This document shows, piece after piece, positions 1 to 64,000 of a stretch of 64,000 nt of DNA (its first letter is position 1; every line of letters begins with the position of its first letter). Below the pieces are notes generated by a model. The model was not told the DNA's origin and searched no databases. It was given only the letters and a program-made list of their open reading frames with translations. Where the stretch lies: contig JBHLOG010000002.1 of the NCBI GenBank assembly GCA_048940765.1, positions 20,254 to 84,253 of the forward strand. Reading direction: 5' to 3'. The DNA comes from Promethearchaeota archaeon (lineage in GTDB: Archaea; Asgardarchaeota; Lokiarchaeia; Sigyniarchaeales; SOKP01). Position numbers and translations under genes: made by a program.

Positions 1-645
1 GATTCAACTGGCAGGAAATTTAATATTAAATTTATTAGAGGAAGAATTTCAGAAGTAGTTGAAGATAAAAAACATAATATAATTGTGAGGGGTGAAGATA
101 CTCTTTTACAGAGATTGATTGAAATTAAGGCAGACTTACTTGTTTTAGCAGTTGGATTAGAACCAAGGCAGGATTCTAATGAAATAACCAGGTTATTTCA
201 CGTACAAAAATCAGAAGATGGATTTTTAATGGAGGCTCATCCCAAACTTCGCCCGGTAGAAACATTAACCGATGGAATTTTCATTGCCGGAGCAGTTCAA
301 GGTCCAAAGGATATTCCTGATGCCATTGCTCAAGCAAAAGCAGCAGCACTTCAAGCTGCATTATTAATGGCTCAACGAAAAGTAGAAATAGATCCTATTT
401 TCTCAATAGTACTCAGTCACAAATGTGCCGGTTGTAAAAGCTGTTTAAGTATTTGCCCCTTTAATGCAATAACCTTTAATGAGTTTAAAAAAACGGCAGA
501 AATAAATAAAGTTTTATGCAAAGGTTGTGGCACATGTGTAGCAGCTTGTCCCTCCTCTGCTATTATCCAAAATCAATTTGGAGATGCTCAATTATTTCCA
601 ATGATCCATAATACTATCCAAGAATTAGATAAAGTAGAGGGGTGA
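1..645 (+). CDS. hdrA: Heterodisulfide reductase subunit A (HdrA), C-terminal part; the 5' end lies upstream of the window
   Basis: Frame 1 is open from base 1 (DSTGRKFNIKFIRGRISEV...) into ORF 85-645. It has a flavoprotein C-terminal segment (GIFIAGAVQGPKDIPDAIAQA) and two CxxCxxCxxxCP ferredoxin motifs. mvhD follows directly. Confidence 0.8.
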   Translation, partial: DSTGRKFNIKFIRGRISEVVEDKKHNIIVRGEDTLLQRLIEIKADLLVLAVGLEPRQDSNEITRLFHVQKSEDGFLMEAHPKLRPVETLTDGIFIAGAVQGPKDIPDAIAQAKAAALQAALLMAQRKVEIDPIFSIVLSHKCAGCKSCLSICPFNAITFNEFKKTAEINKVLCKGCGTCVAACPSSAIIQNQFGDAQLFPMIHNTIQELDKVEG

Positions 646-1118
646 TATCTATTTCTATAATAACTGAACAGTTCAATCCATCAATTTTAGGAATTTTTTG
701 TCATTGGTGTTCATACGCAGGTGCTGATCAAGCTGGAACATCTCGTATACAAAGAAATGCTAACCTTAGAATTATGAGAGTAATGTGTGGAGGAAGAATC
801 GACCCCGAATTTATACTTACTGCATTGAAAGATGGAATTGATGGGATTTTAATATCACATTGTCATCCAGGAGATTGTCATTATGTTGAAGGAAATTATA
901 AAACTATCAGAAGATTACCTTTACTCCACTTGTATTTAAAACAATTTGGAATTAATCCTAAAAGAGTAAAATATGTCTTTATTTCTGCTTCTGAAGGTGC
1001 TAAATTAACTGAAATTGTTAATGAATTTGTTATAGAATTAAAAAATTTAGGGCCAAGCCCTTTAAAGAATAACTTTAAAAAAATACATAAAAGAATTAAA
1101 AAAAATATAAAAATGTGA
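642..1118 (+). CDS. mvhD: Methyl-viologen-reducing hydrogenase delta subunit (MvhD/FlpD domain)
   Basis: FCHWCSYAGADQAGTSR...RVMCGGRIDPEFILTALKDGIDGILISHCHPGDCHY is the MvhD signature. The GTG start overlaps the hdrA TGA (GTGA). Confidence 0.85.
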   Translation: MISISIITEQFNPSILGIFCHWCSYAGADQAGTSRIQRNANLRIMRVMCGGRIDPEFILTALKDGIDGILISHCHPGDCHYVEGNYKTIRRLPLLHLYLKQFGINPKRVKYVFISASEGAKLTEIVNEFVIELKNLGPSPLKNNFKKIHKRIKKNIKM

Positions 1119-1705
1119 AAAAAATGAAAAGCATGATGTTTGAACCTTTACCTGATACTGATTTTTCCATTCATTTAATGGAGGATTTGGAATCAGATGC
1201 ATCAGGAAAAAGTGTCGAAAATTTAGTCAGCCAAATTAGAGATTTGCATGTTAATTTTGCCACAATAGATTTAGGTAATTCTACCCTAAGAGAATTTGAA
1301 AATACGCCTTTAGCAATGTATTTGAAAAAATTAGGGATTCCGTATTTTACAATCGAATTACCCTATTATGTAAAAGATCATTTTACAAAGCAAATCAACG
1401 AAATAAAAGAAAAATACTATGAATTAAAAGCGACATATGACATTTTAGAGGAAAAACAGAGATTAACCGCTCAAGAGCTAAATGGTTTAATCAACTATTA
1501 TTCAAATGAACTTAAAGAAATAAACAATTATATAAACATGGAAATACGAACTAAATCAATCTTCAAAAAATTATTAAGCATTATAAGAGGAAAAGATAAT
1601 ATAAATTTAACATTTTTACATTTTGGAGAGAGAGACTTTTTTATGGGAATATTCAGTCAAACTAAAAGAGTTAATTATAAAAGCCAATTTTTAATTAAAA
1701 AGTGA
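1115..1705 (+). CDS. Hypothetical protein (196 aa) embedded in the hdrA-mvhD operon
   Basis: The ORF overlaps the mvhD stop by 4 nt and ends 7 nt before the polyferredoxin gene. No motif recognised. Confidence 0.5.
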   Translation: MKKMKSMMFEPLPDTDFSIHLMEDLESDASGKSVENLVSQIRDLHVNFATIDLGNSTLREFENTPLAMYLKKLGIPYFTIELPYYVKDHFTKQINEIKEKYYELKATYDILEEKQRLTAQELNGLINYYSNELKEINNYINMEIRTKSIFKKLLSIIRGKDNINLTFLHFGERDFFMGIFSQTKRVNYKSQFLIKK

Positions 1706-1712
1706 TTAGAAT

Positions 1713-2387
1713 TTGTATCCTAGGATTAATAAAATTATAAATAAAGATTTCAATGAGACTGTTTTAAATTTTTTTACTGAAAATTACACGTTTAAGATCG
1801 ATACTGAACGATGTATAGGATGTGGATTATGTATTAAAGCTTGCCCAAACAATGCTTTTTCTCATCCTAATTTAGAAGGTAAGATTAGAGTTAAAACTGA
1901 CGATTTAATACCGGATACCCCAGATCCCCTTATATGTTCATATTGTGGAACTTGTGCATATCTTTGTCCTACATCAGCGATATCGCTAAAATATAATGAT
2001 AAATCAATAAATTTTAGTAATTTAGGTATTATAACCAAGAATGTAGTCCCAAAATTAGAGTATAACCTTGTTAAATGTAAAAAACCACAAATTAAAGCAA
2101 AGATGTATTTAGATGGGAAAATTGATGTAGATTGGGATAATTGCATTTCATGTATGTCATGTGTTGATGTATGTCCTTCAAACGCTTTTTTTAAATTAGA
2201 AAATCAGTTGATTAATGATTCAAAAAATAAGAAAGTATCATTCGATCAAAATAAATGTATTAGCTGTGGGACTTGCGTAAGAGCTTGCTCAAAGAAAGCT
2301 ATTAAATTAACAATAAATAAGGTAAATTATTCAGGTACATATAAAAAAATTTTTTGGGAATCTTTACTAAATCGAATCAATTCATAG
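1713..2387 (+). CDS. Polyferredoxin-like protein, four [4Fe-4S] binding motifs
   Basis: Four motifs are present: CIGCGLCIKACP, CSYCGTCAYLCP, CISCMSCVDVCP and CISCGTCVRACS. The position after hdrA-mvhD resembles MvhB-type polyferredoxins. Confidence 0.75.
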   Translation: MYPRINKIINKDFNETVLNFFTENYTFKIDTERCIGCGLCIKACPNNAFSHPNLEGKIRVKTDDLIPDTPDPLICSYCGTCAYLCPTSAISLKYNDKSINFSNLGIITKNVVPKLEYNLVKCKKPQIKAKMYLDGKIDVDWDNCISCMSCVDVCPSNAFFKLENQLINDSKNKKVSFDQNKCISCGTCVRACSKKAIKLTINKVNYSGTYKKIFWESLLNRINS

Positions 2388-2740
2388 TGTTAATTTTAAA
2401 CTTTGATTTTAATATCTATTTTTACTCTTTTTAATTAATAACTTATATTTTATAAAGAATTAAACTATTTTTTTAATGTAAAATATCGGAATTGATCATA
2501 AAAGACTTAAGAATGTTGGGAATTGGTCATATCTCCAAAAATAATTATCATAAAACATAATTTGCAACTAGTTTAATTTTCAAATTTAAACTTTTGCCAA
2601 TAATGTTGTGGCAAATTGAAACTGGAGTCGATTGTGTTGTTTATATTAACGCAAAACAGATAAATTTATATATAATATATTCGATCTTAATTTTAGGTAA
2701 TAAATTTAAATGTAATTTGAAAATAAAAGGTTGAAAATGT

Positions 2741-2941
2741 ATGGTTGAAGTAACATTAGTAGAAGTTAAACATGAACAAGAGGAAAAAATATCAGTACCT
2801 GAATTCGATATTGAAGGAAAAGAAAATATTGATCAATATTTCAAACTACTCTTGGCAGGAACACCCCATTTAAAATTTTCCATAACAGAAAAAAACGGGA
2901 AAGAAGTTTATTCTAATCTGCTGAATGTTGAAATGCGATAA
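2741..2941 (+). CDS. Small hypothetical protein (66 aa)
   Basis: ORF only; isolated, no motif. Confidence 0.3.
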   Translation: MVEVTLVEVKHEQEEKISVPEFDIEGKENIDQYFKLLLAGTPHLKFSITEKNGKEVYSNLLNVEMR

Positions 2942-3114
2942 AATATTAATAAGGTTGAATTTACATTTATACCAAATCAGATTATGTTCAGTTTTTGGCA
3001 TTAAATGATATTTTCAAATATATTTTTTCTTATTAGGGGAGAGGAGATCAAAGAATATTCAAAGTGATCTTGATAAAGTAAAAATAATCTAAAATAAATC
3101 TTAATTTTTTTAAA

Positions 3115-5100
3115 ATGGAGTTAACACCAATAAAAATTTATGAAAATTTCATAAATGGAAAAGTAAGTAAAAATGAAACTCTAGATTTGTTAATTACTCT
3201 AATTGAAAATTTCGATGATGATCTAATTAGAAAAGAGAGTATTGATACTTTAAATAAAATCGATTTTAATCACTCAAAAATTTTTAAAACTCTAGAACAG
3301 ATATTAATCTCTGAACCGAATCAAGACTTACGGGCTTCTGCAGCTCAAGTAATAAAAAAAAAATTCATCAAAAGAGCTTTAAATCCATTTATTTGGGCTC
3401 TTCAGCATGAATCTTCGTATCAATGTCTAATTACAATAATTGAATCTTTGGATGAAATAAGAGATTTTAAAGTTATCTCAATATTATTGGATGAAATTAA
3501 AAAACTGTCTAATGAAGAAGCCTTTAATGAGATTATTCCCTCAACTACTAAAAATTTAGATGTGCAACCTTTTTATGAGAATTTGGTAGAAATACTCATT
3601 AATTTAATAAGCATTAAAAGATTAAGAAGTAAATTTGACAAAATTAAATATAAAATTGAAAACGGATCTGTAACTGAACTAGATTTTTCAAATGTAGATA
3701 AAAAAATCATTAATTGGCATGATAGGGAATTTTTTCAAGATTGTTCAGATATAATTGGAATAAAAAATTTAAAGTCTTTAAAGAAAATAGAATTTTTTAG
3801 ACTGGAATGGCTTTTGAAGAATGAATTCACTTTCAAAAGTGCAATTACTTTAATAGAAGTTCTGGAAAAGTTAAATAATAATACTGCTAAGAATGTTCTG
3901 GTAACTCAAATATATAAAATACCTGATAAAAATTTTTGTTCATCAATTAATGATCCATTAAAATTTCATCAGAGTATTGAAGGATTTTCAATTTCCAAAT
4001 TATCGGATATTCTAAGAAATTATTTAACTTTAGCATTTTTAAAAAAGAGATATCCTTCTATTGAATATAATATAGAGAAAGGAGAAATTATTTCAATTTG
4101 TATTGAGAATATAGCATTAACAACAGTGCCAGGCTTCATTAAATATTTTCAATCACTTCAATCATTAACATTAAAAGGATGTAGATTATGTGATCTTCCT
4201 GAATCAATAGGATCATTTGATCATTTAAGAAATTTAGATTTAAGAAACAACAATCTTAAAACGATCCCTAAGACAATTTCTTCTCTTAAATCTCTAAAAT
4301 TCTTAAATTTAAGTAATAACAAATTATATAAACTACCTTCTTCAATAGGAAATCTCTCTACTCTCCAAATTCTAAATTTAGAGACGAATAATCTAACCTC
4401 TTTTCCGAGATCGATTGGACATCTTACATCATTGAAACAACTCAATGCTAGTAAGAATAATTTTCAGAAAATTCCTTCATCAATAGGAGCTCTAAAATAT
4501 CTTAATTCATTAAATTTAAATTATAACAAATTAAAAAATCTGCCACATTCGATTGGATTACTCTATTCCCTTGAAAATCTTAATATAGATAATAATAATT
4601 TAGAAAAAATTCCAAACTCAATAAGTTCTATTTCATCGCTCAAAACTCTTAGTTTAGAAGATAATAAGCTTAAAAAGCTTCCAGAATTCATAGGTTTGCT
4701 TAAATCACTAGAAATTCTGAGGTTGGGTTGGAATAAAATAGAACAACTTCCTAATTCTATTGGTTCTTTAATTAAGATTAAATATTTACGTTTAACTAAT
4801 AATCAAATACAGGAATTTCCCGATTCAATATGCTCACTATCTTTTCTTGAATTCTTAGATGTTTCTCATAATAAATTAGAAGTTCTACCAGAAAAATTTG
4901 GTCAAATAACATCTCTTAGAATCCTTAATTTAAGTGATAATGAATTGAAAAAGATTCCCAACACAATTGGTTCGTTAAACTCTCTTGAAAAGTTAAATCT
5001 TATTGGAAATCAAATCTTTTATATTCCAAAATCAATAAAATTATTATCCTCTCTTGAAGAAATAAAGTTAGATGGAAATAAATTACTGTGTATACCTTAA
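3115..5100 (+). CDS. HEAT-repeat / leucine-rich-repeat (LRR) protein
   Basis: The N-terminus has HEAT/PBS-lyase-like repeats (DLIRKESIDTLNKI, DLRASAAQVI). The C-terminal half has about 14 tandem 23-aa LRRs (LxxLxxLxLxxNxLxxLPxSIGx). The last repeat continues in another frame (see findings). Confidence 0.85.
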   Translation: MELTPIKIYENFINGKVSKNETLDLLITLIENFDDDLIRKESIDTLNKIDFNHSKIFKTLEQILISEPNQDLRASAAQVIKKKFIKRALNPFIWALQHESSYQCLITIIESLDEIRDFKVISILLDEIKKLSNEEAFNEIIPSTTKNLDVQPFYENLVEILINLISIKRLRSKFDKIKYKIENGSVTELDFSNVDKKIINWHDREFFQDCSDIIGIKNLKSLKKIEFFRLEWLLKNEFTFKSAITLIEVLEKLNNNTAKNVLVTQIYKIPDKNFCSSINDPLKFHQSIEGFSISKLSDILRNYLTLAFLKKRYPSIEYNIEKGEIISICIENIALTTVPGFIKYFQSLQSLTLKGCRLCDLPESIGSFDHLRNLDLRNNNLKTIPKTISSLKSLKFLNLSNNKLYKLPSSIGNLSTLQILNLETNNLTSFPRSIGHLTSLKQLNASKNNFQKIPSSIGALKYLNSLNLNYNKLKNLPHSIGLLYSLENLNIDNNNLEKIPNSISSISSLKTLSLEDNKLKKLPEFIGLLKSLEILRLGWNKIEQLPNSIGSLIKIKYLRLTNNQIQEFPDSICSLSFLEFLDVSHNKLEVLPEKFGQITSLRILNLSDNELKKIPNTIGSLNSLEKLNLIGNQIFYIPKSIKLLSSLEEIKLDGNKLLCIP

Positions 5101-5291
5101 TCAATTAGAGAGACTCATATCACTTAAAAAACTCAGTTTAATTAATAACAATTTTATATAAGAATCATTTAAAATTCTCAACTTTAAACAAAAAATATCA
5201 TAAAAGTTTACGATCAAAACTTTTTAATATTTTTATTATCTTTAATGTTCTGAATAAAATAATTTTATGTTTATCTTTATCCTCTACAAAT

Positions 5292-5687
5292 ATGTATATA
5301 TTCAAGGAATTCTATAACGGATTAGATGAAAAGATCATTTATGGTTCTAAATGTTCTAAATGTAAAAAAGTGTACTTTCCTCCTAAAAGTAGATGTCAAA
5401 ATTGTTTAGAAGATACTGATGAACTCATAGAATTACCAGAGACTGGCGTTTTAAAAAATTATATTAAAACACAGAACTCTAAAAAAGGAAAAAACAAAAA
5501 GAGAAATCAGGAATTGTATGGATTAGTTCAAGTTGATAAATCTGATACTCCAATTATAATGCCTATACTAAATACAACAGTAGAAAATGTAAAAATAGAC
5601 ATGAAAGTTAAAGTTGTATGGGCCAAGGGTAAAATTACTGATTCTCCTCATATTATTGGATTTGAACCAATAAATAAAATATTGTAA
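5292..5687 (+). CDS. Zn-ribbon/OB-fold protein (DUF35-like)
   Basis: An N-terminal CSKCKKVYFPPKSRCQNC rubredoxin-like ribbon is followed by a beta-rich domain. The size is typical of DUF35 proteins. Confidence 0.55.
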   Translation: MYIFKEFYNGLDEKIIYGSKCSKCKKVYFPPKSRCQNCLEDTDELIELPETGVLKNYIKTQNSKKGKNKKRNQELYGLVQVDKSDTPIIMPILNTTVENVKIDMKVKVVWAKGKITDSPHIIGFEPINKIL

Positions 5688-5698
5688 ATACATTTTTT

Positions 5699-6664
5699 TT
5701 AGTGAATACCGCTAAAAAAAATTATTAAACTAAATATTAATAATCCAATAAAAAAGTAGAAAGGATGACCTTTTTCTTCATAAGGTATAACTTCCCTTAC
5801 GATGATATACAGAATCACCCCAGAAATAAAGGATAATAATATATAAATAAATTCTTTTGAAACTGGAAGAAAAATTTCAGATAAGATTCCAATTAATATA
5901 CCCATTAAAGTAGCTGAAGCTAAAAAAATCCTTTTACCGTTATTTTCATGCCATTCAAAGAATTGAATTGAATTTTTGAGTTTAATGTATCTATTTGATA
6001 CAGTAGAAATTGAAGCCTTAAAAAAAGCAAAAAAGAAAAATAAAAGAGCGCTTAACGAGTCGATAACAAGTAAATCAAAAAGTATGATGCCTATTAATAA
6101 ATGATAAAAAAAATTGGTAATCGAATTGAAATTATTTATCCCAATATTAATTTGAGATTCTATATTATACTCTATTTTACTAATTTGAGATTTTAGATTA
6201 CTTTCTTCGTCAATACAATTACATAATCTTTTTACCAAATTTTTAATCATAAAATCTTCCTGCATATTATCATTTAAACTTGATTTAATATACTTTTCTG
6301 TTTCTTTTTCTTTAACTTCTAAAACTTTTTCCATATGACGAAATTCCTTAATTTTTAGATGCTGCTTTGCCTGAATTCTCTTAAAAATTGCTTTCTCCGT
6401 AATATGGATAAAAGAAAATCCTATAAGAATGAATAAGAAATCAATGAATTTGAACTGAGAATTCTGTAAAGCTGTTGTTATTTTAGGTAAGAGAAAGAGG
6501 AAAAAGTAAGATACAGAAACTCCCGCTACAAATGAGGTATAAACTTCTCGTGATTTCCCACTTTTAAAATATGAAGAATAAGTTTCATGATAGTAATCAA
6601 TTATTAAAAATAAAATTCCAAAAACGATTCCATAAATAATTTCAATTTGAAGATTAAAAAACAT
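5699..6664 (-). CDS. Multi-pass membrane protein with a central coiled-coil insert (possibly a ZIP-like metal permease, uncertain)
   Basis: About 7-8 hydrophobic helices with a charged helical insert (res ~95-165). The His/Glu motifs are only weakly ZIP-like. Confidence 0.55.
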   Translation of the reverse strand: MFFNLQIEIIYGIVFGILFLIIDYYHETYSSYFKSGKSREVYTSFVAGVSVSYFFLFLLPKITTALQNSQFKFIDFLFILIGFSFIHITEKAIFKRIQAKQHLKIKEFRHMEKVLEVKEKETEKYIKSSLNDNMQEDFMIKNLVKRLCNCIDEESNLKSQISKIEYNIESQINIGINNFNSITNFFYHLLIGIILFDLLVIDSLSALLFFFFAFFKASISTVSNRYIKLKNSIQFFEWHENNGKRIFLASATLMGILIGILSEIFLPVSKEFIYILLSFISGVILYIIVREVIPYEEKGHPFYFFIGLLIFSLIIFFSGIH

Positions 6665-6727
6665 TTCTCAATTTCATCTTAGTAATAACTTGTGCATAGC
6701 TATTTATTTTTCGTTAGCTCATTTTAT

Positions 6728-8068
6728 TTAATAGAATTCGCAATCAACCAAAAGTTGAGAAATATCCATAACTTTTATTGGAGAATGATCTTCATTTGCT
6801 ACTTGAAATAAATTGTTCTTACAGAAGACACAAGAACTAACTAACACTTCAGCACTAGTTTCTATCGCTTCTTTTAATCTATCTTCTCTTATTCGTATCA
6901 TACAAGCTCGAGTTTCAGCTAATCTGTCCCTACCCACTTCAACTGCAATATCACCATAAAGTGCCTTCACTCCTCCCCCAGCACCACAACACCAAGCCAT
7001 ATTTCGATTATGCTTCATCTCAAAGAGTTTTATTCCTTCAATCATTCTAATTAGTTCACGTGGTTCTTCATAAACTCCGCAATATCTACCTAAGTGACAT
7101 GGATCATGGTAAGTAATGAGTAGAGGGTCTTCTTTTGAGCGTTTTGTATATCTAATTTTAAGATTTTTTTCTTTTACAGTTTTTAGAACAAATTGGGTAA
7201 GATGATAAAGATCAAATTCAAGTTTATGATCTATTAATCTTGAATATTCGAGATTAAAAGTAGAAAAGCATCCAGAACATGAAAATACAACTTCTTTTAC
7301 TCCACTTTTTTTAACCATTTCATAATTATGTTTTACAAGTTTTAAGGCTTCATCCTCTAATCCTGTTCTAAATAAAACTGATCCGCAACATCTTTCTTCG
7401 GGAAAAAGAACAAATTCAATCCCTAATTTTTCTAAAACTTTGCTTGTTGCCGTGACTAACTCTTTATTTCTATAAGAGGAAGTACAACCAACAAAATAAC
7501 CAACTTTATAAGGTGTTTTTTTTATTGCAATATCAGAAGTATCTTTAGCACGTGAATATGCTTTAGCACCTTCTTCACATGACTGACGCCAATTAAATCT
7601 ATCAAGATGTTTTTCAAGAAAAGGATTATTATTTTCTAATATTGAGTTTTTAAGGATTTTTAACTTTTCTGGTACGGCTCCCTTTTTAATAACTTGTTTA
7701 CGGAAATTTTGAAAAACTTCTAGAGTGTCAACACCAACAGGACAAACCTCGTGACAATTTCCACATAACATACAGCGAAAAACGGAAGGAATGATTTCAT
7801 CTTTATCGAATTTAATATCTTTTCGATCCAAAGCTTTAATAATTCTATTACGACCACCGGCATAATCTGTCTCACTCCAAGACACATTATATACCTTACA
7901 AACATGGCGACAATATCCACAATGGGTACAACGCTCATAAGAATATTTTTCCTTCAGTGTTGAAGAAGCTTCAATAAGATTTTCTCTAGAAGGAGAAATC
8001 AACCCTGCAACAGGGGGACCAGAAGTTATTACATCCTTTAATTCCGACGACTCTTCACTATCATTCAT
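6728..8068 (-). CDS. Fe-S oxidoreductase, GlcF/HdrD-like (2x[4Fe-4S] + two CCG domains)
   Basis: CTHCGYCRHVC and CMLCGNCHEVCP cluster motifs, plus two cysteine-rich CCG-type regions (ERCCGS; YHDPCHLGR...WCCGAGGG). Confidence 0.8.
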   Translation of the reverse strand: MNDSEESSELKDVITSGPPVAGLISPSRENLIEASSTLKEKYSYERCTHCGYCRHVCKVYNVSWSETDYAGGRNRIIKALDRKDIKFDKDEIIPSVFRCMLCGNCHEVCPVGVDTLEVFQNFRKQVIKKGAVPEKLKILKNSILENNNPFLEKHLDRFNWRQSCEEGAKAYSRAKDTSDIAIKKTPYKVGYFVGCTSSYRNKELVTATSKVLEKLGIEFVLFPEERCCGSVLFRTGLEDEALKLVKHNYEMVKKSGVKEVVFSCSGCFSTFNLEYSRLIDHKLEFDLYHLTQFVLKTVKEKNLKIRYTKRSKEDPLLITYHDPCHLGRYCGVYEEPRELIRMIEGIKLFEMKHNRNMAWCCGAGGGVKALYGDIAVEVGRDRLAETRACMIRIREDRLKEAIETSAEVLVSSCVFCKNNLFQVANEDHSPIKVMDISQLLVDCEFY

Positions 8069-8191
8069 GTAATTATATCTCTTATCATTTATTGTTTTTC
8101 AATTGGGAATACTCTTAATTTTTATTAAATTTTATTATTATATTTTATTCTAATTTTCATTGAATTGATTTTTGAATTATTAATTTATTTT

Positions 8192-9571
8192 TTAAAATAA
8201 TTTATACAAGAATTTCGCTGTATTGAATAATAAAGATATCCTCCAGAATTTCATCTTAGCTTCAATTATTCTATATGAATTAAATAAGTGCTTGGGATCC
8301 AATTTATTTTTTAATAGTTTTTTCCTATTTACTTCATCACGTTTATATTTATGTAAATAGAAAGTATTAACAATTCCTATAGTGTAGAGCCTATCTCCTT
8401 GACTAAATACTCGCACTGATAAATCATGTAAAAATGCCTTTACTGCAAAGAATTCCCGAGTTTTATTAATGTCAGTTAAACCGAAAATTTTAACACGAGT
8501 CCATCCTTTCTCTCCTGAAATTGCATATGAAGCAGTTCGAAATTTGTATTTTTTCCTCTTTTTTACATAATGTTCAATAAAAGGCTCTAATCTCTCATCA
8601 GATATCCAGTACTCTTGAAATATTAAATTTCGTGTTGATAATCCAATAGATACCTCAGCATCGCTAATATCTCGCCATTTTTCCTTTAAATAGGAGTTTT
8701 CGATATCAAATGCATTCATTTTTGAAGCTATATTTTTAACCATTGATATGCTTTTTGATGTTTCTTCAGGATCATCATAAAATACTGCCCAGACTAACCA
8801 TTCCTGTTTTGGAAAATTGACATGTGAATATTTTTCAAAATTTCTTTCTGAAATTGAAAGGAAGAATGGCTTATTTGGAACTTCATCTTTAACTTTTGAA
8901 TAAAAGCTAAAAGCTTGGGTGAGAGAATTAAAACCATAACCAATTATTTCTAATGAAGTTTTGAGTGTGGTTACTGATAGTTCAACATTTGCAATAGCAC
9001 CATATATTCCATAAGTACCAACAATATCGTCAAGAGAGATTTCATCGTGAGACTCTCTTGAAATATTGACAATCGTACCGTCGGGTCGAACTAAATCTAG
9101 AGAAATAATTGAATCTTTCATCGAACCATATTTCAAAACACCAATCCCTGCTTTTCCAGGAGTAGCAATAAAACCACTTACACAAGAAGTTTTAAAGCTA
9201 GTTGGAAACACTTTCGGTTCAAGCCCTTGATCTGCAAGTGCTTCTATTAAATTCAACCAAGAAATTCCACTTCCAACCTTAACAGTCATTTTTTCCTTAT
9301 TTATTTCAAGAATTTTATTTATCCTGCGTACATCTATAATAACCCCTCCTTTTGAAGGTGTAGCTGAGGAAAAACAAGAAGTACCAGCAGCTCTAATTGT
9401 AACTGGAATACCTAATTCTCTACATTTTTTTATCGTCAAAGAAAGTTCTTGAGTATTTGCTGGACGAACAATATAACTTGCAAGATATTTTTTCTTAAAT
9501 TTATAATGATAGGATGGTAGTGATGTTAGATCAGCTGAAGCAGATTCGAGTTCATATGGATTAATACTCAC
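8192..9571 (-). CDS. FAD-linked oxidase (GlcD / D-lactate dehydrogenase-like)
   Basis: A PCMH-type FAD-binding N-domain (VRPANTQELSLTIKKCRELGIPVTIRAAGTS...GGVIIDVRRINKILEI). It is adjacent to the GlcF-like gene on the same strand. Confidence 0.8.
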   Translation of the reverse strand: MSINPYELESASADLTSLPSYHYKFKKKYLASYIVRPANTQELSLTIKKCRELGIPVTIRAAGTSCFSSATPSKGGVIIDVRRINKILEINKEKMTVKVGSGISWLNLIEALADQGLEPKVFPTSFKTSCVSGFIATPGKAGIGVLKYGSMKDSIISLDLVRPDGTIVNISRESHDEISLDDIVGTYGIYGAIANVELSVTTLKTSLEIIGYGFNSLTQAFSFYSKVKDEVPNKPFFLSISERNFEKYSHVNFPKQEWLVWAVFYDDPEETSKSISMVKNIASKMNAFDIENSYLKEKWRDISDAEVSIGLSTRNLIFQEYWISDERLEPFIEHYVKKRKKYKFRTASYAISGEKGWTRVKIFGLTDINKTREFFAVKAFLHDLSVRVFSQGDRLYTIGIVNTFYLHKYKRDEVNRKKLLKNKLDPKHLFNSYRIIEAKMKFWRISLLFNTAKFLYKLF

Positions 9572-9696
9572 ATGGTAAGGGGAAATAAATTCTTTAATAG
9601 TATCTAAGAATTTTTTTTTATTTCCTTTTTTAGATTCTCGTTGAATTTTTAATTCTTGATTAGTGGTGGTAGTTGTAATTTTTTATTACCTCCTTT

Positions 9697-10563
9697 TTAT
9701 GTAAATAAAAATCCTGATAAGAAAGCACCCCACCAACAAATTAACGTGATATATCCCGTAACTTTAGCTGGTTTACGCTCTGCAGCAATTCCAAACAACA
9801 TACTTAATAATCCTGTAAGTAAACCTAGACCTCCTAAAATTATATGAGTCCAATGAAAATCTAAAGAAAATGAAACCCAGATAGCAGGATTCTTCCATAT
9901 TAAAGTTAAAACATTTACAAGTGTTAATATCCAAGAAGATCCTGCTAAAATTCCATGAGTTTTAACAAATTTACTTTCATTTATTAATACTAATATTGTC
10001 CCGAGAGTTAGGAAAAGTAACGCTGGTAAGCCAAGAAACATTCCAAAATGATCAAAAATGTTAAAAGGAGCACGTGGAACTATAACACCTCCAACATTAA
10101 CATTAATCCTTTGGTAAGCAAAATTTATTTGACCACTTGCGTCATTCCCTGCAATTATGAAAATTAAGTTATAACTTTCCTCTGCTGGGGCTGTAATATT
10201 AAATTCTACAGTGATTGAATTACTTGATGGATCGAGATCATAAATAGAAGTTTCATTAATTCTTTCAGTAGTTGGTAATATTTCGAAAATATCATAAGAA
10301 GGCTCAAAATTTTGTTCTACCAGTCTTCCTGGAATTACTTGAATGAATACATTTGTACCAGTAGCAGTAACATTAAAAACTAGACTTGTTGAGGGATCTG
10401 TTAGAACATCTCCGGTAATTGTAGACTCAATTGTATATCCTGCTGAATCATGACATAAATCATGAGACATTCCATAGCCAGGTCTACCTGTTGCGTACAT
10501 AATTACCAACATCGGCAAAATAGATATAATTATTAAAAAAACTATAAGGGTTCTCTTATTCAT
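9697..10563 (-). CDS. Membrane protein: signal anchor, HxxCH motif, beta-rich exodomain, C-terminal 4-TM His-bearing domain
   Basis: An N-terminal TM is followed by GYGMSHDLCHDSAG (10450-10464 encodes HDLCH). Many NxT/S sequons. Four C-terminal helices have His at the helix ends (FDHF, KTHG, DFHWTH). It is a paralogue of ORF 16471-17148 in the N-terminal part. Confidence 0.7.
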   Translation of the reverse strand: MNKRTLIVFLIIISILPMLVIMYATGRPGYGMSHDLCHDSAGYTIESTITGDVLTDPSTSLVFNVTATGTNVFIQVIPGRLVEQNFEPSYDIFEILPTTERINETSIYDLDPSSNSITVEFNITAPAEESYNLIFIIAGNDASGQINFAYQRINVNVGGVIVPRAPFNIFDHFGMFLGLPALLFLTLGTILVLINESKFVKTHGILAGSSWILTLVNVLTLIWKNPAIWVSFSLDFHWTHIILGGLGLLTGLLSMLFGIAAERKPAKVTGYITLICWWGAFLSGFLFT

Positions 10564-10861
10564 TGTTCTTATTCGATTTTATTTTAAATACAGTTGCTTA
10601 TTTCTATATTTATAAAATATTATAAATTTTCTTCATATATTTTAAAAATAAGATTTTCTTTAAAATATTAAAGCAAAATTTACACCAATTTTCCAAAAAT
10701 AATTAATTGTTTATTATTGTTATAATTAAATTCCTAAATTTCAAATTAATAAACCTTAAACAAGACTGAAAGCCTTATAAACATTAATTGTTTTTATCAA
10801 TCTTCTCAATTTAATTTTGTTTAGATTGTGATTAGTTAAAAGGAGTTCGATTTCATATATC

Positions 10862-10876
10862 GTTTCAAATTGAAAC
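10862..10876. promoter_or_regulatory. Perfect 7-1-7 palindrome GTTTCAA-A-TTGAAAC (candidate operator)
   Basis: Read directly. It lies in the intergenic region upstream of the 9697-10563 gene. Related sites occur at 17197, 18610, 18884 and 19737. Confidence 0.3.
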
Positions 10877-11051
10877 TATTTAATATAATTAAGTTAGAAA
10901 TTGAAATTTTAGGTAATAGAACGGTTTAAAGTAGCCAGTTTTGACAAATCTTCTATATAATATGAGACTTAGAGACTTAAGGTCGATTGATGAAACCTTA
11001 TCCTTTTACTTTTAATAAAATTACAATTTATTTAACAAAATGGGTTTTTAA

Positions 11052-11647
11052 ATGAGGTCAAATAGAAAAATTAAATCTTTATTAATTACATTAATAATAT
11101 TATCATCTATTATGGGATTCGCTTTCGCAAGAACCTCATCCCAAATGCTAGAGACTTAAAAATTTATAAGATTTTTGCATTTGATCCTGTTGGTAATATA
11201 AATTCCTTTCAAGACAATATTACAGTTATAGACACAAACAGTCTAACTTTTTTTAATTTAACGAAATCTGATGAATCTATTATAATAGGGCAATCTATAG
11301 ATATTCAAGTGGAAATTACAGAATTCTCTGATATCAGTAATGTTTTCATAGAATTGGAGAGTACAAACCATTCGATGGTTCATACTATCGGATATACGTA
11401 GGAACATAAAAATTGGATTCTAAAAATTACAGGCGAATTATCCTTTACAATACACGCAAAGGATAACAATAATGTTTGGAATTTAATAGCGGGGACAATT
11501 TTAGTTACAGAGTAATCACCAGATTTAACCAGAATACCGATGTTTAAAATGACTGAAATTTTAGTAATAACTGGATTGATTGGATTAATAACTGCTGGAA
11601 TATTATTGATAATAACAACAACAAAAATCAAAGGATTTTTTGCTTAA
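11052..11647 (+). pseudogene. Decayed gene for a signal-peptide / C-terminally anchored surface protein
   Basis: ATG 11052 gives MRSNRKIKSLLITLIILSSIMGFAFA...ET then TAA. The reading continues in another frame (IYKIFAFDPVGNINSF...) through in-frame TAG (11399) and TAA (11513) to a TM anchor (ILVITGLIGLITAGILLII) and stop at 11647. Confidence 0.55.
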
Positions 11648-11740
11648 TTAATTTTTTCTTATTTTTACTTAATTTAATTTATTGAATCTTTAAATTATCA
11701 AAAAAAATTTTATTTAAAATTTTGAATTTTTTTATTTTAT

Positions 11741-13459
11741 GTGGTTATTATGAAGTTTGAGGAAATAACGCGAAAAAAAATATTTATTATTTATTTAGGA
11801 ATGATTTTTGGATTTTTTGTAGCTCTACCATTAATATTTAACTTAATTGAATACAATTTTAGAGTTCTCCTTATATCAACAATGGGTAATTACATAATCT
11901 TCATTCTTATCATAATTTTGATAGTTGATGCTTTTTATTTGATTTTTAAACGTCAAAATCATTATTTTTTTTCATTTATTAACATGTGGTTAACAATACT
12001 CTTATTTTCACTAATGATATATAGTTTCCTAAATAATATCTATGAAATAGTATATGTTATGAATTACAGCAATTCTACACTTCCACTAATATATAAAATA
12101 GTTGCAATCTGGGCGGGAGAAGAAGGGTCGATTATGACATGGATGGTATTTAATTCTATCATAATAAATTTCTATCGAAATAAGAATCAAAACAAAGATG
12201 ATGTTGTATTTATACGTTCTGTTATTATTTCATTATTTATATCTATAATATTTTTAATTATCTTATTTTCATTAAATCTATTTGAAGTTGATTCACCCCC
12301 CGTTTTTCCTAATGGTCAAGGATTAAACCCATTATTAATATCTCCATTTATGATATGGCACCCGTTCTTTACATTTATTGCTTACGCCATTTTCTTAGTC
12401 CCCTTTACTATTGTAATTGCAGAAACAATTACTCGTAAAAGGAAATTGTTGGGGGAATACCAATTGAATTTTTATAATTTTTCTTTAAAATTTGGATGGC
12501 TAGTTCTCACTTCAGGCATTGGTTTAGGCGCATATTGGGCTAAAATTGCATTAACTCCTTGGGGTAGATATTGGGGTTGGGATCCTGTTGAAACAGTTTC
12601 ACTTATTCCATGGTTTTTAATAACAGCTTTCTTTCACACTATTATCTTCAAAAAGAAAAATCCAATATTAATAAAAATAAATGTGAGTTTGATTTTTGCA
12701 TCAATAGTGTTTTCAACATTGATTACAAGAGGCGGGGGGTTAAATTCTCTTCATGCGTTTACTGGAGGTGCTGAGTTAATTACATGGGTAATAATTTTAG
12801 GTCTTATTTTGGTCTTTCTTTCCCTTTATGTAATCTATATTGTATTAGATTATTCAATGGGAGAGTATCGAAATAAAAAGCTTTTTTTTGATTACTTGAG
12901 TTATTTACTTTTATTTGCTTTAGCTTTGGTGTGTATTTTTGGTCTTTTAATTCCACCATTTACCTTTTTCCTTTCAAATTTTCTCCCAATAAATATTATT
13001 TTAATCGATATAGATTATTTTATCATAACAACCTTAATTTTATCTACAGGTTTAGCTATATCACTTACATTTTGTTCATTATGGGAATATTTCGAGATTA
13101 AGTGGATAGGATTAGTTATACTTATAGGATTTTCAATTCAATCAGTGCTTTCGTTTATACTTGTAATTACCTCTAACATATGGATAAATCCTGTTTTATT
13201 TATTTATTTAATATCATTATTTTCTTCCCTATTCAAATTGGTAAAAAATTTCAATATGAAAAAGGGAGTAAAATACTTTTTCAGGTTGAATTCAAAAACA
13301 ATAATTCATGCAGGGATTTCCTTAATCCTTGCTGGATTTTTAATGAGTTCGAATTATCAAGACTTTTTTTTCATTCCAGGATTCGTACTGCTATTAATAG
13401 GAATAATTCCTTCAATTATTATCACTTTTTTTCCAATGAAAAAAGTAATTGAGGCGTAA
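11741..13459 (+). CDS. ccmF: Cytochrome c maturation protein CcmF (heme lyase component)
   Basis: AIWAGEEGSIMTW, LNPLLISPFMIWHP, the Trp-rich motif WGRYWGWDPVETVSLIPW, and conserved His in AFFHT and NSLHAF. Polytopic membrane protein. Confidence 0.85.
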   Translation: MVIMKFEEITRKKIFIIYLGMIFGFFVALPLIFNLIEYNFRVLLISTMGNYIIFILIIILIVDAFYLIFKRQNHYFFSFINMWLTILLFSLMIYSFLNNIYEIVYVMNYSNSTLPLIYKIVAIWAGEEGSIMTWMVFNSIIINFYRNKNQNKDDVVFIRSVIISLFISIIFLIILFSLNLFEVDSPPVFPNGQGLNPLLISPFMIWHPFFTFIAYAIFLVPFTIVIAETITRKRKLLGEYQLNFYNFSLKFGWLVLTSGIGLGAYWAKIALTPWGRYWGWDPVETVSLIPWFLITAFFHTIIFKKKNPILIKINVSLIFASIVFSTLITRGGGLNSLHAFTGGAELITWVIILGLILVFLSLYVIYIVLDYSMGEYRNKKLFFDYLSYLLLFALALVCIFGLLIPPFTFFLSNFLPINIILIDIDYFIITTLILSTGLAISLTFCSLWEYFEIKWIGLVILIGFSIQSVLSFILVITSNIWINPVLFIYLISLFSSLFKLVKNFNMKKGVKYFFRLNSKTIIHAGISLILAGFLMSSNYQDFFFIPGFVLLLIGIIPSIIITFFPMKKVIEA

Positions 13460-13610
13460 AAATCTATTCAATATCTTATTTTTTAATTTTATTCCATTTT
13501 AAGAATTTATAATTTTTTAACTTAATAAATATATTAAAGCAAAGTTTTGAATAATTAAACACTTATTAATAGTCAATATATAAATAGTTTAAGCTCTCAC
13601 AATTGAGATC

Positions 13611-14324
13611 ATGTTCACATCAAATAACACAATAATAACTTGTAATAATGTCTCAAAACAATTTGGATATTTTTTTGCGTTAAGAAAAATTTCTTTTAAA
13701 ATTAGAGAAAATACGGTTTTTGGAATTGCGGGGGCAAATGGAGCAGGTAAAACAACATTAATTAAGATTTTATCGGGATTGCTCAAACCAACTTTTGGTG
13801 AAATTATACTCAATGGAATGAATTATGAGGATAATTCTGACATTATAAAACAAAATATTGGAATTAATACTGATGAATCTTTTCTATTTCAAGAATTAAC
13901 TATTTTTGAAAATTTAAAATATTATGCTAATTTGCATTTGAATTTCGAGAAAAAGAATCTTGAGACTAAAATTAAGCATTATTGCAATAAATTCAATTTA
14001 ACAGATTGGATCAACGAACCTGTTAGAATTTTATCTCATGGAATGAAACAAAAAGTAGAATTAATTAGAGTCTTAATACATGATCCATCAATTCTATTCT
14101 TGGACGAGCCATTTTCGGGTTTAGATTACAATGCAACCCAAATGTTAATTAATTTTTTTAGAGAAATAAAAAATGATAAAAATATATCGATAATTCTTAC
14201 AACGCATAAAATTGATGTATTCCAGCAACTTTGTGATGAATTAATCATTTTAAAGAAAGGAAGAATCAGTAAAGCCTTTTCACGTGATGAATTAAATAAG
14301 TATGAAATTAAGTCATATTTTTAG
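13611..14324 (+). CDS. ccmA: ABC transporter ATP-binding protein, CcmA-like heme exporter subunit
   Basis: Walker A GANGAGKTT, signature LSHGMKQK, Walker B ILFLDEPFSGLD. Located between ccmF and ccmB. Confidence 0.8.
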   Translation: MFTSNNTIITCNNVSKQFGYFFALRKISFKIRENTVFGIAGANGAGKTTLIKILSGLLKPTFGEIILNGMNYEDNSDIIKQNIGINTDESFLFQELTIFENLKYYANLHLNFEKKNLETKIKHYCNKFNLTDWINEPVRILSHGMKQKVELIRVLIHDPSILFLDEPFSGLDYNATQMLINFFREIKNDKNISIILTTHKIDVFQQLCDELIILKKGRISKAFSRDELNKYEIKSYF

Positions 14325-14333
14325 GGGGTATAT

Positions 14334-15062
14334 TTGTTGAAAAATGAGAAAATAAAATTCAAATCAAAATTAAGATTACTGAAAGTAATATTATCTAAAG
14401 ATATTAAATCAGAACTCCGACAAATTAATGATTTATTTTCAATTTTTCTTTTTGATATAATCTCAATCTTCATATTTTCGTCAGTTTATAATTTCGGAAC
14501 TCAATATCAGAATATGCCGATGGAAATTTTTGTTATTGAAAACTGGCTTATAATTTTTTTTACACTCATTTATATTATGACTAAACTCTTCGTAAAGGAG
14601 AAAGATACTGGAACTTTAGGAGGGCTTATTTCTTCCCCCGCATCAGCAAACTTAATTCTTATTAGTAAAACCATTTTTTGCTTTATCTTATTGAGTTTCG
14701 TTGAAATCATTTTATTTCTTTTCAGTTTTTTTATATCAGTACCATCGATTAGCAATTTTAATGCAAATCAGTTATTGATTTATTTAAGTCTTGGAGTATT
14801 ATTACCAACATTAGATTTATCTATATGCGGGAGCTTTGTTTCTGCTTTTTCGATGTATGTTAAAAATAAATCCTTTATTTTACCAATTTTGTTATTTCCT
14901 TTAATTCTACCAATTATTACTCCTATCATATCGATAAATATAAAAATTTTAGAAGGAGAATTAATATCAAATCTATATTACGAAATACTATTTTTTAGTG
15001 CGCATATAATTCTCATGAGCTCAATTATAGCATTAACTTCGGAAGCTCTTTTGTATGATTAA
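14334..15062 (+). CDS. ccmB: CcmB-like heme exporter permease
   Basis: A ~6-TM, 242-aa protein 9 nt after ccmA. Assigned by size and synteny. Confidence 0.6.
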   Translation: MLKNEKIKFKSKLRLLKVILSKDIKSELRQINDLFSIFLFDIISIFIFSSVYNFGTQYQNMPMEIFVIENWLIIFFTLIYIMTKLFVKEKDTGTLGGLISSPASANLILISKTIFCFILLSFVEIILFLFSFFISVPSISNFNANQLLIYLSLGVLLPTLDLSICGSFVSAFSMYVKNKSFILPILLFPLILPIITPIISINIKILEGELISNLYYEILFFSAHIILMSSIIALTSEALLYD

Positions 15063-15069
15063 ATAAGAT

Positions 15070-15417
15070 CTAACTACATTGTGTAAGAATCTGGTTTGCA
15101 TTTAAAACCAGAGATGAACTAAATACTCCTTTTACAACAACTTGAATTCCATTTTCCATATCAGTTGAAGGAGTTAAACCATTTATATCTATATAAATAC
15201 TATGTCCACTTTCAGTTAAATTAAAATCACTACCAGCAAATCCTTGTACAATACCTATAACTTGAATCTCTTTATTTTCATATTTGGAAGGATTCAAGGC
15301 AACTTGAGAAACTGTGAGATAAGGACGTGCAGTTGATGTAAGCAATGTAATTATAACAATAATTGAGATAATAATTCCTGCGATTGCAATAATTTTTGTT
15401 TTTTTCAAATTCATCAT
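15070..15417 (-). CDS. ccmE: CcmE-like heme chaperone, Cys-type, ending ...LTQCS
   Basis: An N-terminal TM anchor plus an OB-fold-sized domain (IQVIGIVQG...GIQVVVKGVF...LNANQILTQCS). Cys (15076-15078) occupies the position of the heme-binding His of bacterial CcmE. Confidence 0.7.
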   Translation of the reverse strand: MMNLKKTKIIAIAGIIISIIVIITLLTSTARPYLTVSQVALNPSKYENKEIQVIGIVQGFAGSDFNLTESGHSIYIDINGLTPSTDMENGIQVVVKGVFSSSLVLNANQILTQCS

Positions 15418-15421
15418 CTAC

Positions 15422-15574
15422 TTACTTCAAATTTTTCTCCAAATTTTTCATTCTTTTCAATGTTTTTCTTATTCTAAGTTTGGGATATAAAATTAGAATT
15501 ATAATAACTGCCCAAAATAAAATATAACTAATTGTTATTGTTATTAAATCTTGATCAAAATATTGTAATGACAT
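15422..15574 (-). CDS. ccmD: CcmD-like small membrane protein (50 aa), not in the ORF track
   Basis: MSLQYFDQDLITITISYILFWAVIIILILYPKLRIRKTLKRMKNLEKNLK has a single TM plus a basic tail. It starts 5 nt after the ccmC stop and ends 4 nt before the ccmE start, matching the canonical ccmC-D-E order. Confidence 0.5.
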   Translation of the reverse strand: MSLQYFDQDLITITISYILFWAVIIILILYPKLRIRKTLKRMKNLEKNLK

Positions 15575-15579
15575 TTAAA

Positions 15580-16311
15580 TTACTCCTCTATCAACCTTTT
15601 TTGTATAATTTTATCTAGTTTTTCTTTTGCTTTATCTAATTCTCCTAATCTTTGAATAACATAAAAAAATAATATGGTTATTCCAATTAAATTAAATAAC
15701 AACATGACTATTTTCACTGGATCCCAATAAATATTACCAGGCTCTCCAGGAGTTGGATTAATTAGGGGATGCAAGCTTGTAAATATAATTGCCGAGAAAT
15801 AACTTAAGGGAATTGTAGGAAATAAGGCAATACCTAAAATTGAAGATAATTTTGCTCTTTTTTCTTTATCTTCAACCATACTCCTAAAAATTAAATATGC
15901 TAAATAACAAAGAAGTAATATTAAAGTCATAGTCTGTCTACCATCACTCCATTGCCAATAAATATTGTTATAATCTCCAGAAGTAGAATTGTACCATAAA
16001 GATCCAGTAATTAATGTAAATGCAGTAAAAAATACTCCAACTATTATGCTATTGGTGCCCAACCGATTCCATTTTAATTCTCGTTTATTCAGATAGAGAA
16101 TATGAAATAGGAAACTAAGACCGTATGATAAATATGCAAGCCATGCTCCCGAAACATGGTAAAAAAAAATTATATATACTATTCGATTGGGACTTCCCCA
16201 TACAATAAGGTTAAAGGAAGTCAATATTAAAATTAGAAATAAATTAATCACCAAGATTGTCAATGAAATAATTAATAGGAAGTTAGTCCTGAATAATTTT
16301 GGAATATTCAT
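15580..16311 (-). CDS. ccmC: Cytochrome c maturation protein CcmC
   Basis: 243 aa, 6 TM. Conserved His in FFYHVSGAW and TSLHP. The Trp-rich motif is IYWQWSDGRQT. Confidence 0.8.
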   Translation of the reverse strand: MNIPKLFRTNFLLIISLTILVINLFLILILTSFNLIVWGSPNRIVYIIFFYHVSGAWLAYLSYGLSFLFHILYLNKRELKWNRLGTNSIIVGVFFTAFTLITGSLWYNSTSGDYNNIYWQWSDGRQTMTLILLLCYLAYLIFRSMVEDKEKRAKLSSILGIALFPTIPLSYFSAIIFTSLHPLINPTPGEPGNIYWDPVKIVMLLFNLIGITILFFYVIQRLGELDKAKEKLDKIIQKRLIEE

Positions 16312-16470
16312 GATAATATAATAAAATTATAATTCTGATACATTTTAATAAAAATACGAAATTTTCTGTTTATAAGGAGTATTCCTATTTTTCACATTTA
16401 AGACATTTTTTTTAACTTTTAAAATTTAAGATTATAAAAAAAAAATAAAATTAAATTTAGTATTTTGGAT

Positions 16471-17148
16471 TTACAATTCTTTTTTCCTCATTCGCTTTCT
16501 TACTGTTAATATTAAAACAGTTGTTACCGCTACACTGCTACCAATAATGATTGTTAAAATGCCTCCCGAAATAGTATCTGTGCCTGTACCAGTAGTGCCT
16601 GTAACAGTAATCTCGATTAAACTTTCAACATAAGTAATATTATAATAAGATCCATCCGTCTGATTCATTCCTGCTATTGCCACCGCATAAAGATCATATG
16701 TTCCAGCTTTGCTAGGAGCAATAAGGGCAAATTTATTATCATCGTCAGAAGGATCATAAGATCCATAACTATCTACCTGTTCTCGTCTATTTAATGTTTG
16801 GTTAGCAAGAGATGATGTAAATAACCCGTTATCACCTTGATATCCTGGTACGCCTAAAGTGAATCTACCAGCATAAGGAGCTAAATTAGCCTCTGTAAAG
16901 TTAAGGATATCTACTTCCAAGGTAAAATGCTGTAAGGGAGATAAATCTCCAGTCACATTAATAGATAGTACCAAAGTTCCATTTACACTAGCTTTAGTAT
17001 TAGCTGAATTATGACACATACCATGAGTTCCACCTTCTCCATCGTTAATCCATCTATATAGATATTCTTGATATCCCACAGCTGCACCTATAATTCCTAT
17101 AAGTAAGGCTGAAAAAATCAATAGTGAAAGAATTTTAGTTTTTCTCAA
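16471..17148 (-). CDS. Exported, C-terminally anchored protein with an HxxCH motif (candidate non-canonical heme protein)
   Basis: A signal/anchor helix is followed by EGGTHGMCHNSAN (17011-17025 encodes HGMCH). Then comes a beta-rich glycosylatable domain, a TGTGT linker, a TM and a basic tail. It lies upstream of ccmC on the same strand. Confidence 0.7.
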   Translation of the reverse strand: MRKTKILSLLIFSALLIGIIGAAVGYQEYLYRWINDGEGGTHGMCHNSANTKASVNGTLVLSINVTGDLSPLQHFTLEVDILNFTEANLAPYAGRFTLGVPGYQGDNGLFTSSLANQTLNRREQVDSYGSYDPSDDDNKFALIAPSKAGTYDLYAVAIAGMNQTDGSYYNITYVESLIEITVTGTTGTGTDTISGGILTIIIGSSVAVTTVLILTVRKRMRKKEL

Positions 17149-17196
17149 AATATAAACCTTTTATTTTTAGATTATTAATTTTTATTTAAATAAATG

Positions 17197-17210
17197 TTTC
17201 AATTTTAAAA
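17197..17210. promoter_or_regulatory. TTTCAA-TT-TTAAAA, a one-mismatch copy of the TTTCAA/TTGAAA inverted repeat
   Basis: Located 49 nt upstream of the 16471-17148 start codon. Half-sites GTTTCAA (17274-17280) and TTGAAAC (17312-17318) lie nearby. Confidence 0.2.
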
Positions 17211-17467
17211 AAAGGTGACTTGGTTTTTAAGTATTACCTTATCTGGTTAATTTAAACAATGTATTCATGAATTGTTTCAATTTCCCATAATTTTCCAATT
17301 ATTGTCATAATTTGAAACTAAAATTGCAAAATTATTTAATCGAAATTAATAAAATAAGAAGATATAAGATTTGAAAAATTAATTATTTTGGAGTATTAAA
17401 CTATTTTTTTGTGAATTAGAGTATATGTAAGCATAAAGAAATAATAATTCCATTGATAAATTAAGAG

Positions 17468-17713
17468 TTAAATAAGTATTTCATAAAATCTTATTCTTTT
17501 ATCTCTTTTATCACCATATTTTCGAATAAAATTTAGATCATATAACTTTCTTAAAGAATAAACGACTGTCCTCTTCGGTAGAAGTGATCTTCTCATAATG
17601 TTTTCTTGAGTTAATGGTCCATTTCTTTTCAGTAGATATAAAATAAATTTACAAGAGGGAGGTAATGAGATTAATCTTTGTTCTGTTAAAGAATCTTTTA
17701 TTATATTCATCAT
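17468..17713 (-). CDS. Small winged-helix transcriptional regulator (MarR/TrmB-like)
   Basis: FILYLLKRNGPLTQENIMRRSLLPKRTVVYSLRKLYDLNFIRK is an HTH-wing pattern. 81 aa. Confidence 0.55.
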   Translation of the reverse strand: MMNIIKDSLTEQRLISLPPSCKFILYLLKRNGPLTQENIMRRSLLPKRTVVYSLRKLYDLNFIRKYGDKRDKRIRFYEILI

Positions 17714-17930
17714 TAATCCATTCTTCTATTATCATTTAATACCTTTAAAATTCGAAAAATTAAACCTTTATGTTTATTAAATTGAAGACATCGTTTTAAC
17801 TTTTATGAAATGTGAGGATTTTAAACATTAATTCAACTTTCAGTTTCAAGATATAACATTATCCTGAATAAAGTTTCAGAACACAGTTTATTATAATATA
17901 ATTTATATAAGATCAATGTTTTGGTCTATA

Positions 17931-18494
17931 TTAGAAATTACCACATCCATTACATTTCCCATCAAGAAATGCGGCACATGCTTTACATATATTTTCACAT
18001 TTATGTTCTTTGCTTTCACCACTAAAAAGCTTAATTGGAAGAAATTTTGGTACTAATACTTCAGATGCAAATATCGTTGCAGAATGTAGTATTCCTTCTT
18101 TGTTGGTTGGACCACAATAATTGATATATCTACGTAAAACGTCAATATCTTGGCCTATTACTCCAAAGATCAAGTTGTATTGCCCAGCCACATGAGCTAA
18201 TAAAAAAACTCTGGGACATTCCGCATAAGCATCAATAATTTTTTGTACTTCATTATAGCTTCTCATTTCAATTAAAATAAAAGCAATATAATAATTTAAG
18301 CTCTTAGGACTTATATTTCCTTGAACCTTTAGAACTCCTGAGTCCTCTAATTTTGTAATTCTCTTTGCAATACCTGCATGGCTCATTGTTTCTTGATTTG
18401 ACTTTAATACAATTTTACTTAAAGAACTTAAACTTTCACGACCATTTTCAAATAAAGATTTAAGAATCTGCTTGTCAATTCGATCCAAAGTCAT
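17931..18494 (-). CDS. Lrp/AsnC-family regulator with a C-terminal 5-Cys motif
   Basis: N-terminal HTH (LDRIDKQILKSLFENGRESLSSLSK...GIAKRITKLEDSGVL), a RAM-like middle part, and the C-terminus KCENICKACAAFLDGKCNGCGNF. Confidence 0.75.
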   Translation of the reverse strand: MTLDRIDKQILKSLFENGRESLSSLSKIVLKSNQETMSHAGIAKRITKLEDSGVLKVQGNISPKSLNYYIAFILIEMRSYNEVQKIIDAYAECPRVFLLAHVAGQYNLIFGVIGQDIDVLRRYINYCGPTNKEGILHSATIFASEVLVPKFLPIKLFSGESKEHKCENICKACAAFLDGKCNGCGNF

Positions 18495-18609
18495 AATTAT
18501 ATTATTAGAAACGTTAATATAAAAAAGGATTCATTATATTTTGTGAATTCAAATAATTACACTAATCAACTACCTTTTAGTTTCATTTTACAACAATTAT
18601 TTATTCAAA

Positions 18610-18622
18610 GTTTCAATTTGAA
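18610..18622. promoter_or_regulatory. TTTCAA-T-TTGAAA inverted repeat in the divergent Lrp-paralogue intergenic region
   Basis: Read directly. A second one-mismatch copy, TATCAA-T-TTGAAA, sits at 18884-18896, 4 nt before ATG 18900. Confidence 0.3.
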
Positions 18623-18899
18623 AACCACACATATTTATTATATATGATAGATAAACTATTATTTATCAATTTAATTAGAAAAACAATAATAATAACAAGG
18701 CATTATATAAATGAAAAATTAATTATTGGACATCAAATCTAATTAAAGGTTTACTTATAAATATAATATTTCTTAATAGAAAATTGTAAAACGTACATCA
18801 AATTTTGAAATATTGTCGAGCTAACTTTTTATAAACGACAAATTTTAAAAATTGGTAATTAAGATCTAATTAATTAAATTAAGTATCAATTTGAAAATT

Positions 18900-19463
18900 A
18901 TGCTATTAGATAATATTGATAAACAGATTTTATTTGAATTGTTCAAAGAAGGACGTCAAAGTTTAACAAACTTGGAAAAAGTTATATATAAATCAGGTGA
19001 TGAAACAATGAGCCATACAGGTATTGCAAAGAGAATTACGAAATTAGAGGACTCAGAAGTTCTAAAGGTTCAAGCGAATACAAATATCAATACGCTCCAA
19101 TATAAATCTCTATTTCTACTAATCGAGATGAGTAATTATGAGGAAGTACAAAATATAATTAAAGCTTATCAAGATTGCCCACGAATATTTTTATTAGCTC
19201 AGGTAACAGGTCAATATAATTTAATATTAGGAATTATAGGGCAAAATATTGATGTTCTACACAGATATATTAATTACTGTGGACCCACGAATAAAAAGGG
19301 GATACTTCACTCCGCTACTATATTCGTATCTGATTTTATCACCCCTAAGTATTTGCCAATTAATCTTTTCAGCCAAGACAGTAAAGAAGAAAAATGTGGA
19401 AATATATGTAGTGACTGTGCTGCCTATCTTGATGGGAAGTGTAATGGATGTGGTTCTTTTTAA
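18900..19463 (+). CDS. Lrp/AsnC-family regulator with a C-terminal 5-Cys motif (paralogue of 17931-18494)
   Basis: MLLDNIDKQILFELFKEGRQSL... aligns end to end with the divergent paralogue, by eye about two thirds identical. C-terminus KCGNICSDCAAYLDGKCNGCGSF. ATG 18900 is preferred over TTG 18891 by alignment. Confidence 0.75.
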   Translation: MLLDNIDKQILFELFKEGRQSLTNLEKVIYKSGDETMSHTGIAKRITKLEDSEVLKVQANTNINTLQYKSLFLLIEMSNYEEVQNIIKAYQDCPRIFLLAQVTGQYNLILGIIGQNIDVLHRYINYCGPTNKKGILHSATIFVSDFITPKYLPINLFSQDSKEEKCGNICSDCAAYLDGKCNGCGSF

Positions 19464-19736
19464 TCGTATATAATTGTTTTTATATTATTAAAAGTACTTA
19501 ATTTTAAAATTTAGTAAGATCAATCTCTGATTTCATAGAACACTTTAAAAATTTGTAAAAAGAGCGAAAAATATTATTAACTTATTTAATAAAATCTCTA
19601 ATAAATGTGATAGGTTAGCTATTAAATAAGTTTAAATTTTTATGAATTAAGTCCAGATAAAATTTTTGAAAATCTCCAATTATGTAAAGAATTTAATTTA
19701 AAATTGAATTTTTTTTTTCATTTTTACTCCTTTTAT

Positions 19737-19750
19737 TTTCAATTTTGAAA
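19737..19750. promoter_or_regulatory. TTTCAA-TT-TTGAAA inverted repeat next to a TATATATA stretch upstream of mvhG
   Basis: Read directly; 136 nt upstream of the mvhG ATG. Confidence 0.25.
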
Positions 19751-19885
19751 GTTATATATATTCCTTGTTTAGAAAGGAGAAATTTTTTAATAACATACAG
19801 TATAATCTTATACATTAATTCAATTTAAAAAAAAAATTTGACAATTTATTAAAAATAAAAAAAAAATCAGAAAATTGATGAAAAA

Positions 19886-21199
19886 ATGGCAGTAAAAGTA
19901 GCTTTTATGCAATTAAGTGACTGTTGGGGCTGTCATCAATCTCTTTTAAACGCTCATTTAGGTTTGTTGCCAGTTCTACCAGCATTAGAGATTGTATATT
20001 GGCCAGCTGTAGTTGATTTTAAACATGATTCATTGAAACAAAGAGACCCAGGTTCAATTTTAGTTGGTTTCATTGAAGGATCTATCCGTACAAATGAAGA
20101 TTATGATAATGTTAAACTGATGAGAGAAAAATGTGCTTTAGTAATTTCTTTTGGTAGCTGTGCCTGCTATGGAAATGTACATGGATTAGCTAATCAATGG
20201 AATATAGAGGAATTAGTAAAGAGAAAATTCTCTCAAGTTGAAAGCATAGCTGATGAGAGTGGTGGAGAACCGACCCTGCATACTCCTGGTTTTAGAGAGA
20301 AGGTTGTCCCTGTTGATGAAGTAATAAATGTTGATGCATATATATCTGGATGTCCACCAAAGCCAGAGCAAATTATTAGTAGTGTCGCATTTTTATTAGG
20401 ACAAAAACCATTTCCCATGAATGATCTTGCATTTTGTAATGATTGTGCAATAAAAAATGATTGTTTATTGGATCATGGAGTAATGTGTTATGGTTCAATT
20501 ACCAGTATCGGTTGTGATTTAAAGTGTACTAGTGACAAAAAACCTTGTGTAGGTTGTTTTGGTCCAGCGAAAACTGTTGATTCAAGAGCAGAAAAATTAA
20601 ACAACATGTCTAAAAATTTGAGTTCAATTAGTCTGGGTGACAAAAAAAATGTATATGAATTTTTAACATTGTTTTTAAATGTTCCTTTAATGGCCGGATT
20701 TGATTTATCTGGAGATATCTTAAAACAAATTAAAAAACATGGAACTCCGGATACTCCATTAGCTAATCTACCTCCAACAACAGAAGAAATTTCTACAAAC
20801 TTATTAGAATTTTTGAAGGAAAATCCTGATTTTCATGATATTTCAAATGTATGCGATACGTGTCCTCGAATTATTGGTAGTAAGTCAACTATGACAAGAG
20901 TCAAAAGAGATTATGAAGGGCTTCCAAATATGGAAGATTGTCTAATTGAACAAGGATATATCTGTATGGGCCCTGTAACTAAAGCTGGCTGCGGTGCTTT
21001 GTGTATAAAGGTTAATGCTCCATGTACTGGTTGTTTTGGTCAAACAGTATGGGGCGTTAATCAAGCAGAAAGGTTCGCTGATACGGTACTCAAACAATTT
21101 AATGTTAGCTTATCAAAAGAAGAATTACTGTCTCAGGTAAAAGATCCAATTGGTACATTTGAAAAATTTACTTTAGCATCAAGAAAAGGAGGTATATAA
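19886..21199 (+). CDS. mvhG: [NiFe]-hydrogenase small subunit (MvhG-like, group 3)
   Basis: N-terminus KVAFMQLSDCWGCHQS, then FGSCACYG and ISGCPP (proximal cluster ligands). Two C-terminal Cys modules each end in PCxGCFG. Confidence 0.85.
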   Translation: MAVKVAFMQLSDCWGCHQSLLNAHLGLLPVLPALEIVYWPAVVDFKHDSLKQRDPGSILVGFIEGSIRTNEDYDNVKLMREKCALVISFGSCACYGNVHGLANQWNIEELVKRKFSQVESIADESGGEPTLHTPGFREKVVPVDEVINVDAYISGCPPKPEQIISSVAFLLGQKPFPMNDLAFCNDCAIKNDCLLDHGVMCYGSITSIGCDLKCTSDKKPCVGCFGPAKTVDSRAEKLNNMSKNLSSISLGDKKNVYEFLTLFLNVPLMAGFDLSGDILKQIKKHGTPDTPLANLPPTTEEISTNLLEFLKENPDFHDISNVCDTCPRIIGSKSTMTRVKRDYEGLPNMEDCLIEQGYICMGPVTKAGCGALCIKVNAPCTGCFGQTVWGVNQAERFADTVLKQFNVSLSKEELLSQVKDPIGTFEKFTLASRKGGI

Positions 21200-21202
21200 A
21201 AA

Positions 21203-22507
21203 ATGGCGAAAGAAATAGAAGTAGAGCCAGTCACTCGATTAGAGGGACATGGTGGTTTAAGATTAGTTTTAGGCGATGATGGAAAAATACAAGATGTTCA
21301 ATTCAATATCACTTCCACAAGATTTTTTGAGAAGTTTCTTGAAGGACGTTATTGCGAGCATATTCCTAGAATAACTCCGAGAATTTGTGGTATATGTCCA
21401 ATTCCTCATCATTTAACTCCAACTAAAGCGGTGGAAGATGCATGGCAGGTTGAAATTCCTACTCCTGCGTATAAATTACGACAATTATTGCAGAATGCTA
21501 AACAATATTCATCACACGCTTTACATTTCTATGCACTTGCTGCTCCTGACTTTTTATTGGGACCTATGGCTGATCCAGCATTAAGAAATGTGGTACATGT
21601 AATTAATCAAATGCCAGATGTAGGTGCAATGGCATTAAAAATGATGGATTTTGGTCAGAAATTATGTGCTGCAGTAGGAGGGAAATCTGTACATCCTATT
21701 TCTGCTATCGTTGGTGGTATGAAAAAGCCTTTAGATGAAGATGTTCGAGATTTGTTTTTAAAACAAATTGCAGATCAGGTTGAATGGACTAAGAAAACCG
21801 TTGATATTGGTTTAAAAGTAGTTGAAGATTATTGGGATGTTGTGGCTAACGTAGGAGTTGTACCCACTTACTATGCTGGTATGACGAAAAATGGAGTTCA
21901 TGACATTTATGATGGAGATCTTCGCATAGTATCTCCAAATGGGGAGAAGTTCGATTATCCACCTCAAAAATATTTGGACGCTCTAGGTGAACATATCCCC
22001 AAGCATTCTTATGCAACTCACATGTACTATAAGCCAGCTGGATATCCTGAGGGAATATATAGAGCAAATACTTTAGCAATGATTAACTGTGCAGATAAGA
22101 TGGCAACTCCTTTAGCAGATGAAGCGTTGCAGGCTATGAGGGCAAAAGTTGGTAACATATCCCATCACACATTCGCATATCATTGGGCTCGATTAATTGA
22201 ATTAGTAGAATCTATTGAAGTAATCGCAACATTACTTCAAGATGATGATATTGTTAATCCTGATTGTAAGACTTTAGATGTACAGCCTAGAGAAGGAAAT
22301 GGTGTTGGTCTCACAGAAGCTCCAAGAGGAATACTCTTATATAATATATGGTCCGATGCTGAAGGAATTTGTAAAAAGGCAAATCTTTTAGTTGCAACAA
22401 ACCATAACATCGCAGGAATTGAAAAGACATTGAAGCATGTCGCTAAGCAAGTTTTTGAGGACAAGGCGCTTGATGGTTTAAAATTACCAGACCCATGGAT
22501 AAAATAA
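21203..22507 (+). CDS. mvhA: [NiFe(Se)]-hydrogenase large subunit (MvhA/VhuA-like), lacking the C-terminal Ni-binding motif
   Basis: RLEGHGG and RICGICPIPHH (N-terminal RxCGxCxxxH Ni ligands). The ORF ends ...LKLPDPWIK without DPCxxCxxH. Confidence 0.9.
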   Translation: MAKEIEVEPVTRLEGHGGLRLVLGDDGKIQDVQFNITSTRFFEKFLEGRYCEHIPRITPRICGICPIPHHLTPTKAVEDAWQVEIPTPAYKLRQLLQNAKQYSSHALHFYALAAPDFLLGPMADPALRNVVHVINQMPDVGAMALKMMDFGQKLCAAVGGKSVHPISAIVGGMKKPLDEDVRDLFLKQIADQVEWTKKTVDIGLKVVEDYWDVVANVGVVPTYYAGMTKNGVHDIYDGDLRIVSPNGEKFDYPPQKYLDALGEHIPKHSYATHMYYKPAGYPEGIYRANTLAMINCADKMATPLADEALQAMRAKVGNISHHTFAYHWARLIELVESIEVIATLLQDDDIVNPDCKTLDVQPREGNGVGLTEAPRGILLYNIWSDAEGICKKANLLVATNHNIAGIEKTLKHVAKQVFEDKALDGLKLPDPWIK

Positions 22508-22549
22508 ATTAAATATAATGAAAATTAAAGAAAGAAGTGAACAAAAAAG

Positions 22550-22699
22550 ATGAGTGATATACCTGAAGGTGTAGTAAATCTCTTAGAAATGGTAGTTCGC
22601 TGTTTTGACTGTTGACTATCATGCGCTGCTCATATAACAGTTGTTGATGAGCGGGGCAAAGAGATATACTCTCGAGAAATGAACGTAGGTTTAGGATGA
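22550..22699 (+). CDS. vhuU: VhuU-like mini-subunit carrying the C-terminal Ni-binding motif with a predicted selenocysteine (in-frame TGA 22613-22615)
   Basis: Reads MSDIPEGVVNLLEMVVRCFDC-TGA-LSCAAHITVVDERGKEIYSREMNVGLG-TGA. With TGA read as Sec, this restores D-x-[C/U]-x-x-C-x-x-H, which is missing from the upstream large subunit. Confidence 0.7.
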
Positions 22700-22750
22700 A
22701 TGTCCAATAAAAATGATTGAAATTGGACATAACTGCCCCTTGCGTGGGGT
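22700..22750 (+). promoter_or_regulatory. Structured 3' region of the vhuU-like gene (candidate SECIS)
   Basis: A 9-bp perfect stem 22700-22708/22722-22730 has a 13-nt loop AAAAATGATTGAA. A CCCC/GGGG hairpin (22736-22739/22746-22749) follows. It sits in an unusually long ~100-nt intra-operon spacer. Confidence 0.3.
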
Positions 22751-22794
22751 TAAAACCTACAAATAAATAAATCATTCAAAAAATAAGAAAAAAG

Positions 22795-23310
22795 TTGAAA
22801 AAAATGGAAACAAATTTCGAATTTAGAAAACAAGTTATGGATTATCATATTGGGCCTGATGTAATTAAATATTGTTATCAATGCAGTAGATGTGCTGATA
22901 ATTGTCCTGTAACTGCGGTTACAACTGATTTTTATACAACCACAGGATATAATCCTAGAAGTAATATCTTAGCAGCATTATTAGGATATAAAGATTTACT
23001 CCTTGGAGGAGACGAGTTAGGGATTTGGGGGTGTACTGTATGTGATACATGTGATGAAGTATGTCCTCAAAAGATTGAACTTACAGAAATCTTTACTTTT
23101 CTAAAAAATCAAAGTATTGCTTTGGGTAAAGGTCCAGAATTTATTTATTCCCAAGCGAAAGCTATATTTGAAAATGCTAAAGCAATTCCATCACAACCTG
23201 CTATTGAGAGACGGAGAGAACAATTAGGTATACCAGCTATAATAAATCCGGAAATAAATGAAGTACAAACATTATTAAAGAATATTGGAGCTGAGAAGAA
23301 ATTAAAATAA
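22795..23310 (+). CDS. hdrC: Heterodisulfide reductase subunit C (HdrC)
   Basis: CYQCSRCADNCPV and CTVCDTCDEVCPQ, about 170 aa, directly upstream of hdrB. The ATG at 22804 may be the true start. Confidence 0.8.
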   Translation: MKKMETNFEFRKQVMDYHIGPDVIKYCYQCSRCADNCPVTAVTTDFYTTTGYNPRSNILAALLGYKDLLLGGDELGIWGCTVCDTCDEVCPQKIELTEIFTFLKNQSIALGKGPEFIYSQAKAIFENAKAIPSQPAIERRREQLGIPAIINPEINEVQTLLKNIGAEKKLK

Positions 23311-23326
23311 TTCGAGGGTAAAAAAA

Positions 23327-24205
23327 ATGACAGAATATAAAATGTTTGAAGGATGTACTATTGGAAATAGAATCCCGTTTATTGAAGCTGCCTCAAGAAA
23401 AGTTTTCGATAAATTAGGAATAGAAACTTCTCAAGCGCCATTTTCTTGTTGTCCAGATCCAACTGGAATGAAAAGTTTCGATAATGATGCTTGGTTGGTA
23501 ATAGGAGCTCGAAATCTTTGTCTTGCTGAAGCTGAAGGGAAAGATATAGTATCCTTATGTAATGGCTGTGCTAATACTTTAAGAGGAGTTCAACATCAAT
23601 TGAAGCATGATAATTTGAAGAAAGATAAGGTTAATTCAGAGTTAGCAAAAATTGGCAAGGAATTCAAAGGTTCTATTGATATAAAACATTTTGTCGATGT
23701 ATTGAAAAATGAAGTTGGCAAGGATAAGATCAGAGATGCTATCACAAAGCAATTAAGTGGTTTGAGGGTAGCGGTCCATCCTGGTTGCCATTATATGCGA
23801 CCTGCTGAATGGATGGAGTCTGATGATCCGATTCGACCAACTAATTTAAAAGAATTAGTAGCTGCTTCTGGCGCTACAGTCGTAGATTATGAAGAATTAG
23901 CACTGTGTTGTGGTGCAGCAGTAACAAATGCCTATGAGGAGCATGGAATGGCAAACTTAAAGAAAAAAATGGATAATATTAAAAAGACCGGAGCAGATGT
24001 TATTGTTGTAAATTGTCCTGCATGCTTTCAGCAATTTGATACTAGACAAAGAGATCTAGGTAAGATGTTTGATACTGAATACAGTATTCCAGTGTTATAT
24101 TTAACTGAATTATATGCTTTAGCAATGGGATTTAGTCCAGATGAAATAGGATTAAAATTTCATCGTACAAGATTATCTGGTGTATTAGAAAAGCTTGGTT
24201 TATAA
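23327..24205 (+). CDS. hdrB: Heterodisulfide reductase subunit B (HdrB), two CCG domains
   Basis: PFSCCPDPTG...LCNGC and HPGCHY...ALCCGAA...VVNCPACFQQFD are CCG-type cysteine motifs. Confidence 0.85.
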   Translation: MTEYKMFEGCTIGNRIPFIEAASRKVFDKLGIETSQAPFSCCPDPTGMKSFDNDAWLVIGARNLCLAEAEGKDIVSLCNGCANTLRGVQHQLKHDNLKKDKVNSELAKIGKEFKGSIDIKHFVDVLKNEVGKDKIRDAITKQLSGLRVAVHPGCHYMRPAEWMESDDPIRPTNLKELVAASGATVVDYEELALCCGAAVTNAYEEHGMANLKKKMDNIKKTGADVIVVNCPACFQQFDTRQRDLGKMFDTEYSIPVLYLTELYALAMGFSPDEIGLKFHRTRLSGVLEKLGL

Positions 24206-24490
24206 ATAACTGAAAATTTTAAAATATTTTATTTTTTTTATTTTCTTTTCTATTTAACTTTAAAAATTAGTAATAGATATCCATCGGAAAATATGAAAAG
24301 ATTAACTTTTTCATGTTAGAAGGAATTCTCTATTAATTTAATTATATAATAAAATTTTTAGAAATTTTAAATAAATGAATAAATCCATTAACAATATGAG
24401 TTGTAAAAAAAAGGAGGATTAACTAGAATTCTTTTATTTTTTACTAAAAATTTTTATATGATATTCAAAATTCATTCTTATTGAAGGTTT

Positions 24491-24790
24491 ATGAGTGATA
24501 AAGATGATGATTGTGATGAAGATGCTTGGGAGTATTATGATAAAGTAAGGGATGCTCTTTATGGATTATTTGAGATTTTGAATTTAGCTCTAGATCCCGA
24601 TAGTGTCTATTATAAGTGTGGAGTTGATAATTTAGAAGCATTAAAGAATAGCTTGATAGATTTACTTATGAAAGATTATGATACTTTAGATCTACAAGAT
24701 ACTCTTCGAAAAATTGAGTTCAACTTAAAAAAGTCTTTATTTTTCGAATCTTCTCCTAAAAAAAAGGAAAAAAAAAATCATGATGAATAA
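24491..24790 (+). CDS. Hypothetical acidic protein (99 aa)
   Basis: ORF only. Confidence 0.35.
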   Translation: MSDKDDDCDEDAWEYYDKVRDALYGLFEILNLALDPDSVYYKCGVDNLEALKNSLIDLLMKDYDTLDLQDTLRKIEFNLKKSLFFESSPKKKEKKNHDE

Positions 24791-25116
24791 AAGATAATAT
24801 GCATTAAGTTTTCTTTAAAATTAGCTCAAGATTATTTCAAGATAATTTTTAACTAAATTTATTTTAAAGTATTAGTCTTTAGCAGATTTGTTTAAACATC
24901 CATCAAACTAGACAAAATGGAACTATAGAGAACTTTAAACTAACAATACATAATTTTTATTTCTTAAACTTTATTTTTTGGATTGTAAGATTTAAATAAT
25001 AGAGATTTTTCTAATATCTTGGAATTTTATAATTTTGTAAACGTAAAAGATTTCATTGTATTTATCTAAGCGATTACTTAAGATAAGAAAAAAAAGAATG
25101 TAAAGTTTGTATTATC

Positions 25117-25911
25117 ATGCTTAATTTAAAGCGAGACCATCCATGGTTTTTCCAATATCTTGAAAATTATTATCATTTATTTCTGAATATAAGATTTAAT
25201 AATGGAACGAACTTAAGAAGAAGTATTCATTTTTCAGTTGAATTTAGCCTTCAAGGATTCGAAGGACTATTATTTTATATGTATAAACCAGCTTTTAAAA
25301 GAGTGAGATTTGATTTATATAGACATTCATTTGAGCATGCTTATATTATAGACAATTTAAATTTTATTTTGACCAAAGAAGCAATAAATTCATTGGATTT
25401 TGTTATTATTCCTTTTGGGTATTTCAAAGATGAGCATCAGTTTAATCTGGATATTCGAAGTAGTGAGGTAGAATCAAGTTTTGATTTGTATGCATGGGCA
25501 CCCTCAAGTTTATATAAACATATAAAATCTGTTATTCGAATAGACAATCAATATTCAGAATTAATTCCTATAGATGATTATCGGGGTTTTTTCTTCCAAT
25601 TTGATAGTTCATTTAAAGGGAATGAGACGGGAAGACTTTTTGATTTAATAAATCTCTTGGCAGATCTTAACAAAATGGTAGATGAATCGGATAACACACC
25701 TCTCTTTGAAGGAATGGATTTCGAGATAAAGTCATTAGTAACAAAGAGTAATGAATTTTTATTCGAGTTATGTCAGCGATCCGTTCCCTTAGATATTAAA
25801 AATATCCTAAGAGAATTAGAAAGATTAAAATTTAATATTGATAATCTTTCAAAAGAAGAAATTTTTAATTGGTTATCCGACCTCATCGCTTTTTATTCCG
25901 GTAAACCATAA
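25117..25911 (+). CDS. Hypothetical protein (264 aa)
   Basis: ORF only; no motif recognised. Confidence 0.45.
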   Translation: MLNLKRDHPWFFQYLENYYHLFLNIRFNNGTNLRRSIHFSVEFSLQGFEGLLFYMYKPAFKRVRFDLYRHSFEHAYIIDNLNFILTKEAINSLDFVIIPFGYFKDEHQFNLDIRSSEVESSFDLYAWAPSSLYKHIKSVIRIDNQYSELIPIDDYRGFFFQFDSSFKGNETGRLFDLINLLADLNKMVDESDNTPLFEGMDFEIKSLVTKSNEFLFELCQRSVPLDIKNILRELERLKFNIDNLSKEEIFNWLSDLIAFYSGKP

Positions 25912-26143
25912 ATATATAATTTCATAAAGTAAATTCAAGAATAATTCATTTAATTTTTCTTAATATCATAAATATTTATCTAAGCCTTATAAAAATATTA
26001 ATATTTTTAGAAATCAGAAAGAGATTATAAAACTCTTAAACATATATAAAATTAAATAAGAAATATCTTTATATTAATCACATTTAATTTGAATATTGAG
26101 GGAAGAAAAGAATCGAACACATTTTTTGAGAAATTGATAATAG

Positions 26144-29100
26144 ATGGTTGAAAATAAGCAAAAGGAAGCACTGTTAGAAACAGCGAAAATAGAGGAAAAA
26201 AATTATAATTGGAATGAAGCGGGAAAGCTTTATGAACAAATTGCAAATTATTTCTTAGAAAAGGATATAATTAATGAGGCTGCCTTTGCTTTTAAAAAAC
26301 TGGGTTTTGTTAACATAATGGCTTTAGAAACTGTAGATTCAGCATCTGAATTAAATAATAGATGCAACAATGCTAATAATGCCTTTGAAAAAGCAATAAA
26401 ATTATTTAATCAGATTGGTTCTAAAGAAGAAGAATTAGAGTGTATGGGAGAAAAATTGTATGCTCAAGTATTTATCTCAAAATCTATTGAAAATGTAAAG
26501 AATTCACTTGAAGAATCAATTGACTCTTTCCTTAAAGCTAGTGATTTATATTCTCAAAAAGGAGACAATGAAAGTAAAGCAAGAACTCTTAGTAGAGCTT
26601 TATTCTGCATATCTTGGCTCGTACATTATGTATCTGAAGAATCTGAATATGATCTCATGTATCAAAAATACTTAGGGCTAATGGATAAAGCTTTTAACTC
26701 TGCAATAGAAGTTAAAAATATCAGATATTTGAGTGAAATTATATATGGATTAATACCGGCTAATTTCTTTCAGATCTTTTTTAAGAATTTTAAGAAAAAT
26801 GAGGATTTTGAAAACCTCATTATTAATTTAATCAAAAAAGTTAGAGAAATCCTTGATTTATTTAAAGATTTTGAAGATGATAGAGCATATTGCATGATAT
26901 ATTATGCTTATGGGAGTATGTATTGTGCTTATGCTATCCAATTTATTAAGGATGAAATAGAGCAGATAAATTGGTGTAATAAGGGAATCAACCTTCTAGA
27001 AAAAGGATTAGATTACGCAAGAAAAGCTAAAAATAATATAATAATAAATGCAGCAATATTTTTTCTTAACTGGTGGGCTTTTTTTCAGCGAAAAGTAGAT
27101 TACGTTCAAAAAAGAATATATAATGATGTTAATGAAATGTTAAAATTAGGAAAGATTTTTTCCGAATCATATCATCCTTTAGGCTTTTATGCGTATTTTT
27201 TACCAGTTTTTTATTATGCTAATATATCTCAACGAAGCTTCTTTACTATTCGTCAAAGAAAATCCTATGCTAAGCAAGGTATAAAATACGCTAAACAAGC
27301 TTTGGGTTTTATATCTCCAAATTTACCATATTCAGCATGGACTTCCCAAATGTTAACATATTGTTATTCAGGATTAACACATCTTTCCAGTTTAAAAGAT
27401 GAACAAAATAAATATTCTGATAAAATGTTTAATTATGCTCAAAAAGCAGTAGAAATAGGTGAAAAGTATGAAGGTGGAACCATTCGGGCAGCAGGTTATT
27501 CTTCAATGTATAGAGCATACAAAACTCTTGCAGATTTAGCTATTGATGATGAAAATAAGATAAAAATGTTGACTTCAGCTGCTGAAGCTTCTAAAAAATA
27601 TTTAGATTATACACCAGAAACTTATACAGGAGGATTGATTGGACAAATCCGATTAGGATTATTATTAGAAGATATTGGGATAATTTCAGGAAAAATAGAA
27701 TATTTAGAACAAGCAAAAGAAATATTTTATAATTTAATTGATGAGACTATTGGAAGTGGTCGTTATTCTTATGCTGCCGCTACCTATGAGTATATAGCTC
27801 GTATAGAAGATAGATTAGGAAATAATAAGTCTTCTGCTGAATTATACCATAAAGCGCAAAAATTTTACTCTAAATCATTAAAAAATGTCAAATATAAACC
27901 ACTTATGGAAAGGATTAAAGAAAAAATGTCATATGCAGATTCTTGGGCTTTAATAGAAACTGCTAAAACATATCACAAAGAAGAAAACCATATTAATGCT
28001 AAAGATTGTTATGAAAAAGCCTGTCAAATCCTGAGAAATTTATCTAGTTATAATTTTGAGGCTTCCTATTATTATGCTTGGATTTACTTAGAAGAAGCAG
28101 AACATCTAAGTAAACAAGGAGAACATTCAGCTGCGATACAACAATACATAGATAGTAGTAAGTATTATAGTGATGCGTTAAATCTACTAGATGGAGTTTT
28201 GCAGAAATCAAAAGATAAATTAGAAATAGAACGTATTAAAAAATTGATTGATGTTGCGAAAATTAGGATCAATTATTGCAATGCGAGAGTAGATGTTGAG
28301 AACGCGAGAATTTTAGGAAAAAAGGGTGAACATCTCACCGCAGGAGAGAAATTTTCTGTCGCAGCATCACAATTCAAACAAATTTGCGCAAAATTTCAAA
28401 TAGAAAGGGAAAGAAGAGAATTAGAAGCAGTATATTATCTTTGTAAAGCTTGGGAAAATATGGAACTCGCAGAGAATTCTAATGATTTTCAAAGATATTC
28501 AAATGCCTCATCTTTATTTGATAAAGCTAGTAATTTATTTAGTGAAAATAAATTAAAAATGCTTTCTTTAGGTAATTCTGCATTCTGCCAAGCTTTGGAG
28601 CTTGGTTGTAAATTTGATGTAACTACAAATATAGAACTAAAAGCAGAGCTATATCCACAAATTAAAATAATACTGAGAAAAGCAGCTACTTATTATAACA
28701 AAGGTGGATTTGAAAGTGGATCTGAGTGGGCATTAGCCACATCAATATATTTTGATGCAAGTTGGCATTTAATTAGTGCAGACCAAGAAATAGAACTTGA
28801 GCAAAGAAAAAAACTTTTGGAATTAGGATCTGGCTTCCTTAAGTCTGCTGCGGAGCTCTATGCTAAAGCAGGTCATAAAAATAAAGAAAAGGAGCTCTTA
28901 GAAAGATTAGATATGGTATTGAAAGAGAAAACTATTATTGTATCAGCTTTAAATACGATAATACAACCATCTATAACAAAAGCTACTTTAGGGATAATAG
29001 CTCCAGCTTGTCCTATTGAAACTAGCCAATCTCCAAAAATAAGTGAAGTACAGAGTTATACACAAGAATATGATTTAATCGAAGAAAAAAAAGTAATTAG

Positions 29101-29977
29101 AGAGAAATATAATTTAATTTATAAAGATTTATTACAAGAATATCCAGAAAAACAAATTGATAAATTTAGATTAGGAATTGCTCAAATAGGTATTTCTACT
29201 ACTGGAGATATCTTAAATGAGTTTTATGATGAAAATCCTACCGGTTTATTGACTCTTAAAGAAAATAAAGTTGATGCAATTAATTCAAAAATAAAAGAAA
29301 TGGTTGAAAAAGCCCATCAAGAAAACATAGATGTTTTGCTTTTTCCAGAAATGACTGTGGATCTCAAATATAAACAAGTTTTTAAAAATATCGTAAATCT
29401 TGCAAAAAAATATGAAATATATCTTATCCCTGGCTCATATCATGATATTGAAACAAAAAGTAATATGAGTTATGTTATTGGTCCTGAAGGAATTCTCTGG
29501 CAACAAGAAAAGCATATTCCTGCTTTTATTAGTCTACAAGAGAAAAAGTTCAAAGAGGGAATAGAAACAAGTAATATTCCTCGAAAAATAGTCGTTTGTA
29601 ACACTAAATATGGAAGAATGACTATTGCCATTTGCCGTGATTTTCTTGATATGGATTTAAGAGTTGAATTAAAAAACTTCGAACCACCTGTTGATATCAT
29701 TTTAAATCCAGCCTTTACACCAGTCACTGCTGATTTTAAAGCAGTTCATTTTGATGCACGTAGATCAGTTTATGCCTATACATTTTTTGCAAATGTTGCA
29801 GATTATGGTGATTCCCTTATCTATACTCCAGAAAAGGAACGTACAGAAAGGATTATACCCGCAAAGGAGGAGAAAATAATATATAAAGATATTGATCTCT
29901 TTAAACTGCGTTCAGAGAGGAAAAAATGGCAGAAAGTAAAAGAAGCTGAAAAACAATTCATTCAGAGTACGAGATAA
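26144..29977 (+). CDS. Large TPR-like helical-repeat protein fused to a C-terminal carbon-nitrogen hydrolase (nitrilase superfamily) domain
   Basis: About 1000 aa of helical repeats (recurrent A/Y/W-rich 34-aa-like units). The C-terminal ~270 aa carry an E-K-C triad context: LLFPEMT (Glu 29348-29350), EKHIPAF (Lys 29510-29512), IAICRDF (Cys 29633-29635). Confidence 0.8.
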   Translation: MVENKQKEALLETAKIEEKNYNWNEAGKLYEQIANYFLEKDIINEAAFAFKKLGFVNIMALETVDSASELNNRCNNANNAFEKAIKLFNQIGSKEEELECMGEKLYAQVFISKSIENVKNSLEESIDSFLKASDLYSQKGDNESKARTLSRALFCISWLVHYVSEESEYDLMYQKYLGLMDKAFNSAIEVKNIRYLSEIIYGLIPANFFQIFFKNFKKNEDFENLIINLIKKVREILDLFKDFEDDRAYCMIYYAYGSMYCAYAIQFIKDEIEQINWCNKGINLLEKGLDYARKAKNNIIINAAIFFLNWWAFFQRKVDYVQKRIYNDVNEMLKLGKIFSESYHPLGFYAYFLPVFYYANISQRSFFTIRQRKSYAKQGIKYAKQALGFISPNLPYSAWTSQMLTYCYSGLTHLSSLKDEQNKYSDKMFNYAQKAVEIGEKYEGGTIRAAGYSSMYRAYKTLADLAIDDENKIKMLTSAAEASKKYLDYTPETYTGGLIGQIRLGLLLEDIGIISGKIEYLEQAKEIFYNLIDETIGSGRYSYAAATYEYIARIEDRLGNNKSSAELYHKAQKFYSKSLKNVKYKPLMERIKEKMSYADSWALIETAKTYHKEENHINAKDCYEKACQILRNLSSYNFEASYYYAWIYLEEAEHLSKQGEHSAAIQQYIDSSKYYSDALNLLDGVLQKSKDKLEIERIKKLIDVAKIRINYCNARVDVENARILGKKGEHLTAGEKFSVAASQFKQICAKFQIERERRELEAVYYLCKAWENMELAENSNDFQRYSNASSLFDKASNLFSENKLKMLSLGNSAFCQALELGCKFDVTTNIELKAELYPQIKIILRKAATYYNKGGFESGSEWALATSIYFDASWHLISADQEIELEQRKKLLELGSGFLKSAAELYAKAGHKNKEKELLERLDMVLKEKTIIVSALNTIIQPSITKATLGIIAPACPIETSQSPKISEVQSYTQEYDLIEEKKVIREKYNLIYKDLLQEYPEKQIDKFRLGIAQIGISTTGDILNEFYDENPTGLLTLKENKVDAINSKIKEMVEKAHQENIDVLLFPEMTVDLKYKQVFKNIVNLAKKYEIYLIPGSYHDIETKSNMSYVIGPEGILWQQEKHIPAFISLQEKKFKEGIETSNIPRKIVVCNTKYGRMTIAICRDFLDMDLRVELKNFEPPVDIILNPAFTPVTADFKAVHFDARRSVYAYTFFANVADYGDSLIYTPEKERTERIIPAKEEKIIYKDIDLFKLRSERKKWQKVKEAEKQFIQSTR

Positions 29978-30073
29978 AATAAATTTAACATGTTTATTTC
30001 ATAAAAAGAATAATTTTATTTATTTAGATATATTATAAGAATTACCTATTGATAATTTAATTAGAGAATTTTC

Positions 30074-30316
30074 ATGTGTTTGGCAATACCAGGAAAAATT
30101 TTAAAAATTGATGGAAATTCTGCATTAGTAGATTTTGATGGGATCAAACAAAACGTTATTATTGCTTTAATTCAAAATCCTGAGATAGGAAAGTTCGTTA
30201 TTGTTCATGCAGGTTATGCTATAGAAATGATGAATGAAAAAGATGCATTAGAAGCAATAGAACAATGGAAAGAACTCGCTGAAGATCAGGATTTAGATCT
30301 CTCTGATGTAATTTAA
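30074..30316 (+). CDS. hypC: Hydrogenase maturation protein HypC
   Basis: N-terminal MCLAIPGKI signature, 80 aa, OB-fold size. Confidence 0.85.
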   Translation: MCLAIPGKILKIDGNSALVDFDGIKQNVIIALIQNPEIGKFVIVHAGYAIEMMNEKDALEAIEQWKELAEDQDLDLSDVI

Positions 30317-30339
30317 TAATATATAGTAAAGCAATTTTT

Positions 30340-31143
30340 CTATATATCAAATAATTCTTGTTTCAATTTTTTTAATTTAAGATAAAGATTCTTAATAGAT
30401 TTAATTACTTCTGAATTGGAGTTAAAATCAAGAGGCGAAATACCTTCTAAATCAGCTTTTCCTATTTCAGAGTCAAAGGGAAGCGAATGATAAAGTGGAA
30501 CTTCCCAATCTTTTATTCTTTGATTAATTATATCTATTTGTATCTCATCGGTTATCTTATTAGCTATTAAATAAATATTGATTACCCCCAATTTTTTAGA
30601 TAATTCTATAATTTTCTTACAAAGATCCAAAGATTTTTGTGATGGTTCAGTTATAACTAACATTAAATCAATGCCTTTTGCTGTACCGCGACCTAAATGT
30701 TCTATACCTGCTTCAAAATCGACTATAACAACTTCATCTCGTTTTACAAACAAATTATATAAAAGGGTTCTAATCAAAGCATTTTCAGGGCATAAACAGC
30801 CTGTAGCGGGTTCCTCAATTCCCCCTAAAACTAATAATTGTAGACCATCCGGGCCAGAAACCTTGAACTTATCAGGTATATCAGAAACTTCAGGGTTTAT
30901 ATTATAGATTCCAGGACCAGCTCCTTTTACAAACGTTCTTTCTTCAATCATTGATTTCATTTCTTTAATTGGGACAATTTGATTCTTTGTATTTTCATCA
31001 ATCCCTAAAGTATAGCTAAGATTCATTGCTGAGTCATTATCAATTGCTAAAACTTTAAATCCATCTTCTGCAAACATTCTTGCTAAAATACCTGAGACTA
31101 AAGTCTTTCCCACTCCACCTTTCCCTGAAACTGCAATCTTCAT
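30340..31143 (-). CDS. cooC: CooC/AcsF-type P-loop ATPase (Ni-insertion accessory protein family)
   Basis: MKIAVSGKGGVGKT deviant Walker A and the CxC motif (GCLCPENA) typical of CooC. Confidence 0.75.
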   Translation of the reverse strand: MKIAVSGKGGVGKTLVSGILARMFAEDGFKVLAIDNDSAMNLSYTLGIDENTKNQIVPIKEMKSMIEERTFVKGAGPGIYNINPEVSDIPDKFKVSGPDGLQLLVLGGIEEPATGCLCPENALIRTLLYNLFVKRDEVVIVDFEAGIEHLGRGTAKGIDLMLVITEPSQKSLDLCKKIIELSKKLGVINIYLIANKITDEIQIDIINQRIKDWEVPLYHSLPFDSEIGKADLEGISPLDFNSNSEVIKSIKNLYLKLKKLKQELFDI

Positions 31144-31299
31144 TTTATTTTTTTTCCTTATTTTGTAATAATTGTTTTTTAATTAATGTAAATTTTTTAT
31201 TTATAGCTATTAATTTTTTTAGTTAAAAATCAGATTAAGAATAATTATAGGATAATTGAAAGTAATAATTCATAAGATTTATTTAAATATAGTTTTATA

Positions 31300-32040
31300 A
31301 TGCCAATTTTGTATGAGTTATTAAGAGATGATTACTCATTCGAAGAAGCTAAATCTCTTCAAAATAAATTTCAAAAATTAATCAAAACTAGAGGAGAGAG
31401 TAAAATTGACAATTTCAAGTCAATTAAAACTATTGCTGGAGTAGATGTGTCATATTATACTAAGGAGAAAGTCGAATACGGAGTTGCATGTGCCATTCTT
31501 TGGGACATAGATCAAGGTAAAATTGAAATATCCTGTTTTGCTCAAGATAAGATAAATTTCCCATATAAGCCAGGATTTTTAGGATTTCGAGAATGTAAAA
31601 TATTAGCAGCAGCAATTTTAAAACTTCCTAGTCCTCCAGAATTAATATTATGTGATGGACACGGAAAAATTCATCCTAGAAGATTTGGAGAAGCAATTCA
31701 TCTTGGTATCGCTCTAAATATTCCCACAATTGGTGTTGCAAAAAAAATGTTTATTGGATATTCTGATTGGAACAGAATAGAGAAATTTAAAGGTTATAAA
31801 GCACCAGTATGGTCACGAAAGCCAATTAATAAATTTAAAGGATTTTTAAATGAACTTCTTGGATACGCTGTCTGTTTAAAAGATGCTTCTAATCCTGTTT
31901 TCGTAAGTGAAGGGTATAAAGTTGATATTGATACTGCATTAAATATATGTTTGCTCACAACGAAAGAACATAGACAACCCGAACCGCTTTATTTAGCAGA
32001 CTACTATTCTCGAGAAAAAGTAAAAGAAATTGTTCAATAA
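31300..32040 (+). CDS. nfi: Endonuclease V
   Basis: AGVDVSY, PYKPGFLGFRE and CDGHGKIHPRRFGEAIHLGIALNIPTIGVAKK match endonuclease V motifs. Confidence 0.9.
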   Translation: MPILYELLRDDYSFEEAKSLQNKFQKLIKTRGESKIDNFKSIKTIAGVDVSYYTKEKVEYGVACAILWDIDQGKIEISCFAQDKINFPYKPGFLGFRECKILAAAILKLPSPPELILCDGHGKIHPRRFGEAIHLGIALNIPTIGVAKKMFIGYSDWNRIEKFKGYKAPVWSRKPINKFKGFLNELLGYAVCLKDASNPVFVSEGYKVDIDTALNICLLTTKEHRQPEPLYLADYYSREKVKEIVQ

Positions 32041-32048
32041 TTGAAAGT

Positions 32049-32312
32049 TCAAATAGATTTCCCCATTTCTTGCATCTTTTTAGATATTTCCACAATCTCA
32101 TTGAAAATCTTCATATTTTCATCTGGATCTGCAGTTTCCAATAACTTTTCATTTAATTTTTTTATTTTAACTGTTAAATTGACAAATTCTTTAGGTGGTT
32201 CTATTTGATATAGATATTCTCTCTTTCCTTCTTTATTGATTCTAACATATACCCATTTTTCAGCCTTTTGAGACCAATTCCATCTATTCAGTGTGAATAG
32301 TCTTCTAGGCAT
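32049..32312 (-). CDS. Hypothetical protein (87 aa)
   Basis: ORF only. Confidence 0.4.
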   Translation of the reverse strand: MPRRLFTLNRWNWSQKAEKWVYVRINKEGKREYLYQIEPPKEFVNLTVKIKKLNEKLLETADPDENMKIFNEIVEISKKMQEMGKSI

Positions 32313-32409
32313 GATATAATCTCCTTTTATGAATAATTTATAGTTAAATTAAGAGAATTATATTAAATGAATACGTCTAAAAAAAATATTGGTTTATAAA
32401 ACTTAAATA

Positions 32410-33687
32410 TTATTCAGTAATGTCACTTAAAAGTTTTAATACAAGCTCCCTAACATCTACATCTGTATCTCTTGTAAATTTGTTTAATATTACTTTTAGA
32501 TCATCACTTTTGTCTTCAAATTTACTCAATGCCTTAATAATACTATATCTAATCAACCAGTTCTTATCATTTAGTGCTTCAAGAAAGGCATCATAGACTT
32601 TAGTTTCTTTTATTTTACTTAATATTTTGATCGCTGTTATTTTTGTTTCAATATGTTTACTATTTAAGTTTTGAATTAGTAAATCTATGATAGTTTGTTT
32701 TTTATCCTCTTCAAGTAAGTGAAAAATGAGGTCGAAAAGTGAGGATTGATATTTTTTTGGAACATCTTTAATAATACTTATTGCTTGACTTTTTTCTTTT
32801 TTCACTTCCAGCTGTGTTCTTAGGGCATTTAATGAATTATTAAGCTCTTGATTTTCCTTCTGAAATTTTGATAACTCAGACTTTAAATCATCTATTTGGT
32901 TTCTCATTTCAGTAATTTCTAATGCGTCAGCTGGTGAGATTATAGCAGGTTCACTAGATTTTTCCAACTGTTCTTTCAGATTTTCAATTTGTGCTTTATA
33001 ATCTTTTAATTTTGATGATAATATACTATTTTTTTCATTAGCTAATTTTAGTTCTTCTGAATTTGCACCCTCTAAAAATCCTTCTACCTGTGCTTTTAAA
33101 GATTCTATTTCTAAACGAAGTAATCCATTTTGTTCCATTAATTGAAAATTTAGTCTTTTTATATTTGTTAATTCTTCATTTTCTTCATTTAGATGATGTT
33201 TTTCTTCAAGATCTTCAATTCCACTTTCCTTTATTTCTGATTCGTTAATTTGGTTTTTTAATATTTCAATTTCTTTTTTGTATTCTTCATTTTCCTCAGA
33301 TAATTTAAAAATTAGTTTTTGAGCATCAAGTAATTCCTGCTCGGTAATCTTTTGTAAATTTATTTTATTATCTGTTTCTAATCCTGAATGCAATTCTTCA
33401 ATCTTTTCAAGTAAATTTTCTATATCAATATCTTTTTTATTAAGTTCTATTCTTTGTGAAGTAATTATATCTTTAAGGATTTGGATTTCGCTAGGTAATT
33501 CATCTCTTCCTTCGATTTGACTCATTGATCTATTCTTTAAATTTTCAATTAAAATATTTTGTTCTTTAACAGTAAAATTTAATCTATTTATTTCTTCTTT
33601 CAAAGACTGAATTTTTTGTTCTAATTCAGTTGTACTGATTGCTTCTTTTTCAACAGTATCGATTAAATTTTTAAAATCCTTACTCAT
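32410..33687 (-). CDS. Coiled-coil protein with C-terminal HEAT (PBS-lyase type) repeats
   Basis: About 300 aa of heptad-rich E/K/L sequence. The C-terminus reads ETKITAIKILSKI...NWLIRYSIIKALSKF...DVDVRELVLKLL. Confidence 0.6.
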   Translation of the reverse strand: MSKDFKNLIDTVEKEAISTTELEQKIQSLKEEINRLNFTVKEQNILIENLKNRSMSQIEGRDELPSEIQILKDIITSQRIELNKKDIDIENLLEKIEELHSGLETDNKINLQKITEQELLDAQKLIFKLSEENEEYKKEIEILKNQINESEIKESGIEDLEEKHHLNEENEELTNIKRLNFQLMEQNGLLRLEIESLKAQVEGFLEGANSEELKLANEKNSILSSKLKDYKAQIENLKEQLEKSSEPAIISPADALEITEMRNQIDDLKSELSKFQKENQELNNSLNALRTQLEVKKEKSQAISIIKDVPKKYQSSLFDLIFHLLEEDKKQTIIDLLIQNLNSKHIETKITAIKILSKIKETKVYDAFLEALNDKNWLIRYSIIKALSKFEDKSDDLKVILNKFTRDTDVDVRELVLKLLSDITE

Positions 33688-33890
33688 AATTCTATATTAC
33701 CAATCAATTTAATCTAAAAGAAATTATTCATGTTGCTATCATATTAATGTTGATTATATCTATAAATCTTTAGTATTATTCATAAATTACAAATAGGACA
33801 CAATAATTTCTTATACTAATTATAGCTTATTAGAAATTTTTTTAAGTAAAAATAAAGAAAAATTGTAAAATTAATTAGTTATTAGATATT

Positions 33891-34367
33891 TCAGATGATT
33901 TTTATTTCAATGATTTTATCTCCTTGAATTATTGAATTAACCACATTTTGGTCTGAAGGACTTGACACTTCTCCAAAAATAGTATGCTTATTATTCAACC
34001 AAGGTGTCGGTACATGAGTAATGAATATTTGCGATCCATTTGTATTTGCACCCGCGTTAGCCATGGCTAATATTCCTGGTTTGTTAAATTTTCTTCCGCT
34101 TTGAAATTCATCCTTAAATGGATAACTTATTTGTTGGCCTTGATAAGGAAAAGAATTAATACCTTTATCTCTCGGACCGCCGGTTCCTCGACCTAAAGGA
34201 CAACCTACTTGAACCATAAAGTCTGCGATAACACGATGAAATATTATGTTATTATAGAAACCTTGTCTTGCTAAAAATAAAAAGCTTGCAACTGTCATTG
34301 GAGCATCTTTATCAAATAGATTGAGGTTTATATCGCCTTTATTTGTTACTATAATAGCTTTCGTCAT
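33891..34367 (-). CDS. Peptidyl-prolyl cis-trans isomerase, cyclophilin type
   Basis: FHRVIADFMVQVGCP, GILAMANAGANTNGSQIFIT and HTIFGEV. Confidence 0.9.
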   Translation of the reverse strand: MTKAIIVTNKGDINLNLFDKDAPMTVASFLFLARQGFYNNIIFHRVIADFMVQVGCPLGRGTGGPRDKGINSFPYQGQQISYPFKDEFQSGRKFNKPGILAMANAGANTNGSQIFITHVPTPWLNNKHTIFGEVSSPSDQNVVNSIIQGDKIIEIKII

Positions 34368-34516
34368 ACAAGAAGAAAAGTTGAAATCTTTATAATAATT
34401 ATGTTTTTGAAGTTATTTGTTTAAGATTTATTTTTAATGAATGAAAAATTTAAAAGTAAATACAATGATAGAATTTTTATAGAACTTGTAGATAATACCT
34501 TACTTCGAATACAAAA

Positions 34517-36667
34517 ATGGCAAAAAACGATATCTCTTTTTTTTTCAATCCGAAAAGTATTGCTGTAATTGGTGCTAGTCCCACAAAAGGAAAGGTAGGT
34601 AATACCGTTTTAAATAATATTATTAGCTCTGGATATAAGGGTAAAATTTATCCGATAAATCCTAGAGCTGATCAAGCATATGATCTACCTTGCTATAAAA
34701 ATGTTTTAGATGTACCGGAAGATATCGATATAGCTATTTTTGTTATTCCTGGTAAATTAGTAAATGAAGCTGCAGAACAATGTGGGAAAAAAGGTGTAAA
34801 AGGATTAATTATCATTTCTGCAGGATTTAAGGAAATTGGTGGAGAGGGCGTTAAAAGAGAAGAAGACCTTATAGAAATTGGTAAAAAATACAAAATGAGA
34901 ATCTTGGGTCCAAATTGCTTAGGTTTTATAGGTCTAAACTATAATGGTTCATTTGCAGCAGAAACTCCAAAAAAAGGAGAAATTGCTATGATTTCTCAGT
35001 CGGGAGCTATGCTTACGGGGATGATGGATTATTCCATGACCCAAGCCTTTGGATTTTCATGTAATATAAGTTTAGGAAATAAAGCGGATTTAGGCGCTGT
35101 AGATTTTATTGAATATCTTGCTAATGATAATAATACGAAAGTAATTCTATGTTATTTAGAAAGTATTAAAGATGGAAATCGATTTTTAGAAATTTTACCA
35201 AAAGCGACGCGTAAAAAGCCGATAATAATATTAAAATCTGGAGTAAGTGAAGCTGGTGCGAGAGCGGCCTCAAGTCATACTGGAGCATTAGCTGGTGCCG
35301 ATATTGCTTATGATCTAGCATTTGAAAAATGTGGAGTAATTAGAGCTAGAACGATCGAAGATTTATTTGATTATGGTGAGATATTTCTATTTCAGCCTGT
35401 CCCTTTGGAGAATTCATTTGCAATAATAACTAATGCTGGAGGGCCTGGAATTGTTGCTACCGATGCATTTGAGCATGAAAAGTTAAAATTTGCTAATTTT
35501 TCAGAGAAAATTCTTCACGAATTAAGAGAAAAGCTACCATTAGAAGCTGCTATCTTTAATCCAGTGGACATTATTGGAGATGCAACTCCTGATCGATATG
35601 AATTTACAATTAAAACAGTATTTGGTTTAAATTCTGGGCAAAATTTGGATGATGTCACAACTCATGGTGCTTTAATTATCGTCACACCACAAGCCCAAAC
35701 TCAACCCTTTGAAGTAGCAAAAATAGTCTATAATATTTCTAATAATCATTTAAAAGACAAACCTCTAATATGTTCTTTTATTGGAGGAAAAAATATAGCA
35801 GAAGGGAAGCAATATCTAAAACAGAACCGCATTCCATGTTATAATTTTCCCGATCGTGCTGCTCATTCATTAAAAACCTTAATAACAAGACGGCAATTTT
35901 TGAAACGTCCTTCCTTAGATGAGTTAGAAATTCCTTCATTTAAAGTAAATAAAGAAAGAGTAAGGGATATTTTTTATATTGCTAGAAGAGATAATAGAAC
36001 TGTATTATTAAGTTATGAAACAAGTGAAGTATTTGATTGTTATGGTATAAAATCTCCAAAATCACGATTAGCACAAACTCCTAGGCAGGCAATGGAATTA
36101 CAATCTGAAATTGGGAAGTCAGTAATGAAGATTGTCAGCCCACAAATCATACATAAAACTGATGTGGGAGGAATACTTTTAAATATAGCGACTGAGCAAG
36201 ATGCTTTTGAAGCTTACATCCAAATTGTCAATAATGCCAAAAAATTTGGACCGCAAAATGCAAAAATATATGGAGTAGAAGTTCAGGAAATGATCGATTT
36301 TAAAGCTGAGCTAAAAGTTAATGAAATAATTATAGGTATGTCGAGAGATCCTCAATTTGGCCCTTTAATTATGTTTGGAACTGGAGGAATTTATGCAAAT
36401 TTCATTCAAGATGTTGCTTTTGCATTATCATTTAAGTTTTCAAAGGAAGATGCAAAAAAATTAATTGAAAGCACAAAAATTAATAGTCTACTTCAGGGCG
36501 TACGAGGAGAATCAGCATCTGATATTGAATCCATTATTGACATATTATTAAGACTTTCACAGTTAGTTAACGATTTTCCTGATATTGTAGAGTTAGATAT
36601 TAATCCGCTTCTAGCATTTATTAAAGGTTATAGCGCTGTTGATATTAAAATTACAATAAAAAGGTAA
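34517..36667 (+). CDS. ADP-forming acetyl-CoA synthetase (fused alpha/beta, ACD family)
   Basis: CoA-binding N-terminus (FFNPKSIAVIGASPTKGKVGN), a succinyl-CoA-synthetase-like ligase domain (HTGALAG), and a C-terminal ATP-grasp (SPQIIHKTDVGGI). 716 aa. Confidence 0.85.
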   Translation: MAKNDISFFFNPKSIAVIGASPTKGKVGNTVLNNIISSGYKGKIYPINPRADQAYDLPCYKNVLDVPEDIDIAIFVIPGKLVNEAAEQCGKKGVKGLIIISAGFKEIGGEGVKREEDLIEIGKKYKMRILGPNCLGFIGLNYNGSFAAETPKKGEIAMISQSGAMLTGMMDYSMTQAFGFSCNISLGNKADLGAVDFIEYLANDNNTKVILCYLESIKDGNRFLEILPKATRKKPIIILKSGVSEAGARAASSHTGALAGADIAYDLAFEKCGVIRARTIEDLFDYGEIFLFQPVPLENSFAIITNAGGPGIVATDAFEHEKLKFANFSEKILHELREKLPLEAAIFNPVDIIGDATPDRYEFTIKTVFGLNSGQNLDDVTTHGALIIVTPQAQTQPFEVAKIVYNISNNHLKDKPLICSFIGGKNIAEGKQYLKQNRIPCYNFPDRAAHSLKTLITRRQFLKRPSLDELEIPSFKVNKERVRDIFYIARRDNRTVLLSYETSEVFDCYGIKSPKSRLAQTPRQAMELQSEIGKSVMKIVSPQIIHKTDVGGILLNIATEQDAFEAYIQIVNNAKKFGPQNAKIYGVEVQEMIDFKAELKVNEIIIGMSRDPQFGPLIMFGTGGIYANFIQDVAFALSFKFSKEDAKKLIESTKINSLLQGVRGESASDIESIIDILLRLSQLVNDFPDIVELDINPLLAFIKGYSAVDIKITIKR

Positions 36668-36725
36668 AAAATAACTAATAAGAAAATAAAAATTAAATTA
36701 AAAATATAAACAAAAAGGGAAAAGT

Positions 36726-37787
36726 ATGGTAAAACCATTTTATTTATGTTCATTACAAGAACGAGCAGGAAAGAGTTTTCTTTCTATAGGGTTCATACAA
36801 AAGCTAAAAAAAGAAGGAAAAAAATTTGCTTACTTTAAACCTATTGGTGTTCCAAGAAGTGCTTTTACAAATAAAGCAGACCCAGATGTGGGCTTTATTT
36901 TGAATACAGTTTACCGTACAGATCATCCATATGATTTTATCTCTCCTGTATCGATTCCTGATGCATATTATGTTGATCTAGTTGATGCTGGTAAAAAGGA
37001 AGATTTTTTACAAAAAATACAAAAAGCATATGATAAAATTACTAAGGATATTGATTATGTTGTGATTGAAGGAAATCCTAGTATTAGAAAATTCATTAGA
37101 ATAGGACTTGATGATGTTAGTATAGCAGAATTGTTAGGTATAAATGAATTAATATATGTATCAATAGAATCTTCAGATCGTGCTATAGATAACATATTTT
37201 TTACAAAGAATTATTTTGAATTCCGTAAAAAGAGTATTCTGGGCATTCTTTTCAATAAAATTGATTATGAATATATCGAAAGGATCAAAGAACTTACAAA
37301 AGACCACATTACTAGATATAATATTCCTGTTTTAGGAATAGTAGAAAAAAGTATTGAACTATTCTCTCCTAGGGTAAATGAGTTAATGGAACAAATAGGA
37401 GGAGAATTAATTAATGAACCAGCAACAACAGGACTAAATAATCTTGTAGAAACTTACTTAATAGGTGCAATGAATGCCCAATCAGCATTAAAATATCTAA
37501 GACAAGTAAAAAAAGCAGCGTTTATAACAGGGGGCGATAGAACGGATCTTGCTATGGCTGCGTTAGATCAAAATGTTTCTACATTAATATTAACTGGTTT
37601 TATTCAACCAGATATGAGTGTAATTACATTAGCTAATAAAAAGGGGATTCCAATAATATTGAGTCCATCCGATACCTATACTACAATGAGAAATTTAGAA
37701 CGGTTAAAACCGGGAATTCAAGAAGATGAAATGGAAAAAGTTTTAGAATTAATCGAAGAAGAAATCGATTGGGATTTATTGTTATAA
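36726..37787 (+). CDS. BioD-like / DRTGG-domain protein (resembles the N-terminal regulatory part of long Pta)
   Basis: N-terminal AGKSF P-loop-like segment and the FITGGDRTDLAMAAL DRTGG motif. Directly downstream of the ACD gene. Confidence 0.65.
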   Translation: MVKPFYLCSLQERAGKSFLSIGFIQKLKKEGKKFAYFKPIGVPRSAFTNKADPDVGFILNTVYRTDHPYDFISPVSIPDAYYVDLVDAGKKEDFLQKIQKAYDKITKDIDYVVIEGNPSIRKFIRIGLDDVSIAELLGINELIYVSIESSDRAIDNIFFTKNYFEFRKKSILGILFNKIDYEYIERIKELTKDHITRYNIPVLGIVEKSIELFSPRVNELMEQIGGELINEPATTGLNNLVETYLIGAMNAQSALKYLRQVKKAAFITGGDRTDLAMAALDQNVSTLILTGFIQPDMSVITLANKKGIPIILSPSDTYTTMRNLERLKPGIQEDEMEKVLELIEEEIDWDLLL

Positions 37788-37901
37788 CCAAAGTTTTTCA
37801 TTGATTTACATTTTGAAATTTAACTTTTATCTTACAACTATAAGGGATTTTATAGATAATTATTCTATCAAGATAAATTATTAACTAAGTTATCATAAGA
37901 A

Positions 37902-38465
37902 ATGAGCATATTAACAAAACTAAAGTTATATTATAGAAGTCTAAAACCTATTTTATTATCTCATCATCCAAGTTGTGAAACATTTAGCGAACATGTCTTT
38001 AAATTAGGAAAATATAAATTATGCATAGGATGTTTTATAGGACATCCTACTGCAATTCTTGGAGTTATTCTTCTTTATTTTATAAATTTTATTATAAGTT
38101 TAAACCCAACATTACTTTTTTTAAGCGGTGTAATATTAATGGCTTCATTTCTCTTAAGTTCACTAAAACTAACTAGAAAAAGAATCATAAAAATCATTCA
38201 AAAGGTACTTTTCAATCTTGGTGGAGCCTTCATTTTCTGGTGGATTTTTACTTTTCCAAATCCTTTTATTATTAATTTTTTTTTATTTTTTTTCATATTT
38301 GGTATTTTATTATCATTAGTAAATGCATACCACGCATATAGTTTTTATAGAACATGTAAAAAATGTGAATTTTCATTTGATTGGGAGAATTGTCCAGGAT
38401 TTAAAGCACTATTTGAGTATTGTGAAATTAATAATTCACCAAATTTATTTAAAATTCATAAGTAA
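37902..38465 (+). CDS. Membrane protein with Cys motifs (DUF2085-like)
   Basis: HHPSCETFSEHVF...LCIGCFIGHP followed by 4 TM helices and a C-terminal CKKCEF...CPGF. Confidence 0.45.
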   Translation: MSILTKLKLYYRSLKPILLSHHPSCETFSEHVFKLGKYKLCIGCFIGHPTAILGVILLYFINFIISLNPTLLFLSGVILMASFLLSSLKLTRKRIIKIIQKVLFNLGGAFIFWWIFTFPNPFIINFFLFFFIFGILLSLVNAYHAYSFYRTCKKCEFSFDWENCPGFKALFEYCEINNSPNLFKIHK

Positions 38466-38607
38466 AGATAGAGAAGATTTAATTTTTTAAAATATAAATT
38501 TAATTATTCTTTTCTAATCAGCAAAATTATTTAATTTTATAATATTTCTAAAAAAAAAAAACAATTTACTTAGATTATTTATTCAATTCTATTAAAAGTG
38601 AATTAAA

Positions 38608-39792
38608 ATGATTTCAGACAGGATTAAATCAATTTCTTACGCAATTCGTGAAATTGCTGCTGTAGCAAATGAAGTTGAGAAGAGTGGTAAAAAAATATAT
38701 CATTTAAATATAGGGGATCCTGTTATATATGATTTTCACACCCCAAAATACATTTCACAAGCTTTGGCGGATGCATCCTTTAGTGGAAAAAATTTTTATG
38801 TAGATTCCTTAGGTGCTCCAGAATTAAGGGAGGAATTGAGCAAATCTTTAATGCAAAATTATAATCTTAATGTTAGTGCTGATAACATTTTAGTTACATC
38901 CGGAGTTACTGAAGCAATATTTTTTCTACTGGCAGCGCTTATTGAAAATAAAAATGAGATTCTCATCCCAGGACCAAGTTATCCATTATATATAAATTAT
39001 GCAAAATTTTTTGATGGAATACCAGTAGAATATGAATTAGACGAGAATGATGAATGGGAGCCTAACATTGACGATTTGAGGAAAAAAATAACAAATAAAA
39101 CAAAAGCAATTCTAATATGTTCTCCAAACAATCCTACAGGTTTAATGTATAGTGAAAAAAAAATACAACAAATAATAAATATTGCTGGTGAATTCAATCT
39201 TCCCATATTTTCAGATGAAATTTATGATCAAATTGTATATGAAAAACCTTTTACTTGCCCGGCGTGTCTAAGTAAAGATGTTCCAGTCATCGGATTAAAT
39301 GGATTTTCCAAGTCTCATTTAGCAACTGGTTGGAGATTAGGTTATCTTTATTATCACGATCCCGAAAATAAACTAAAAGAATTAAAAGACGGAATTGCTA
39401 AAATGGCACGTGCAAGATTATCAGCGAGTTCAATAGCACAATATGCCGCAATTGAAATATTGAAAAATCCTGGAACACATACCAAAGAAATGGTAAATAA
39501 ATTGAAAGAACGTAGGGATTATTCCTATGAGAGACTAAGGAAAATAGAAGGCATAACATGTGTTAAACCTACTGGTGCTTTTTACTTATTTCCAAAATTT
39601 GATTTCAATGAATTTGATAAATGGAAAAATGATAAAGACCTAACAATAGATCTCCTTAAAACCACTGGGATTTGTGGGGTATATGGTTCAGGATTTGGAG
39701 AATATGGAAATGATCATATAAGGTTTACGTTTTTACCAAATACAGAGATTTTAGAAACAGTATATAATTTACTTGAGGATTTTTTAAGTTAA
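38608..39792 (+). CDS. Class I/II PLP-dependent aminotransferase (Asp/Ala aminotransferase-like)
   Basis: SPNNPTG, the FSKSHLATGWRLGY PLP-lysine context, and C-terminal IRFTF. Confidence 0.85.
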   Translation: MISDRIKSISYAIREIAAVANEVEKSGKKIYHLNIGDPVIYDFHTPKYISQALADASFSGKNFYVDSLGAPELREELSKSLMQNYNLNVSADNILVTSGVTEAIFFLLAALIENKNEILIPGPSYPLYINYAKFFDGIPVEYELDENDEWEPNIDDLRKKITNKTKAILICSPNNPTGLMYSEKKIQQIINIAGEFNLPIFSDEIYDQIVYEKPFTCPACLSKDVPVIGLNGFSKSHLATGWRLGYLYYHDPENKLKELKDGIAKMARARLSASSIAQYAAIEILKNPGTHTKEMVNKLKERRDYSYERLRKIEGITCVKPTGAFYLFPKFDFNEFDKWKNDKDLTIDLLKTTGICGVYGSGFGEYGNDHIRFTFLPNTEILETVYNLLEDFLS

Positions 39793-39848
39793 TACGTTAA
39801 AATCACACCAAAATTAAATATTGGTTTAATCATATATATATTAGTTAA

Positions 39849-40136
39849 ATGGCGTTAGCAAAAGGAAAGGATCGAGTAAAAAAAGAAAGACGTCAAATTT
39901 ATATGGATTTAATATTAGGAATTATCTCAGGAGTAATAGCATTAATCTCTATTATTTTCGCTGCCATACTAGATTTGCTTAAAAATAAATTCATGTTTAT
40001 TGCTGGTTTATCATTTTGGGTTTGTTGGTTGATATATTCTTTTTTTTTGATGGGATTAGGAATTTATGCATGGTATAGTGATAAACATTTTGATGAAAAA
40101 CCACCACGAAAAGATTTGAGACCTCCAATAATATAA
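39849..40136 (+). CDS. Small membrane protein (95 aa)
   Basis: ORF with two hydrophobic helices. Confidence 0.4.
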   Translation: MALAKGKDRVKKERRQIYMDLILGIISGVIALISIIFAAILDLLKNKFMFIAGLSFWVCWLIYSFFLMGLGIYAWYSDKHFDEKPPRKDLRPPII

Positions 40137-40299
40137 TTTCTTTACCTATTAAGTGGATTCATTTCAAATCATTTTTTATAAAATAAGTATTAGTAAAGTA
40201 TTTCTCTCTTGAATGATTTAAATTTCTTAAAGATAAGCTTTATATACAAATTTGTCTTATAATTGTAATACAGAAAATTGTTTATTTATTTTAAAAAAA

Positions 40300-40434
40300 G
40301 GGGTGAATTATAGAGTTATACGTATATACAATGTACTAAAAAAGCAAATGACAACATTATGCTCATGATTAAGTACATTAAATACTAAAAACGGGAAAAC
40401 AATCATTCCTTTTGAAAAAATCTATAATCACCCC
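40300..40434. ncRNA. Candidate structured RNA or miniature inverted-repeat element (nested inverted repeats)
   Basis: GGGGTGAATTATAGA (40300-40314) pairs with TCTATAATCACCCC (40421-40434), 14 bp with one bulge. An inner 8-bp stem is AATGTACT (40330-40337)/AGTACATT (40372-40379). It lies in a 727-nt gene-free gap. Confidence 0.2.
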
Positions 40435-40863
40435 ACCCTCAAAGATAAAATCAAATCGTTTTTATTAATTTTAAAAATATCTTAAGAAATGCTTATTTAA
40501 AGGAAGGGAAAAAGTAATCGCTAATTTGATTATTTATTATTTAAAATTAAGATTCTAAAATTCAATATTGTCGAAACTTTTCACAGGTTTTTCGATTTGA
40601 CGATTTAAAATGATATCTATATATCATATTAAAAAATAAAATAGCTTGACAATTAATTTTTAGGATCTCACAAATTTTCTTACATACAAAATATTTTCAA
40701 TGAAGGTATTAGATTTAATTAATTAATGGGTCTAAGAAACAGAGAAAAATTATAATCAAGATAATTTGTGGGGAATATCATCACAAAAAATTAATAAAAT
40801 AAATGAGCTTAAAAATAAGTCTTAAGTTTAAATATTTAGAGTATAAGAAGAAACTAATAAAAG

Positions 40864-41178
40864 ATGAAAATTAACAAGAATAGCGAAGATTTAGAGTTAG
40901 ATTTATATTTGAAAATAATTAATTGTTTTCAAAATGAGAGTGTTAGTCGAGAGAAGAAAGAAATTTGGAAAAATCAATCGATAATTAAACTCATGAATCT
41001 ACTCGAAAGCACCCAGAATCGACCATTGGTTACAAATGCTCTTATTATATTACTCTCTCTGTTTGAGAACGTCCCCCCTGATACTTATAATAATCGTGGA
41101 ATTAATTCTAGTCATATCTCCGGAAATGATAAAAAATTATTAATGAAAGAACTAATGGATGAATTTTTACCTAATTAA
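40864..41178 (+). CDS. Hypothetical protein (104 aa)
   Basis: ORF only. Confidence 0.35.
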   Translation: MKINKNSEDLELDLYLKIINCFQNESVSREKKEIWKNQSIIKLMNLLESTQNRPLVTNALIILLSLFENVPPDTYNNRGINSSHISGNDKKLLMKELMDEFLPN

Positions 41179-41456
41179 TTAAATATATAAGTACAATTTT
41201 AACATCAATTCGCTTTTAAGTCTTTTGAAAAATAAGGTTATTAAATAAATTTCCCTTTTTATATAAATAAGCAGAAGAGAGAAAAGTTTAAAAACTATTT
41301 TTATATTCTTATGGAAAGCTATTTAAATTCTGATACACTATTCAATAAAATAGTAAATCTGAGTAAGGGGATGACCTTATTATTCTATAACCTCAATTAG
41401 AAGTAGAAAATATCGATGAGTCATTATTTTATAAACATCTCAGTAAATTTAGTTGT

Positions 41457-42764
41457 TTGATGATAGGAATAGGAGGGCTTATTGGAGGAGGTATTTTTAG
41501 TGTAATAGGCGTAATATCAAATTTTACTGGTCCTTATTCATATATATCTTATTTAATCACTGGTATCATTGCTTTATTCACTGTTTATTCATATCAGAAG
41601 TTGACTTCTAAGTGGTGTAATCCTGGTGGTGAATATACCTGTGTTCAAGGTGCTCTGGTTGGAAGTAAATTTCAGAATTTAGGTCTCTTTATTGGAATTT
41701 TATTGATTTTTGGCTATGTTGCCAGTATGGCGCTTTATTCATATACTTTTAGTATTTATTTTCTTTTATTATTCAATATTAGACCTAATTTTCTTTCAAT
41801 TACTCTAATAATTTGTCTTTTGTTTACTTTTTTTATTTTCGTAAATTTAAAAGGAGTAAAAGAATCTTCTAGAGTACAGAATTTATTTGTTTTAATTAAA
41901 GTCATCATTTTAATCATATTCTCTATATTTGGGATTAGATTTGCACTCCAAAATCCTATCCAATTAATAACCAATGTGGGCTTCAATTTAGAATCATTTG
42001 GTAATATCAATTTTGCCGGTATAATATTAGGAAGTTCTTTAATAATTGTATCTTACCAAGGTTTTCAATTAATTACATATGGTGCGTATGAAATGGAAAA
42101 TAAAGAGGCTGGATTAAAAATGATGAAATGATCAATTGCTATTTCTATATTTATTTACTTTTTTGTTGCTTTTACCGCAGTTGCAGTTTTAGGTGTGTCT
42201 GAATTAATTGGTGAACATGTTCATGATGCTGAAGTAGCAATAGCAATAGCTGCCTTAAATTTTTTGGGCAATTATGGAATGGCGATAATTATAATAGGGG
42301 CGTTATTATCCACTGCTAGTGCTTTAAATGCCACATTGTTAGGGTCTTCCCGTTTGACCTATATGATGGCTAAAGACGGTATAATTCCTAATTCCCTTTC
42401 AAAGATTAGTAAAAGCAAAGTCCCTTACATTTCTATTATTATAATAGGAATATTGAGTACTACCCTTACAATTGTAACAGGAGGTGCTTTAGCAATAGCC
42501 GGTGTTGCTGGATTAATTTTTGCCCAGATATTTCTAATAATTAATTTTACTAATTTTAAAGTTCGGAAACAGACAAATAGTAAAGTTATTTATCCATTAA
42601 TCGGAATGATATTTACTTTTTCTTTCTTTTTGATCTTAATTATCTATAATATTATAAATATTAAAAAAGAAATATTCTCTTTGTTATCCTTTTTACTGAT
42701 TGAAGGATATAGCTTATTTTTTGTAATTCACATAAATCATAAAAATAGTTTAAAGAAATTATAG
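41457..42764 (+). pseudogene. APC-family amino acid permease interrupted by a single in-frame TGA (42129-42131)
   Basis: ORFs 41457-42131 and 42195-42764 are in the same frame, and the 63 nt between them are open (SIAISIFIYFFVAFTAVAVLG). N-terminal MIGIGGLIGGGIF is the APC signature. About 12 TM in total if joined. Confidence 0.6.
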
Positions 42765-42765
42765 A

Positions 42766-42799
42766 CTTTTGTAAAAAATTTAGAGAAATTTTACAAAAG
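42766..42799 (+). terminator. Perfect 11-bp hairpin immediately after the permease stop
   Basis: CTTTTGTAAAA (42766-42776), loop AATTTAGAGAAA, TTTTACAAAAG (42789-42799). Confidence 0.25.
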
Positions 42800-42920
42800 C
42801 ACGAAACAATCATTTAAATTTATAAAATTTTATCATAATTATATAAGAATATATTTTGCATTCTTTAATTAACTGGGATATAATTGTAGAAAAAAATAAC
42901 AGTAATTAGATGTATTTTTT

Positions 42921-45900
42921 ATGATCAAGTTAAAAATTTATAAAAAAAAGAAATTTCTCTTTTTAATTACGATTTTAATCTTCATATCGTTAACTACGAT
43001 ATTAATTAATTTAAATCTGAATCAGAATTCAGTTAATAAAATAAAAAAAGAAGTTATTAACCTAGAATCTCATCTTGAAAATCTAAAATCCCATAATTTA
43101 GCTTCAGATAATACATATAGTGGGATTGGAGCACCTTGGAATGTGACACATTGGGCGAATCGAACGGATTACAACTTGCCAATAAGCTTTACGAATAATT
43201 CCTATGATGTAGAGGAGATCCCTTTAGGAATTGGTTGGAATGGCTACAAATTAAATGCTACAATAAAAGATTTATATGATACTCGAAACTGGTGTAATGG
43301 CACATTCAATTATGGGAATAGTGACGCTATTTTAACTCCTGATAATGATACAGAATGGATAGAAAATAACTTTCAAAACTGGTCTTTTGCTGAAAATGAT
43401 GTGATTTCATGGGGCATCAATCCTATGAGTGGAAATTATCTTAATACTACAGATGCCGATACTGATGGTCATGATTGTTTGGAGTTAAGAATTGATGGAG
43501 ATTATGATAATCCAACTAAGGCTTATTACTATGATGGAGGAGATAAATGTTCGTGGAATAGCGCTATTGATATACCTAGAGGTAAATTAATTTATAGTGA
43601 ATTAAAATTTGATGTAAAACCAAACCATTTAATGGAATTTAATGATGTTGCTTTTTCTATTTATTTGAATAATGAAAAAGTCTATTCTAAAGGTGCTTAT
43701 GATTTGAATCAATCTTGTGGAGGAGAATATTGGAAATCTTTGAAAATTCCTATGGGTCTTTGGTCAAATACTTCAAATATATTTACAGATCCTGTGAATA
43801 ACTCAGCAATAAATATTAGTATTGTGTTAGAACAATTGGTATATTGCGGTTATGATGAGGGTTTTATCAATTGTGATTATCAACAATTGTTTATTGATAA
43901 TATAGAATTGATAGTTAAGGCAAAAGTAAAACCATCTCAGATCCAGTTAAAGATGAATTCATTATTTGTGGAGAATATAGATTGGGGTAAAGGAACTGTA
44001 GAGATAGAGGAAAATATGGAGGGAAGTACAGTTTATGCGAACTTTAGTTGTAATGATGTTGGGGAATTAGGAGACTATAAAATCGATTTAAAAACAGATT
44101 TAAATCTATATGCGAGAAAAGATATTCCGGAAACTAATTATGAAACAAATGCAGGTTCACTAGGAACTAGTTTCTATGTTAATAATAATAGTGTAGTAAA
44201 TTGGGAGTTTTACACATACTTTTCTGTTCCAACGGGATATGAAGAAAGTGAAATGAGACTTGATTTTCCCTCAGATATAACTCTAACTTGGGTATCTGAA
44301 CCTCAAGATCCAAGTACTAATAGATTAAGTGAATGTGATACTTCAATACAAGGACTTCTTATAATTCCAGTTAATAATATTTCATTAACTCCAGATGGAT
44401 TTTGGAAATTTCAAGCCACATCTCCAAATTATTGTGAACAAATAAATATTTTTAATAATGTCACAGGGTCATGGATCATTGCTAACCAATTTCTAAGTGG
44501 AGATTACATTAATATAACGGCTAAAATATCTGATCCAGCAATTATTTCAGGATATATTCATCAAACACAGGCTCAACTTCAAATAAGATTTCCTAATAGC
44601 ACAATTTGGACTTCTCAGAATCAAATTAAATCACCTGATGCTAATGGATATGTATATTTTGATTCTCTTTGTATTCCAAGTACACCACCTTACTACGAAG
44701 TAGGAGAATATGAAGCAATTATCACATGGAATAACTCCTATGCTTCTTATGGTTTAAACGAAACAGGAATAATATATGAAAAATTTTTTGTAATTCATAA
44801 TTCGATCCTATTACCTGATCAAGATTTTTATGAAGATATTTTTGAAGAGGATACAATAAATCTAGGAGTATCATTCAATGATTTAGAAAATTTTGATGCT
44901 ATAATAGATGCAGATGTCTATTTAGACGATTTTCTTGGTTCTAAACAATATTTTAGTGAAACAAGCCCTGGTTATTATTTTATTGTGTTTAATACTACGG
45001 GTGGTGTTGCTGGGAATAATAATATAACGATTTATGCTAATTCTTCCTTATATATTAATAATCAAGTCAATATAACCATAGAACTAATTCAAGCAACGAC
45101 TCTTACTGCCGAAGAATACCCAAACATTCAGGTTGTGTGGAATGATAATTTCACTATTCATCTTAATTATACAACAAAATCTTCTGGAATGGGTATTTCA
45201 ACTATTCCTACAAATAATTGGATTGATAATACTTATACAGTAGAATTAAGTCCAGGAGAATATACTATTATATGTAATACTTCTGCATATGAAGTAAATA
45301 AGTTTCATTCACTAATTATTTACGCAGATGCAGAGGGGTATGAATCAAAAAATATAATTATAGGAGTTCTTATAACTAATAGACAGGCAAATATGTCAGT
45401 ATTTATTGATTCATTAAAAATTCAAGAAAATGATCTAATAGAAAAATCATTTAATGATAAATTTTCTATTTCTGTAAGAATTTCTGATACTATAACTGAA
45501 ACCTACTTACCTGATGAAGATTTAACATTAAAATGTAAAGATTATTTAGTAAATATACCATATTCAGGTGATTTCTGGTATAATATTTCACTTGATTGTT
45601 CTCCTTCTAAATTCATTTTAGGAAGGAATCTCATTGATATTAGTCTTAAAAAGGATAACTACAATTTATGTAGTTACTCGTTTCACTTATTTATAAATCA
45701 AATTGAAATCAATATTATACCAATTAATTTTGAAGATTCATTAAATGCTGAGATTGGACAAACTATCAATATACAAATAAAACTTTTGGATCCAATGACT
45801 AATAATTCTATTGAAAATGTTTCTGTAAGTTATTCATGGGACTATGGTTTAGGTACATTGAATGAAACAGATCCTGGACTTTTTCAAACTTTCATCAAGT

Positions 45901-46850
45901 TACCTGAAAATTTAAGGGGGAATTATAAATTTAATCTTATTATAATTCCTGAAAATTCAACTTATAAGACGATGCAATATTCATTTATCGTTGTTATTGG
46001 TGAGCCTATTATTGGTGGATCAGGATTTCCAAATTATTTATTATGGATTATTATAGGGATTTTAATAAGCGTAGCGAGTGTTCTAGGTGCTTTAAGTTTA
46101 AGATCTTACGTTATTCTGCCACGAAGACGTAAAAAGGAAGCGGAATTACTATCAAAAGCTCAGAAATTTAAAGATCTTAATAATATACAAGCTATTGTAA
46201 TAGTTCATAGGTTAAGTGGAATTCCTCTCTTTTCAAAAAGTTATTCAATTTTAGAGAAACACAAAAAGGAATTATTTTCAGGATTTATCCAAGCTATCAC
46301 TACAATTGGAGAAGAATTTACAGAACGAGAGGTTGTTAAATTAGATGAGACGGAATCAGAAAAAACTTATGGTGTTGAAAAAATTATTGAATTAGACTTT
46401 AAACAATTTTATTGTTTAATTGCAGATATAGAAGACATACGTGTTGTGTTTATTCTTAAGGAAAAATCCTCCGAGCGTTTAAAAAGTCAAGTATCACATC
46501 TTTTACTAGCTCTTAATCTAAAATTATCGAAAGAATTAGAAAACTGGGATGGCTCTTTGGATGAATTTGAAATACTAATACCACAAATATTAAATGAATA
46601 TTTTGAACTATATTATAAGGATTCATTCAAATTACCTGATGATTTAAATTTCATTAAATTGAAGAAAGACAAAAGTATAACGAAAATGGAAATGCGTGTA
46701 ATAAATGTTATTCAATCAATGTCAAAAGATAATACAATTCCTAATTTAAATAATATAATTGAATTAGTCCATGAGGAAAATAAAGACTTAATTATAGTAG
46801 CAATTGAATCATTAATTAGAAAAGGACTAATTTTACCCTTAAATAACTAA
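42921..46850 (+). CDS. Giant surface protein with one TM and a cytoplasmic roadblock/longin-like + winged-helix tail
   Basis: N-terminal signal anchor, and a ~1000-aa beta-rich exodomain with very many NxS/T sequons. TM is YLLWIIIGILISVASVLGALSL (~46030-46100). The cytoplasmic tail has IQAIVIVHRLSGIPLFSKSYS...LFSGFIQAITTIGEEF and a C-terminal wHTH-like segment. Confidence 0.8.
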   Translation: MIKLKIYKKKKFLFLITILIFISLTTILINLNLNQNSVNKIKKEVINLESHLENLKSHNLASDNTYSGIGAPWNVTHWANRTDYNLPISFTNNSYDVEEIPLGIGWNGYKLNATIKDLYDTRNWCNGTFNYGNSDAILTPDNDTEWIENNFQNWSFAENDVISWGINPMSGNYLNTTDADTDGHDCLELRIDGDYDNPTKAYYYDGGDKCSWNSAIDIPRGKLIYSELKFDVKPNHLMEFNDVAFSIYLNNEKVYSKGAYDLNQSCGGEYWKSLKIPMGLWSNTSNIFTDPVNNSAINISIVLEQLVYCGYDEGFINCDYQQLFIDNIELIVKAKVKPSQIQLKMNSLFVENIDWGKGTVEIEENMEGSTVYANFSCNDVGELGDYKIDLKTDLNLYARKDIPETNYETNAGSLGTSFYVNNNSVVNWEFYTYFSVPTGYEESEMRLDFPSDITLTWVSEPQDPSTNRLSECDTSIQGLLIIPVNNISLTPDGFWKFQATSPNYCEQINIFNNVTGSWIIANQFLSGDYINITAKISDPAIISGYIHQTQAQLQIRFPNSTIWTSQNQIKSPDANGYVYFDSLCIPSTPPYYEVGEYEAIITWNNSYASYGLNETGIIYEKFFVIHNSILLPDQDFYEDIFEEDTINLGVSFNDLENFDAIIDADVYLDDFLGSKQYFSETSPGYYFIVFNTTGGVAGNNNITIYANSSLYINNQVNITIELIQATTLTAEEYPNIQVVWNDNFTIHLNYTTKSSGMGISTIPTNNWIDNTYTVELSPGEYTIICNTSAYEVNKFHSLIIYADAEGYESKNIIIGVLITNRQANMSVFIDSLKIQENDLIEKSFNDKFSISVRISDTITETYLPDEDLTLKCKDYLVNIPYSGDFWYNISLDCSPSKFILGRNLIDISLKKDNYNLCSYSFHLFINQIEINIIPINFEDSLNAEIGQTINIQIKLLDPMTNNSIENVSVSYSWDYGLGTLNETDPGLFQTFIKLPENLRGNYKFNLIIIPENSTYKTMQYSFIVVIGEPIIGGSGFPNYLLWIIIGILISVASVLGALSLRSYVILPRRRKKEAELLSKAQKFKDLNNIQAIVIVHRLSGIPLFSKSYSILEKHKKELFSGFIQAITTIGEEFTEREVVKLDETESEKTYGVEKIIELDFKQFYCLIADIEDIRVVFILKEKSSERLKSQVSHLLLALNLKLSKELENWDGSLDEFEILIPQILNEYFELYYKDSFKLPDDLNFIKLKKDKSITKMEMRVINVIQSMSKDNTIPNLNNIIELVHEENKDLIIVAIESLIRKGLILPLNN

Positions 46851-46906
46851 ATTTTTACGAAACCCATTATTTTTTTTCTATTTTATCTTTTTTTACTATA
46901 AGAAAT

Positions 46907-47518
46907 ATGAAAAAATTAAGATTTATTTGTACCAGATGTGGAAATTGTTGTACTGATAAAAATACACTTGTGAATCTTACTTATTTAGATATATTAAGAA
47001 TAAAAAATGGATTGAAGTTGGAATTAAATGAAATTCTTGAAATTGTGGGATTTTATATATTTAATAAAGAATTAAATTCTCAAGATCAGGAAAAAATGAT
47101 TATCACTCCAATAATTACTGAAAAAGGTTTAGCATTTATTGCTCTTTTAAAAAATAGCCTAGGAGGCTGTTACTTTTACGATTCTACAAAAAAGACTTGT
47201 TTAATTTATGATCTAAGACCAATGTTTTGTAGAACATTTCCTTTTTCATTTAAACGAATAGATAATAATAAAAATAAAAAAAATAGCAAGTTTCTTATAT
47301 TTTATACAAAAAAAGGAGAAGAATATTGTCCAGGAATACGTGATAAAGCACCTCTTATTGATGAAAAATACTGGACTGAATTGGGAATTAAAACCTTGGA
47401 ATACTTAAAAATAAATCATAAATTCAATACAGATTGGAATAATCAAGTTAAAAAAAAAAACATTAAGCCCACAGCTAAGGAATATCTACTGAAAATCATC
47501 AAAATTAATGAAGTTTAA
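46907..47518 (+). CDS. YkgJ-family cysteine-cluster (zinc/iron-chelating) protein
   Basis: The CTRCGNCCTD motif plus downstream CYFYD...CLIYDLRPMFCRTFPF pattern. Confidence 0.65.
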   Translation: MKKLRFICTRCGNCCTDKNTLVNLTYLDILRIKNGLKLELNEILEIVGFYIFNKELNSQDQEKMIITPIITEKGLAFIALLKNSLGGCYFYDSTKKTCLIYDLRPMFCRTFPFSFKRIDNNKNKKNSKFLIFYTKKGEEYCPGIRDKAPLIDEKYWTELGIKTLEYLKINHKFNTDWNNQVKKKNIKPTAKEYLLKIIKINEV

Positions 47519-47599
47519 TTTTTGTATTAGTTGAAAATCTCATTTACTTAAACTTATATTAGAATTAAAACAAATTGAAATAATGAAATATAATAATTT

Positions 47600-49195
47600 T
47601 TAAGAAATAGCCGGAGGATATTGAGAATTAGCTAATAAAGCCCAAAATAACATCCTTAATTCTAATTTAAATCCCAGTTTATCTTGACGCCAATTGAATT
47701 CCCTATTAAGGCTTTTTGTATCAAAAAAAGGGATTTTATTAAATATGAAATTTACTAAATTACTACATATTTTAGATTCTTGCTCTTTTAAATTTAGTAA
47801 ATCAATGATTAGTAAGGCTCGTGCTGAATCTGAAATAAGGTCATTAACAGAACCATTTGATATTATTAATTTTTTTATTTCATGAATATAATTTGATTTA
47901 AATTGGTTAAAATTTGCTGCGCTTTCTAGCAGTTTTATTGATGTCAAATGGTTATAAATATCAAAAATTGGCTTAAATTCTTGTAAGTTTAAAATATTTA
48001 AATTATAAATGAGATTTTTAATCGAACCTTTATTTATACTAATTTTACGCATTTTTAACATTAATTTTAAACTTAATAATGCATATAAATTCATTTCTAA
48101 TTTTTCTGGAATAAATTGATCTAAATATGATAGGAGATACCTTTCAATTTCAAGTAGATCTATTATATTTGTTTTAATAAATAAATCTAATTCTGAAAAT
48201 ATTGAAAGACCATAGAAAATATTTTTTGGATCCGATATGTTATCTTTTGAAGAACTAAATACTTTTTCATTAATAAAATTCTTCACTATATCTAAAATCT
48301 CATTGTCAGTAAAAGGAAATTCTAGATCCAGCATTTTAATTATAGAAATAAAATAGAATAAATTCTCTAAGTCGAAATAATCTCTATTTACCACTTTTGA
48401 ATTTATCAAGCTAACTTTATCGATTTTAAAGTTATTAACAATCTCTGGACGTATTGCTTCAAAATTTCCGAGAGAATCAAGAAACGTTCCAGAAGATTCT
48501 TCTATAGTTGCTTCTTGCGCTTTTTGATAGGTTGTTTTATCGATTGATGGTATTAATAAATCTTTTTTAGGCGTCTTGAGGCTTTCTATAATATTTTCTT
48601 TCGCTTCTCTTAATTGCTTTAATATATCTGATTCTTGAATTTTTTTAGGTTTAATAGTTAAGTCTGATAGATTAATAAAATTAGTATAACTGTGTTGATT
48701 AAATAACCTTATTATTTCAGGAGATTTAAAATATTCATTTTTTATATTGTTAAGTTTTAAAGTAAAATTTGGAGGCGTTAAATCAAATAGATTTACATTC
48801 TCTAATTTTTTTATTTCAATATCAAGTAAATAGTTTATTATAATATCAAATAGTATTTTATATACATAATTTTGGAAAAAAAAATCAAAATATGATTTAT
48901 AATCAACGAAAACCATACTTTCTTTATCTAATCTTTCTAAAAAATTGTTTTCAATTTTATTTATGATCTCTATTGAAACACCAATTGTATTTAAACCGGT
49001 TTTAATTGCTTTTAAAATTTTTTTTAATGTAATTTTTATGTTTTTTTCATTCTCATCCTCAATTTTCTTATTCAAATCGACTTTTTTATAATTAATAAGA
49101 TCTGTTAGATAAGAATGACTTTTAAGATAATATTTTAAAATATCATCTTTCAGATTTTCAATTAAAACAGTTAAAATATCTGTAATTTCCTTCAT
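47600..49195 (-). CDS. Hypothetical protein (531 aa)
   Basis: Long ORF, helical-repeat-like, no motif recognised. Confidence 0.55.
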   Translation of the reverse strand: MKEITDILTVLIENLKDDILKYYLKSHSYLTDLINYKKVDLNKKIEDENEKNIKITLKKILKAIKTGLNTIGVSIEIINKIENNFLERLDKESMVFVDYKSYFDFFFQNYVYKILFDIIINYLLDIEIKKLENVNLFDLTPPNFTLKLNNIKNEYFKSPEIIRLFNQHSYTNFINLSDLTIKPKKIQESDILKQLREAKENIIESLKTPKKDLLIPSIDKTTYQKAQEATIEESSGTFLDSLGNFEAIRPEIVNNFKIDKVSLINSKVVNRDYFDLENLFYFISIIKMLDLEFPFTDNEILDIVKNFINEKVFSSSKDNISDPKNIFYGLSIFSELDLFIKTNIIDLLEIERYLLSYLDQFIPEKLEMNLYALLSLKLMLKMRKISINKGSIKNLIYNLNILNLQEFKPIFDIYNHLTSIKLLESAANFNQFKSNYIHEIKKLIISNGSVNDLISDSARALLIIDLLNLKEQESKICSNLVNFIFNKIPFFDTKSLNREFNWRQDKLGFKLELRMLFWALLANSQYPPAIS

Positions 49196-49524
49196 ATCTC
49201 AATAAATAAATAGTATCCTATAATAATATTTGAAAGTTATCTATCAATATTAACATTTATTCTGTTTTATAGACTAATGTATACTATATTTCCTTTATTT
49301 TTAACATTTAATTATGTTATTGCATATTTATTTTTTTTTTTGTTGATAATTTTTATTATTTGAATGATATTAATTTCATTAGATTGTCAAAGGAAAATGC
49401 TAGGCTATGCACAAAGTTCTGAAAATTAGTTGATTCCATTAAGGAGATTTGAAAAAATTTATAAAATAATAATTAACGATAAAAACCTTGAAAACTATTA
49501 AGATGAAAAAGAATGTAGGTTATT

Positions 49525-50271
49525 ATGAAATATTCTAGTTTTAATACTTTTGCAAAGGATTATCATTTAAAGCGTAAAAAACCGTGGCGCCCACTTGAAA
49601 TCTTCTTAAATCATTTGAGAAAGAAAGCTTATTCTTTTAATGGTCTAATTTTAGATTTAGGGTGTGCAAATGGTAGGAACTTTAAAATTCTGGGTGATTC
49701 GCCTAAAAAGTTGGTTGGTATTGATATCTCTCTTGAATTACTTAAAATAGCAAAAAATACTCTAAATGAATCTGAACAGTATTCTAAATCTGAAAGGAAT
49801 AATATTCAACTTATTTTAGGAAATATCACTAGCCTCCCTATTAGAGAAAATACATTTCATACTGTTTTTTTAATTGCTACTATACATCATATAATGAAAA
49901 AATCTGAAAGAAAAAAAACTATTCTTCAGATATATACACTCTTAAGAAAAAATGGAAACTTGATAGCAACTGTTTGGCGAAAATGGCAAAAAAAGCTAAG
50001 GAACTATTTTATTTTTGATTGGATTAGAAGATATTTTACTTTTAATTATAAGGAACAACAAAGTAAAATTGGTTTAGAAGAATTTGGAGATAAATTTGTC
50101 CCTTGGACACTTTCAAAAGGCGAAAAGACATTTAATCGCTTTTATCACTTTTTTTCTAAAAAAGAACTGAAAAAACTCTTTAAGATTTTTAAGATTATTG
50201 AATTTAAAATAACAGGGGGTCCTACTAAAAAAGATAATTTTTTTATTTTCGCTCGTAAATCTGAAATTTAA
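49525..50271 (+). CDS. Class I SAM-dependent methyltransferase (Trm9/ALKBH8-MT-like)
   Basis: ILDLGCANGRN (motif I), VGIDIS, FLIATIHHI...RKKTILQIYTLLRKNGNLIATVW. Confidence 0.7.
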   Translation: MKYSSFNTFAKDYHLKRKKPWRPLEIFLNHLRKKAYSFNGLILDLGCANGRNFKILGDSPKKLVGIDISLELLKIAKNTLNESEQYSKSERNNIQLILGNITSLPIRENTFHTVFLIATIHHIMKKSERKKTILQIYTLLRKNGNLIATVWRKWQKKLRNYFIFDWIRRYFTFNYKEQQSKIGLEEFGDKFVPWTLSKGEKTFNRFYHFFSKKELKKLFKIFKIIEFKITGGPTKKDNFFIFARKSEI

Positions 50272-50759
50272 TGACATAAAATTGAATTATAAGAATTCAG
50301 TATAAATGGTTTATAATTTTCATATAGTTCTCCAATAATAGAAGTATGAAAATTAAAAAGCCTTTCTGTGATATCACAATAAAATATACAATGGATTCCT
50401 TTTTCATGATAAAACCTTTTTCTAATCATCTTATTTCGATGCCCAACCCAGAAAGTTATTTCATGACTCATTGACCAATCTCTATTTTTTTCTGTTACAA
50501 CTAAACCAATTGCGTTATAAACATCTATGCTATTCTGCACTTCCTTATAATATAAAAGGTTCATTCGATCTTTTTTTTCCCAAGATATTTCCATTTTAGA
50601 TTCTGGACCCCAGATCTCATCATGTTCGTTCTTAGAATTTAAAATGATAGAACCTTTGTGTTCGTCTCCTTCATATTCTGCTTCAATATACCAAACTGGC
50701 ATTTTATTGATTGTAATTCCACATTCTGGTTTATTATATACGAAGTAATTATATTCCAT
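50268..50759 (-). CDS. Hypothetical protein (163 aa)
   Basis: ORF only; overlaps the methyltransferase stop by 4 nt (convergent). Confidence 0.45.
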   Translation of the reverse strand: MEYNYFVYNKPECGITINKMPVWYIEAEYEGDEHKGSIILNSKNEHDEIWGPESKMEISWEKKDRMNLLYYKEVQNSIDVYNAIGLVVTEKNRDWSMSHEITFWVGHRNKMIRKRFYHEKGIHCIFYCDITERLFNFHTSIIGELYENYKPFILNSYNSILCH

Positions 50760-50905
50760 ATCCTTCCCTATTATATTCTCTTTGATTCAAGAAACAGATT
50801 TATTACTAACATGAATTTGTTATTTATAAAATTTCTCTAATCATAATTTAGACCTTATAATAATTTTTGAATAATTAAAGAGGTGAAAATAATTAAAATG
50901 GATTT

Positions 50906-51505
50906 TTATTTTAACAATTCCTTTCCTTCTTCAATCCATTTTTTCATTCGGTCTAATGATACTCCTTTAATTAAAGTTGAAAGTTCCTCAGGACTTTCTT
51001 TACATAGATCTTCAACAGTATTAACACCAAGCTCAATAAATTTTTTCGCTGTTGCTGCTCCTAATCCTGGTAATTCAGTTAAGGGAATTCCTTCAGCTTT
51101 AACTGGTATTTTCTCCAACTTAACAGGCTTTACTTTTTCTTTCTTTATAACTTTTGGTTTTGGTTTGGTTGGAGTTACCTTGGGTTTTTCTTTGACAACT
51201 TTTTTTGGTTTTCGTTTTACTCTTTCTTCTATTGGTTTAAATGGTGTTCTCTTCTTTTCTTTTTTTATATAGGGTTTCTTTTTTTTCTTTTCAATTTTCG
51301 GTATTTCTAAAGCCTTTAATTGCTTGATATTTTCAGGATGAGAAGATTTCCTAAAATAATCAATTTTAATGTCCATTCTTTTCAAGATTTCAATTGTTTT
51401 GCCAGCTTCTTCGATTTCCTTTAAAGAAAATCCATTACCTCGTCTTAAATAAGCGTTTTTTGCAGGACTCTTTACTATAGCTATTAAAGCAAGTTTTTTT
51501 TCCAT
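50906..51505 (-). CDS. Ribosomal protein L13e-like domain fused to a Lys-rich linker and a helix-hairpin-helix domain
   Basis: YLRRGNGFSLKEIEEAGKTIEILKRMDIKIDYFRKSSHPENIKQLKAL resembles L13e (R.G.GFSL.E...AG....A...GI.VD.RR). The C-terminus LTELPGLGAATAKKFIELGVNTVEDL is an HhH motif. Confidence 0.5.
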   Translation of the reverse strand: MEKKLALIAIVKSPAKNAYLRRGNGFSLKEIEEAGKTIEILKRMDIKIDYFRKSSHPENIKQLKALEIPKIEKKKKKPYIKKEKKRTPFKPIEERVKRKPKKVVKEKPKVTPTKPKPKVIKKEKVKPVKLEKIPVKAEGIPLTELPGLGAATAKKFIELGVNTVEDLCKESPEELSTLIKGVSLDRMKKWIEEGKELLK

Positions 51506-51626
51506 TTTTTTCCGAATCTATTATATTTTTAATTACTTTTAAGAAGCTATGAAAATTTTTATTTTTTTCTATTTAGATTAATTTTAAAAATAATAAACAT
51601 GATAAAGAATTTCTAAAATTAGATTT

Positions 51627-52262
51627 CTACATTTTAATTATTTCTAATTGTTCTAATTTTTTAAGAACATCATCTATTTCACTGCGTTTTTTATTTAAAA
51701 TCCTTGAAATTTTTAATGAAGAATTTTTCTCTGTACATTGCAAAGCGACCTGAAAATCAAAATCAGTAATCATTCCCATAGTAAGTATTTTATCTAATAC
51801 ATTTTTAGCAACTAATAATTTTGGGAAGACTTCAGCAATCCGACCCCCAATTGTAAGATTTTCTATATCCACACTTAATGTTTGAAATCTGCTTTTATCT
51901 GTTGTTGCTCTAAAATTTTTTAAATCAGACTGATGTTTCTTCCAAAAACGATTAGCTATTTTGTGAATTATATCCTCAATTTTATTAACATCATCATCTG
52001 CATCTGAAATTGAGCAGAAAAGGATTCTTGATAATGGGTGATAATGAATAAAAATAGTTGAATCTTCGGATTGTAAAACTCTATCCATCTCATTGACTCT
52101 CCTTCCTTTAGACATTGCTTGCTGAATAACATCAATTGTCGTATTTACGGCATTAAAAAATCCTGTTAAAATATCATCCTGAACCTTCTTTAATTCTCTA
52201 AATGTTGATTCAAAAAGCGATATACCATTATCCCCGTCGATTAAAAAAACTTTATAAATCAA
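51627..52262 (-). CDS. Roadblock/longin-like domain protein with a C-terminal winged helix
   Basis: MIYKVFLIDGDNGISLFESTF...LTGFFNAVNTTIDVI parallels the cytoplasmic tail of ORF 42921-46850. The C-terminus LKISRILNKKRSEIDDVLKKLEQLEIIK is HTH-like. Confidence 0.5.
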   Translation of the reverse strand: MIYKVFLIDGDNGISLFESTFRELKKVQDDILTGFFNAVNTTIDVIQQAMSKGRRVNEMDRVLQSEDSTIFIHYHPLSRILFCSISDADDDVNKIEDIIHKIANRFWKKHQSDLKNFRATTDKSRFQTLSVDIENLTIGGRIAEVFPKLLVAKNVLDKILTMGMITDFDFQVALQCTEKNSSLKISRILNKKRSEIDDVLKKLEQLEIIKM

Positions 52263-52416
52263 ATTTTAAGAAGTTAAGATATTTTTAATTATATTAAATA
52301 CATAAAAATTCACTCTTTTGAATTTACTTCCACACTTAAAAATCGAAATAATTAAAGTTAAAAATGAAAATTTTATGTCTATTATAAAATTAAATTTAAA
52401 ATTTATAGGATTAAAC

Positions 52417-53694
52417 ATGAAACCTAAGAGATCATCTATTTTTTTGTATTTACTCGTTTTGATTTCAATTAATTCAATGGCTATTACTATGCTAATCCCC
52501 TCTAATACTACTATTTCATATCCCTATTTATCTTCTTACAGTGATGGTGTTTCTAATTATAATATTACACAAAGCGTAAAATATCAAGTTGTAATTAACT
52601 TCTCCTTATCTCTTTCGAAGCCTTCATCTCAAATCTATAATTTTAAGGTAGCTAGATTAAATGATCGCCAATCAAATTCCTTGATTACCCCACATTGTCC
52701 CCCATATCAAGAAAGTGAGCTTTTATATAATTCTATTATAGGATGGGACAGTATTGAAACGGGATCTTTAGATAAATTCAATAATACTTATGATATATTT
52801 AATGCCACTCTTTCTGGTCCTGAAAACATAACATTAAATCAAAAATATAATATTACGCTAAATGAAATTAAATTTTCTGATATTCAAGATGAAGATATAG
52901 GCATTTACAATCCCGGTGATGATATACATACATTATTTAATGTAACTGAAGAATATTATGAATGTGACGATCCAACTTTAATTGCACTCTCAAATAGTAT
53001 TGTAGATCCTGCAGATAATCCCGTAGAAAAAGCTAGAGATATTTTTAATTGGATTGTAAATAATATTGATTATCAAGAGCAATATGAAGAAATTGGAGCC
53101 CTTGAAGCATATAATCGAAGGTATGGTGATTGTTCTGATTTTTCAGACTTAATGATAACACTCTTACGAATTCAAAGTATTCCTGCAAGGAAAGTAACAG
53201 GTTTTTTAATTACCGATAAACCATCTCATATTCCTAAACTAGGAAGTAAATATACTTTTGATATTAATTATAATGGTCTAACTCAAACGGTATCATTTAG
53301 CAATAAAATTTTAGGTCATGCATGGGTTGAATATTATGTACCCAATATAGGCTGGATTGCATGTGATCCAACTTGGGGAAAGGGATACTTTAATAAAATA
53401 GATTTTTTTAGATTTAATTTAAATATTGGAGCTTGGTTTTTCTTACCTGGAGCAACACCTCCCAAAGATTATATTTCTGAGTTTCCTATCAATCCATCTC
53501 CAGTATGTAGTGATCATACCGCTTATAATTGGCAATATTCAATTGAAATAACTGTTTTAGAAACAAATCTTATACCGTCAACTCCTTTTCCTATATTTGT
53601 AGTTATTTTTATAGTAATAGGATTAGCAGTAATTTTAATTGTTGTTATTCTTCTGGTTAGAAGAGGTGGTAAAAAGGAAGTGTTTTCTTATTAA
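52417..53694 (+). CDS. Membrane-anchored transglutaminase-like cysteine protease-fold protein
   Basis: Core triad context YGDCSDFSDLMITLLRIQSIPARKVTGF ... GHAWVEYYVP ... ACDPTWG. N-terminal signal anchor (start ATG 52417 preferred over TTG 52318) and a C-terminal TM. Confidence 0.8.
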   Translation: MKPKRSSIFLYLLVLISINSMAITMLIPSNTTISYPYLSSYSDGVSNYNITQSVKYQVVINFSLSLSKPSSQIYNFKVARLNDRQSNSLITPHCPPYQESELLYNSIIGWDSIETGSLDKFNNTYDIFNATLSGPENITLNQKYNITLNEIKFSDIQDEDIGIYNPGDDIHTLFNVTEEYYECDDPTLIALSNSIVDPADNPVEKARDIFNWIVNNIDYQEQYEEIGALEAYNRRYGDCSDFSDLMITLLRIQSIPARKVTGFLITDKPSHIPKLGSKYTFDINYNGLTQTVSFSNKILGHAWVEYYVPNIGWIACDPTWGKGYFNKIDFFRFNLNIGAWFFLPGATPPKDYISEFPINPSPVCSDHTAYNWQYSIEITVLETNLIPSTPFPIFVVIFIVIGLAVILIVVILLVRRGGKKEVFSY

Positions 53695-53720
53695 TATTAT
53701 TTTAATTTTTTTTCTTTATC

Positions 53721-55184
53721 TTAAATATAAGTATGAATCAAATCTACAAGATTTTTAGAAAAATTAGGTAAATTCTCTTCTATTTTTTCAATTTCTAAAC
53801 TTTTCTCTAAAAATAATAACAAGTATAAATTATATTTTTCAACTGTTATTTTCTTAAAGATAACTTTTTTTGATTCATCAGCTATTCCAGAAGAAACGAT
53901 AAAATCTTGTTCTAATAGTTTATATTCTTTAAAATTTTTATAAAGTGATTGAAAGTGAGGTGCGCTAATTTCAAATACTTTTCCAGAAATTTCATTCTTA
54001 GAGAAACTAGATAATATGATTCCATTTTCATTTAGCAACAAAATAGCTTCGGAATTTGTTTTTTTAGCAAATTTTTTTAATTGATTCCTAAATAATTCTC
54101 GATTAGGACTTAATTGAGAAAGACCAAAAGAATATGCAGAAATAAGGCTCCAATGATCAAAGATACTTGTTTGAAAGATTTTTATAAAAAATCTGTCAGA
54201 ATTCTTTTTAATCTCATCTGCAATTATTTCTAAATTTTTAAAAATTTCTTCATTTCCTTTTAAATCAGGATCAAACTTGTTTAAGCTTACGATAATCGGA
54301 GGAAATTCCTCTAATTCTATTAACGAAGTTAAAATCCTTCTAAGTAAATCAAGGGCATCATTTATCCTTTCTACATCTTGAATATCAATAAAGAAAAATA
54401 ATAAATCTATATTATACAAATATACTTTACTTTGTTCAAGAAATCGTTCTCGATATTGCTTTTGTCCGCCTAAATCCCAAATTGATATCAAAGAATTTTG
54501 TTCTTCAAAAATTTTCTCCTCTGATCTCTCAACTCCTTTAGTCGGTAAAGATTTAATGATTTCAGAATATTTTCTTCTTATTCCATGTAAAAAGCTCGTC
54601 TTACCTGCTTTATCGAGTCCAGTAAGAAGAATTTTAATTTGTCTTCTTGTAGAAAAAGGATCTTTTAATTCTTTAGTGAATTCAAATAATTCTTCTTTTA
54701 AGTTATCAATAATTTTCACTTTCTCATTTAGATCTTTAGAATTTTGGATTTCAATAGCTGTTCTATCAATTATTACTCTCAGATATTTCATATTTTGATA
54801 GAAAAAGACTTTATCATCTTCATCAATTAATACCGTAATAGTAGCAGCTAACGCCTTTCCACGAGCCCCAACATCAGGAATGAGAAAAAAATAAGTTAAT
54901 CCATTTAATTTTAAATCGGGGAAAGGTAATATTCCAAAATAATTAACTCCTTCTGTTCCTGTACCATCTTGATATGTTGCATCTCCCATTAATAAACTAA
55001 TTGTTTTCATAGCAATTAAAAGTCCAGCACTCTCATTTAAATCCTTAGGCCAAAAAACTTTAGGGCTTGGTCCGTTTTCATCAAAAATACTTAATACAAC
55101 GACTTTTATAATATCAGTTTTGAGTTCGTTTAATTCTTTTTCAATTGGGTTATCTTTTTCTGGATCAGATTTTAACTTTGGCAA
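53721..55184 (-). CDS. Three-domain small GTPase: longin/uDENN-like N-domain, Arf/Sar-like G domain, roadblock-like C-domain
   Basis: G1 is LLTGLDKAGKTS, G3 is WDLGGQ, G4 is NKFD. The N-domain is VVVLSIFDENGPSPKVFWP...GILPFPD...LTYFFLI. The C-domain is EAILLLNENGIILSSFS. Confidence 0.8.
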   Translation of the reverse strand: MPKLKSDPEKDNPIEKELNELKTDIIKVVVLSIFDENGPSPKVFWPKDLNESAGLLIAMKTISLLMGDATYQDGTGTEGVNYFGILPFPDLKLNGLTYFFLIPDVGARGKALAATITVLIDEDDKVFFYQNMKYLRVIIDRTAIEIQNSKDLNEKVKIIDNLKEELFEFTKELKDPFSTRRQIKILLTGLDKAGKTSFLHGIRRKYSEIIKSLPTKGVERSEEKIFEEQNSLISIWDLGGQKQYRERFLEQSKVYLYNIDLLFFFIDIQDVERINDALDLLRRILTSLIELEEFPPIIVSLNKFDPDLKGNEEIFKNLEIIADEIKKNSDRFFIKIFQTSIFDHWSLISAYSFGLSQLSPNRELFRNQLKKFAKKTNSEAILLLNENGIILSSFSKNEISGKVFEISAPHFQSLYKNFKEYKLLEQDFIVSSGIADESKKVIFKKITVEKYNLYLLLFLEKSLEIEKIEENLPNFSKNLVDLIHTYI

Positions 55185-55344
55185 ATAATCCCCATTAGTT
55201 TAATTAGGAAGCTTTTAATCTATTCAAATTTGATATGAATTTTAAATTTAAGATAGTATAAAATCTTAATATACTTTAATATTTTCAAAATAATTATTAT
55301 TATTAAATGCTTTTTTTACCAAAAAACTGATTGGTTTAATAAAT

Positions 55345-57150
55345 TTAAGAATAAAACTTTAAACTTGATACACTTGAAACCTTACAAATTTGACTTAAAA
55401 ATTCTTTAAGAGTAATATTATATGCTTTTAATTCATCAAAGGAAACATACTCTATTGCCCCATAATGAATATAACGATGAAATTTTCCTTGGATATCTAT
55501 TCTATTGGTAAGATCAATTTCAATATCGTCACGAAAATGAACAGAATTACTATAAATATAGTTTTTATCATTAAAGAGTGATGTAACTTCTTCAGGATAA
55601 TGTTTTAAGTCTAATTTAGTGAACCGTTGTATCGCATTTACGGAAACATTTTCAGTTATTATAAAATTTCTTTTACTTTTTTCACATAATTTAGAACAAA
55701 ATGTATTTATTTCACTCAAAACATTTTTACTTAATTTCACAGCTTCTGAATGCTCATGAAGTTCATAATCCGTCAAAAATTTTATTGCTTCATTTAATCC
55801 AACTAAACTAAGGGATAATGCTTGATTATCCAACTTAAATAAAGACTTGTCGTTGATTTTTCCACCACAAAATGGTAAATGATTCGTAGCTATCCTTTTT
55901 TTTATTATTTCATACTTTTTAACTAAAATCTGTGAACATAAATTTATTTTCGATTTTAATAATTCCAAAAAATTATCTTCATCTCTGCTAATATATGCAT
56001 ATCGAGGTAAGTTCAAACTGATATTTTGAAGAAGACCAAAATTAAGATTCTTTTTTTCTAAATTCTGCCTAAGATATTTGTTTTTATTTGTACTTGAGCA
56101 TAAATTTATAAAATATATTGATTTTATTTTCTGAATTTCATTCCAGAAATTCAAATATTTATTTTCAATTTCATTCATGAATGTATTATCTAATATTAAC
56201 TGAAGTTTGGGAATTAAAATAGAATCATTATTATATTTTTTCTTATAAATATTTATTAGAGCAATAAATAATTTTAAGCAATCATCTTGATAATCACCAT
56301 AAACTTTTTGATTTTTTATATTCGGAGCTATAGCAGGAACCTCTGAAAATGATTTGAAAATAGAATAGTAGGATGATAATAACGTTTGTTCTATTTTTTT
56401 TCCAATTAGAAGGGGTAATTGATTAATTTCATAAATAAATTTCTGGATCTCTTGGATTATCAAATCTTCAGATATATTTTGTACATACGGGGCTAAAAAT
56501 GTTGTAAGAAAATTAAAACCTTGAGGTCCATAAAACTCACTTTGTATCATCCCTAACCATTTAGAGAGATGATTTAAGGCAGTTATAAGATTCTTAGCAG
56601 GTTTTTGTTTGTAATATGAATCAAAATAATCTATAGGTGGAAATCCATTCTCTAAAATCAGTCGAGGATCCCAAAATTGGCTGAACGGTCTTAAATCAAA
56701 ATAATTTAATCCATTAATATGAATATCTCCAGCTAAATGAGCTTTAGATTCTTCATTGGTAAGAATTCTTAAATGAGCATATTCTTCAGATATTTGATCA
56801 GCTGCCCAATGATGGACTTTTTCGGGATTTATCTGTTCATTTAATTTATTACTCAAACCGCTTTCGAGTATTTCTTCGTAATCCATTAAAGGCATTCCAA
56901 TCCGAGTATATAATTTACGTTCATTTTCAAAATGCTGTTCAGAGAGTATTGAACATACTATTTCTCTTATATGGGGACCAGAAAGAAATTTAATACCAGA
57001 ACTAATTATTCGTCTTACTACTAATTCAGTAATATGTTTTGCATTACTTTCACTCATTCCTGTTTCCTTCAAGATGCTTTCATAAATCTTAGAAGGATCA
57101 AAATCAGCAATATTTCCTTCTGTTCTATATACTTTAGGTAATAAATCCAT
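55345..57150 (-). CDS. ATP-cone + class III ribonucleotide reductase (NrdD)-like protein lacking a recognisable glycyl-radical C-terminus
   Basis: N-terminal ATP-cone (VYRTEGNIADFDPSKIYESILKE...ELVVRRI). NrdD-like AHLAGDIHINGLNYFDLRPF and FYGPQGFNFLTTFLAPYV. No RVCGY-type motif or C-terminal Zn ribbon. Confidence 0.65.
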   Translation of the reverse strand: MDLLPKVYRTEGNIADFDPSKIYESILKETGMSESNAKHITELVVRRIISSGIKFLSGPHIREIVCSILSEQHFENERKLYTRIGMPLMDYEEILESGLSNKLNEQINPEKVHHWAADQISEEYAHLRILTNEESKAHLAGDIHINGLNYFDLRPFSQFWDPRLILENGFPPIDYFDSYYKQKPAKNLITALNHLSKWLGMIQSEFYGPQGFNFLTTFLAPYVQNISEDLIIQEIQKFIYEINQLPLLIGKKIEQTLLSSYYSIFKSFSEVPAIAPNIKNQKVYGDYQDDCLKLFIALINIYKKKYNNDSILIPKLQLILDNTFMNEIENKYLNFWNEIQKIKSIYFINLCSSTNKNKYLRQNLEKKNLNFGLLQNISLNLPRYAYISRDEDNFLELLKSKINLCSQILVKKYEIIKKRIATNHLPFCGGKINDKSLFKLDNQALSLSLVGLNEAIKFLTDYELHEHSEAVKLSKNVLSEINTFCSKLCEKSKRNFIITENVSVNAIQRFTKLDLKHYPEEVTSLFNDKNYIYSNSVHFRDDIEIDLTNRIDIQGKFHRYIHYGAIEYVSFDELKAYNITLKEFLSQICKVSSVSSLKFYS

Positions 57151-57444
57151 AATTATCGTGTAGTAGTATTAATACTTAAATTTGTAATATTCACACTTAA
57201 TAATAAAATCTGAGAGACTTAAAAAAAAAATTATTAATACATTAAATTCAATAATTTGTCCTTAAAGAGAAGAATTAAGAACTAGTTTTTATTTTCAAAA
57301 TCAAATTTTTATTTTGTCGTCTATTGTAATTGATCTTAATGAAATTTTACACATTCTAACATAATTCTTTAATTATATAAAATAATCTTTAGAATTCTTC
57401 TAGTCTCTTTGTTTTATTTTAATATCATTTATTTGTATAAAATT

Positions 57445-58239
57445 ATGGAAATACAAACTGAATCATCATTAAAACAATTTTTTAGTGAAATATATCATAT
57501 CCTAAGAGAAACCAACACAAATGTCATTGATATTTGGCTAGAAATCTCAGAAATCCATTTTTTAAAACAATTTAATAATTCTGAATTAAGGAATTTTATT
57601 GAAAATTTCAATTTCATTTCTCTTCAAAAAGGAAATTATCAATACTATATAATTATAAATAAGATCGTGTTTATTGTAGAAACTATTAACATATTACAAC
57701 TTGATATAAGACAAATATCCGAAATTTTGAATTATGATGGATTTGAAGCCCTTATCAAAGAAATTCTTTCAAAAAATAATTATATCACTATTAAAAATTT
57801 TAGATTCTCTGATAATTCAAATTTTAGATATAAAACATTTCAAAAAAGGTATGAAATTGATATTATTGGAATTTATTCTAAATATATATTACTTATTGAT
57901 GCAAAACAATGGAAAAACAAAAACTCCTTTAACTCGATTAATAAAGCAGCAGATTTGCAATATAATAGAGCAATTGCTTTAAAAAAAAATCCAGAAATTT
58001 TTTCGAAATTAATTCAAACATTATTGGGATCAAAGATTAAGTTATATAAACGACTTCCATTCATCTTAATCCCAATTATCGTTACTTTAGAAGATAATGA
58101 TATCAAAATAAATAGCAATCAAATTCCTCTTGTTTCAATTTATGAATTAAATTCTTTTTTACACGAATTGCATAATAATTTGAAATTCTTTAGAACTCTT
58201 CAAGTTAATAAAGTAGTTATCCAAAGAAGCATAATATGA
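57445..58239 (+). CDS. PD-(D/E)xK nuclease-fold protein (Mrr/NERD-like)
   Basis: GFEALIKEILSKNNY...YEIDIIG...ILLIDAKQW fits a D...(D/E)xK core. ATG 57445 is preferred over the upstream alternative start. Confidence 0.5.
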   Translation: MEIQTESSLKQFFSEIYHILRETNTNVIDIWLEISEIHFLKQFNNSELRNFIENFNFISLQKGNYQYYIIINKIVFIVETINILQLDIRQISEILNYDGFEALIKEILSKNNYITIKNFRFSDNSNFRYKTFQKRYEIDIIGIYSKYILLIDAKQWKNKNSFNSINKAADLQYNRAIALKKNPEIFSKLIQTLLGSKIKLYKRLPFILIPIIVTLEDNDIKINSNQIPLVSIYELNSFLHELHNNLKFFRTLQVNKVVIQRSII

Positions 58240-58264
58240 AAAATAATTTGAAGAATAATTATTT

Positions 58265-59284
58265 TTAAGACTTTTTATCCTCTCCTTCAAAATATTCTTT
58301 TAATTGCTTTTTTACTATATTAATAGCAAAAGAAATTATTCCACTCTTAAATTTGGGGTGGGAAAATAAAATTAAAATCATATCCTTAGTACGTGGATCT
58401 TCTTTACCTATAGGAGCAAGATCTAATACTCCCTCTGATCCACGAACAGAAATGGCTTTTAGGTGACCTGCTTCTAATCCTTCTATTATATCTCCTCCAA
58501 TCATTGAAAGGTTCATACCAATTGTTGCAAATAGAGAATTAGAAATCCTTCCTGATATTGCTGATGCCAATATGGTACCATCTGTCTTTATAATAGCTGA
58601 TGCTTCAATATTTAAGTCTAATGTAAGTAAACGCTTTAAAATTTCATTCATACTGGAAGGAGGAATTGCTTCTTTTGGTTCTTTTTTTTGTTCGGCTTTA
58701 ACTTTTGGAATTTCCAATTTCTTTACAGATATCTTTTTTGAAAGAAAACTAAGTACTTCTGTCATATCTTTTTCTAATCTTTCTTGTTTTGATCTTGAAA
58801 CATCACTTTTTTGAGCTTCTGGTGGAATGGATGTTAAAGGAATTTCTTGCTTTTTAGCTACTCCCTCAGATATCGAACTTTTAAGTTCACTTAATGCATC
58901 TTTAATAGCAACATTCGATCTAGGCGGCGGAGAGGGAAAAGCTCTAGATCCTTTATATGGTTGAGGAGTAATTTCTTGAAGAACTTCTAATTTTTTTTTT
59001 TCTTTTTCTTTTTGTCGATCATTAGAAGTTTCTAGATCGGTATCTTCAATCAAAGAATCGGGAATCTCTTGTAATTCAAGATCCATTTTTTCTTTTTGTT
59101 GCTTATCAGGAGATGGTTTAACTGGCTCTTCAATTGAACTTTTTTTTTTCTTCTTTTCTTTACCAATTTTTGAACTTCTTATTCGTGAAGTTTTAGAAGT
59201 TAACGGTAATAAAGCCCCACATTTCCTGCAAATATGAGTCGTGGCTTCATTATTAGTTGCACCACAATTACTGCATATTATCAT
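58265..59284 (-). CDS. Zn-ribbon + Lys/Glu-rich linker + Roadblock/LC7 (MglB-like) domain protein
   Basis: N-terminus CSNCGATNNEATTHICRKCGA. C-terminus LDLNIEASAIIKTDGTILASAISGRISNSLFATIGMNLSMIGGDIIEGLEAGHLKAISVRGSEGVLDLAPIG. Confidence 0.7.
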   Translation of the reverse strand: MIICSNCGATNNEATTHICRKCGALLPLTSKTSRIRSSKIGKEKKKKKSSIEEPVKPSPDKQQKEKMDLELQEIPDSLIEDTDLETSNDRQKEKEKKKLEVLQEITPQPYKGSRAFPSPPPRSNVAIKDALSELKSSISEGVAKKQEIPLTSIPPEAQKSDVSRSKQERLEKDMTEVLSFLSKKISVKKLEIPKVKAEQKKEPKEAIPPSSMNEILKRLLTLDLNIEASAIIKTDGTILASAISGRISNSLFATIGMNLSMIGGDIIEGLEAGHLKAISVRGSEGVLDLAPIGKEDPRTKDMILILFSHPKFKSGIISFAINIVKKQLKEYFEGEDKKS

Positions 59285-59471
59285 AATTTATTTTATATTT
59301 TTGAATCGTAAATCTTTCAACTAATAAATTTAATCGGATAATTTGATTTAAAGACAAATTTTTAGTTCTTTTTGTATACAATATAAATAATAATCTATTT
59401 TTATTAATGTTGGTACTAATAAAAGAAAGGTTTAAAATTTTTAAAACCCAATTAAATTTGCTCAAATTTGC

Positions 59472-60443
59472 TTATTTATAAATAATTTCTCTTAATAAAT
59501 TCGCAAAAGATTCAAGATCTTCCTTATGAAAAACTGGATCATCTTTAACAAGTATTAAATAGTATGGTGTTGCTTCTCTTTTTAACATTATTTGTTTAAA
59601 TATAAAATTTTTCCCGAATTTCTGAATAAGCATCTTATCCTCGTATTTTTCTTCTATTACGCCTGCATATTGCATGTGATCATGAAGTGTGAGAAAATAC
59701 GGACAGGAAGCCGTCAAAAGATGTTTGGTTTCATCATCTTTATAATAAGATCCAATTATTAATGAATTGTCATCAATTACAACAACACCTTCAGAATTTA
59801 CTTTTTTAGCAAACTCTATGATCGTTTTTTCTATCAATTCTGATTTTGGATAAAGACTTAAGAGAATTTCAGACATAGCTGCAATGAGCGAAGAAAAATC
59901 ATAAATGGATGTTTCATAATAATACAAATCTTTATAATCAGTAGCTCTTAATTTGTCTTTTAAATCTATTACAATAGCTTTCATTTCATTTTGAGCACTT
60001 CTTTTTAGAGCGGGATCATATTTATGGAGAAATACATATATTGGTGGTTTAATATCTAATTTTTTGAATTGTTCTATGACATCCTTGAAATAACTTATTG
60101 CCTCAGGAAGTCTCGGTTTGTTTTGAACATCAATAACATAAATTGCTACTTCTGTTCCCTCAAAATATTTACCGGGATTTTTTAGATAGGCTATTCGGTA
60201 AGCTAATTGCCCCCCTAAATCCCATTCTGAGATTTCTTTACCCAGAAAATCGAATATTCTTCTCTGAGCTCCTCTTGTGGGAGATAATATAGCAATTTTA
60301 GAAAATTCCCTTTGAAGTGATAAAATAATGCTTGTTTTACCTGCATCGTCGAGTCCTGTAAAGAGTAGCTTATTAGGAGTTACCTCTACTTCTGGTTCTT
60401 CTTTTTTTAAGTATTGAATAGACTGTTTGAGATCTTTTTCCAA
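59472..60443 (-). CDS. Small GTPase with a C-terminal roadblock-like domain (Rag/Gtr-like architecture)
   Basis: G1 is LFTGLDDAGKTS, G3 is WDLGGQ, G4 is HKYD. The C-terminal ~110 aa (VNSEGVVVIDDNSLIIGSYYKDD...YYLILVKDD) is roadblock-like. Confidence 0.8.
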   Translation of the reverse strand: MEKDLKQSIQYLKKEEPEVEVTPNKLLFTGLDDAGKTSIILSLQREFSKIAILSPTRGAQRRIFDFLGKEISEWDLGGQLAYRIAYLKNPGKYFEGTEVAIYVIDVQNKPRLPEAISYFKDVIEQFKKLDIKPPIYVFLHKYDPALKRSAQNEMKAIVIDLKDKLRATDYKDLYYYETSIYDFSSLIAAMSEILLSLYPKSELIEKTIIEFAKKVNSEGVVVIDDNSLIIGSYYKDDETKHLLTASCPYFLTLHDHMQYAGVIEEKYEDKMLIQKFGKNFIFKQIMLKREATPYYLILVKDDPVFHKEDLESFANLLREIIYK

Positions 60444-60638
60444 ATAAATTTCACCTAAAAATTGATAGAAGTAATTGATATATAAATATATTCTTATTAA
60501 GATAAAAAATTATATCATTCTTTATTTAGCTTTTGCATAACAAACAATTTTGTAAAGATGATTAGAATAAAGCATAAAATTTAAGATTGTTTATCTAAAA
60601 CCCAAAGGATTATTTACCTTTTTGAGATGACAGTGTAT

Positions 60639-61208
60639 TTAGAACTTGTTATTATAAGCCGATTCTTTCTTGTTTTTATTTTTTTTTAGTAGTTCCATTA
60701 TTTTTTCGATTGCTTCTTGTGGAGTTTTGACACCATAAATCTTATCATTTCTTCGATCATCGAGTTTTTGATTAGCAATTTTTGAGGACCAGCCATCAAC
60801 ATTTGTCAATGCAATGATTGGCTTTTCATATATCCAAGCAAAAGAAATCTCCGATAAGGTACCTGCCTTACCTGCTATAGCTAAGCACACATCACCCGCT
60901 AACACAACAACAATATTTCTAGCTTGAGAAAAAGGACATGGAATAACCAAGTCAATATATTTATTTGCAGCTGATTTTTCTACAAATGGAATTATTCCAA
61001 TGGTAAAACCTCCCTTTTCCTTTGCTCCTTTACATACAGCTTCCATAACACCCGAAAGTCCTCCACATGCTATAGCAAAATTATTTTTGGCTATCAATCT
61101 ACCAATTTCAATCGTCTTTTCTTTCGTTTCTTTATCAATCTCACTAGCGCCAATTACGGAAATAACTCCATTGTAAATTTTTTTAAAATCCAAGTCCATA
61201 TTAATCAT
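60639..61208 (-). CDS. TIGR00725/LOG-like Rossmann-fold protein
   Basis: ISVIGAS...ACGGLSGVMEAVCKGAKEKGGFTIGIIP...ARNIVVVLAGDVCLAIAGKAGTLSEI. Confidence 0.65.
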   Translation of the reverse strand: MINMDLDFKKIYNGVISVIGASEIDKETKEKTIEIGRLIAKNNFAIACGGLSGVMEAVCKGAKEKGGFTIGIIPFVEKSAANKYIDLVIPCPFSQARNIVVVLAGDVCLAIAGKAGTLSEISFAWIYEKPIIALTNVDGWSSKIANQKLDDRRNDKIYGVKTPQEAIEKIMELLKKNKNKKESAYNNKF

Positions 61209-61388
61209 CTCTAAAATCTATTCGATTCTAATAGTCTTATTAAATCAAATTTATAAAAAATTCCGAAATTTATTAAATTATAATTATTATTATTGTTTCT
61301 TAATAAAAAATACTTATAAGAAAAAAATAAAAAAAAACCACTAATATTAATCATATTTAATAAGATTGAATTTGAAGTGAACATCTAA

Positions 61389-62030
61389 ATGAATGAATCT
61401 CAGGATAATAAAGAATCAAATAATGATTCAGAACCAATTAAAGAAATAGAAGAAAGGACTGAAAGTGCTTTTAAAGCAAAATTGAAAGATAAACTGAGTA
61501 GTAGTAAAAAAAGTTTAGGTAAATTTGCTACAAAAGTAAAACAAAAAGTAGATGAAAGTAAAGAGAAAGCAAAACTCAAATTAGAAGATAGAAAAGAGAA
61601 AAAAGAACTAGAAAAGGAGGAAAAAGCGACTAAAAAACAGGCTGAGAGAGAAGCTAAAGAGAAAGCTGAAAAAGAAGCCAAAGAAAAGGCTGAAAGAGAA
61701 GCTAAAGAAAGAGAAATGAGAAAATTGGAAGAAAAAAAAGCAAGAGAAAGAGCTGAGAGAGAAGCTAAAGAGAAAGCTGAAAAAGAAGCTAAGGAAAAAG
61801 CTGAGAGAGAAGCTAAAGAGAAAGCTGAAAAAGAAGCTAAGGAAAAAGCTGAGAGAGAAGCTAGAGAAAGAGAAATAAAAGAAGCAGATAAGAAACTAGT
61901 CCAAGTACTTGCAGAGCAAGAAGCTATGGAAAATGAAATAAAAGCAAGAAGAATCATTTGTCCAATGTGCGGAAAATTGAATAGTGGCGGTCGAACAACT
62001 TGTTCAGCTTGTTATTCACCTCTTAATTAA
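61389..62030 (+). CDS. Lys/Glu-repeat (AEREAKEKAEKEAKEK) protein with a C-terminal Zn ribbon
   Basis: A charged single-helix-like repeat region is encoded by tandem DNA repeats. The C-terminus is CPMCGKLNSGGRTTCSACYSP. Confidence 0.65.
   Translation: MNESQDNKESNNDSEPIKEIEERTESAFKAKLKDKLSSSKKSLGKFATKVKQKVDESKEKAKLKLEDRKEKKELEKEEKATKKQAEREAKEKAEKEAKEKAEREAKEREMRKLEEKKARERAEREAKEKAEKEAKEKAEREAKEKAEKEAKEKAEREAREREIKEADKKLVQVLAEQEAMENEIKARRIICPMCGKLNSGGRTTCSACYSPLN
61641..61883 (+). repeat. Tandem/higher-order coding repeat (48-bp unit)
   Basis: Two identical adjacent 48-bp copies at 61752-61799 and 61800-61847, and a diverged copy at 61641-61688. Each block is followed by a related 36-bp unit (61689-61724; 61848-61883). 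Confidence 0.85.
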
Positions 62031-62098
62031 ATTAACGATTTAATTCAAGTTCCTATATTATATTTCATAAATTTATGGAATCTAATTTTAAATTTCTT

Positions 62099-63061
62099 TT
62101 AAAATCTAAGTACATCAAGGGAATTCTTCCCATCATTTATTTTTAAAAGATTTTTTTCTTTTATAATTATCCCTATAATTTGAGCATTTAATCCGTATTT
62201 AGTAAATATATCTAATACTTTTTTACAATTTTTTTCAGGGACTGTTAAAATATAAGATGTAGTCAAATACATTTTTATATAAGTATCTAAAGAATAATCT
62301 TTTTCAATTAATCGAGGAGGAATATTAATTTGATTAATGTTAACATCCGCTCCTACTTCAGAGAATTTGATTAATTGTAATATGGTCCCAAATATCCCTC
62401 CATTAGAGATATCTTTAGAAGAATTAGCTAACTGTAATTTAGCAATCTCATTTATGGATTTTCTTTTATTCAAAACTTCTTCTGAAGTCTTAAAAGTAAC
62501 AGTATCCCAATATAAATTACTTGCTTTTCCGACTTTTCCATCAGAATCTATAGCTAAAATTATATAATCATTAACTTGTGCATTTTTTGCAGAAATATAA
62601 TGTTCTCTTTCAATTTCTCCAATCATAGTGGAACTTAGCTCATAATAATCCCCTCTAGGATTTGTATGTCCTCTCACGATTGGTACATTAAACTTCCTAG
62701 ATCCTTCACATACACCATCTATGATTTGCTTTCCAATTTCCTCTTCTTTATACGATATAATTAAACTTGCTGCTAAAGGGAATCCACCACAGCAATAAAT
62801 GTCATCAACTCCAACTAATATTGCACTAAAACCAGCTCCAAAAGGAAAATTCTCTACAAAACTAGTTTTAATTCTATCTGTAGTAATCAGAATAAAGTTT
62901 TTTTCATTTATTATCGCTGCTGAATCTTCTCCCATATCTGAGAAGATTTTTTGACTTTTAAACGAATTCTTCTCTATGAATTCGATTATTGGACTAATAT
63001 CTTTTTTTTCAATAATATTTTGATTGCTAATAATAGTCTCAGCAATTTTTTTGAGAAACAT
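62099..63061 (-). CDS. PurM/ThiL/HypE-superfamily (AIR synthase-related) protein
   Basis: DMGEDSAAII...ILITTDRI...GVDDIYCCGGFPLA is an N-domain pattern. 320 aa. No N-terminal Cys/Sec loop of SelD was seen. Confidence 0.6.
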   Translation of the reverse strand: MFLKKIAETIISNQNIIEKKDISPIIEFIEKNSFKSQKIFSDMGEDSAAIINEKNFILITTDRIKTSFVENFPFGAGFSAILVGVDDIYCCGGFPLAASLIISYKEEEIGKQIIDGVCEGSRKFNVPIVRGHTNPRGDYYELSSTMIGEIEREHYISAKNAQVNDYIILAIDSDGKVGKASNLYWDTVTFKTSEEVLNKRKSINEIAKLQLANSSKDISNGGIFGTILQLIKFSEVGADVNINQINIPPRLIEKDYSLDTYIKMYLTTSYILTVPEKNCKKVLDIFTKYGLNAQIIGIIIKEKNLLKINDGKNSLDVLRF

Positions 63062-63146
63062 CTAATTTAAATATAAAGCTATTAATAATAAAATTTGCTT
63101 ACATTAATTTAAGAATTAAAAAATTAATCATATTTATTTTAAAATC

Positions 63147-64000
63147 ATGGAAGAATTTATTGAAAATTCAATTGTAAAAGGATATGTGTTAAGCATTTAT
63201 GGAGAAATGGGTCCCCAACCCATTTATATGTTCCCTAATTATGTTAGTGATAAAGAATTTAGTGAGATTAGTAAGGAACGAGAAGAAAGAAAACTTTTAA
63301 CTTTAACTTATAGAGATGTAACACAGATTTCTATCAAAAATTTGAGTTTATTTATTAGTGATAAGATAATCAGTGAAGAGAAAAATCTTGAAAAGATTCA
63401 ATATTTTGCAATATTACCATATCCTGATTTTAAGACAACTTCACTTACTTACTTTCATTTTGCTAGAACAAAATCATCAAATAATCCTATTCCAACAGCT
63501 TTTTCAATTTTAGTTGAGGAAAAAAGCCGAAGTTTTTTATATAATAATATAAATAGATTAAAACCGTTAATTATCGGCTTTTTTAATGAATTTGATAATT
63601 CAATAAAAGAAAGTTTTCCCCCATTTGAAAATATTGAACATTATTTTCATGACCTTTTATTAAAGCTTTTTGAAATAGAAAAAAGTCCTTCAACACCAAT
63701 CACTTCACATAGAAAATTAAAGATACTCTTCTCTGGTCTTGATGATTCGGGTAAAACAAGTTTCCTCCTAAGTGTTGATAAACAATATAGTAAATTGATA
63801 GGATTAAAACCAACAACTGGTGCAAGTATCACATCTATTGAAGCGTTAGGCGCTACAATATTTTTGTGGGATTTAGGTGGTCAACGAAAATTTCGGGAAA
63901 AATATATCAGTAAAGCAGAGATTTATTTATATGAAGCCGACTTAATGTTCTATTTTATTGATATTAAAAATAAAAATAGATTTGAAGAAAGTATAGAATA
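63147..64000 (+). CDS. Longin/uDENN-like N-domain + Arf-like GTPase, 3' end beyond the window (not in the ORF track)
   Basis: ATG 63147 opens a frame that runs to the window end. The N-domain is VKGYVLSIYGEMGPQPIYMFP...YFAILPYPDF...LTYFHF. G1 is ILFSGLDDSGKTS and G3 is WDLGGQ. It is a paralogue of 53721-55184. Confidence 0.75.
   Translation, partial: MEEFIENSIVKGYVLSIYGEMGPQPIYMFPNYVSDKEFSEISKEREERKLLTLTYRDVTQISIKNLSLFISDKIISEEKNLEKIQYFAILPYPDFKTTSLTYFHFARTKSSNNPIPTAFSILVEEKSRSFLYNNINRLKPLIIGFFNEFDNSIKESFPPFENIEHYFHDLLLKLFEIEKSPSTPITSHRKLKILFSGLDDSGKTSFLLSVDKQYSKLIGLKPTTGASITSIEALGATIFLWDLGGQRKFREKYISKAEIYLYEADLMFYFIDIKNKNRFEESIE

Follow-up and report, generated by a model that had tools for sequence, protein, structure and literature searches.

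Rag/Gtr-like GTPases and roadblock/longin-type proteins encoded in a conserved gene neighbourhood of an Asgard archaeon of the Lokiarchaeia type

Multidomain 'Rag-like' GTPases with GTPase-roadblock and longin-GTPase-roadblock architectures were described in MK-D1 (Prometheoarchaeum syntrophicum), where GTPase genes generally do not adjoin roadblock or longin genes (Tran et al. 2024, PMC10933270). Related 'GTP-binding protein' entries of the PDB are 8yl2 and 8zla/9m28. In eukaryotic Rag/Gtr proteins (RagA-D, Gtr1/2) the G domain is likewise followed by a C-terminal roadblock domain, and Ragulator/EGO contributes separate roadblock proteins of the LAMTOR2/3 fold. The GAP longins of FLCN-FNIP, GATOR1 (NPRL2-NPRL3) and C9orf72-SMCR8 have a GP motif in the β1-β2 loop and a conserved Arg in a later loop; Asgard FLCN/SMCR8-type longins bear the same GP and Arg signature (PMC12290439). 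A small GTPase gene stands beside a roadblock gene in MglA-MglB (Myxococcus/Thermus) and in the Streptomyces conservons (CvnA-D), which also encode an additional small conserved protein. CvnC is of helix-turn-helix nature. Asgard ArfR proteins, finally, consist of a single domain; they have an interswitch toggle and begin with an amphipathic helix (Vargova et al., bioRxiv 10.1101/2024.02.28.582541).

We analysed a 64,000-nt window of contig JBHLOG010000002.1, from a Promethearchaeota archaeon, an Asgard of the Lokiarchaeia type. All five open reading frames that a first-pass annotation had reported at one end of this window are present. They encode three GTPases (K, G and O) and two smaller proteins (J and E211), which are real and strongly conserved members of a described Asgard protein class; this kind of protein is already known (Liu 2020, Tran 2024). 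The first-pass view of eukaryote-like small GTPases with roadblock/longin domains in an Asgard genome holds, and all homologues come from Promethearchaeota MAGs. Further copies of GTPase, roadblock or longin domains were looked for in the first 51 kb of the window, and none was found. As in MK-D1, K has the GTPase-roadblock architecture, and G and O the longin-GTPase-roadblock one. The lineage differs from that of 8yl2, to which sampled K proteins are at most about 51% identical; unlike in contigs of that lineage, J lies directly downstream of K.

K (59472..60443, minus strand, 323 aa) is a Rag/Gtr-like GTPase, with a G domain (about 59874-60386) and a C-terminal roadblock domain, or CRD (about 59475-59873). 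It matches Pfam Gtr1_RagA at 93.4 bits (profile positions 1-218 of 232) and Arf at 57.6 bits. The match to 8yl2 is full-length (E = 9.6e-86, ~50% identity), and alignments with Gtr1 and RagA (E about 1e-12) continue beyond the G domain into the C-terminal domain. The median identity of its orthologues (n = 45) is 80%.

G (53721..55184, minus strand, 487 aa), earlier called a three-domain Arf-like GTPase, indeed has three domains: a GP-motif longin (about 54675-55127), an Arf/Rag-like G domain (54135-54653) and a roadblock domain (53724-54134) homologous to that of K (hhalign 97.4%). It scores 91.6 with Pfam Gtr1_RagA and 71 with Arf, and its orthologues have a median identity of 79%. O (63147..64000, plus strand) is represented by its N-terminal 284 codons, the open frame passing the end of the window. 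Its longin domain occupies 63147-63686; its G domain starts at 63708 and is truncated at the window end, and the partial sequence scores 54.9 with Pfam Arf and 28.8 with Gtr1_RagA. The description of this gene as a longin-like GTPase holds for both domains but is incomplete: its orthologues, of about 500 aa, are full three-domain proteins that add a roadblock domain, as in G. By hhalign, the N- and C-terminal domains of O and G match at 99.5% and 99.7%.

Direct reading of the sequences bears out the motifs reported for all three GTPases, GLD[DK][AS]GKTS at G1 (GLDDAGKTS in K, GLDKAGKTS in G, GLDDSGKTS in O) and WDLGGQ at G3. K, G and O each exceed the Pfam gathering scores of Gtr1_RagA and Arf alike. 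We compared them with verified RagA, RagC, ARF1, SAR1A and MglA sequences by profile scores and motif alignment. The G-domain profiles give about 0-8 bits with MglA against 34-55 bits with ARF1 and RagA (for K: MglA -0.2, ARF1 45, RagA 41), and SAR1 scores low; full-length profiles of K and O prefer RagA (68 against 44 bits for ARF1 in K). The P-loop GLDxxGKTS and the switch I PTxG are Arf-like, unlike RagA with GKSGSGKTS, and together with WDxGGQ they recall ArfR. In contrast to ArfR, the N-terminus of K is charged, that of G and O is taken up by a longin, and each of the three ends in a roadblock domain; an N-terminal amphipathic helix is absent from K, G and O. The remaining features are those of Rag/Gtr: a switch II insertion, G5 TSI[YF]D (TSI[WY]D in the Rag/Gtr comparison), the L-x-P...LE...F linker and, in K, a G4 of the HKxD type. 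In K the insertion, G4 HKYD and G5 TSIYD are all as in RagA/RagC; at G4, G (NKFD) and O (SKGD) differ from Rag. The switch II insertion, G5, the HKYD of K and the C-terminal roadblock domain thus point to a Rag/Gtr architecture. By score, the G domains match Arf and Rag about equally and MglA not at all. The earlier wording, 'Arf/Sar-like rather than typical prokaryotic', is therefore right in that they are eukaryote-like with an Arf-like G1 and switch I and are not of the prokaryotic MglA type, but not for the Rag/Gtr-like remainder or for Sar.

Unlike any eukaryotic Rag, G and O bear an N-terminal longin domain. Alignments reveal in both N-domains the GP motif known from GAP longins of the FLCN/SMCR8 type: in G (GP at 55068-55073) the GP (GPxP) and an A-R-G loop that contains Arg108 (54861-54863) are unchanged in 30/30 orthologues; in O (GP at 63210-63215) the GP is unchanged in 38/38, and the equivalent loop has no conserved Arg among the 38 aligned. 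Across the whole longin family GP is found in 91/93 and Arg in 75/97 sequences, the latter in 70/80 G-like longins versus only 5/17 O-like ones. An Arg-bearing G and an Arg-less O recall the catalytic and non-catalytic subunits of GAP longin complexes. The longin fold assignment of the G N-domain rests on sub-threshold matches, to Pfam Folliculin (5 of 5 sequences, 16 bits against a GA of 23.3) and to 8yqg (E = 0.5). Aligning Arg108 with FLCN R164 gives an hhalign score of 18.1 against 12.5 ± 2.3 for shuffles (maximum 22.2), which is not statistically significant, and the GAP role of G is putative. Unlike in FLCN, GATOR1 and C9orf72-SMCR8, the longin and the GTPase that is its presumptive client form an in-cis fusion, without a DENN or NPRL2-C domain; ~84% of full-size proteins in the G/O longin family carry a fused GTPase.

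J (58265..59284, minus strand, 339 aa) is a Zn-ribbon-roadblock protein, as first proposed. Its four Zn-ribbon cysteines (CxxC-x11-CxxC, 59204-59284) are invariant in 39/39 orthologues. A variable, flexible, low-complexity K/E-rich linker (58670-59203) leads to the C-terminal domain (58268-58669), and identities are 74%, 41% and 74% for the ribbon, linker and C-terminal domain. The latter is confidently modelled as a roadblock fold (AF2 pLDDT 80.6, pTM 0.76, topology α-β-β-α-β-β-β-α), with MK-D1 Roadblock3, a Thor roadblock, MglB and LAMTOR2/3 as the best Foldseek matches (prob 1.0, E about 5e-7). The profile of J matches 7f8m (E = 0.003), and its homologues are labelled Roadblock/LC7/MglB by JGI. 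J thereby resembles the separate roadblock proteins of Ragulator/EGO; a LAMTOR1-like scaffold was not identified. These archaea are not known to have a TOR kinase or a lysosome.

E211 (51627..52262, minus strand, 211 aa) matches no Pfam or NCBIfam family above threshold. It is probably a longin-like domain (about 51903-52262) plus a winged helix (about 51630-51785). Both folds of the initial description are thus indicated, with weaker support than for the other proteins: the AF2 model (pLDDT 64.8) has the order β-β-α-β-β-β-α, then helices, of which a C-terminal three-helix unit reaches pLDDT 80-93; the best Foldseek matches are exclusively longin/roadblock folds (Sec22b, VAMP7, LAMTOR, SRX; E about 7e-3); and a TrmB wHTH model is matched sub-threshold by 25/28 orthologues. 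Median orthologue identity is 79%. With its DNA-binding-like domain, E211 recalls the additional small protein of the conservons; their histidine kinase has no counterpart here.

The gene order is kept in about 45 species-level genomes, so co-localisation in relatives holds. Unrelated genes on both strands interrupt the five: transglutaminase-like (TGase), NrdD, NERD, SLOG and AIR-synthase-like. The NERD-like gene I (57409..58239, plus strand; Pfam NERD 23.3 bits) is always between K/J and G on the opposite strand, even in the 8yl2 lineage (K-I(-)-G in L053-L055), where K is about 1 kb from G. A conserved co-directional upstream neighbour of K is L (60639..61208, minus strand), of the SLOG/TIGR00725 family (Pfam LDcluster4 E = 6e-41; NCBIfam TIGR00725 130 bits, over cut-off). 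N (62099..63061, minus strand), AIR-synthase-like (methanogenesis-marker-2 / sll0787-like), is a conserved neighbour divergent from O and matches Pfam AIRS and AIRS_C, and NCBIfam TIGR03267 at 230 bits, under the cut-off of 365. Nothing in the data points to a functional link of L or N with the GTPases. Between K and J lie about 190 bp with a conserved TATA-like block; such spacers argue against co-transcription, and the five genes are probably transcribed separately. The interpretation of the first-pass annotation is partly supported, but its 'coordinated regulatory module' is not supported in that form: what is conserved is a chromosomal neighbourhood rather than a demonstrated operon or module.

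We consider it fairly probable that this neighbourhood brings together three paralogous Rag/Gtr-like GTPases and two small partner-type proteins with putative switch functions. If Rag/Gtr, Ragulator, MglB and FLCN are taken as models, K, G and O would form dimers via their roadblock domains and serve as nucleotide-state switches. The longin of G, with its loop Arg, may be a built-in GAP-type regulator of its own or a partner G domain, and the Arg-less longin of O its non-catalytic counterpart. J may dock onto the roadblock or G domain of K as scaffold or regulator, and E211 may link the switch to DNA binding. Gene proximity would reflect a long-standing gene order of the clade more than demonstrated co-regulation.

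It is possible, if rather doubtful, that the genes are independent paralogues from the very large Asgard GTPase/roadblock/longin repertoire, in a region simply unrearranged in the clade. The interspersed genes and separate promoter-like spacers fit such passive synteny, as do flanking housekeeping genes that are equally collinear, with Macro, CxxCxxCC, TBP, h297 and MtrH on one side and HhH/L13e-like, a 163-aa protein and a methyltransferase on the other. The set is split in the sole rearranged genome (L001), which retains only N-L-K-J; the N-L-K order also occurs in the 8yl2 lineage (L059), whose contigs have no J adjoining K. In genome CP070831, G, O and E211 lie away from K. Asgard GTPase/ESP genes are, moreover, generally outside operons and conserved neighbourhoods (Tran et al., PMC10933270; Liu et al.). 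Against this, K and G stay close even where their proteins have diverged by ~50% and J and NrdD are variably present in between, and a small roadblock/longin gene lies co-directionally downstream of each GTPase: J after K in every sampled genome of the clade, and E211 directly after G wherever the TGase gene is missing. We counted 26 roadblock/longin-fused GTPases in MK-D1. With a genome that we take to be about 4.43 Mb, uniform placement predicts ~0.065 triplets within 10.9 kb per genome; for three same-class GTPases in such a span this expectation is about 15-fold below one per genome, and the density seen here exceeds chance, though not overwhelmingly.

An improbable origin of the cluster is tandem duplication of G, O and K, so that proximity would record ancestry and not function. 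The shared architecture, with homology in every domain, and tandem K duplicates in three genomes (L043, L046, L056) agree with it, but identity between the G and O N-domains is only about 30%, unrelated genes lie between the copies and O is encoded on the other strand. In an exhaustive search, many representatives were far closer to G (44-65% identity) than O itself is, so any duplication is ancient. A polarity module with K as an MglA-like switch and J as its MglB-like GAP is very improbable, for although the J roadblock resembles MglB structurally (E about 1e-6) and follows K in every genome sampled from the clade, the G domains are not MglA-like, MglA is missing from the best 60 PDB matches of K, K has a roadblock domain of its own where MglA has none, and the 8yl2 lineage lacks J beside K. 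A set of paralogous Rag/Gtr-like GTPases with small partner-type proteins remains our preferred reading, and within the block K, G and E211 evolve most slowly, with median identities of 79-80% versus 56-58% for TGase and NrdD.

All five genes placed in this region by the first-pass annotation are present in a mechanical ORF list. The minus strand carries E211 (51627-52262, 211 residues), G (53721-55184, predicted longin-GTPase-roadblock), J (58265-59284, Zn-ribbon-linker-roadblock) and K (59472-60443, GTPase-roadblock); O, also a longin-GTPase-roadblock protein, starts at 63147 on the plus strand and stays open past the window end. Since its orthologues are three-domain proteins of about 500 residues and its domains are homologous to those of G, O is a second three-domain protein cut by the window end. 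The motifs said to be common to the three GTPases, GLD[DK][AS]GKTS (G1) and WDLGGQ (G3), were both found in K, G and O. We securely identify these proteins as Asgard Rag-like multidomain GTPases with roadblock/longin accessory proteins, and the assignment of K, G and O agrees with the Asgard Rag-like GTPases of Tran et al. 2024 (PMC10933270).

Families were assigned from Pfam and from profile scores against PDB-verified references: the sequences of RagA, RagC, ARF1, SAR1A and MglA were checked against PDB chains before being scored with orthologue-derived profiles. The arguments for the Arf family (Arf/Arl/Sar/ArfR) lie in the G domain. There, the profiles give 45-55 bits with ARF1, 34-41 with RagA and 22-26 with SAR1A; Pfam Arf matches K, G and O at 55-71 bits (cut-off 22.3), and in the multiple alignment all three resemble Arf in P-loop and switch I. 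For the G domain alone, Pfam Gtr1_RagA and Arf are almost equal (70.9/58.5 bits for K, 69.7/67.9 for G and 56.8/62.7 for O). We nevertheless reject the single-domain Arf architecture, as K, G and O all lack the Arf-type N-terminal amphipathic helix and all have a C-terminal roadblock domain. The N-terminus of K, MEKDLKQSIQYLKKEEPEVEV, is charged and has no Gly2; in G and O, a putative longin domain of 170-180 residues precedes the G domain. An MglA-type G domain is dismissed, with MglA at -0.2 to 8 bits against the three G-domain profiles and absent from the 60 best PDB matches.

Full-length comparisons point to Rag. Gtr1_RagA (PF04670, cut-off 22) scores 93.4 bits with K (profile positions 1-218 of 232), 91.6 with G (1-217 of 232) and 28.8 with the truncated O; for full-length K and G the match reaches past the G domain and is better than that of Arf. 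Orthologue-derived profiles of full-length K and O likewise score RagA above ARF1 (68 vs 44 bits for K, 65 vs 41 for O), with alignments that enter the C-terminal domain of RagA, up to residues 225-251. The whole C-terminal domain was aligned with RagA and RagC in MAFFT. By profile-profile comparison the C-terminal domains of K, G and O are homologous, as are the N-terminal domains of G and O. The roadblock domain appears to continue the G domain directly in all three, as in Rag/Gtr; in homologues, this roadblock architecture has been modelled by Tran et al. 2024 (PMC10933270). Besides the entire C-terminal domain, the Rag-like parts of the alignment are the L-x-P...LE...F linker, the switch II insertion, HKYD in K and G5. 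K combines all three Rag-type features, namely the insertion, HKYD and TSIYD at G5; G and O keep the insertion and TS[IL]F, with NKFD (G) or SKGD (O) at G4. The alignment shows K, G and O as mosaics, part Arf-like and part Rag-like. In the PDB, K has a full-length homologue in 8yl2 (E 1e-85, about 50% identity), followed by 8zla/9m28 and then by Arl3, Gtr1 and RagA at about 1e-12; our literature search found no paper on the code 8yl2.

Against the roadblock and longin domains of K, G and O, profile-profile comparison of the J C-terminus and of E211 yielded no match (hhalign probability below 20), so their folds were examined by structure prediction. J starts with an invariant CxxC-x11-CxxC Zn-ribbon and ends in a conserved domain, with a K/E-rich linker of low conservation between them. 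The AF2 model of the C-terminal domain (pLDDT 80.6) has the order α-β-β-α-β-β-β-α, and Foldseek matches it with probability 1.0 to 9jue, 7f8m, 6hjm and 5y3a; it resembles MK-D1 (Prometheoarchaeum syntrophicum) Roadblock3, a Thor roadblock, MglB and LAMTOR2/3. On this predicted model, we confidently assign the domain to the roadblock/LC7 superfamily fold. The top PDB matches of the J profile, designed 'Cake' repeat proteins, are spurious and cover a 16-residue stretch only. E211 is modelled at pLDDT 64.8 in the order β-β-α-β-β-β-α; every top Foldseek match is a longin or roadblock fold, with E values of only about 7e-3, and its profile returned only noise from the PDB. Its C-terminal three-helix unit is well modelled, with a sub-threshold TrmB winged-helix match in 25 of 28 orthologues.

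The probable longin domains of G and O share a G-P-x-P motif, invariant in their alignment, in the loop that joins strands 1 and 2. G38-P39 is invariant in all 30 G and all 38 O orthologues, and the two residues are kept in 91/93 and 89/93 sequences across 110 representatives. Together with an arginine finger, this 'GP motif' is described as the hallmark of FLCN, NPRL2 and SMCR8, which are GAP longins, and of one class of Asgard longins (PMC12290439). In G, an A-R-G loop with Arg108 is invariant; O has no conserved arginine at this place. The residue occurs in 75/97 sequences family-wide (77%), in 70 of 80 G-like vs 5 of 17 O-like longin domains. Matches to longin folds are all below threshold: Pfam Folliculin with the N-terminal domain of G in 5/5 cases and with that of O in 0/6 (best E 9e-4, 16 bits vs a gathering threshold of 23.3), and PDB 8yqg, 'Longin domain', at E 0.5. 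In hhalign with a verified FLCN sequence, Arg108 falls on R164 in the expected register, with a score within the range of shuffled controls; we treat the putative equivalence of the two arginines as no more than a lead.

Only 110 members of this domain family came up in an exhaustive search of 1.84 billion representatives. Among those of full size, about 84% have a fused GTPase: 19 are longin-GTPase-roadblock, 27 longin-GTPase, and several more carry a P-loop. Which Asgard GTPases partner GP-motif longins is a question posed in PMC12290439, and a GP-motif, Arg-bearing longin mostly fused in cis to Rag/Arf-like GTPases bears on it. Fusion of Rag-family GTPases to longin domains was noted by Liu et al.

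The five genes had also been proposed to form a coordinated module. Between them, on both strands, lie unrelated genes for membrane transglutaminase-like (TGase), NrdD (anaerobic ribonucleotide reductase), NERD-like, SLOG/TIGR00725, K/E-rich Zn-ribbon and AIR-synthase-like proteins. Our scan of one genome per species gave 48 loci; contigs were scanned with exact K peptide patterns, hence these loci come from a single clade (K at least 60% identical). The order O-N-(M)-L-K-J-I-H-G-F-E211-D-C-B-A, in which N is the AIR-synthase-like gene (methanogenesis-marker-2/sll0787-like; 62099-63061, minus), L the SLOG gene (60639-61208, minus) and I the NERD-like gene, is kept in nearly all loci that are long enough, down to a K identity of 60-66%, and recurs in an independent ENA assembly. 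Synteny is conserved in these relatives. It says little by itself, because unrelated genes beyond the block (Macro, CxxCxxCC, TBP, a 297-aa protein and MtrH) are just as collinear, and we reject it as evidence for a module.

Other loci resolve the neighbourhood further. The rearranged complete genome CP070831 retains only N-L-K-J. A metagenome scan with 8yl2 gave only 7 loci, mostly short. The 8yl2 lineage, about 50% diverged from K, is represented by contigs with 92-94% identity to 8yl2; these show N-L-K and K-I(-)-G, and neither J nor NrdD. This gene order argues that the proximity of K and G and the N-L-K string are old and the K-J adjacency clade-specific. N and L stay upstream of K in both CP070831 and the 8yl2 lineage, and this string is what persists best in the neighbourhood. 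In several genomes NrdD is replaced and G remains; in genomes without the TGase gene, G is followed directly by E211 after a spacer of 110-336 bp. In the block, median identity is highest for K, G and E211 (79-80%) vs 58% for NrdD and 56% for TGase; by this sequence measure the three are under unusually strong purifying selection.

An operon or co-transcribed unit is rejected, with five unrelated genes interspersed on both strands and a K-J spacer of 192 bp (median). Some 60-100 nt before the J start, this spacer contains a conserved block, AT-rich and TATA-like, which suggests that J has its own promoter. In the window (59285-59471), the positions kept in at least 80% of sequences read TTT..TT.C.AA.ATTAATAAAATT..ATTTTTA....TA...TATA....AAAA, probably a K terminator followed by a J BRE/TATA promoter. 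A 65-aa ORF in the spacer (59268-59465) is likely spurious. By chance, about 0.065 GTPase triplets per genome are expected from MK-D1 numbers (26 fused GTPases and the genome size). The proposed module holds in part: there is a conserved neighbourhood, denser than chance; it is not an operon, and its co-localisation is conserved no better than that of its housekeeping neighbours.

In eukaryotes, Rag GTPases, Ragulator and longin GAP complexes (FLCN-FNIP, GATOR1, C9orf72-SMCR8) govern nutrient signalling at lysosomes, and the origin of all three has been traced to Asgard archaea. From the families to which the proteins belong, we infer four steps. K, G and O would be nucleotide switches that dimerise via their roadblock domains, as Rag/Gtr do; the cis-fused GP/Arg longin of G would act as a GAP-type regulator, like FLCN, NPRL2 and SMCR8; J, a tethered roadblock protein, would serve as scaffold or regulator, in the manner of Ragulator/MglB; and the longin-wHTH protein E211 may be an output. 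A more specific version, which we hold to be improbable, would have G (GP and Arg) and O (GP without Arg) form a catalytic/non-catalytic heterodimer via roadblock and longin domains, a single-polypeptide archaeal precursor of the Rag heterodimer and an FLCN-FNIP or GATOR1-type longin GAP, with K-J as a Rag-Ragulator-like pair and E211 as a longin-wHTH transcriptional output. If true, this would be a compact pre-eukaryotic switch sensing nutrients or state, whose parts were later split among separate eukaryotic proteins.

Proteins of this kind have been described before (Liu 2020, Tran 2024, PDB 8yl2); K, G, O, J and E211 are new members, and the cluster is no discovery. Three observations are modestly new: how often the GP-longin is fused in cis, the occurrence of an Arg-plus and an Arg-minus form within one neighbourhood, and how strongly K, G and E211 are conserved. 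As Asgard GTPases seldom adjoin their regulators, the field is short of concrete candidate pairs, and K-J, G-O and G-E211 are candidates for experiment; the three observations help to choose such pairs.

The homologues of K and E211 are confined to MAGs of Promethearchaeota (Lokiarchaeia-type Asgard), and assembly GCA_048939795.1 encodes a protein with 100% identity to E211. MAGs whose gene order is essentially the same and whose K proteins are 76-88% identical (L004-L051) bear submitter labels as different as Promethearchaeota, Hermod-, Hod-, Thor- and Odinarchaeota, so these phylum-level NCBI labels are unreliable. The rest of the window holds ordinary archaeal metabolism genes. HMMs for each domain of K, G, J, O and E211 found no extra copy in the remaining 51 kb, and tRNA and Rfam scans of the window were empty. 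The 'LRR' gene reported earlier was not borne out by a Pfam scan (E <= 1e-3), which also gave zero matches for proteins of 1309 aa (42921-46850, plus) and 531 aa (47600-49195, minus). An uncharacterised Lokiarchaeial protein of 163 aa (50268-50759, minus), without Pfam or NCBIfam match, has a median identity of 75% over 24 genomes and adjoins an L13e-like/HhH protein (50906-51505).

Several minor observations concern the block itself. The NERD-like gene I (57409-58239, plus, 276 aa) is without exception encoded between K/J and G, on the strand opposite to theirs, and is positionally as conserved as the GTPases; in the 8yl2 lineage (L053-L055) it is divergent from G, with a spacer of 86 bp. NrdD (55345-57150, minus), a ribonucleotide reductase with an ATP-cone, is absent or replaced in L007, L010, L012, L020, L040 and L041, which have a short similar piece on the opposite strand and the flanking I and G in place. 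Between N and L, only some genomes encode a K/E-rich repeat protein (EREAKEKAEKEAKEKA..., 61389-62030, plus) with a C-terminal Zn-ribbon, a layout that mirrors the Zn-ribbon, K/E-rich linker and roadblock of J; the repeat also gives rise, as an antisense artefact, to the 185-aa ORF on the other strand (61400-61957).

Other genomes carry insertions of amino-acid biosynthesis genes among N, L and K (L002, L021, L028, L030, L031, L034, L036, L043 and L052): an ACT-domain protein and homoserine dehydrogenase between N and L, and threonine synthase between L and K, beside the Rag-like GTPase. Their position may be coincidental, and is suggestive by analogy with the role of eukaryotic Rag in amino-acid signalling. 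Finally, K-type GTPase-roadblock genes occur as tandem duplicates in three genomes (L043 8841-10945, L046 857-2809 and L056 8652-10915), which may match what Tran et al. describe in MK-D1 as a 'pair of Rag-like GTPase genes in an operon'.

Follow-up and report, generated by a model that had tools for sequence, protein, structure and literature searches.

A Rag-like GTPase gene beside a zinc-ribbon roadblock gene in Lokiarchaeia: a plausible GTPase-regulator pairing

Genes and intergenic elements at the locus

The window analysed here is a stretch of 64,000 nt from the Lokiarchaeial Asgard genome of a Promethearchaeota archaeon (GCA_048940765.1, contig JBHLOG010000002.1, positions 20,254-84,253, forward strand). 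The first-pass annotation had read a GTPase gene followed by a roadblock gene on the same strand, and the ORF listing confirms both, on the minus strand: 59472-60443 encodes a Rag-like GTPase of 323 aa with a TTG start and a C-terminal roadblock domain, 58265-59284 encodes a protein of 339 aa composed of a zinc ribbon, a linker and a roadblock domain, and the spacer between them (59285-59471) measures 187 nt, as had been annotated. Neither ORF is a chance frame, because they have 705 and 479 database homologues, respectively, together with a Pfam score and AlphaFold2 (AF2) folds, and both are real genes kept across hundreds of Lokiarchaeial (Promethearchaeota) genomes. A 65-aa ORF at 59268-59465 was rejected as a gene; it sits in the poorly conserved spacer.

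The local gene order is AIRS - SLOG - GTPase - roadblock, followed by the convergent genes NERD - NrdD. The upstream neighbour of the GTPase gene encodes a SLOG cluster-4 protein (60639-61208, minus strand; Pfam LDcluster4, E 6e-41), and families f1 and f2 both retain the arrangement AIRS - SLOG - GTPase. On the other side, 57409-58239 on the plus strand (probable true start ATG 57445) encodes a NERD-like protein that combines a wHTH with a PD-(D/E)xK nuclease fold, carries a conserved YEID...IDAKxW core and scores 23.3 bits with Pfam NERD (cut-off 22.1). A reading of the SLOG/GTPase/roadblock/NERD block as a defence system was rejected for now, since PADLOC returned weak generic DprA/SLOG-type matches for the SLOG protein only and no defence-system match.

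Upstream of the GTPase start, at 60448-60497 (minus strand), lies a promoter-like block, ATAAGAATATATTTATAT, together with a Shine-Dalgarno-like AGGTGAAAT; when the upstream regions of 13 loci in two genera are compared, both are nearly invariant amid sequence that is otherwise unalignable, and the block putatively acts as a promoter. Just past the GTPase stop codon, at 59418-59449 (minus strand), the sequence and its predicted fold give a hairpin, GGGUUUUAAAA/UUUUAAACC, and then a T-rich tract, UUUCUUUUAUU, which is a possible transcript end; T-rich tracts follow the GTPase gene in relatives too. The folding of the 187-nt spacer as a whole is not unusual (z = -0.29), and a structured RNA was sought in it with no Rfam match of note. 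The sole spacer stretch that can be aligned across genera g1 and g4 is a block at 59372-59420 (minus strand), TACYAACATTAATAAAAT...ATTTTTATTTATAT, which has no Rfam match and occurs in the window in one exact copy; allowing up to 3 mismatches raises the count to 8, where 1.6 would be expected. It is likely to be the own promoter or a regulatory site of the roadblock gene. Each gene has a promoter-like block of its own and a T-rich tract follows the GTPase gene, which argues against co-transcription. With a terminator-like tract and a promoter-like block inside its 187-nt spacer, the pair does not look like a tight operon of the MglBA type; the GTPase and roadblock genes seem to be transcribed separately, although they lie side by side.

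The GTPase and its solved and eukaryotic relatives

The G domain of the GTPase spans residues ~22-197 (59853-60380, minus strand), as delimited by its motifs and by AF2 secondary structure from E24-30 to H183-195. The motifs on which it was first recognised are all present, namely GLDDAGKTS at residues 30-38 (P-loop), WDLGGQ at 74-79 and HKYD at 140-143 (G4); switch II reads DLGGQ with the catalytic Gln kept, and HKYD is followed by TSIYD. Both HKYD and TSIYD are conserved and are putative Rag-type hallmarks (HKxD G4; TSIWD-like), as in RagA and Gtr1, whereas the P-loop is of the Arf type (GLDxAGKT) in alignment with Arl3; in its N-terminal half the G domain differs from Rag/Gtr in being Arf-like. 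Pfam Gtr1_RagA (PF04670) scores 93.4 bits (cut-off 22) over residues 25-239 and profile positions 1-218 of 232, while Pfam Arf scores 57.6 bits over residues 24-151 only. The G domain is a mosaic, Arf-like over its N-terminal two thirds and Rag-like, as is the C-terminal domain, over the rest.

Residues ~201-322 (59478-59843, minus strand) form a roadblock-type domain according to AF2, Foldseek and profile alignment, with an alpha-beta-beta-alpha-beta-beta-beta-alpha model fused to the G domain (H201-214, E219-223, E229-234, H237-259, E271-275, E278-285, E294-300, H307-322); this domain in isolation has zero Pfam matches. The order of G domain and then roadblock domain is that of eukaryotic Rag/Gtr, as the first-pass annotation had proposed, and the full-length model aligns with RagA, Gtr1 and the Lokiarchaeal structure 8YL2. 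In a single-sequence PDB search 8YL2 was matched over residues 13-321 (E 9.6e-86; 46-47% identity, full length), and Arl3, at 51.7 bits, was on a level with Gtr1 (49.8) and RagA (46.5); a search with the alignment profile gave 8YL2 at 3e-101, RagA at 114 bits and Gtr1 at ~98 bits, the Gtr1 alignment covering positions 10-297 and extending into the C-terminal domain. Foldseek returned TM 0.80-0.91 for 8YL2 and 0.70-0.81 for RagA/Gtr1 in full-length alignments of 299-314 columns; against RagA, RagC, Gtr1 and Gtr2 the TM on query was 0.54-0.76 over ~300 columns. Of the two kinds of GTPase with which the first-pass annotation compared the pair, Rag/Gtr is upheld by Pfam, PDB and Foldseek and MglA is not, the best PDB matches being Rag, Gtr and Arl.

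The title of 8YL2 (LokiRagO; PDB release 2025-09-10) is 'homo-tetrameric RagA-like small GTPase from Asgard Lokiarchaeota', and our literature search found no paper on LokiRagO or 8YL2. The GTPase of the window is the reciprocal best hit of 8YL2, which in turn has its best match in the window's genome here, and the two fall in the same subfamily in a subfamily tree that was built without eukaryotic sequences and whose base is unresolved. Genome G285 carries a gene whose product is nearly identical to the 8YL2 protein, and the AIRS - SLOG - GTPase context with a convergent NERD-like gene is common to both genomes. By reciprocal best hit and by position, then, the GTPase is the family-f1 orthologue of LokiRagO and shares its two-domain architecture and genomic context; the lineage of LokiRagO is without the downstream zinc-ribbon roadblock gene, unlike the locus described here. 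Among the 705 homologues, the best 120 have 76-98% identity.

Rag/Gtr proteins are obligate heterodimers of two distinct paralogues, joined through their C-terminal domains, and we know of no TOR pathway in archaea. Eukaryotic Rag/Gtr proteins share the domain order of the window's GTPase but form a pair of A and C types, whereas the window's locus holds one GTPase gene and its solved homologue is a homotetramer. The architecture of a G domain fused to a roadblock domain is already known, having been described as a class by Tran et al. 2024 (PMC10933270). In published trees an Asgard 'ArfL' group branches near Rag (PMC11914678), and the Rags of eukaryotes fall among RagGtr sequences from Asgard archaea (bioRxiv 10.1101/2024.02.28.582541).

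The window's genome is rich in small GTPases, with ~100 P-loop GTPase ORFs recovered by an iterated profile and 49 matches to the Gtr1_RagA profile, the top one of which is another gene (C100, 139 bits). A tandem pair of paralogues lies elsewhere in the genome (C32), and genera g5 and g6 carry two tandem GTPase copies at the locus.

The zinc-ribbon roadblock protein and its NERD-like neighbour

The partner protein opens with a C4 zinc ribbon (residues 1-27; 59204-59284, minus strand), and the CxxC...CxxC pattern first noted there proved to be C4-x2-C7 ... C19-x2-C22, with C7, C19 and C22 conserved at 90% or more in the alignment of homologues; Pfam Zn_Ribbon_1 matches it under the cut-off (E 0.0015), and the AF2 pLDDT of the region is 75-81. 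The K/E/P-rich linker that had been described is also borne out, extending to about residue 205 (residues 28-205; 58670-59203, minus strand): its ~180 residues are largely disordered, with AF2 disorder at 32-98 and 145-158, but include a K-rich basic stretch, 2-3 copies of the motif L-x-L-Q-E-I-P and a pair of conserved helices at 125-143 and 161-184. The second helix is LEKDMTEVLSFLSKKISVKKL, and the invariant linker columns L170, E171, D173, M174, V177, L178, F180, L181, S182 and K184 lie within it. L-x-L-Q-E-I-P was considered as a genome-wide docking motif and rejected, the other carriers being LRR proteins; its recurrence is probably coincidence, because the LRR repeat consensus holds the same letters.

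Residues ~209-338 (58271-58660, minus strand) have a complete Roadblock/LC7 fold in AF2 and Foldseek (H212-222, E226-233, E238-243, H249-272, E278-281, E286-291, E302-308, H316-338; pLDDT ~90). At E <= 0.001 Foldseek gave 127 PDB matches, in which roadblock proteins, MglB and LAMTOR2/3 came first; the best match had E 3.5e-7 and the one at rank 50 had ~1e-5. Among the 50 matches listed, the TM on target was 0.51-0.75, and 0.62-0.75 for the Thor, MK-D1, MglB and LAMTOR2/3 chains. The 'clear' Roadblock/LC7 domain of the first-pass annotation is therefore clear as a fold but not by sequence, where the isolated C-terminal 128 aa reach 13.2 bits (E 0.078) with Pfam Robl_LC7 (PF03259), whose cut-off is 23, and the whole protein has no Roadblock/LC7 Pfam match at E 0.01. 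An iterated roadblock profile recovered the protein at 5e-21, its seed being the genome's own proteins, orthologues of this very protein included. The gene is single-copy in the window's genome, where its closest sequence relatives are single-domain roadblocks of 123-147 aa, and it is limited to one family and scattered relatives among 301 Asgard genomes. The best structural matches of the C-terminal domain are stand-alone Asgard roadblocks (PDB 7F8M from Thor; 7YH1, 9JUE and 9JQ8 from MK-D1); these consist of the roadblock domain alone, whereas the protein of the window adds the zinc ribbon, the basic tract, the repeated L-x-L-Q-E-I-P and a conserved amphipathic helix.

A small GTPase gene adjoining a roadblock-fold gene, as at this locus, is also found in MglA/MglB of Myxococcus and Thermus, and one could suppose a switch of that type, in which the neighbour's roadblock dimer binds the G domain, rather than the C-terminal domain, as a GAP or GEF. 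The adjacency of the genes, the fold match to MglB (6hjm, 6h5b; E ~1e-6; TM on target 0.64-0.75) and the kept Gln of DLGGQ, which an allosteric GAP could use, are in keeping with such a switch. However, we consider it distinctly improbable: the G domain is not MglA-like (no MglA among the best 60 PDB matches), the GTPase is not of the single-domain MglA type and already bears a fused roadblock domain of its own, and MglB lacks the 200-residue N-terminal extension formed by zinc ribbon and linker in the partner. The order of GTPase and then roadblock gene, with the spacer (85-360 nt across loci) and the separate promoter-like elements described above, is also unlike the compact mglBA operon.

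The most persistent neighbour of the roadblock gene is the NERD-like gene, which lies convergent and downstream of it at 72 of 76 loci. In a sister order, found at all five loci examined in families f3, f4 and f31, a short zinc-ribbon roadblock gene stands directly behind the NERD-like gene on the same strand; no GTPase gene is near that pair, the nearest GTPase-roadblock homologues being on other contigs. The deepest, that is most ancient, neighbour of the roadblock gene is thus the NERD-like gene, adjacent in two orders, rather than the GTPase gene. The NERD-like gene is single-copy in the window's genome and nearly always so across Asgard genomes (226 of 301), and since it is single-copy, chance adjacency is unlikely. 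The zinc-ribbon roadblock protein might therefore primarily be the partner of the NERD-like protein, with ribbon and linker binding nucleic acid or the roadblock domain regulating or localising the nuclease-fold protein, and the GTPase would have joined later. We hold this to be unlikely, as the NERD-like gene has a much wider distribution than the roadblock gene and is present without it in G285, and genome G165 has the GTPase and its partner with no NERD-like match; the missing PADLOC match also speaks against it, and we know of no precedent for a partnership of a roadblock protein and a nuclease.

Adjacency and the proposed pairing

The adjacency of the two genes in relatives and their co-occurrence across genomes, which the first-pass annotation had marked for checking, both held: of the 76 species-level loci with enough flanking sequence to tell, 74 have the GTPase gene upstream and on the same strand, across a median gap of 192 nt, and in our sample of 301 Asgard genomes each gene is present in 64 of the 68 genomes of family f1, with adjacency likewise. 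Within that family, however, the flanking gene pairs are about as syntenic (roadblock-NERD 72/76; NERD-NrdD 62/65; SLOG-GTPase 46/63 loci with room), so that inherited synteny may account for much of the adjacency signal. A block left unshuffled within one Lokiarchaeial family would need no direct interaction, and the roadblock protein would then serve another GTPase or process. This reading, to which we give a minor but appreciable share, agrees with the separate promoter-like block of each gene and with the many alternative GTPases in the genome. It further agrees with the finding that in G285, the LokiRagO lineage of family f2, and in MK-D1-like genomes the GTPase orthologue is present and the zinc-ribbon roadblock partner is detectable nowhere in the genome, so that the GTPase does not need the partner; conversely, the partner is without a GTPase gene upstream at two loci (L062 and L104) as well as in the sister order. 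Asgard GTPase and roadblock genes are, moreover, generally unlinked (Tran et al. 2024, PMC10933270). Against inherited synteny stand the pairs that outlast a change of neighbours, in G165 of a sister family and in genera g5, g6 and g8, and the rarity of the arrangement itself, since only 3 of the 28 unfused roadblock genes of the window's genome adjoin a GTPase gene.

Roadblock dimers serve small GTPases as platforms or regulators, MglB-MglA and Ragulator-Rag being examples (reviewed in PMC10933270). We regard the locus as a plausible GTPase-regulator pairing and not as a new kind of system; taking the Ragulator-like and MglB-like modes together, such a pairing has somewhere near an even chance of being right. 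The best explanation in our analysis, although we rate it a little below even, is a Ragulator-like one, in which the Rag-like GTPase has the neighbour's roadblock dimer docked on its own roadblock platform. The GTPase would self-associate via its roadblock domain like its solved homologue, the neighbour's roadblock domain would dimerise and dock on that platform as LAMTOR2/3 does on the Rag C-terminal domains, and the basic linker, the L-x-L-Q-E-I-P motifs and the zinc ribbon might together make an arm that serves as tether or adaptor, linking to a surface or to other proteins, the NERD-like protein possibly among them.

The roadblock-fold protein encoded beside the GTPase resembles LAMTOR2/3 of Ragulator/EGO, and its long disordered basic arm loosely recalls LAMTOR1; unlike Ragulator, the partner consists of a single chain that carries a zinc ribbon, and it shows neither a lipidation motif nor homology to LAMTOR1. 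It is doubtful, though conceivable, that this one chain stands in for Ragulator in archaea, a LAMTOR1-like tethering arm and a LAMTOR2/3-like roadblock domain docking on the roadblock platform of a homo-oligomeric Rag-like GTPase and possibly coupling it to the Asgard-wide NERD-like nuclease-fold protein.

Asgard genomes encode dozens of small GTPases and roadblock/longin proteins, and because their genes are generally unlinked (Tran et al. 2024), assigning a regulator to its GTPase has so far not been possible for anyone. The locus described here is one of few family-wide adjacencies of a Rag-like GTPase and a roadblock protein, and as the GTPase has an orthologue with a crystal structure, a concrete binding and GTPase-assay experiment is possible. 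If the pairing fails, the older link of the roadblock protein to a conserved nuclease-fold protein would be a lead. If it is true, prokaryotes would have in this pair a simple analogue of Rag-Ragulator, and a single-chain Ragulator counterpart, should that reading hold as well, would represent a prokaryotic module of the Rag-Ragulator type predating eukaryotes.

The GTPase and its crystallised orthologue

Both ORFs of the first-pass annotation were recovered in the ORF listing on the minus strand, 187 nt apart, together with every motif that it had cited. The GTPase (59472-60443; 323 aa) has a TTG start with AGGTGA ahead of it, and its putative partner, a zinc-ribbon-linker-roadblock protein, is encoded at 58265-59284 (339 aa). 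G+C content across the window is 23-35%, and the hundreds of database homologues of each protein (705 for the GTPase, 479 for the partner, labelled Lokiarchaeota or Promethearchaeota) exclude a chance frame in both cases; their labels mark the source as an Asgard archaeon.

The AF2 model of the GTPase (pLDDT 80.7) consists of a G domain followed, at residues 201-322, by an alpha-beta-beta-alpha-beta-beta-beta-alpha domain, and this model together with full-length Foldseek matches to RagA and Gtr1 (TM 0.70-0.81) bears out the proposed Rag/Gtr domain order. Those matches come next after the top match, the crystal structure 8YL2 (46% identity, TM 0.80-0.91), whose entry is titled 'homo-tetrameric RagA-like small GTPase from Asgard Lokiarchaeota (LokiRagO) in complex with GTP'. 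When the 8YL2 sequence was searched in the window's genome, the best match was 59472-60443, and a near-identical copy of 8YL2 in another Asgard genome, G285, lies in the same context as in the window, AIRS - SLOG - GTPase facing a NERD gene in convergent orientation. Given this reciprocal match and common context, the GTPase is the positional orthologue of LokiRagO, the structure of which has been solved. It is a further member of an Asgard family already described and crystallised, and the GTPase-roadblock architecture has been catalogued earlier for MK-D1 (Tran et al. 2024, PMC10933270). In published phylogenies, an Asgard 'ArfL' group branches close to Rag (PMC11914678) and eukaryotic Rags fall among Asgard RagGtr sequences (bioRxiv 10.1101/2024.02.28.582541).

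The suggested affinity of the G domain to Rag and Arf was seen in both Pfam and PDB searches. Gtr1_RagA matched residues 25-239 (93.4 bits), and the Arf match (57.6 bits) was confined to residues 24-151. Searched singly against PDB, the sequence scored about the same with Arl3 (51.7 bits) as with Gtr1 (49.8), with RagA at 46.5, while a profile of its orthologues and paralogues retrieved 8yl2 first (3e-101), then 8zla, a second Asgard protein, followed by human RagA (114 bits), Gtr1 (about 98), RagC (78) and Arl3 (76), the Gtr1 alignment extending to profile position 297, within the C-terminal domain. Since Pfam spans and PDB scores are split between Arf/Arl3 and Rag/Gtr, the G domain appears from its sequence to be a mosaic, with an Arf-like portion comprising the P-loop and switch regions (GLDDAGKTS, WDLGGQ) and a Rag-like portion comprising the distal G-domain part (HKYD and TSIYD, which we take to be Rag-type motifs) and the appended domain. 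Profile and architecture are both those of Rag/Gtr proteins.

The genome (4.04 Mb, 280 contigs) contains 49 Gtr1_RagA profile matches. Three close paralogues of the GTPase (C32:26610-28700 and C242:3848-4819; 41-49% identity) were identified, two of them in tandem, with DLGGH replacing DLGGQ in switch II. A distinct gene, C100:9112-10311, gives the strongest Gtr1_RagA match (139 bits), bears the motifs HKID and TSVFDESLFTAWS and a C-terminal domain picked up by the roadblock profile, and, of all the genes in this genome, is probably the one nearest to eukaryotic Rag. Two further Rag-like GTPases in the window (53721-55184, minus strand; 63147-64000, plus strand) have a C-terminal roadblock-type domain and an additional N-terminal one (about 180 aa) with a weak Folliculin-family match (E 0.011), and in relatives (L001, L004, L009, L010, L023 and L024) the block around the GTPase is again bordered by their orthologues.

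The partner protein and its possible docking

Alignment of 40 partner orthologues showed an N-terminal C4 zinc ribbon (MIICxNCG...CRKCGALLP), a basic tract, L-x-L-Q-E-I-P motifs (two or three), a helix ISDAFxELK, a near-invariant amphipathic helix LEKDMTEVLSFLSKKISVKKL and a highly conserved C-terminal domain. The AF2 model has the ribbon at pLDDT about 77 and leaves residues 32-98 disordered; two helices (125-143, 161-184) come next, and residues 212-338 adopt the entire roadblock fold (pLDDT about 90). The ribbon and long linker described earlier are thus present in alignment and model alike. The 'clear' Roadblock/LC7 assignment stands for the fold but not for the sequence, for which Pfam (13.2 bits) and PDB (E 0.018) matches are both sub-threshold. 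Foldseek retrieved Asgard roadblocks (7F8M, 9JUE, 7YH1), MglB (6HJM, 6H5B) and LAMTOR2/3 chains at TM on target of 0.62-0.75, with E from 3.5e-7 for the top match to about 1e-5 at rank 50. Within its own genome, the nearest relatives of the partner are single-domain roadblocks and not the C-terminal domain of the GTPase. The partner is a roadblock protein bearing an unusual N-terminal extension.

By analogy with Ragulator, we tentatively prefer a reading that falls somewhat short of probable: the GTPase would oligomerise via its roadblock domain, as the title of 8YL2 implies, the partner's roadblock domain would dimerise, and this dimer would dock on the GTPase roadblock platform, with the zinc ribbon, basic tract and short motifs possibly serving as tether or adaptor. 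The structural matches include MglB as well as LAMTOR2/3 chains, and docking of the dimer on the G domain, as analogy with MglB would have it, seems decidedly unlikely.

Conservation of the pair and of the surrounding block

Among 301 sampled Asgard genomes, 68 of them from the window's family, the full-length partner was found in 64 of the 68 and in one sister-family genome (G165), a shortened form in the sister order, and the GTPase orthologue in 64 of the 68; the two genes nearly always share contig and strand, the GTPase lying upstream. The same order and strand were seen in 74 of the 76 loci with room among 80 species-representative loci from GTDB (median gap 192 nt), so that adjacency in relatives, a check set beforehand, was borne out by both surveys. 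Other genes take the GTPase's place upstream of the partner in L062 and L104, and genera g5 and g6 have two tandem GTPase copies ahead of it. These RagO-like tandem genes (L013 4004-6033 in g6; L014 5114-7329 in g5) might assemble into a Rag-style heterodimer; L014 has, in addition, an inserted 270-aa membrane protein ahead of the Zn-ribbon-roadblock gene. The GTPase frame of G165 (L018, about 3990-4932) has no ATG, GTG or TTG from the upstream stop to the P-loop, which a non-standard start codon or an error in sequencing might explain.

Of the 28 unfused roadblock ORFs in the window's genome, only 3 abut a GTPase ORF, in agreement with the remark that in MK-D1 the genes for GTPases and roadblock proteins are as a rule not linked (Tran et al. 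2024, PMC10933270). The only others, C197:348-1550 and C23:660-1885, stand 7 and 24 nt from the GTPase ORF and are candidate compact operons of the MglB/MglA kind.

The two domain architectures and the family-wide adjacency are shown; several observations weaken the reading of the two proteins as partners. The GTPase is kept in G285, of the LokiRagO lineage, and in three g10 genomes, and in all four the partner was undetectable. The two genes also appear to be separately promoted: the one spacer block alignable across genera, TACYAACATTAATAAAAT...ATTTTTATTTATAT (59372-59420), is preceded by a hairpin and T-rich tract and lies downstream of both, a near-invariant AAGAATATATTTATAT block and AGGTGAAAT ribosome-binding site belong to the GTPase gene, and the spacer block and GTPase-gene block may represent separate promoters. 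Moreover, the whole block is syntenic in the family, with adjacency kept for roadblock-NERD in 72/76 loci, NERD-NrdD in 62/65 and SLOG-GTPase in 46/63, and the GTPase-partner adjacency is not clearly in excess of this local background. Plain synteny, by which the two are merely neighbours, is a serious rival on these counts, though we consider it rather unlikely.

The order AIR-synthase-related protein - SLOG cluster-4 - RagO-like GTPase (window 60639-63061; L001-L012, L023, L024) is common to the families f1 (that of the window) and f2; between the first two genes, a K/E-repeat protein that ends in a zinc ribbon (61389-62030) is present in some loci and not in others. PADLOC gave no support for a defence system.

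The last weakening observation concerns the NERD-like gene (57409-58239, plus strand). In the sister order (f3, f4, f31), a NERD-like gene is followed directly, on the same strand, by a Zn-ribbon-roadblock gene of 240-250 aa in 5/5 loci, no GTPase was found near it in these five loci, and the closest GTPase-roadblock homologues sit on other contigs. This tandem pairing without the GTPase indicates that the NERD-like gene, not the GTPase, is the partner's oldest neighbour. A primary pairing of the partner with the NERD-like protein is likewise a serious rival, though unlikely in our estimate. A YEID...IDAKxW core of PD-(D/E)xK type is conserved in the NERD-like protein, which also has a probable winged-helix N-domain; its gene is single-copy in the window's genome and was found in 226 of the 301 Asgard genomes. 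It adjoins the Zn-ribbon-roadblock gene in two orders, the arrangement being convergent in f1 but tandem in f3, f4 and f31, and in G285 it adjoins the LokiRagO-type GTPase, the roadblock gene being absent (loci L111-L114, L019 and L024 besides the window).

Significance of the locus

Neither the GTPase-partner adjacency in one Lokiarchaeial family nor the roadblock-NERD link across two orders is mentioned in the literature consulted. Both are incremental additions and not a new kind of system, and the locus is useful as a testable GTPase-regulator candidate.
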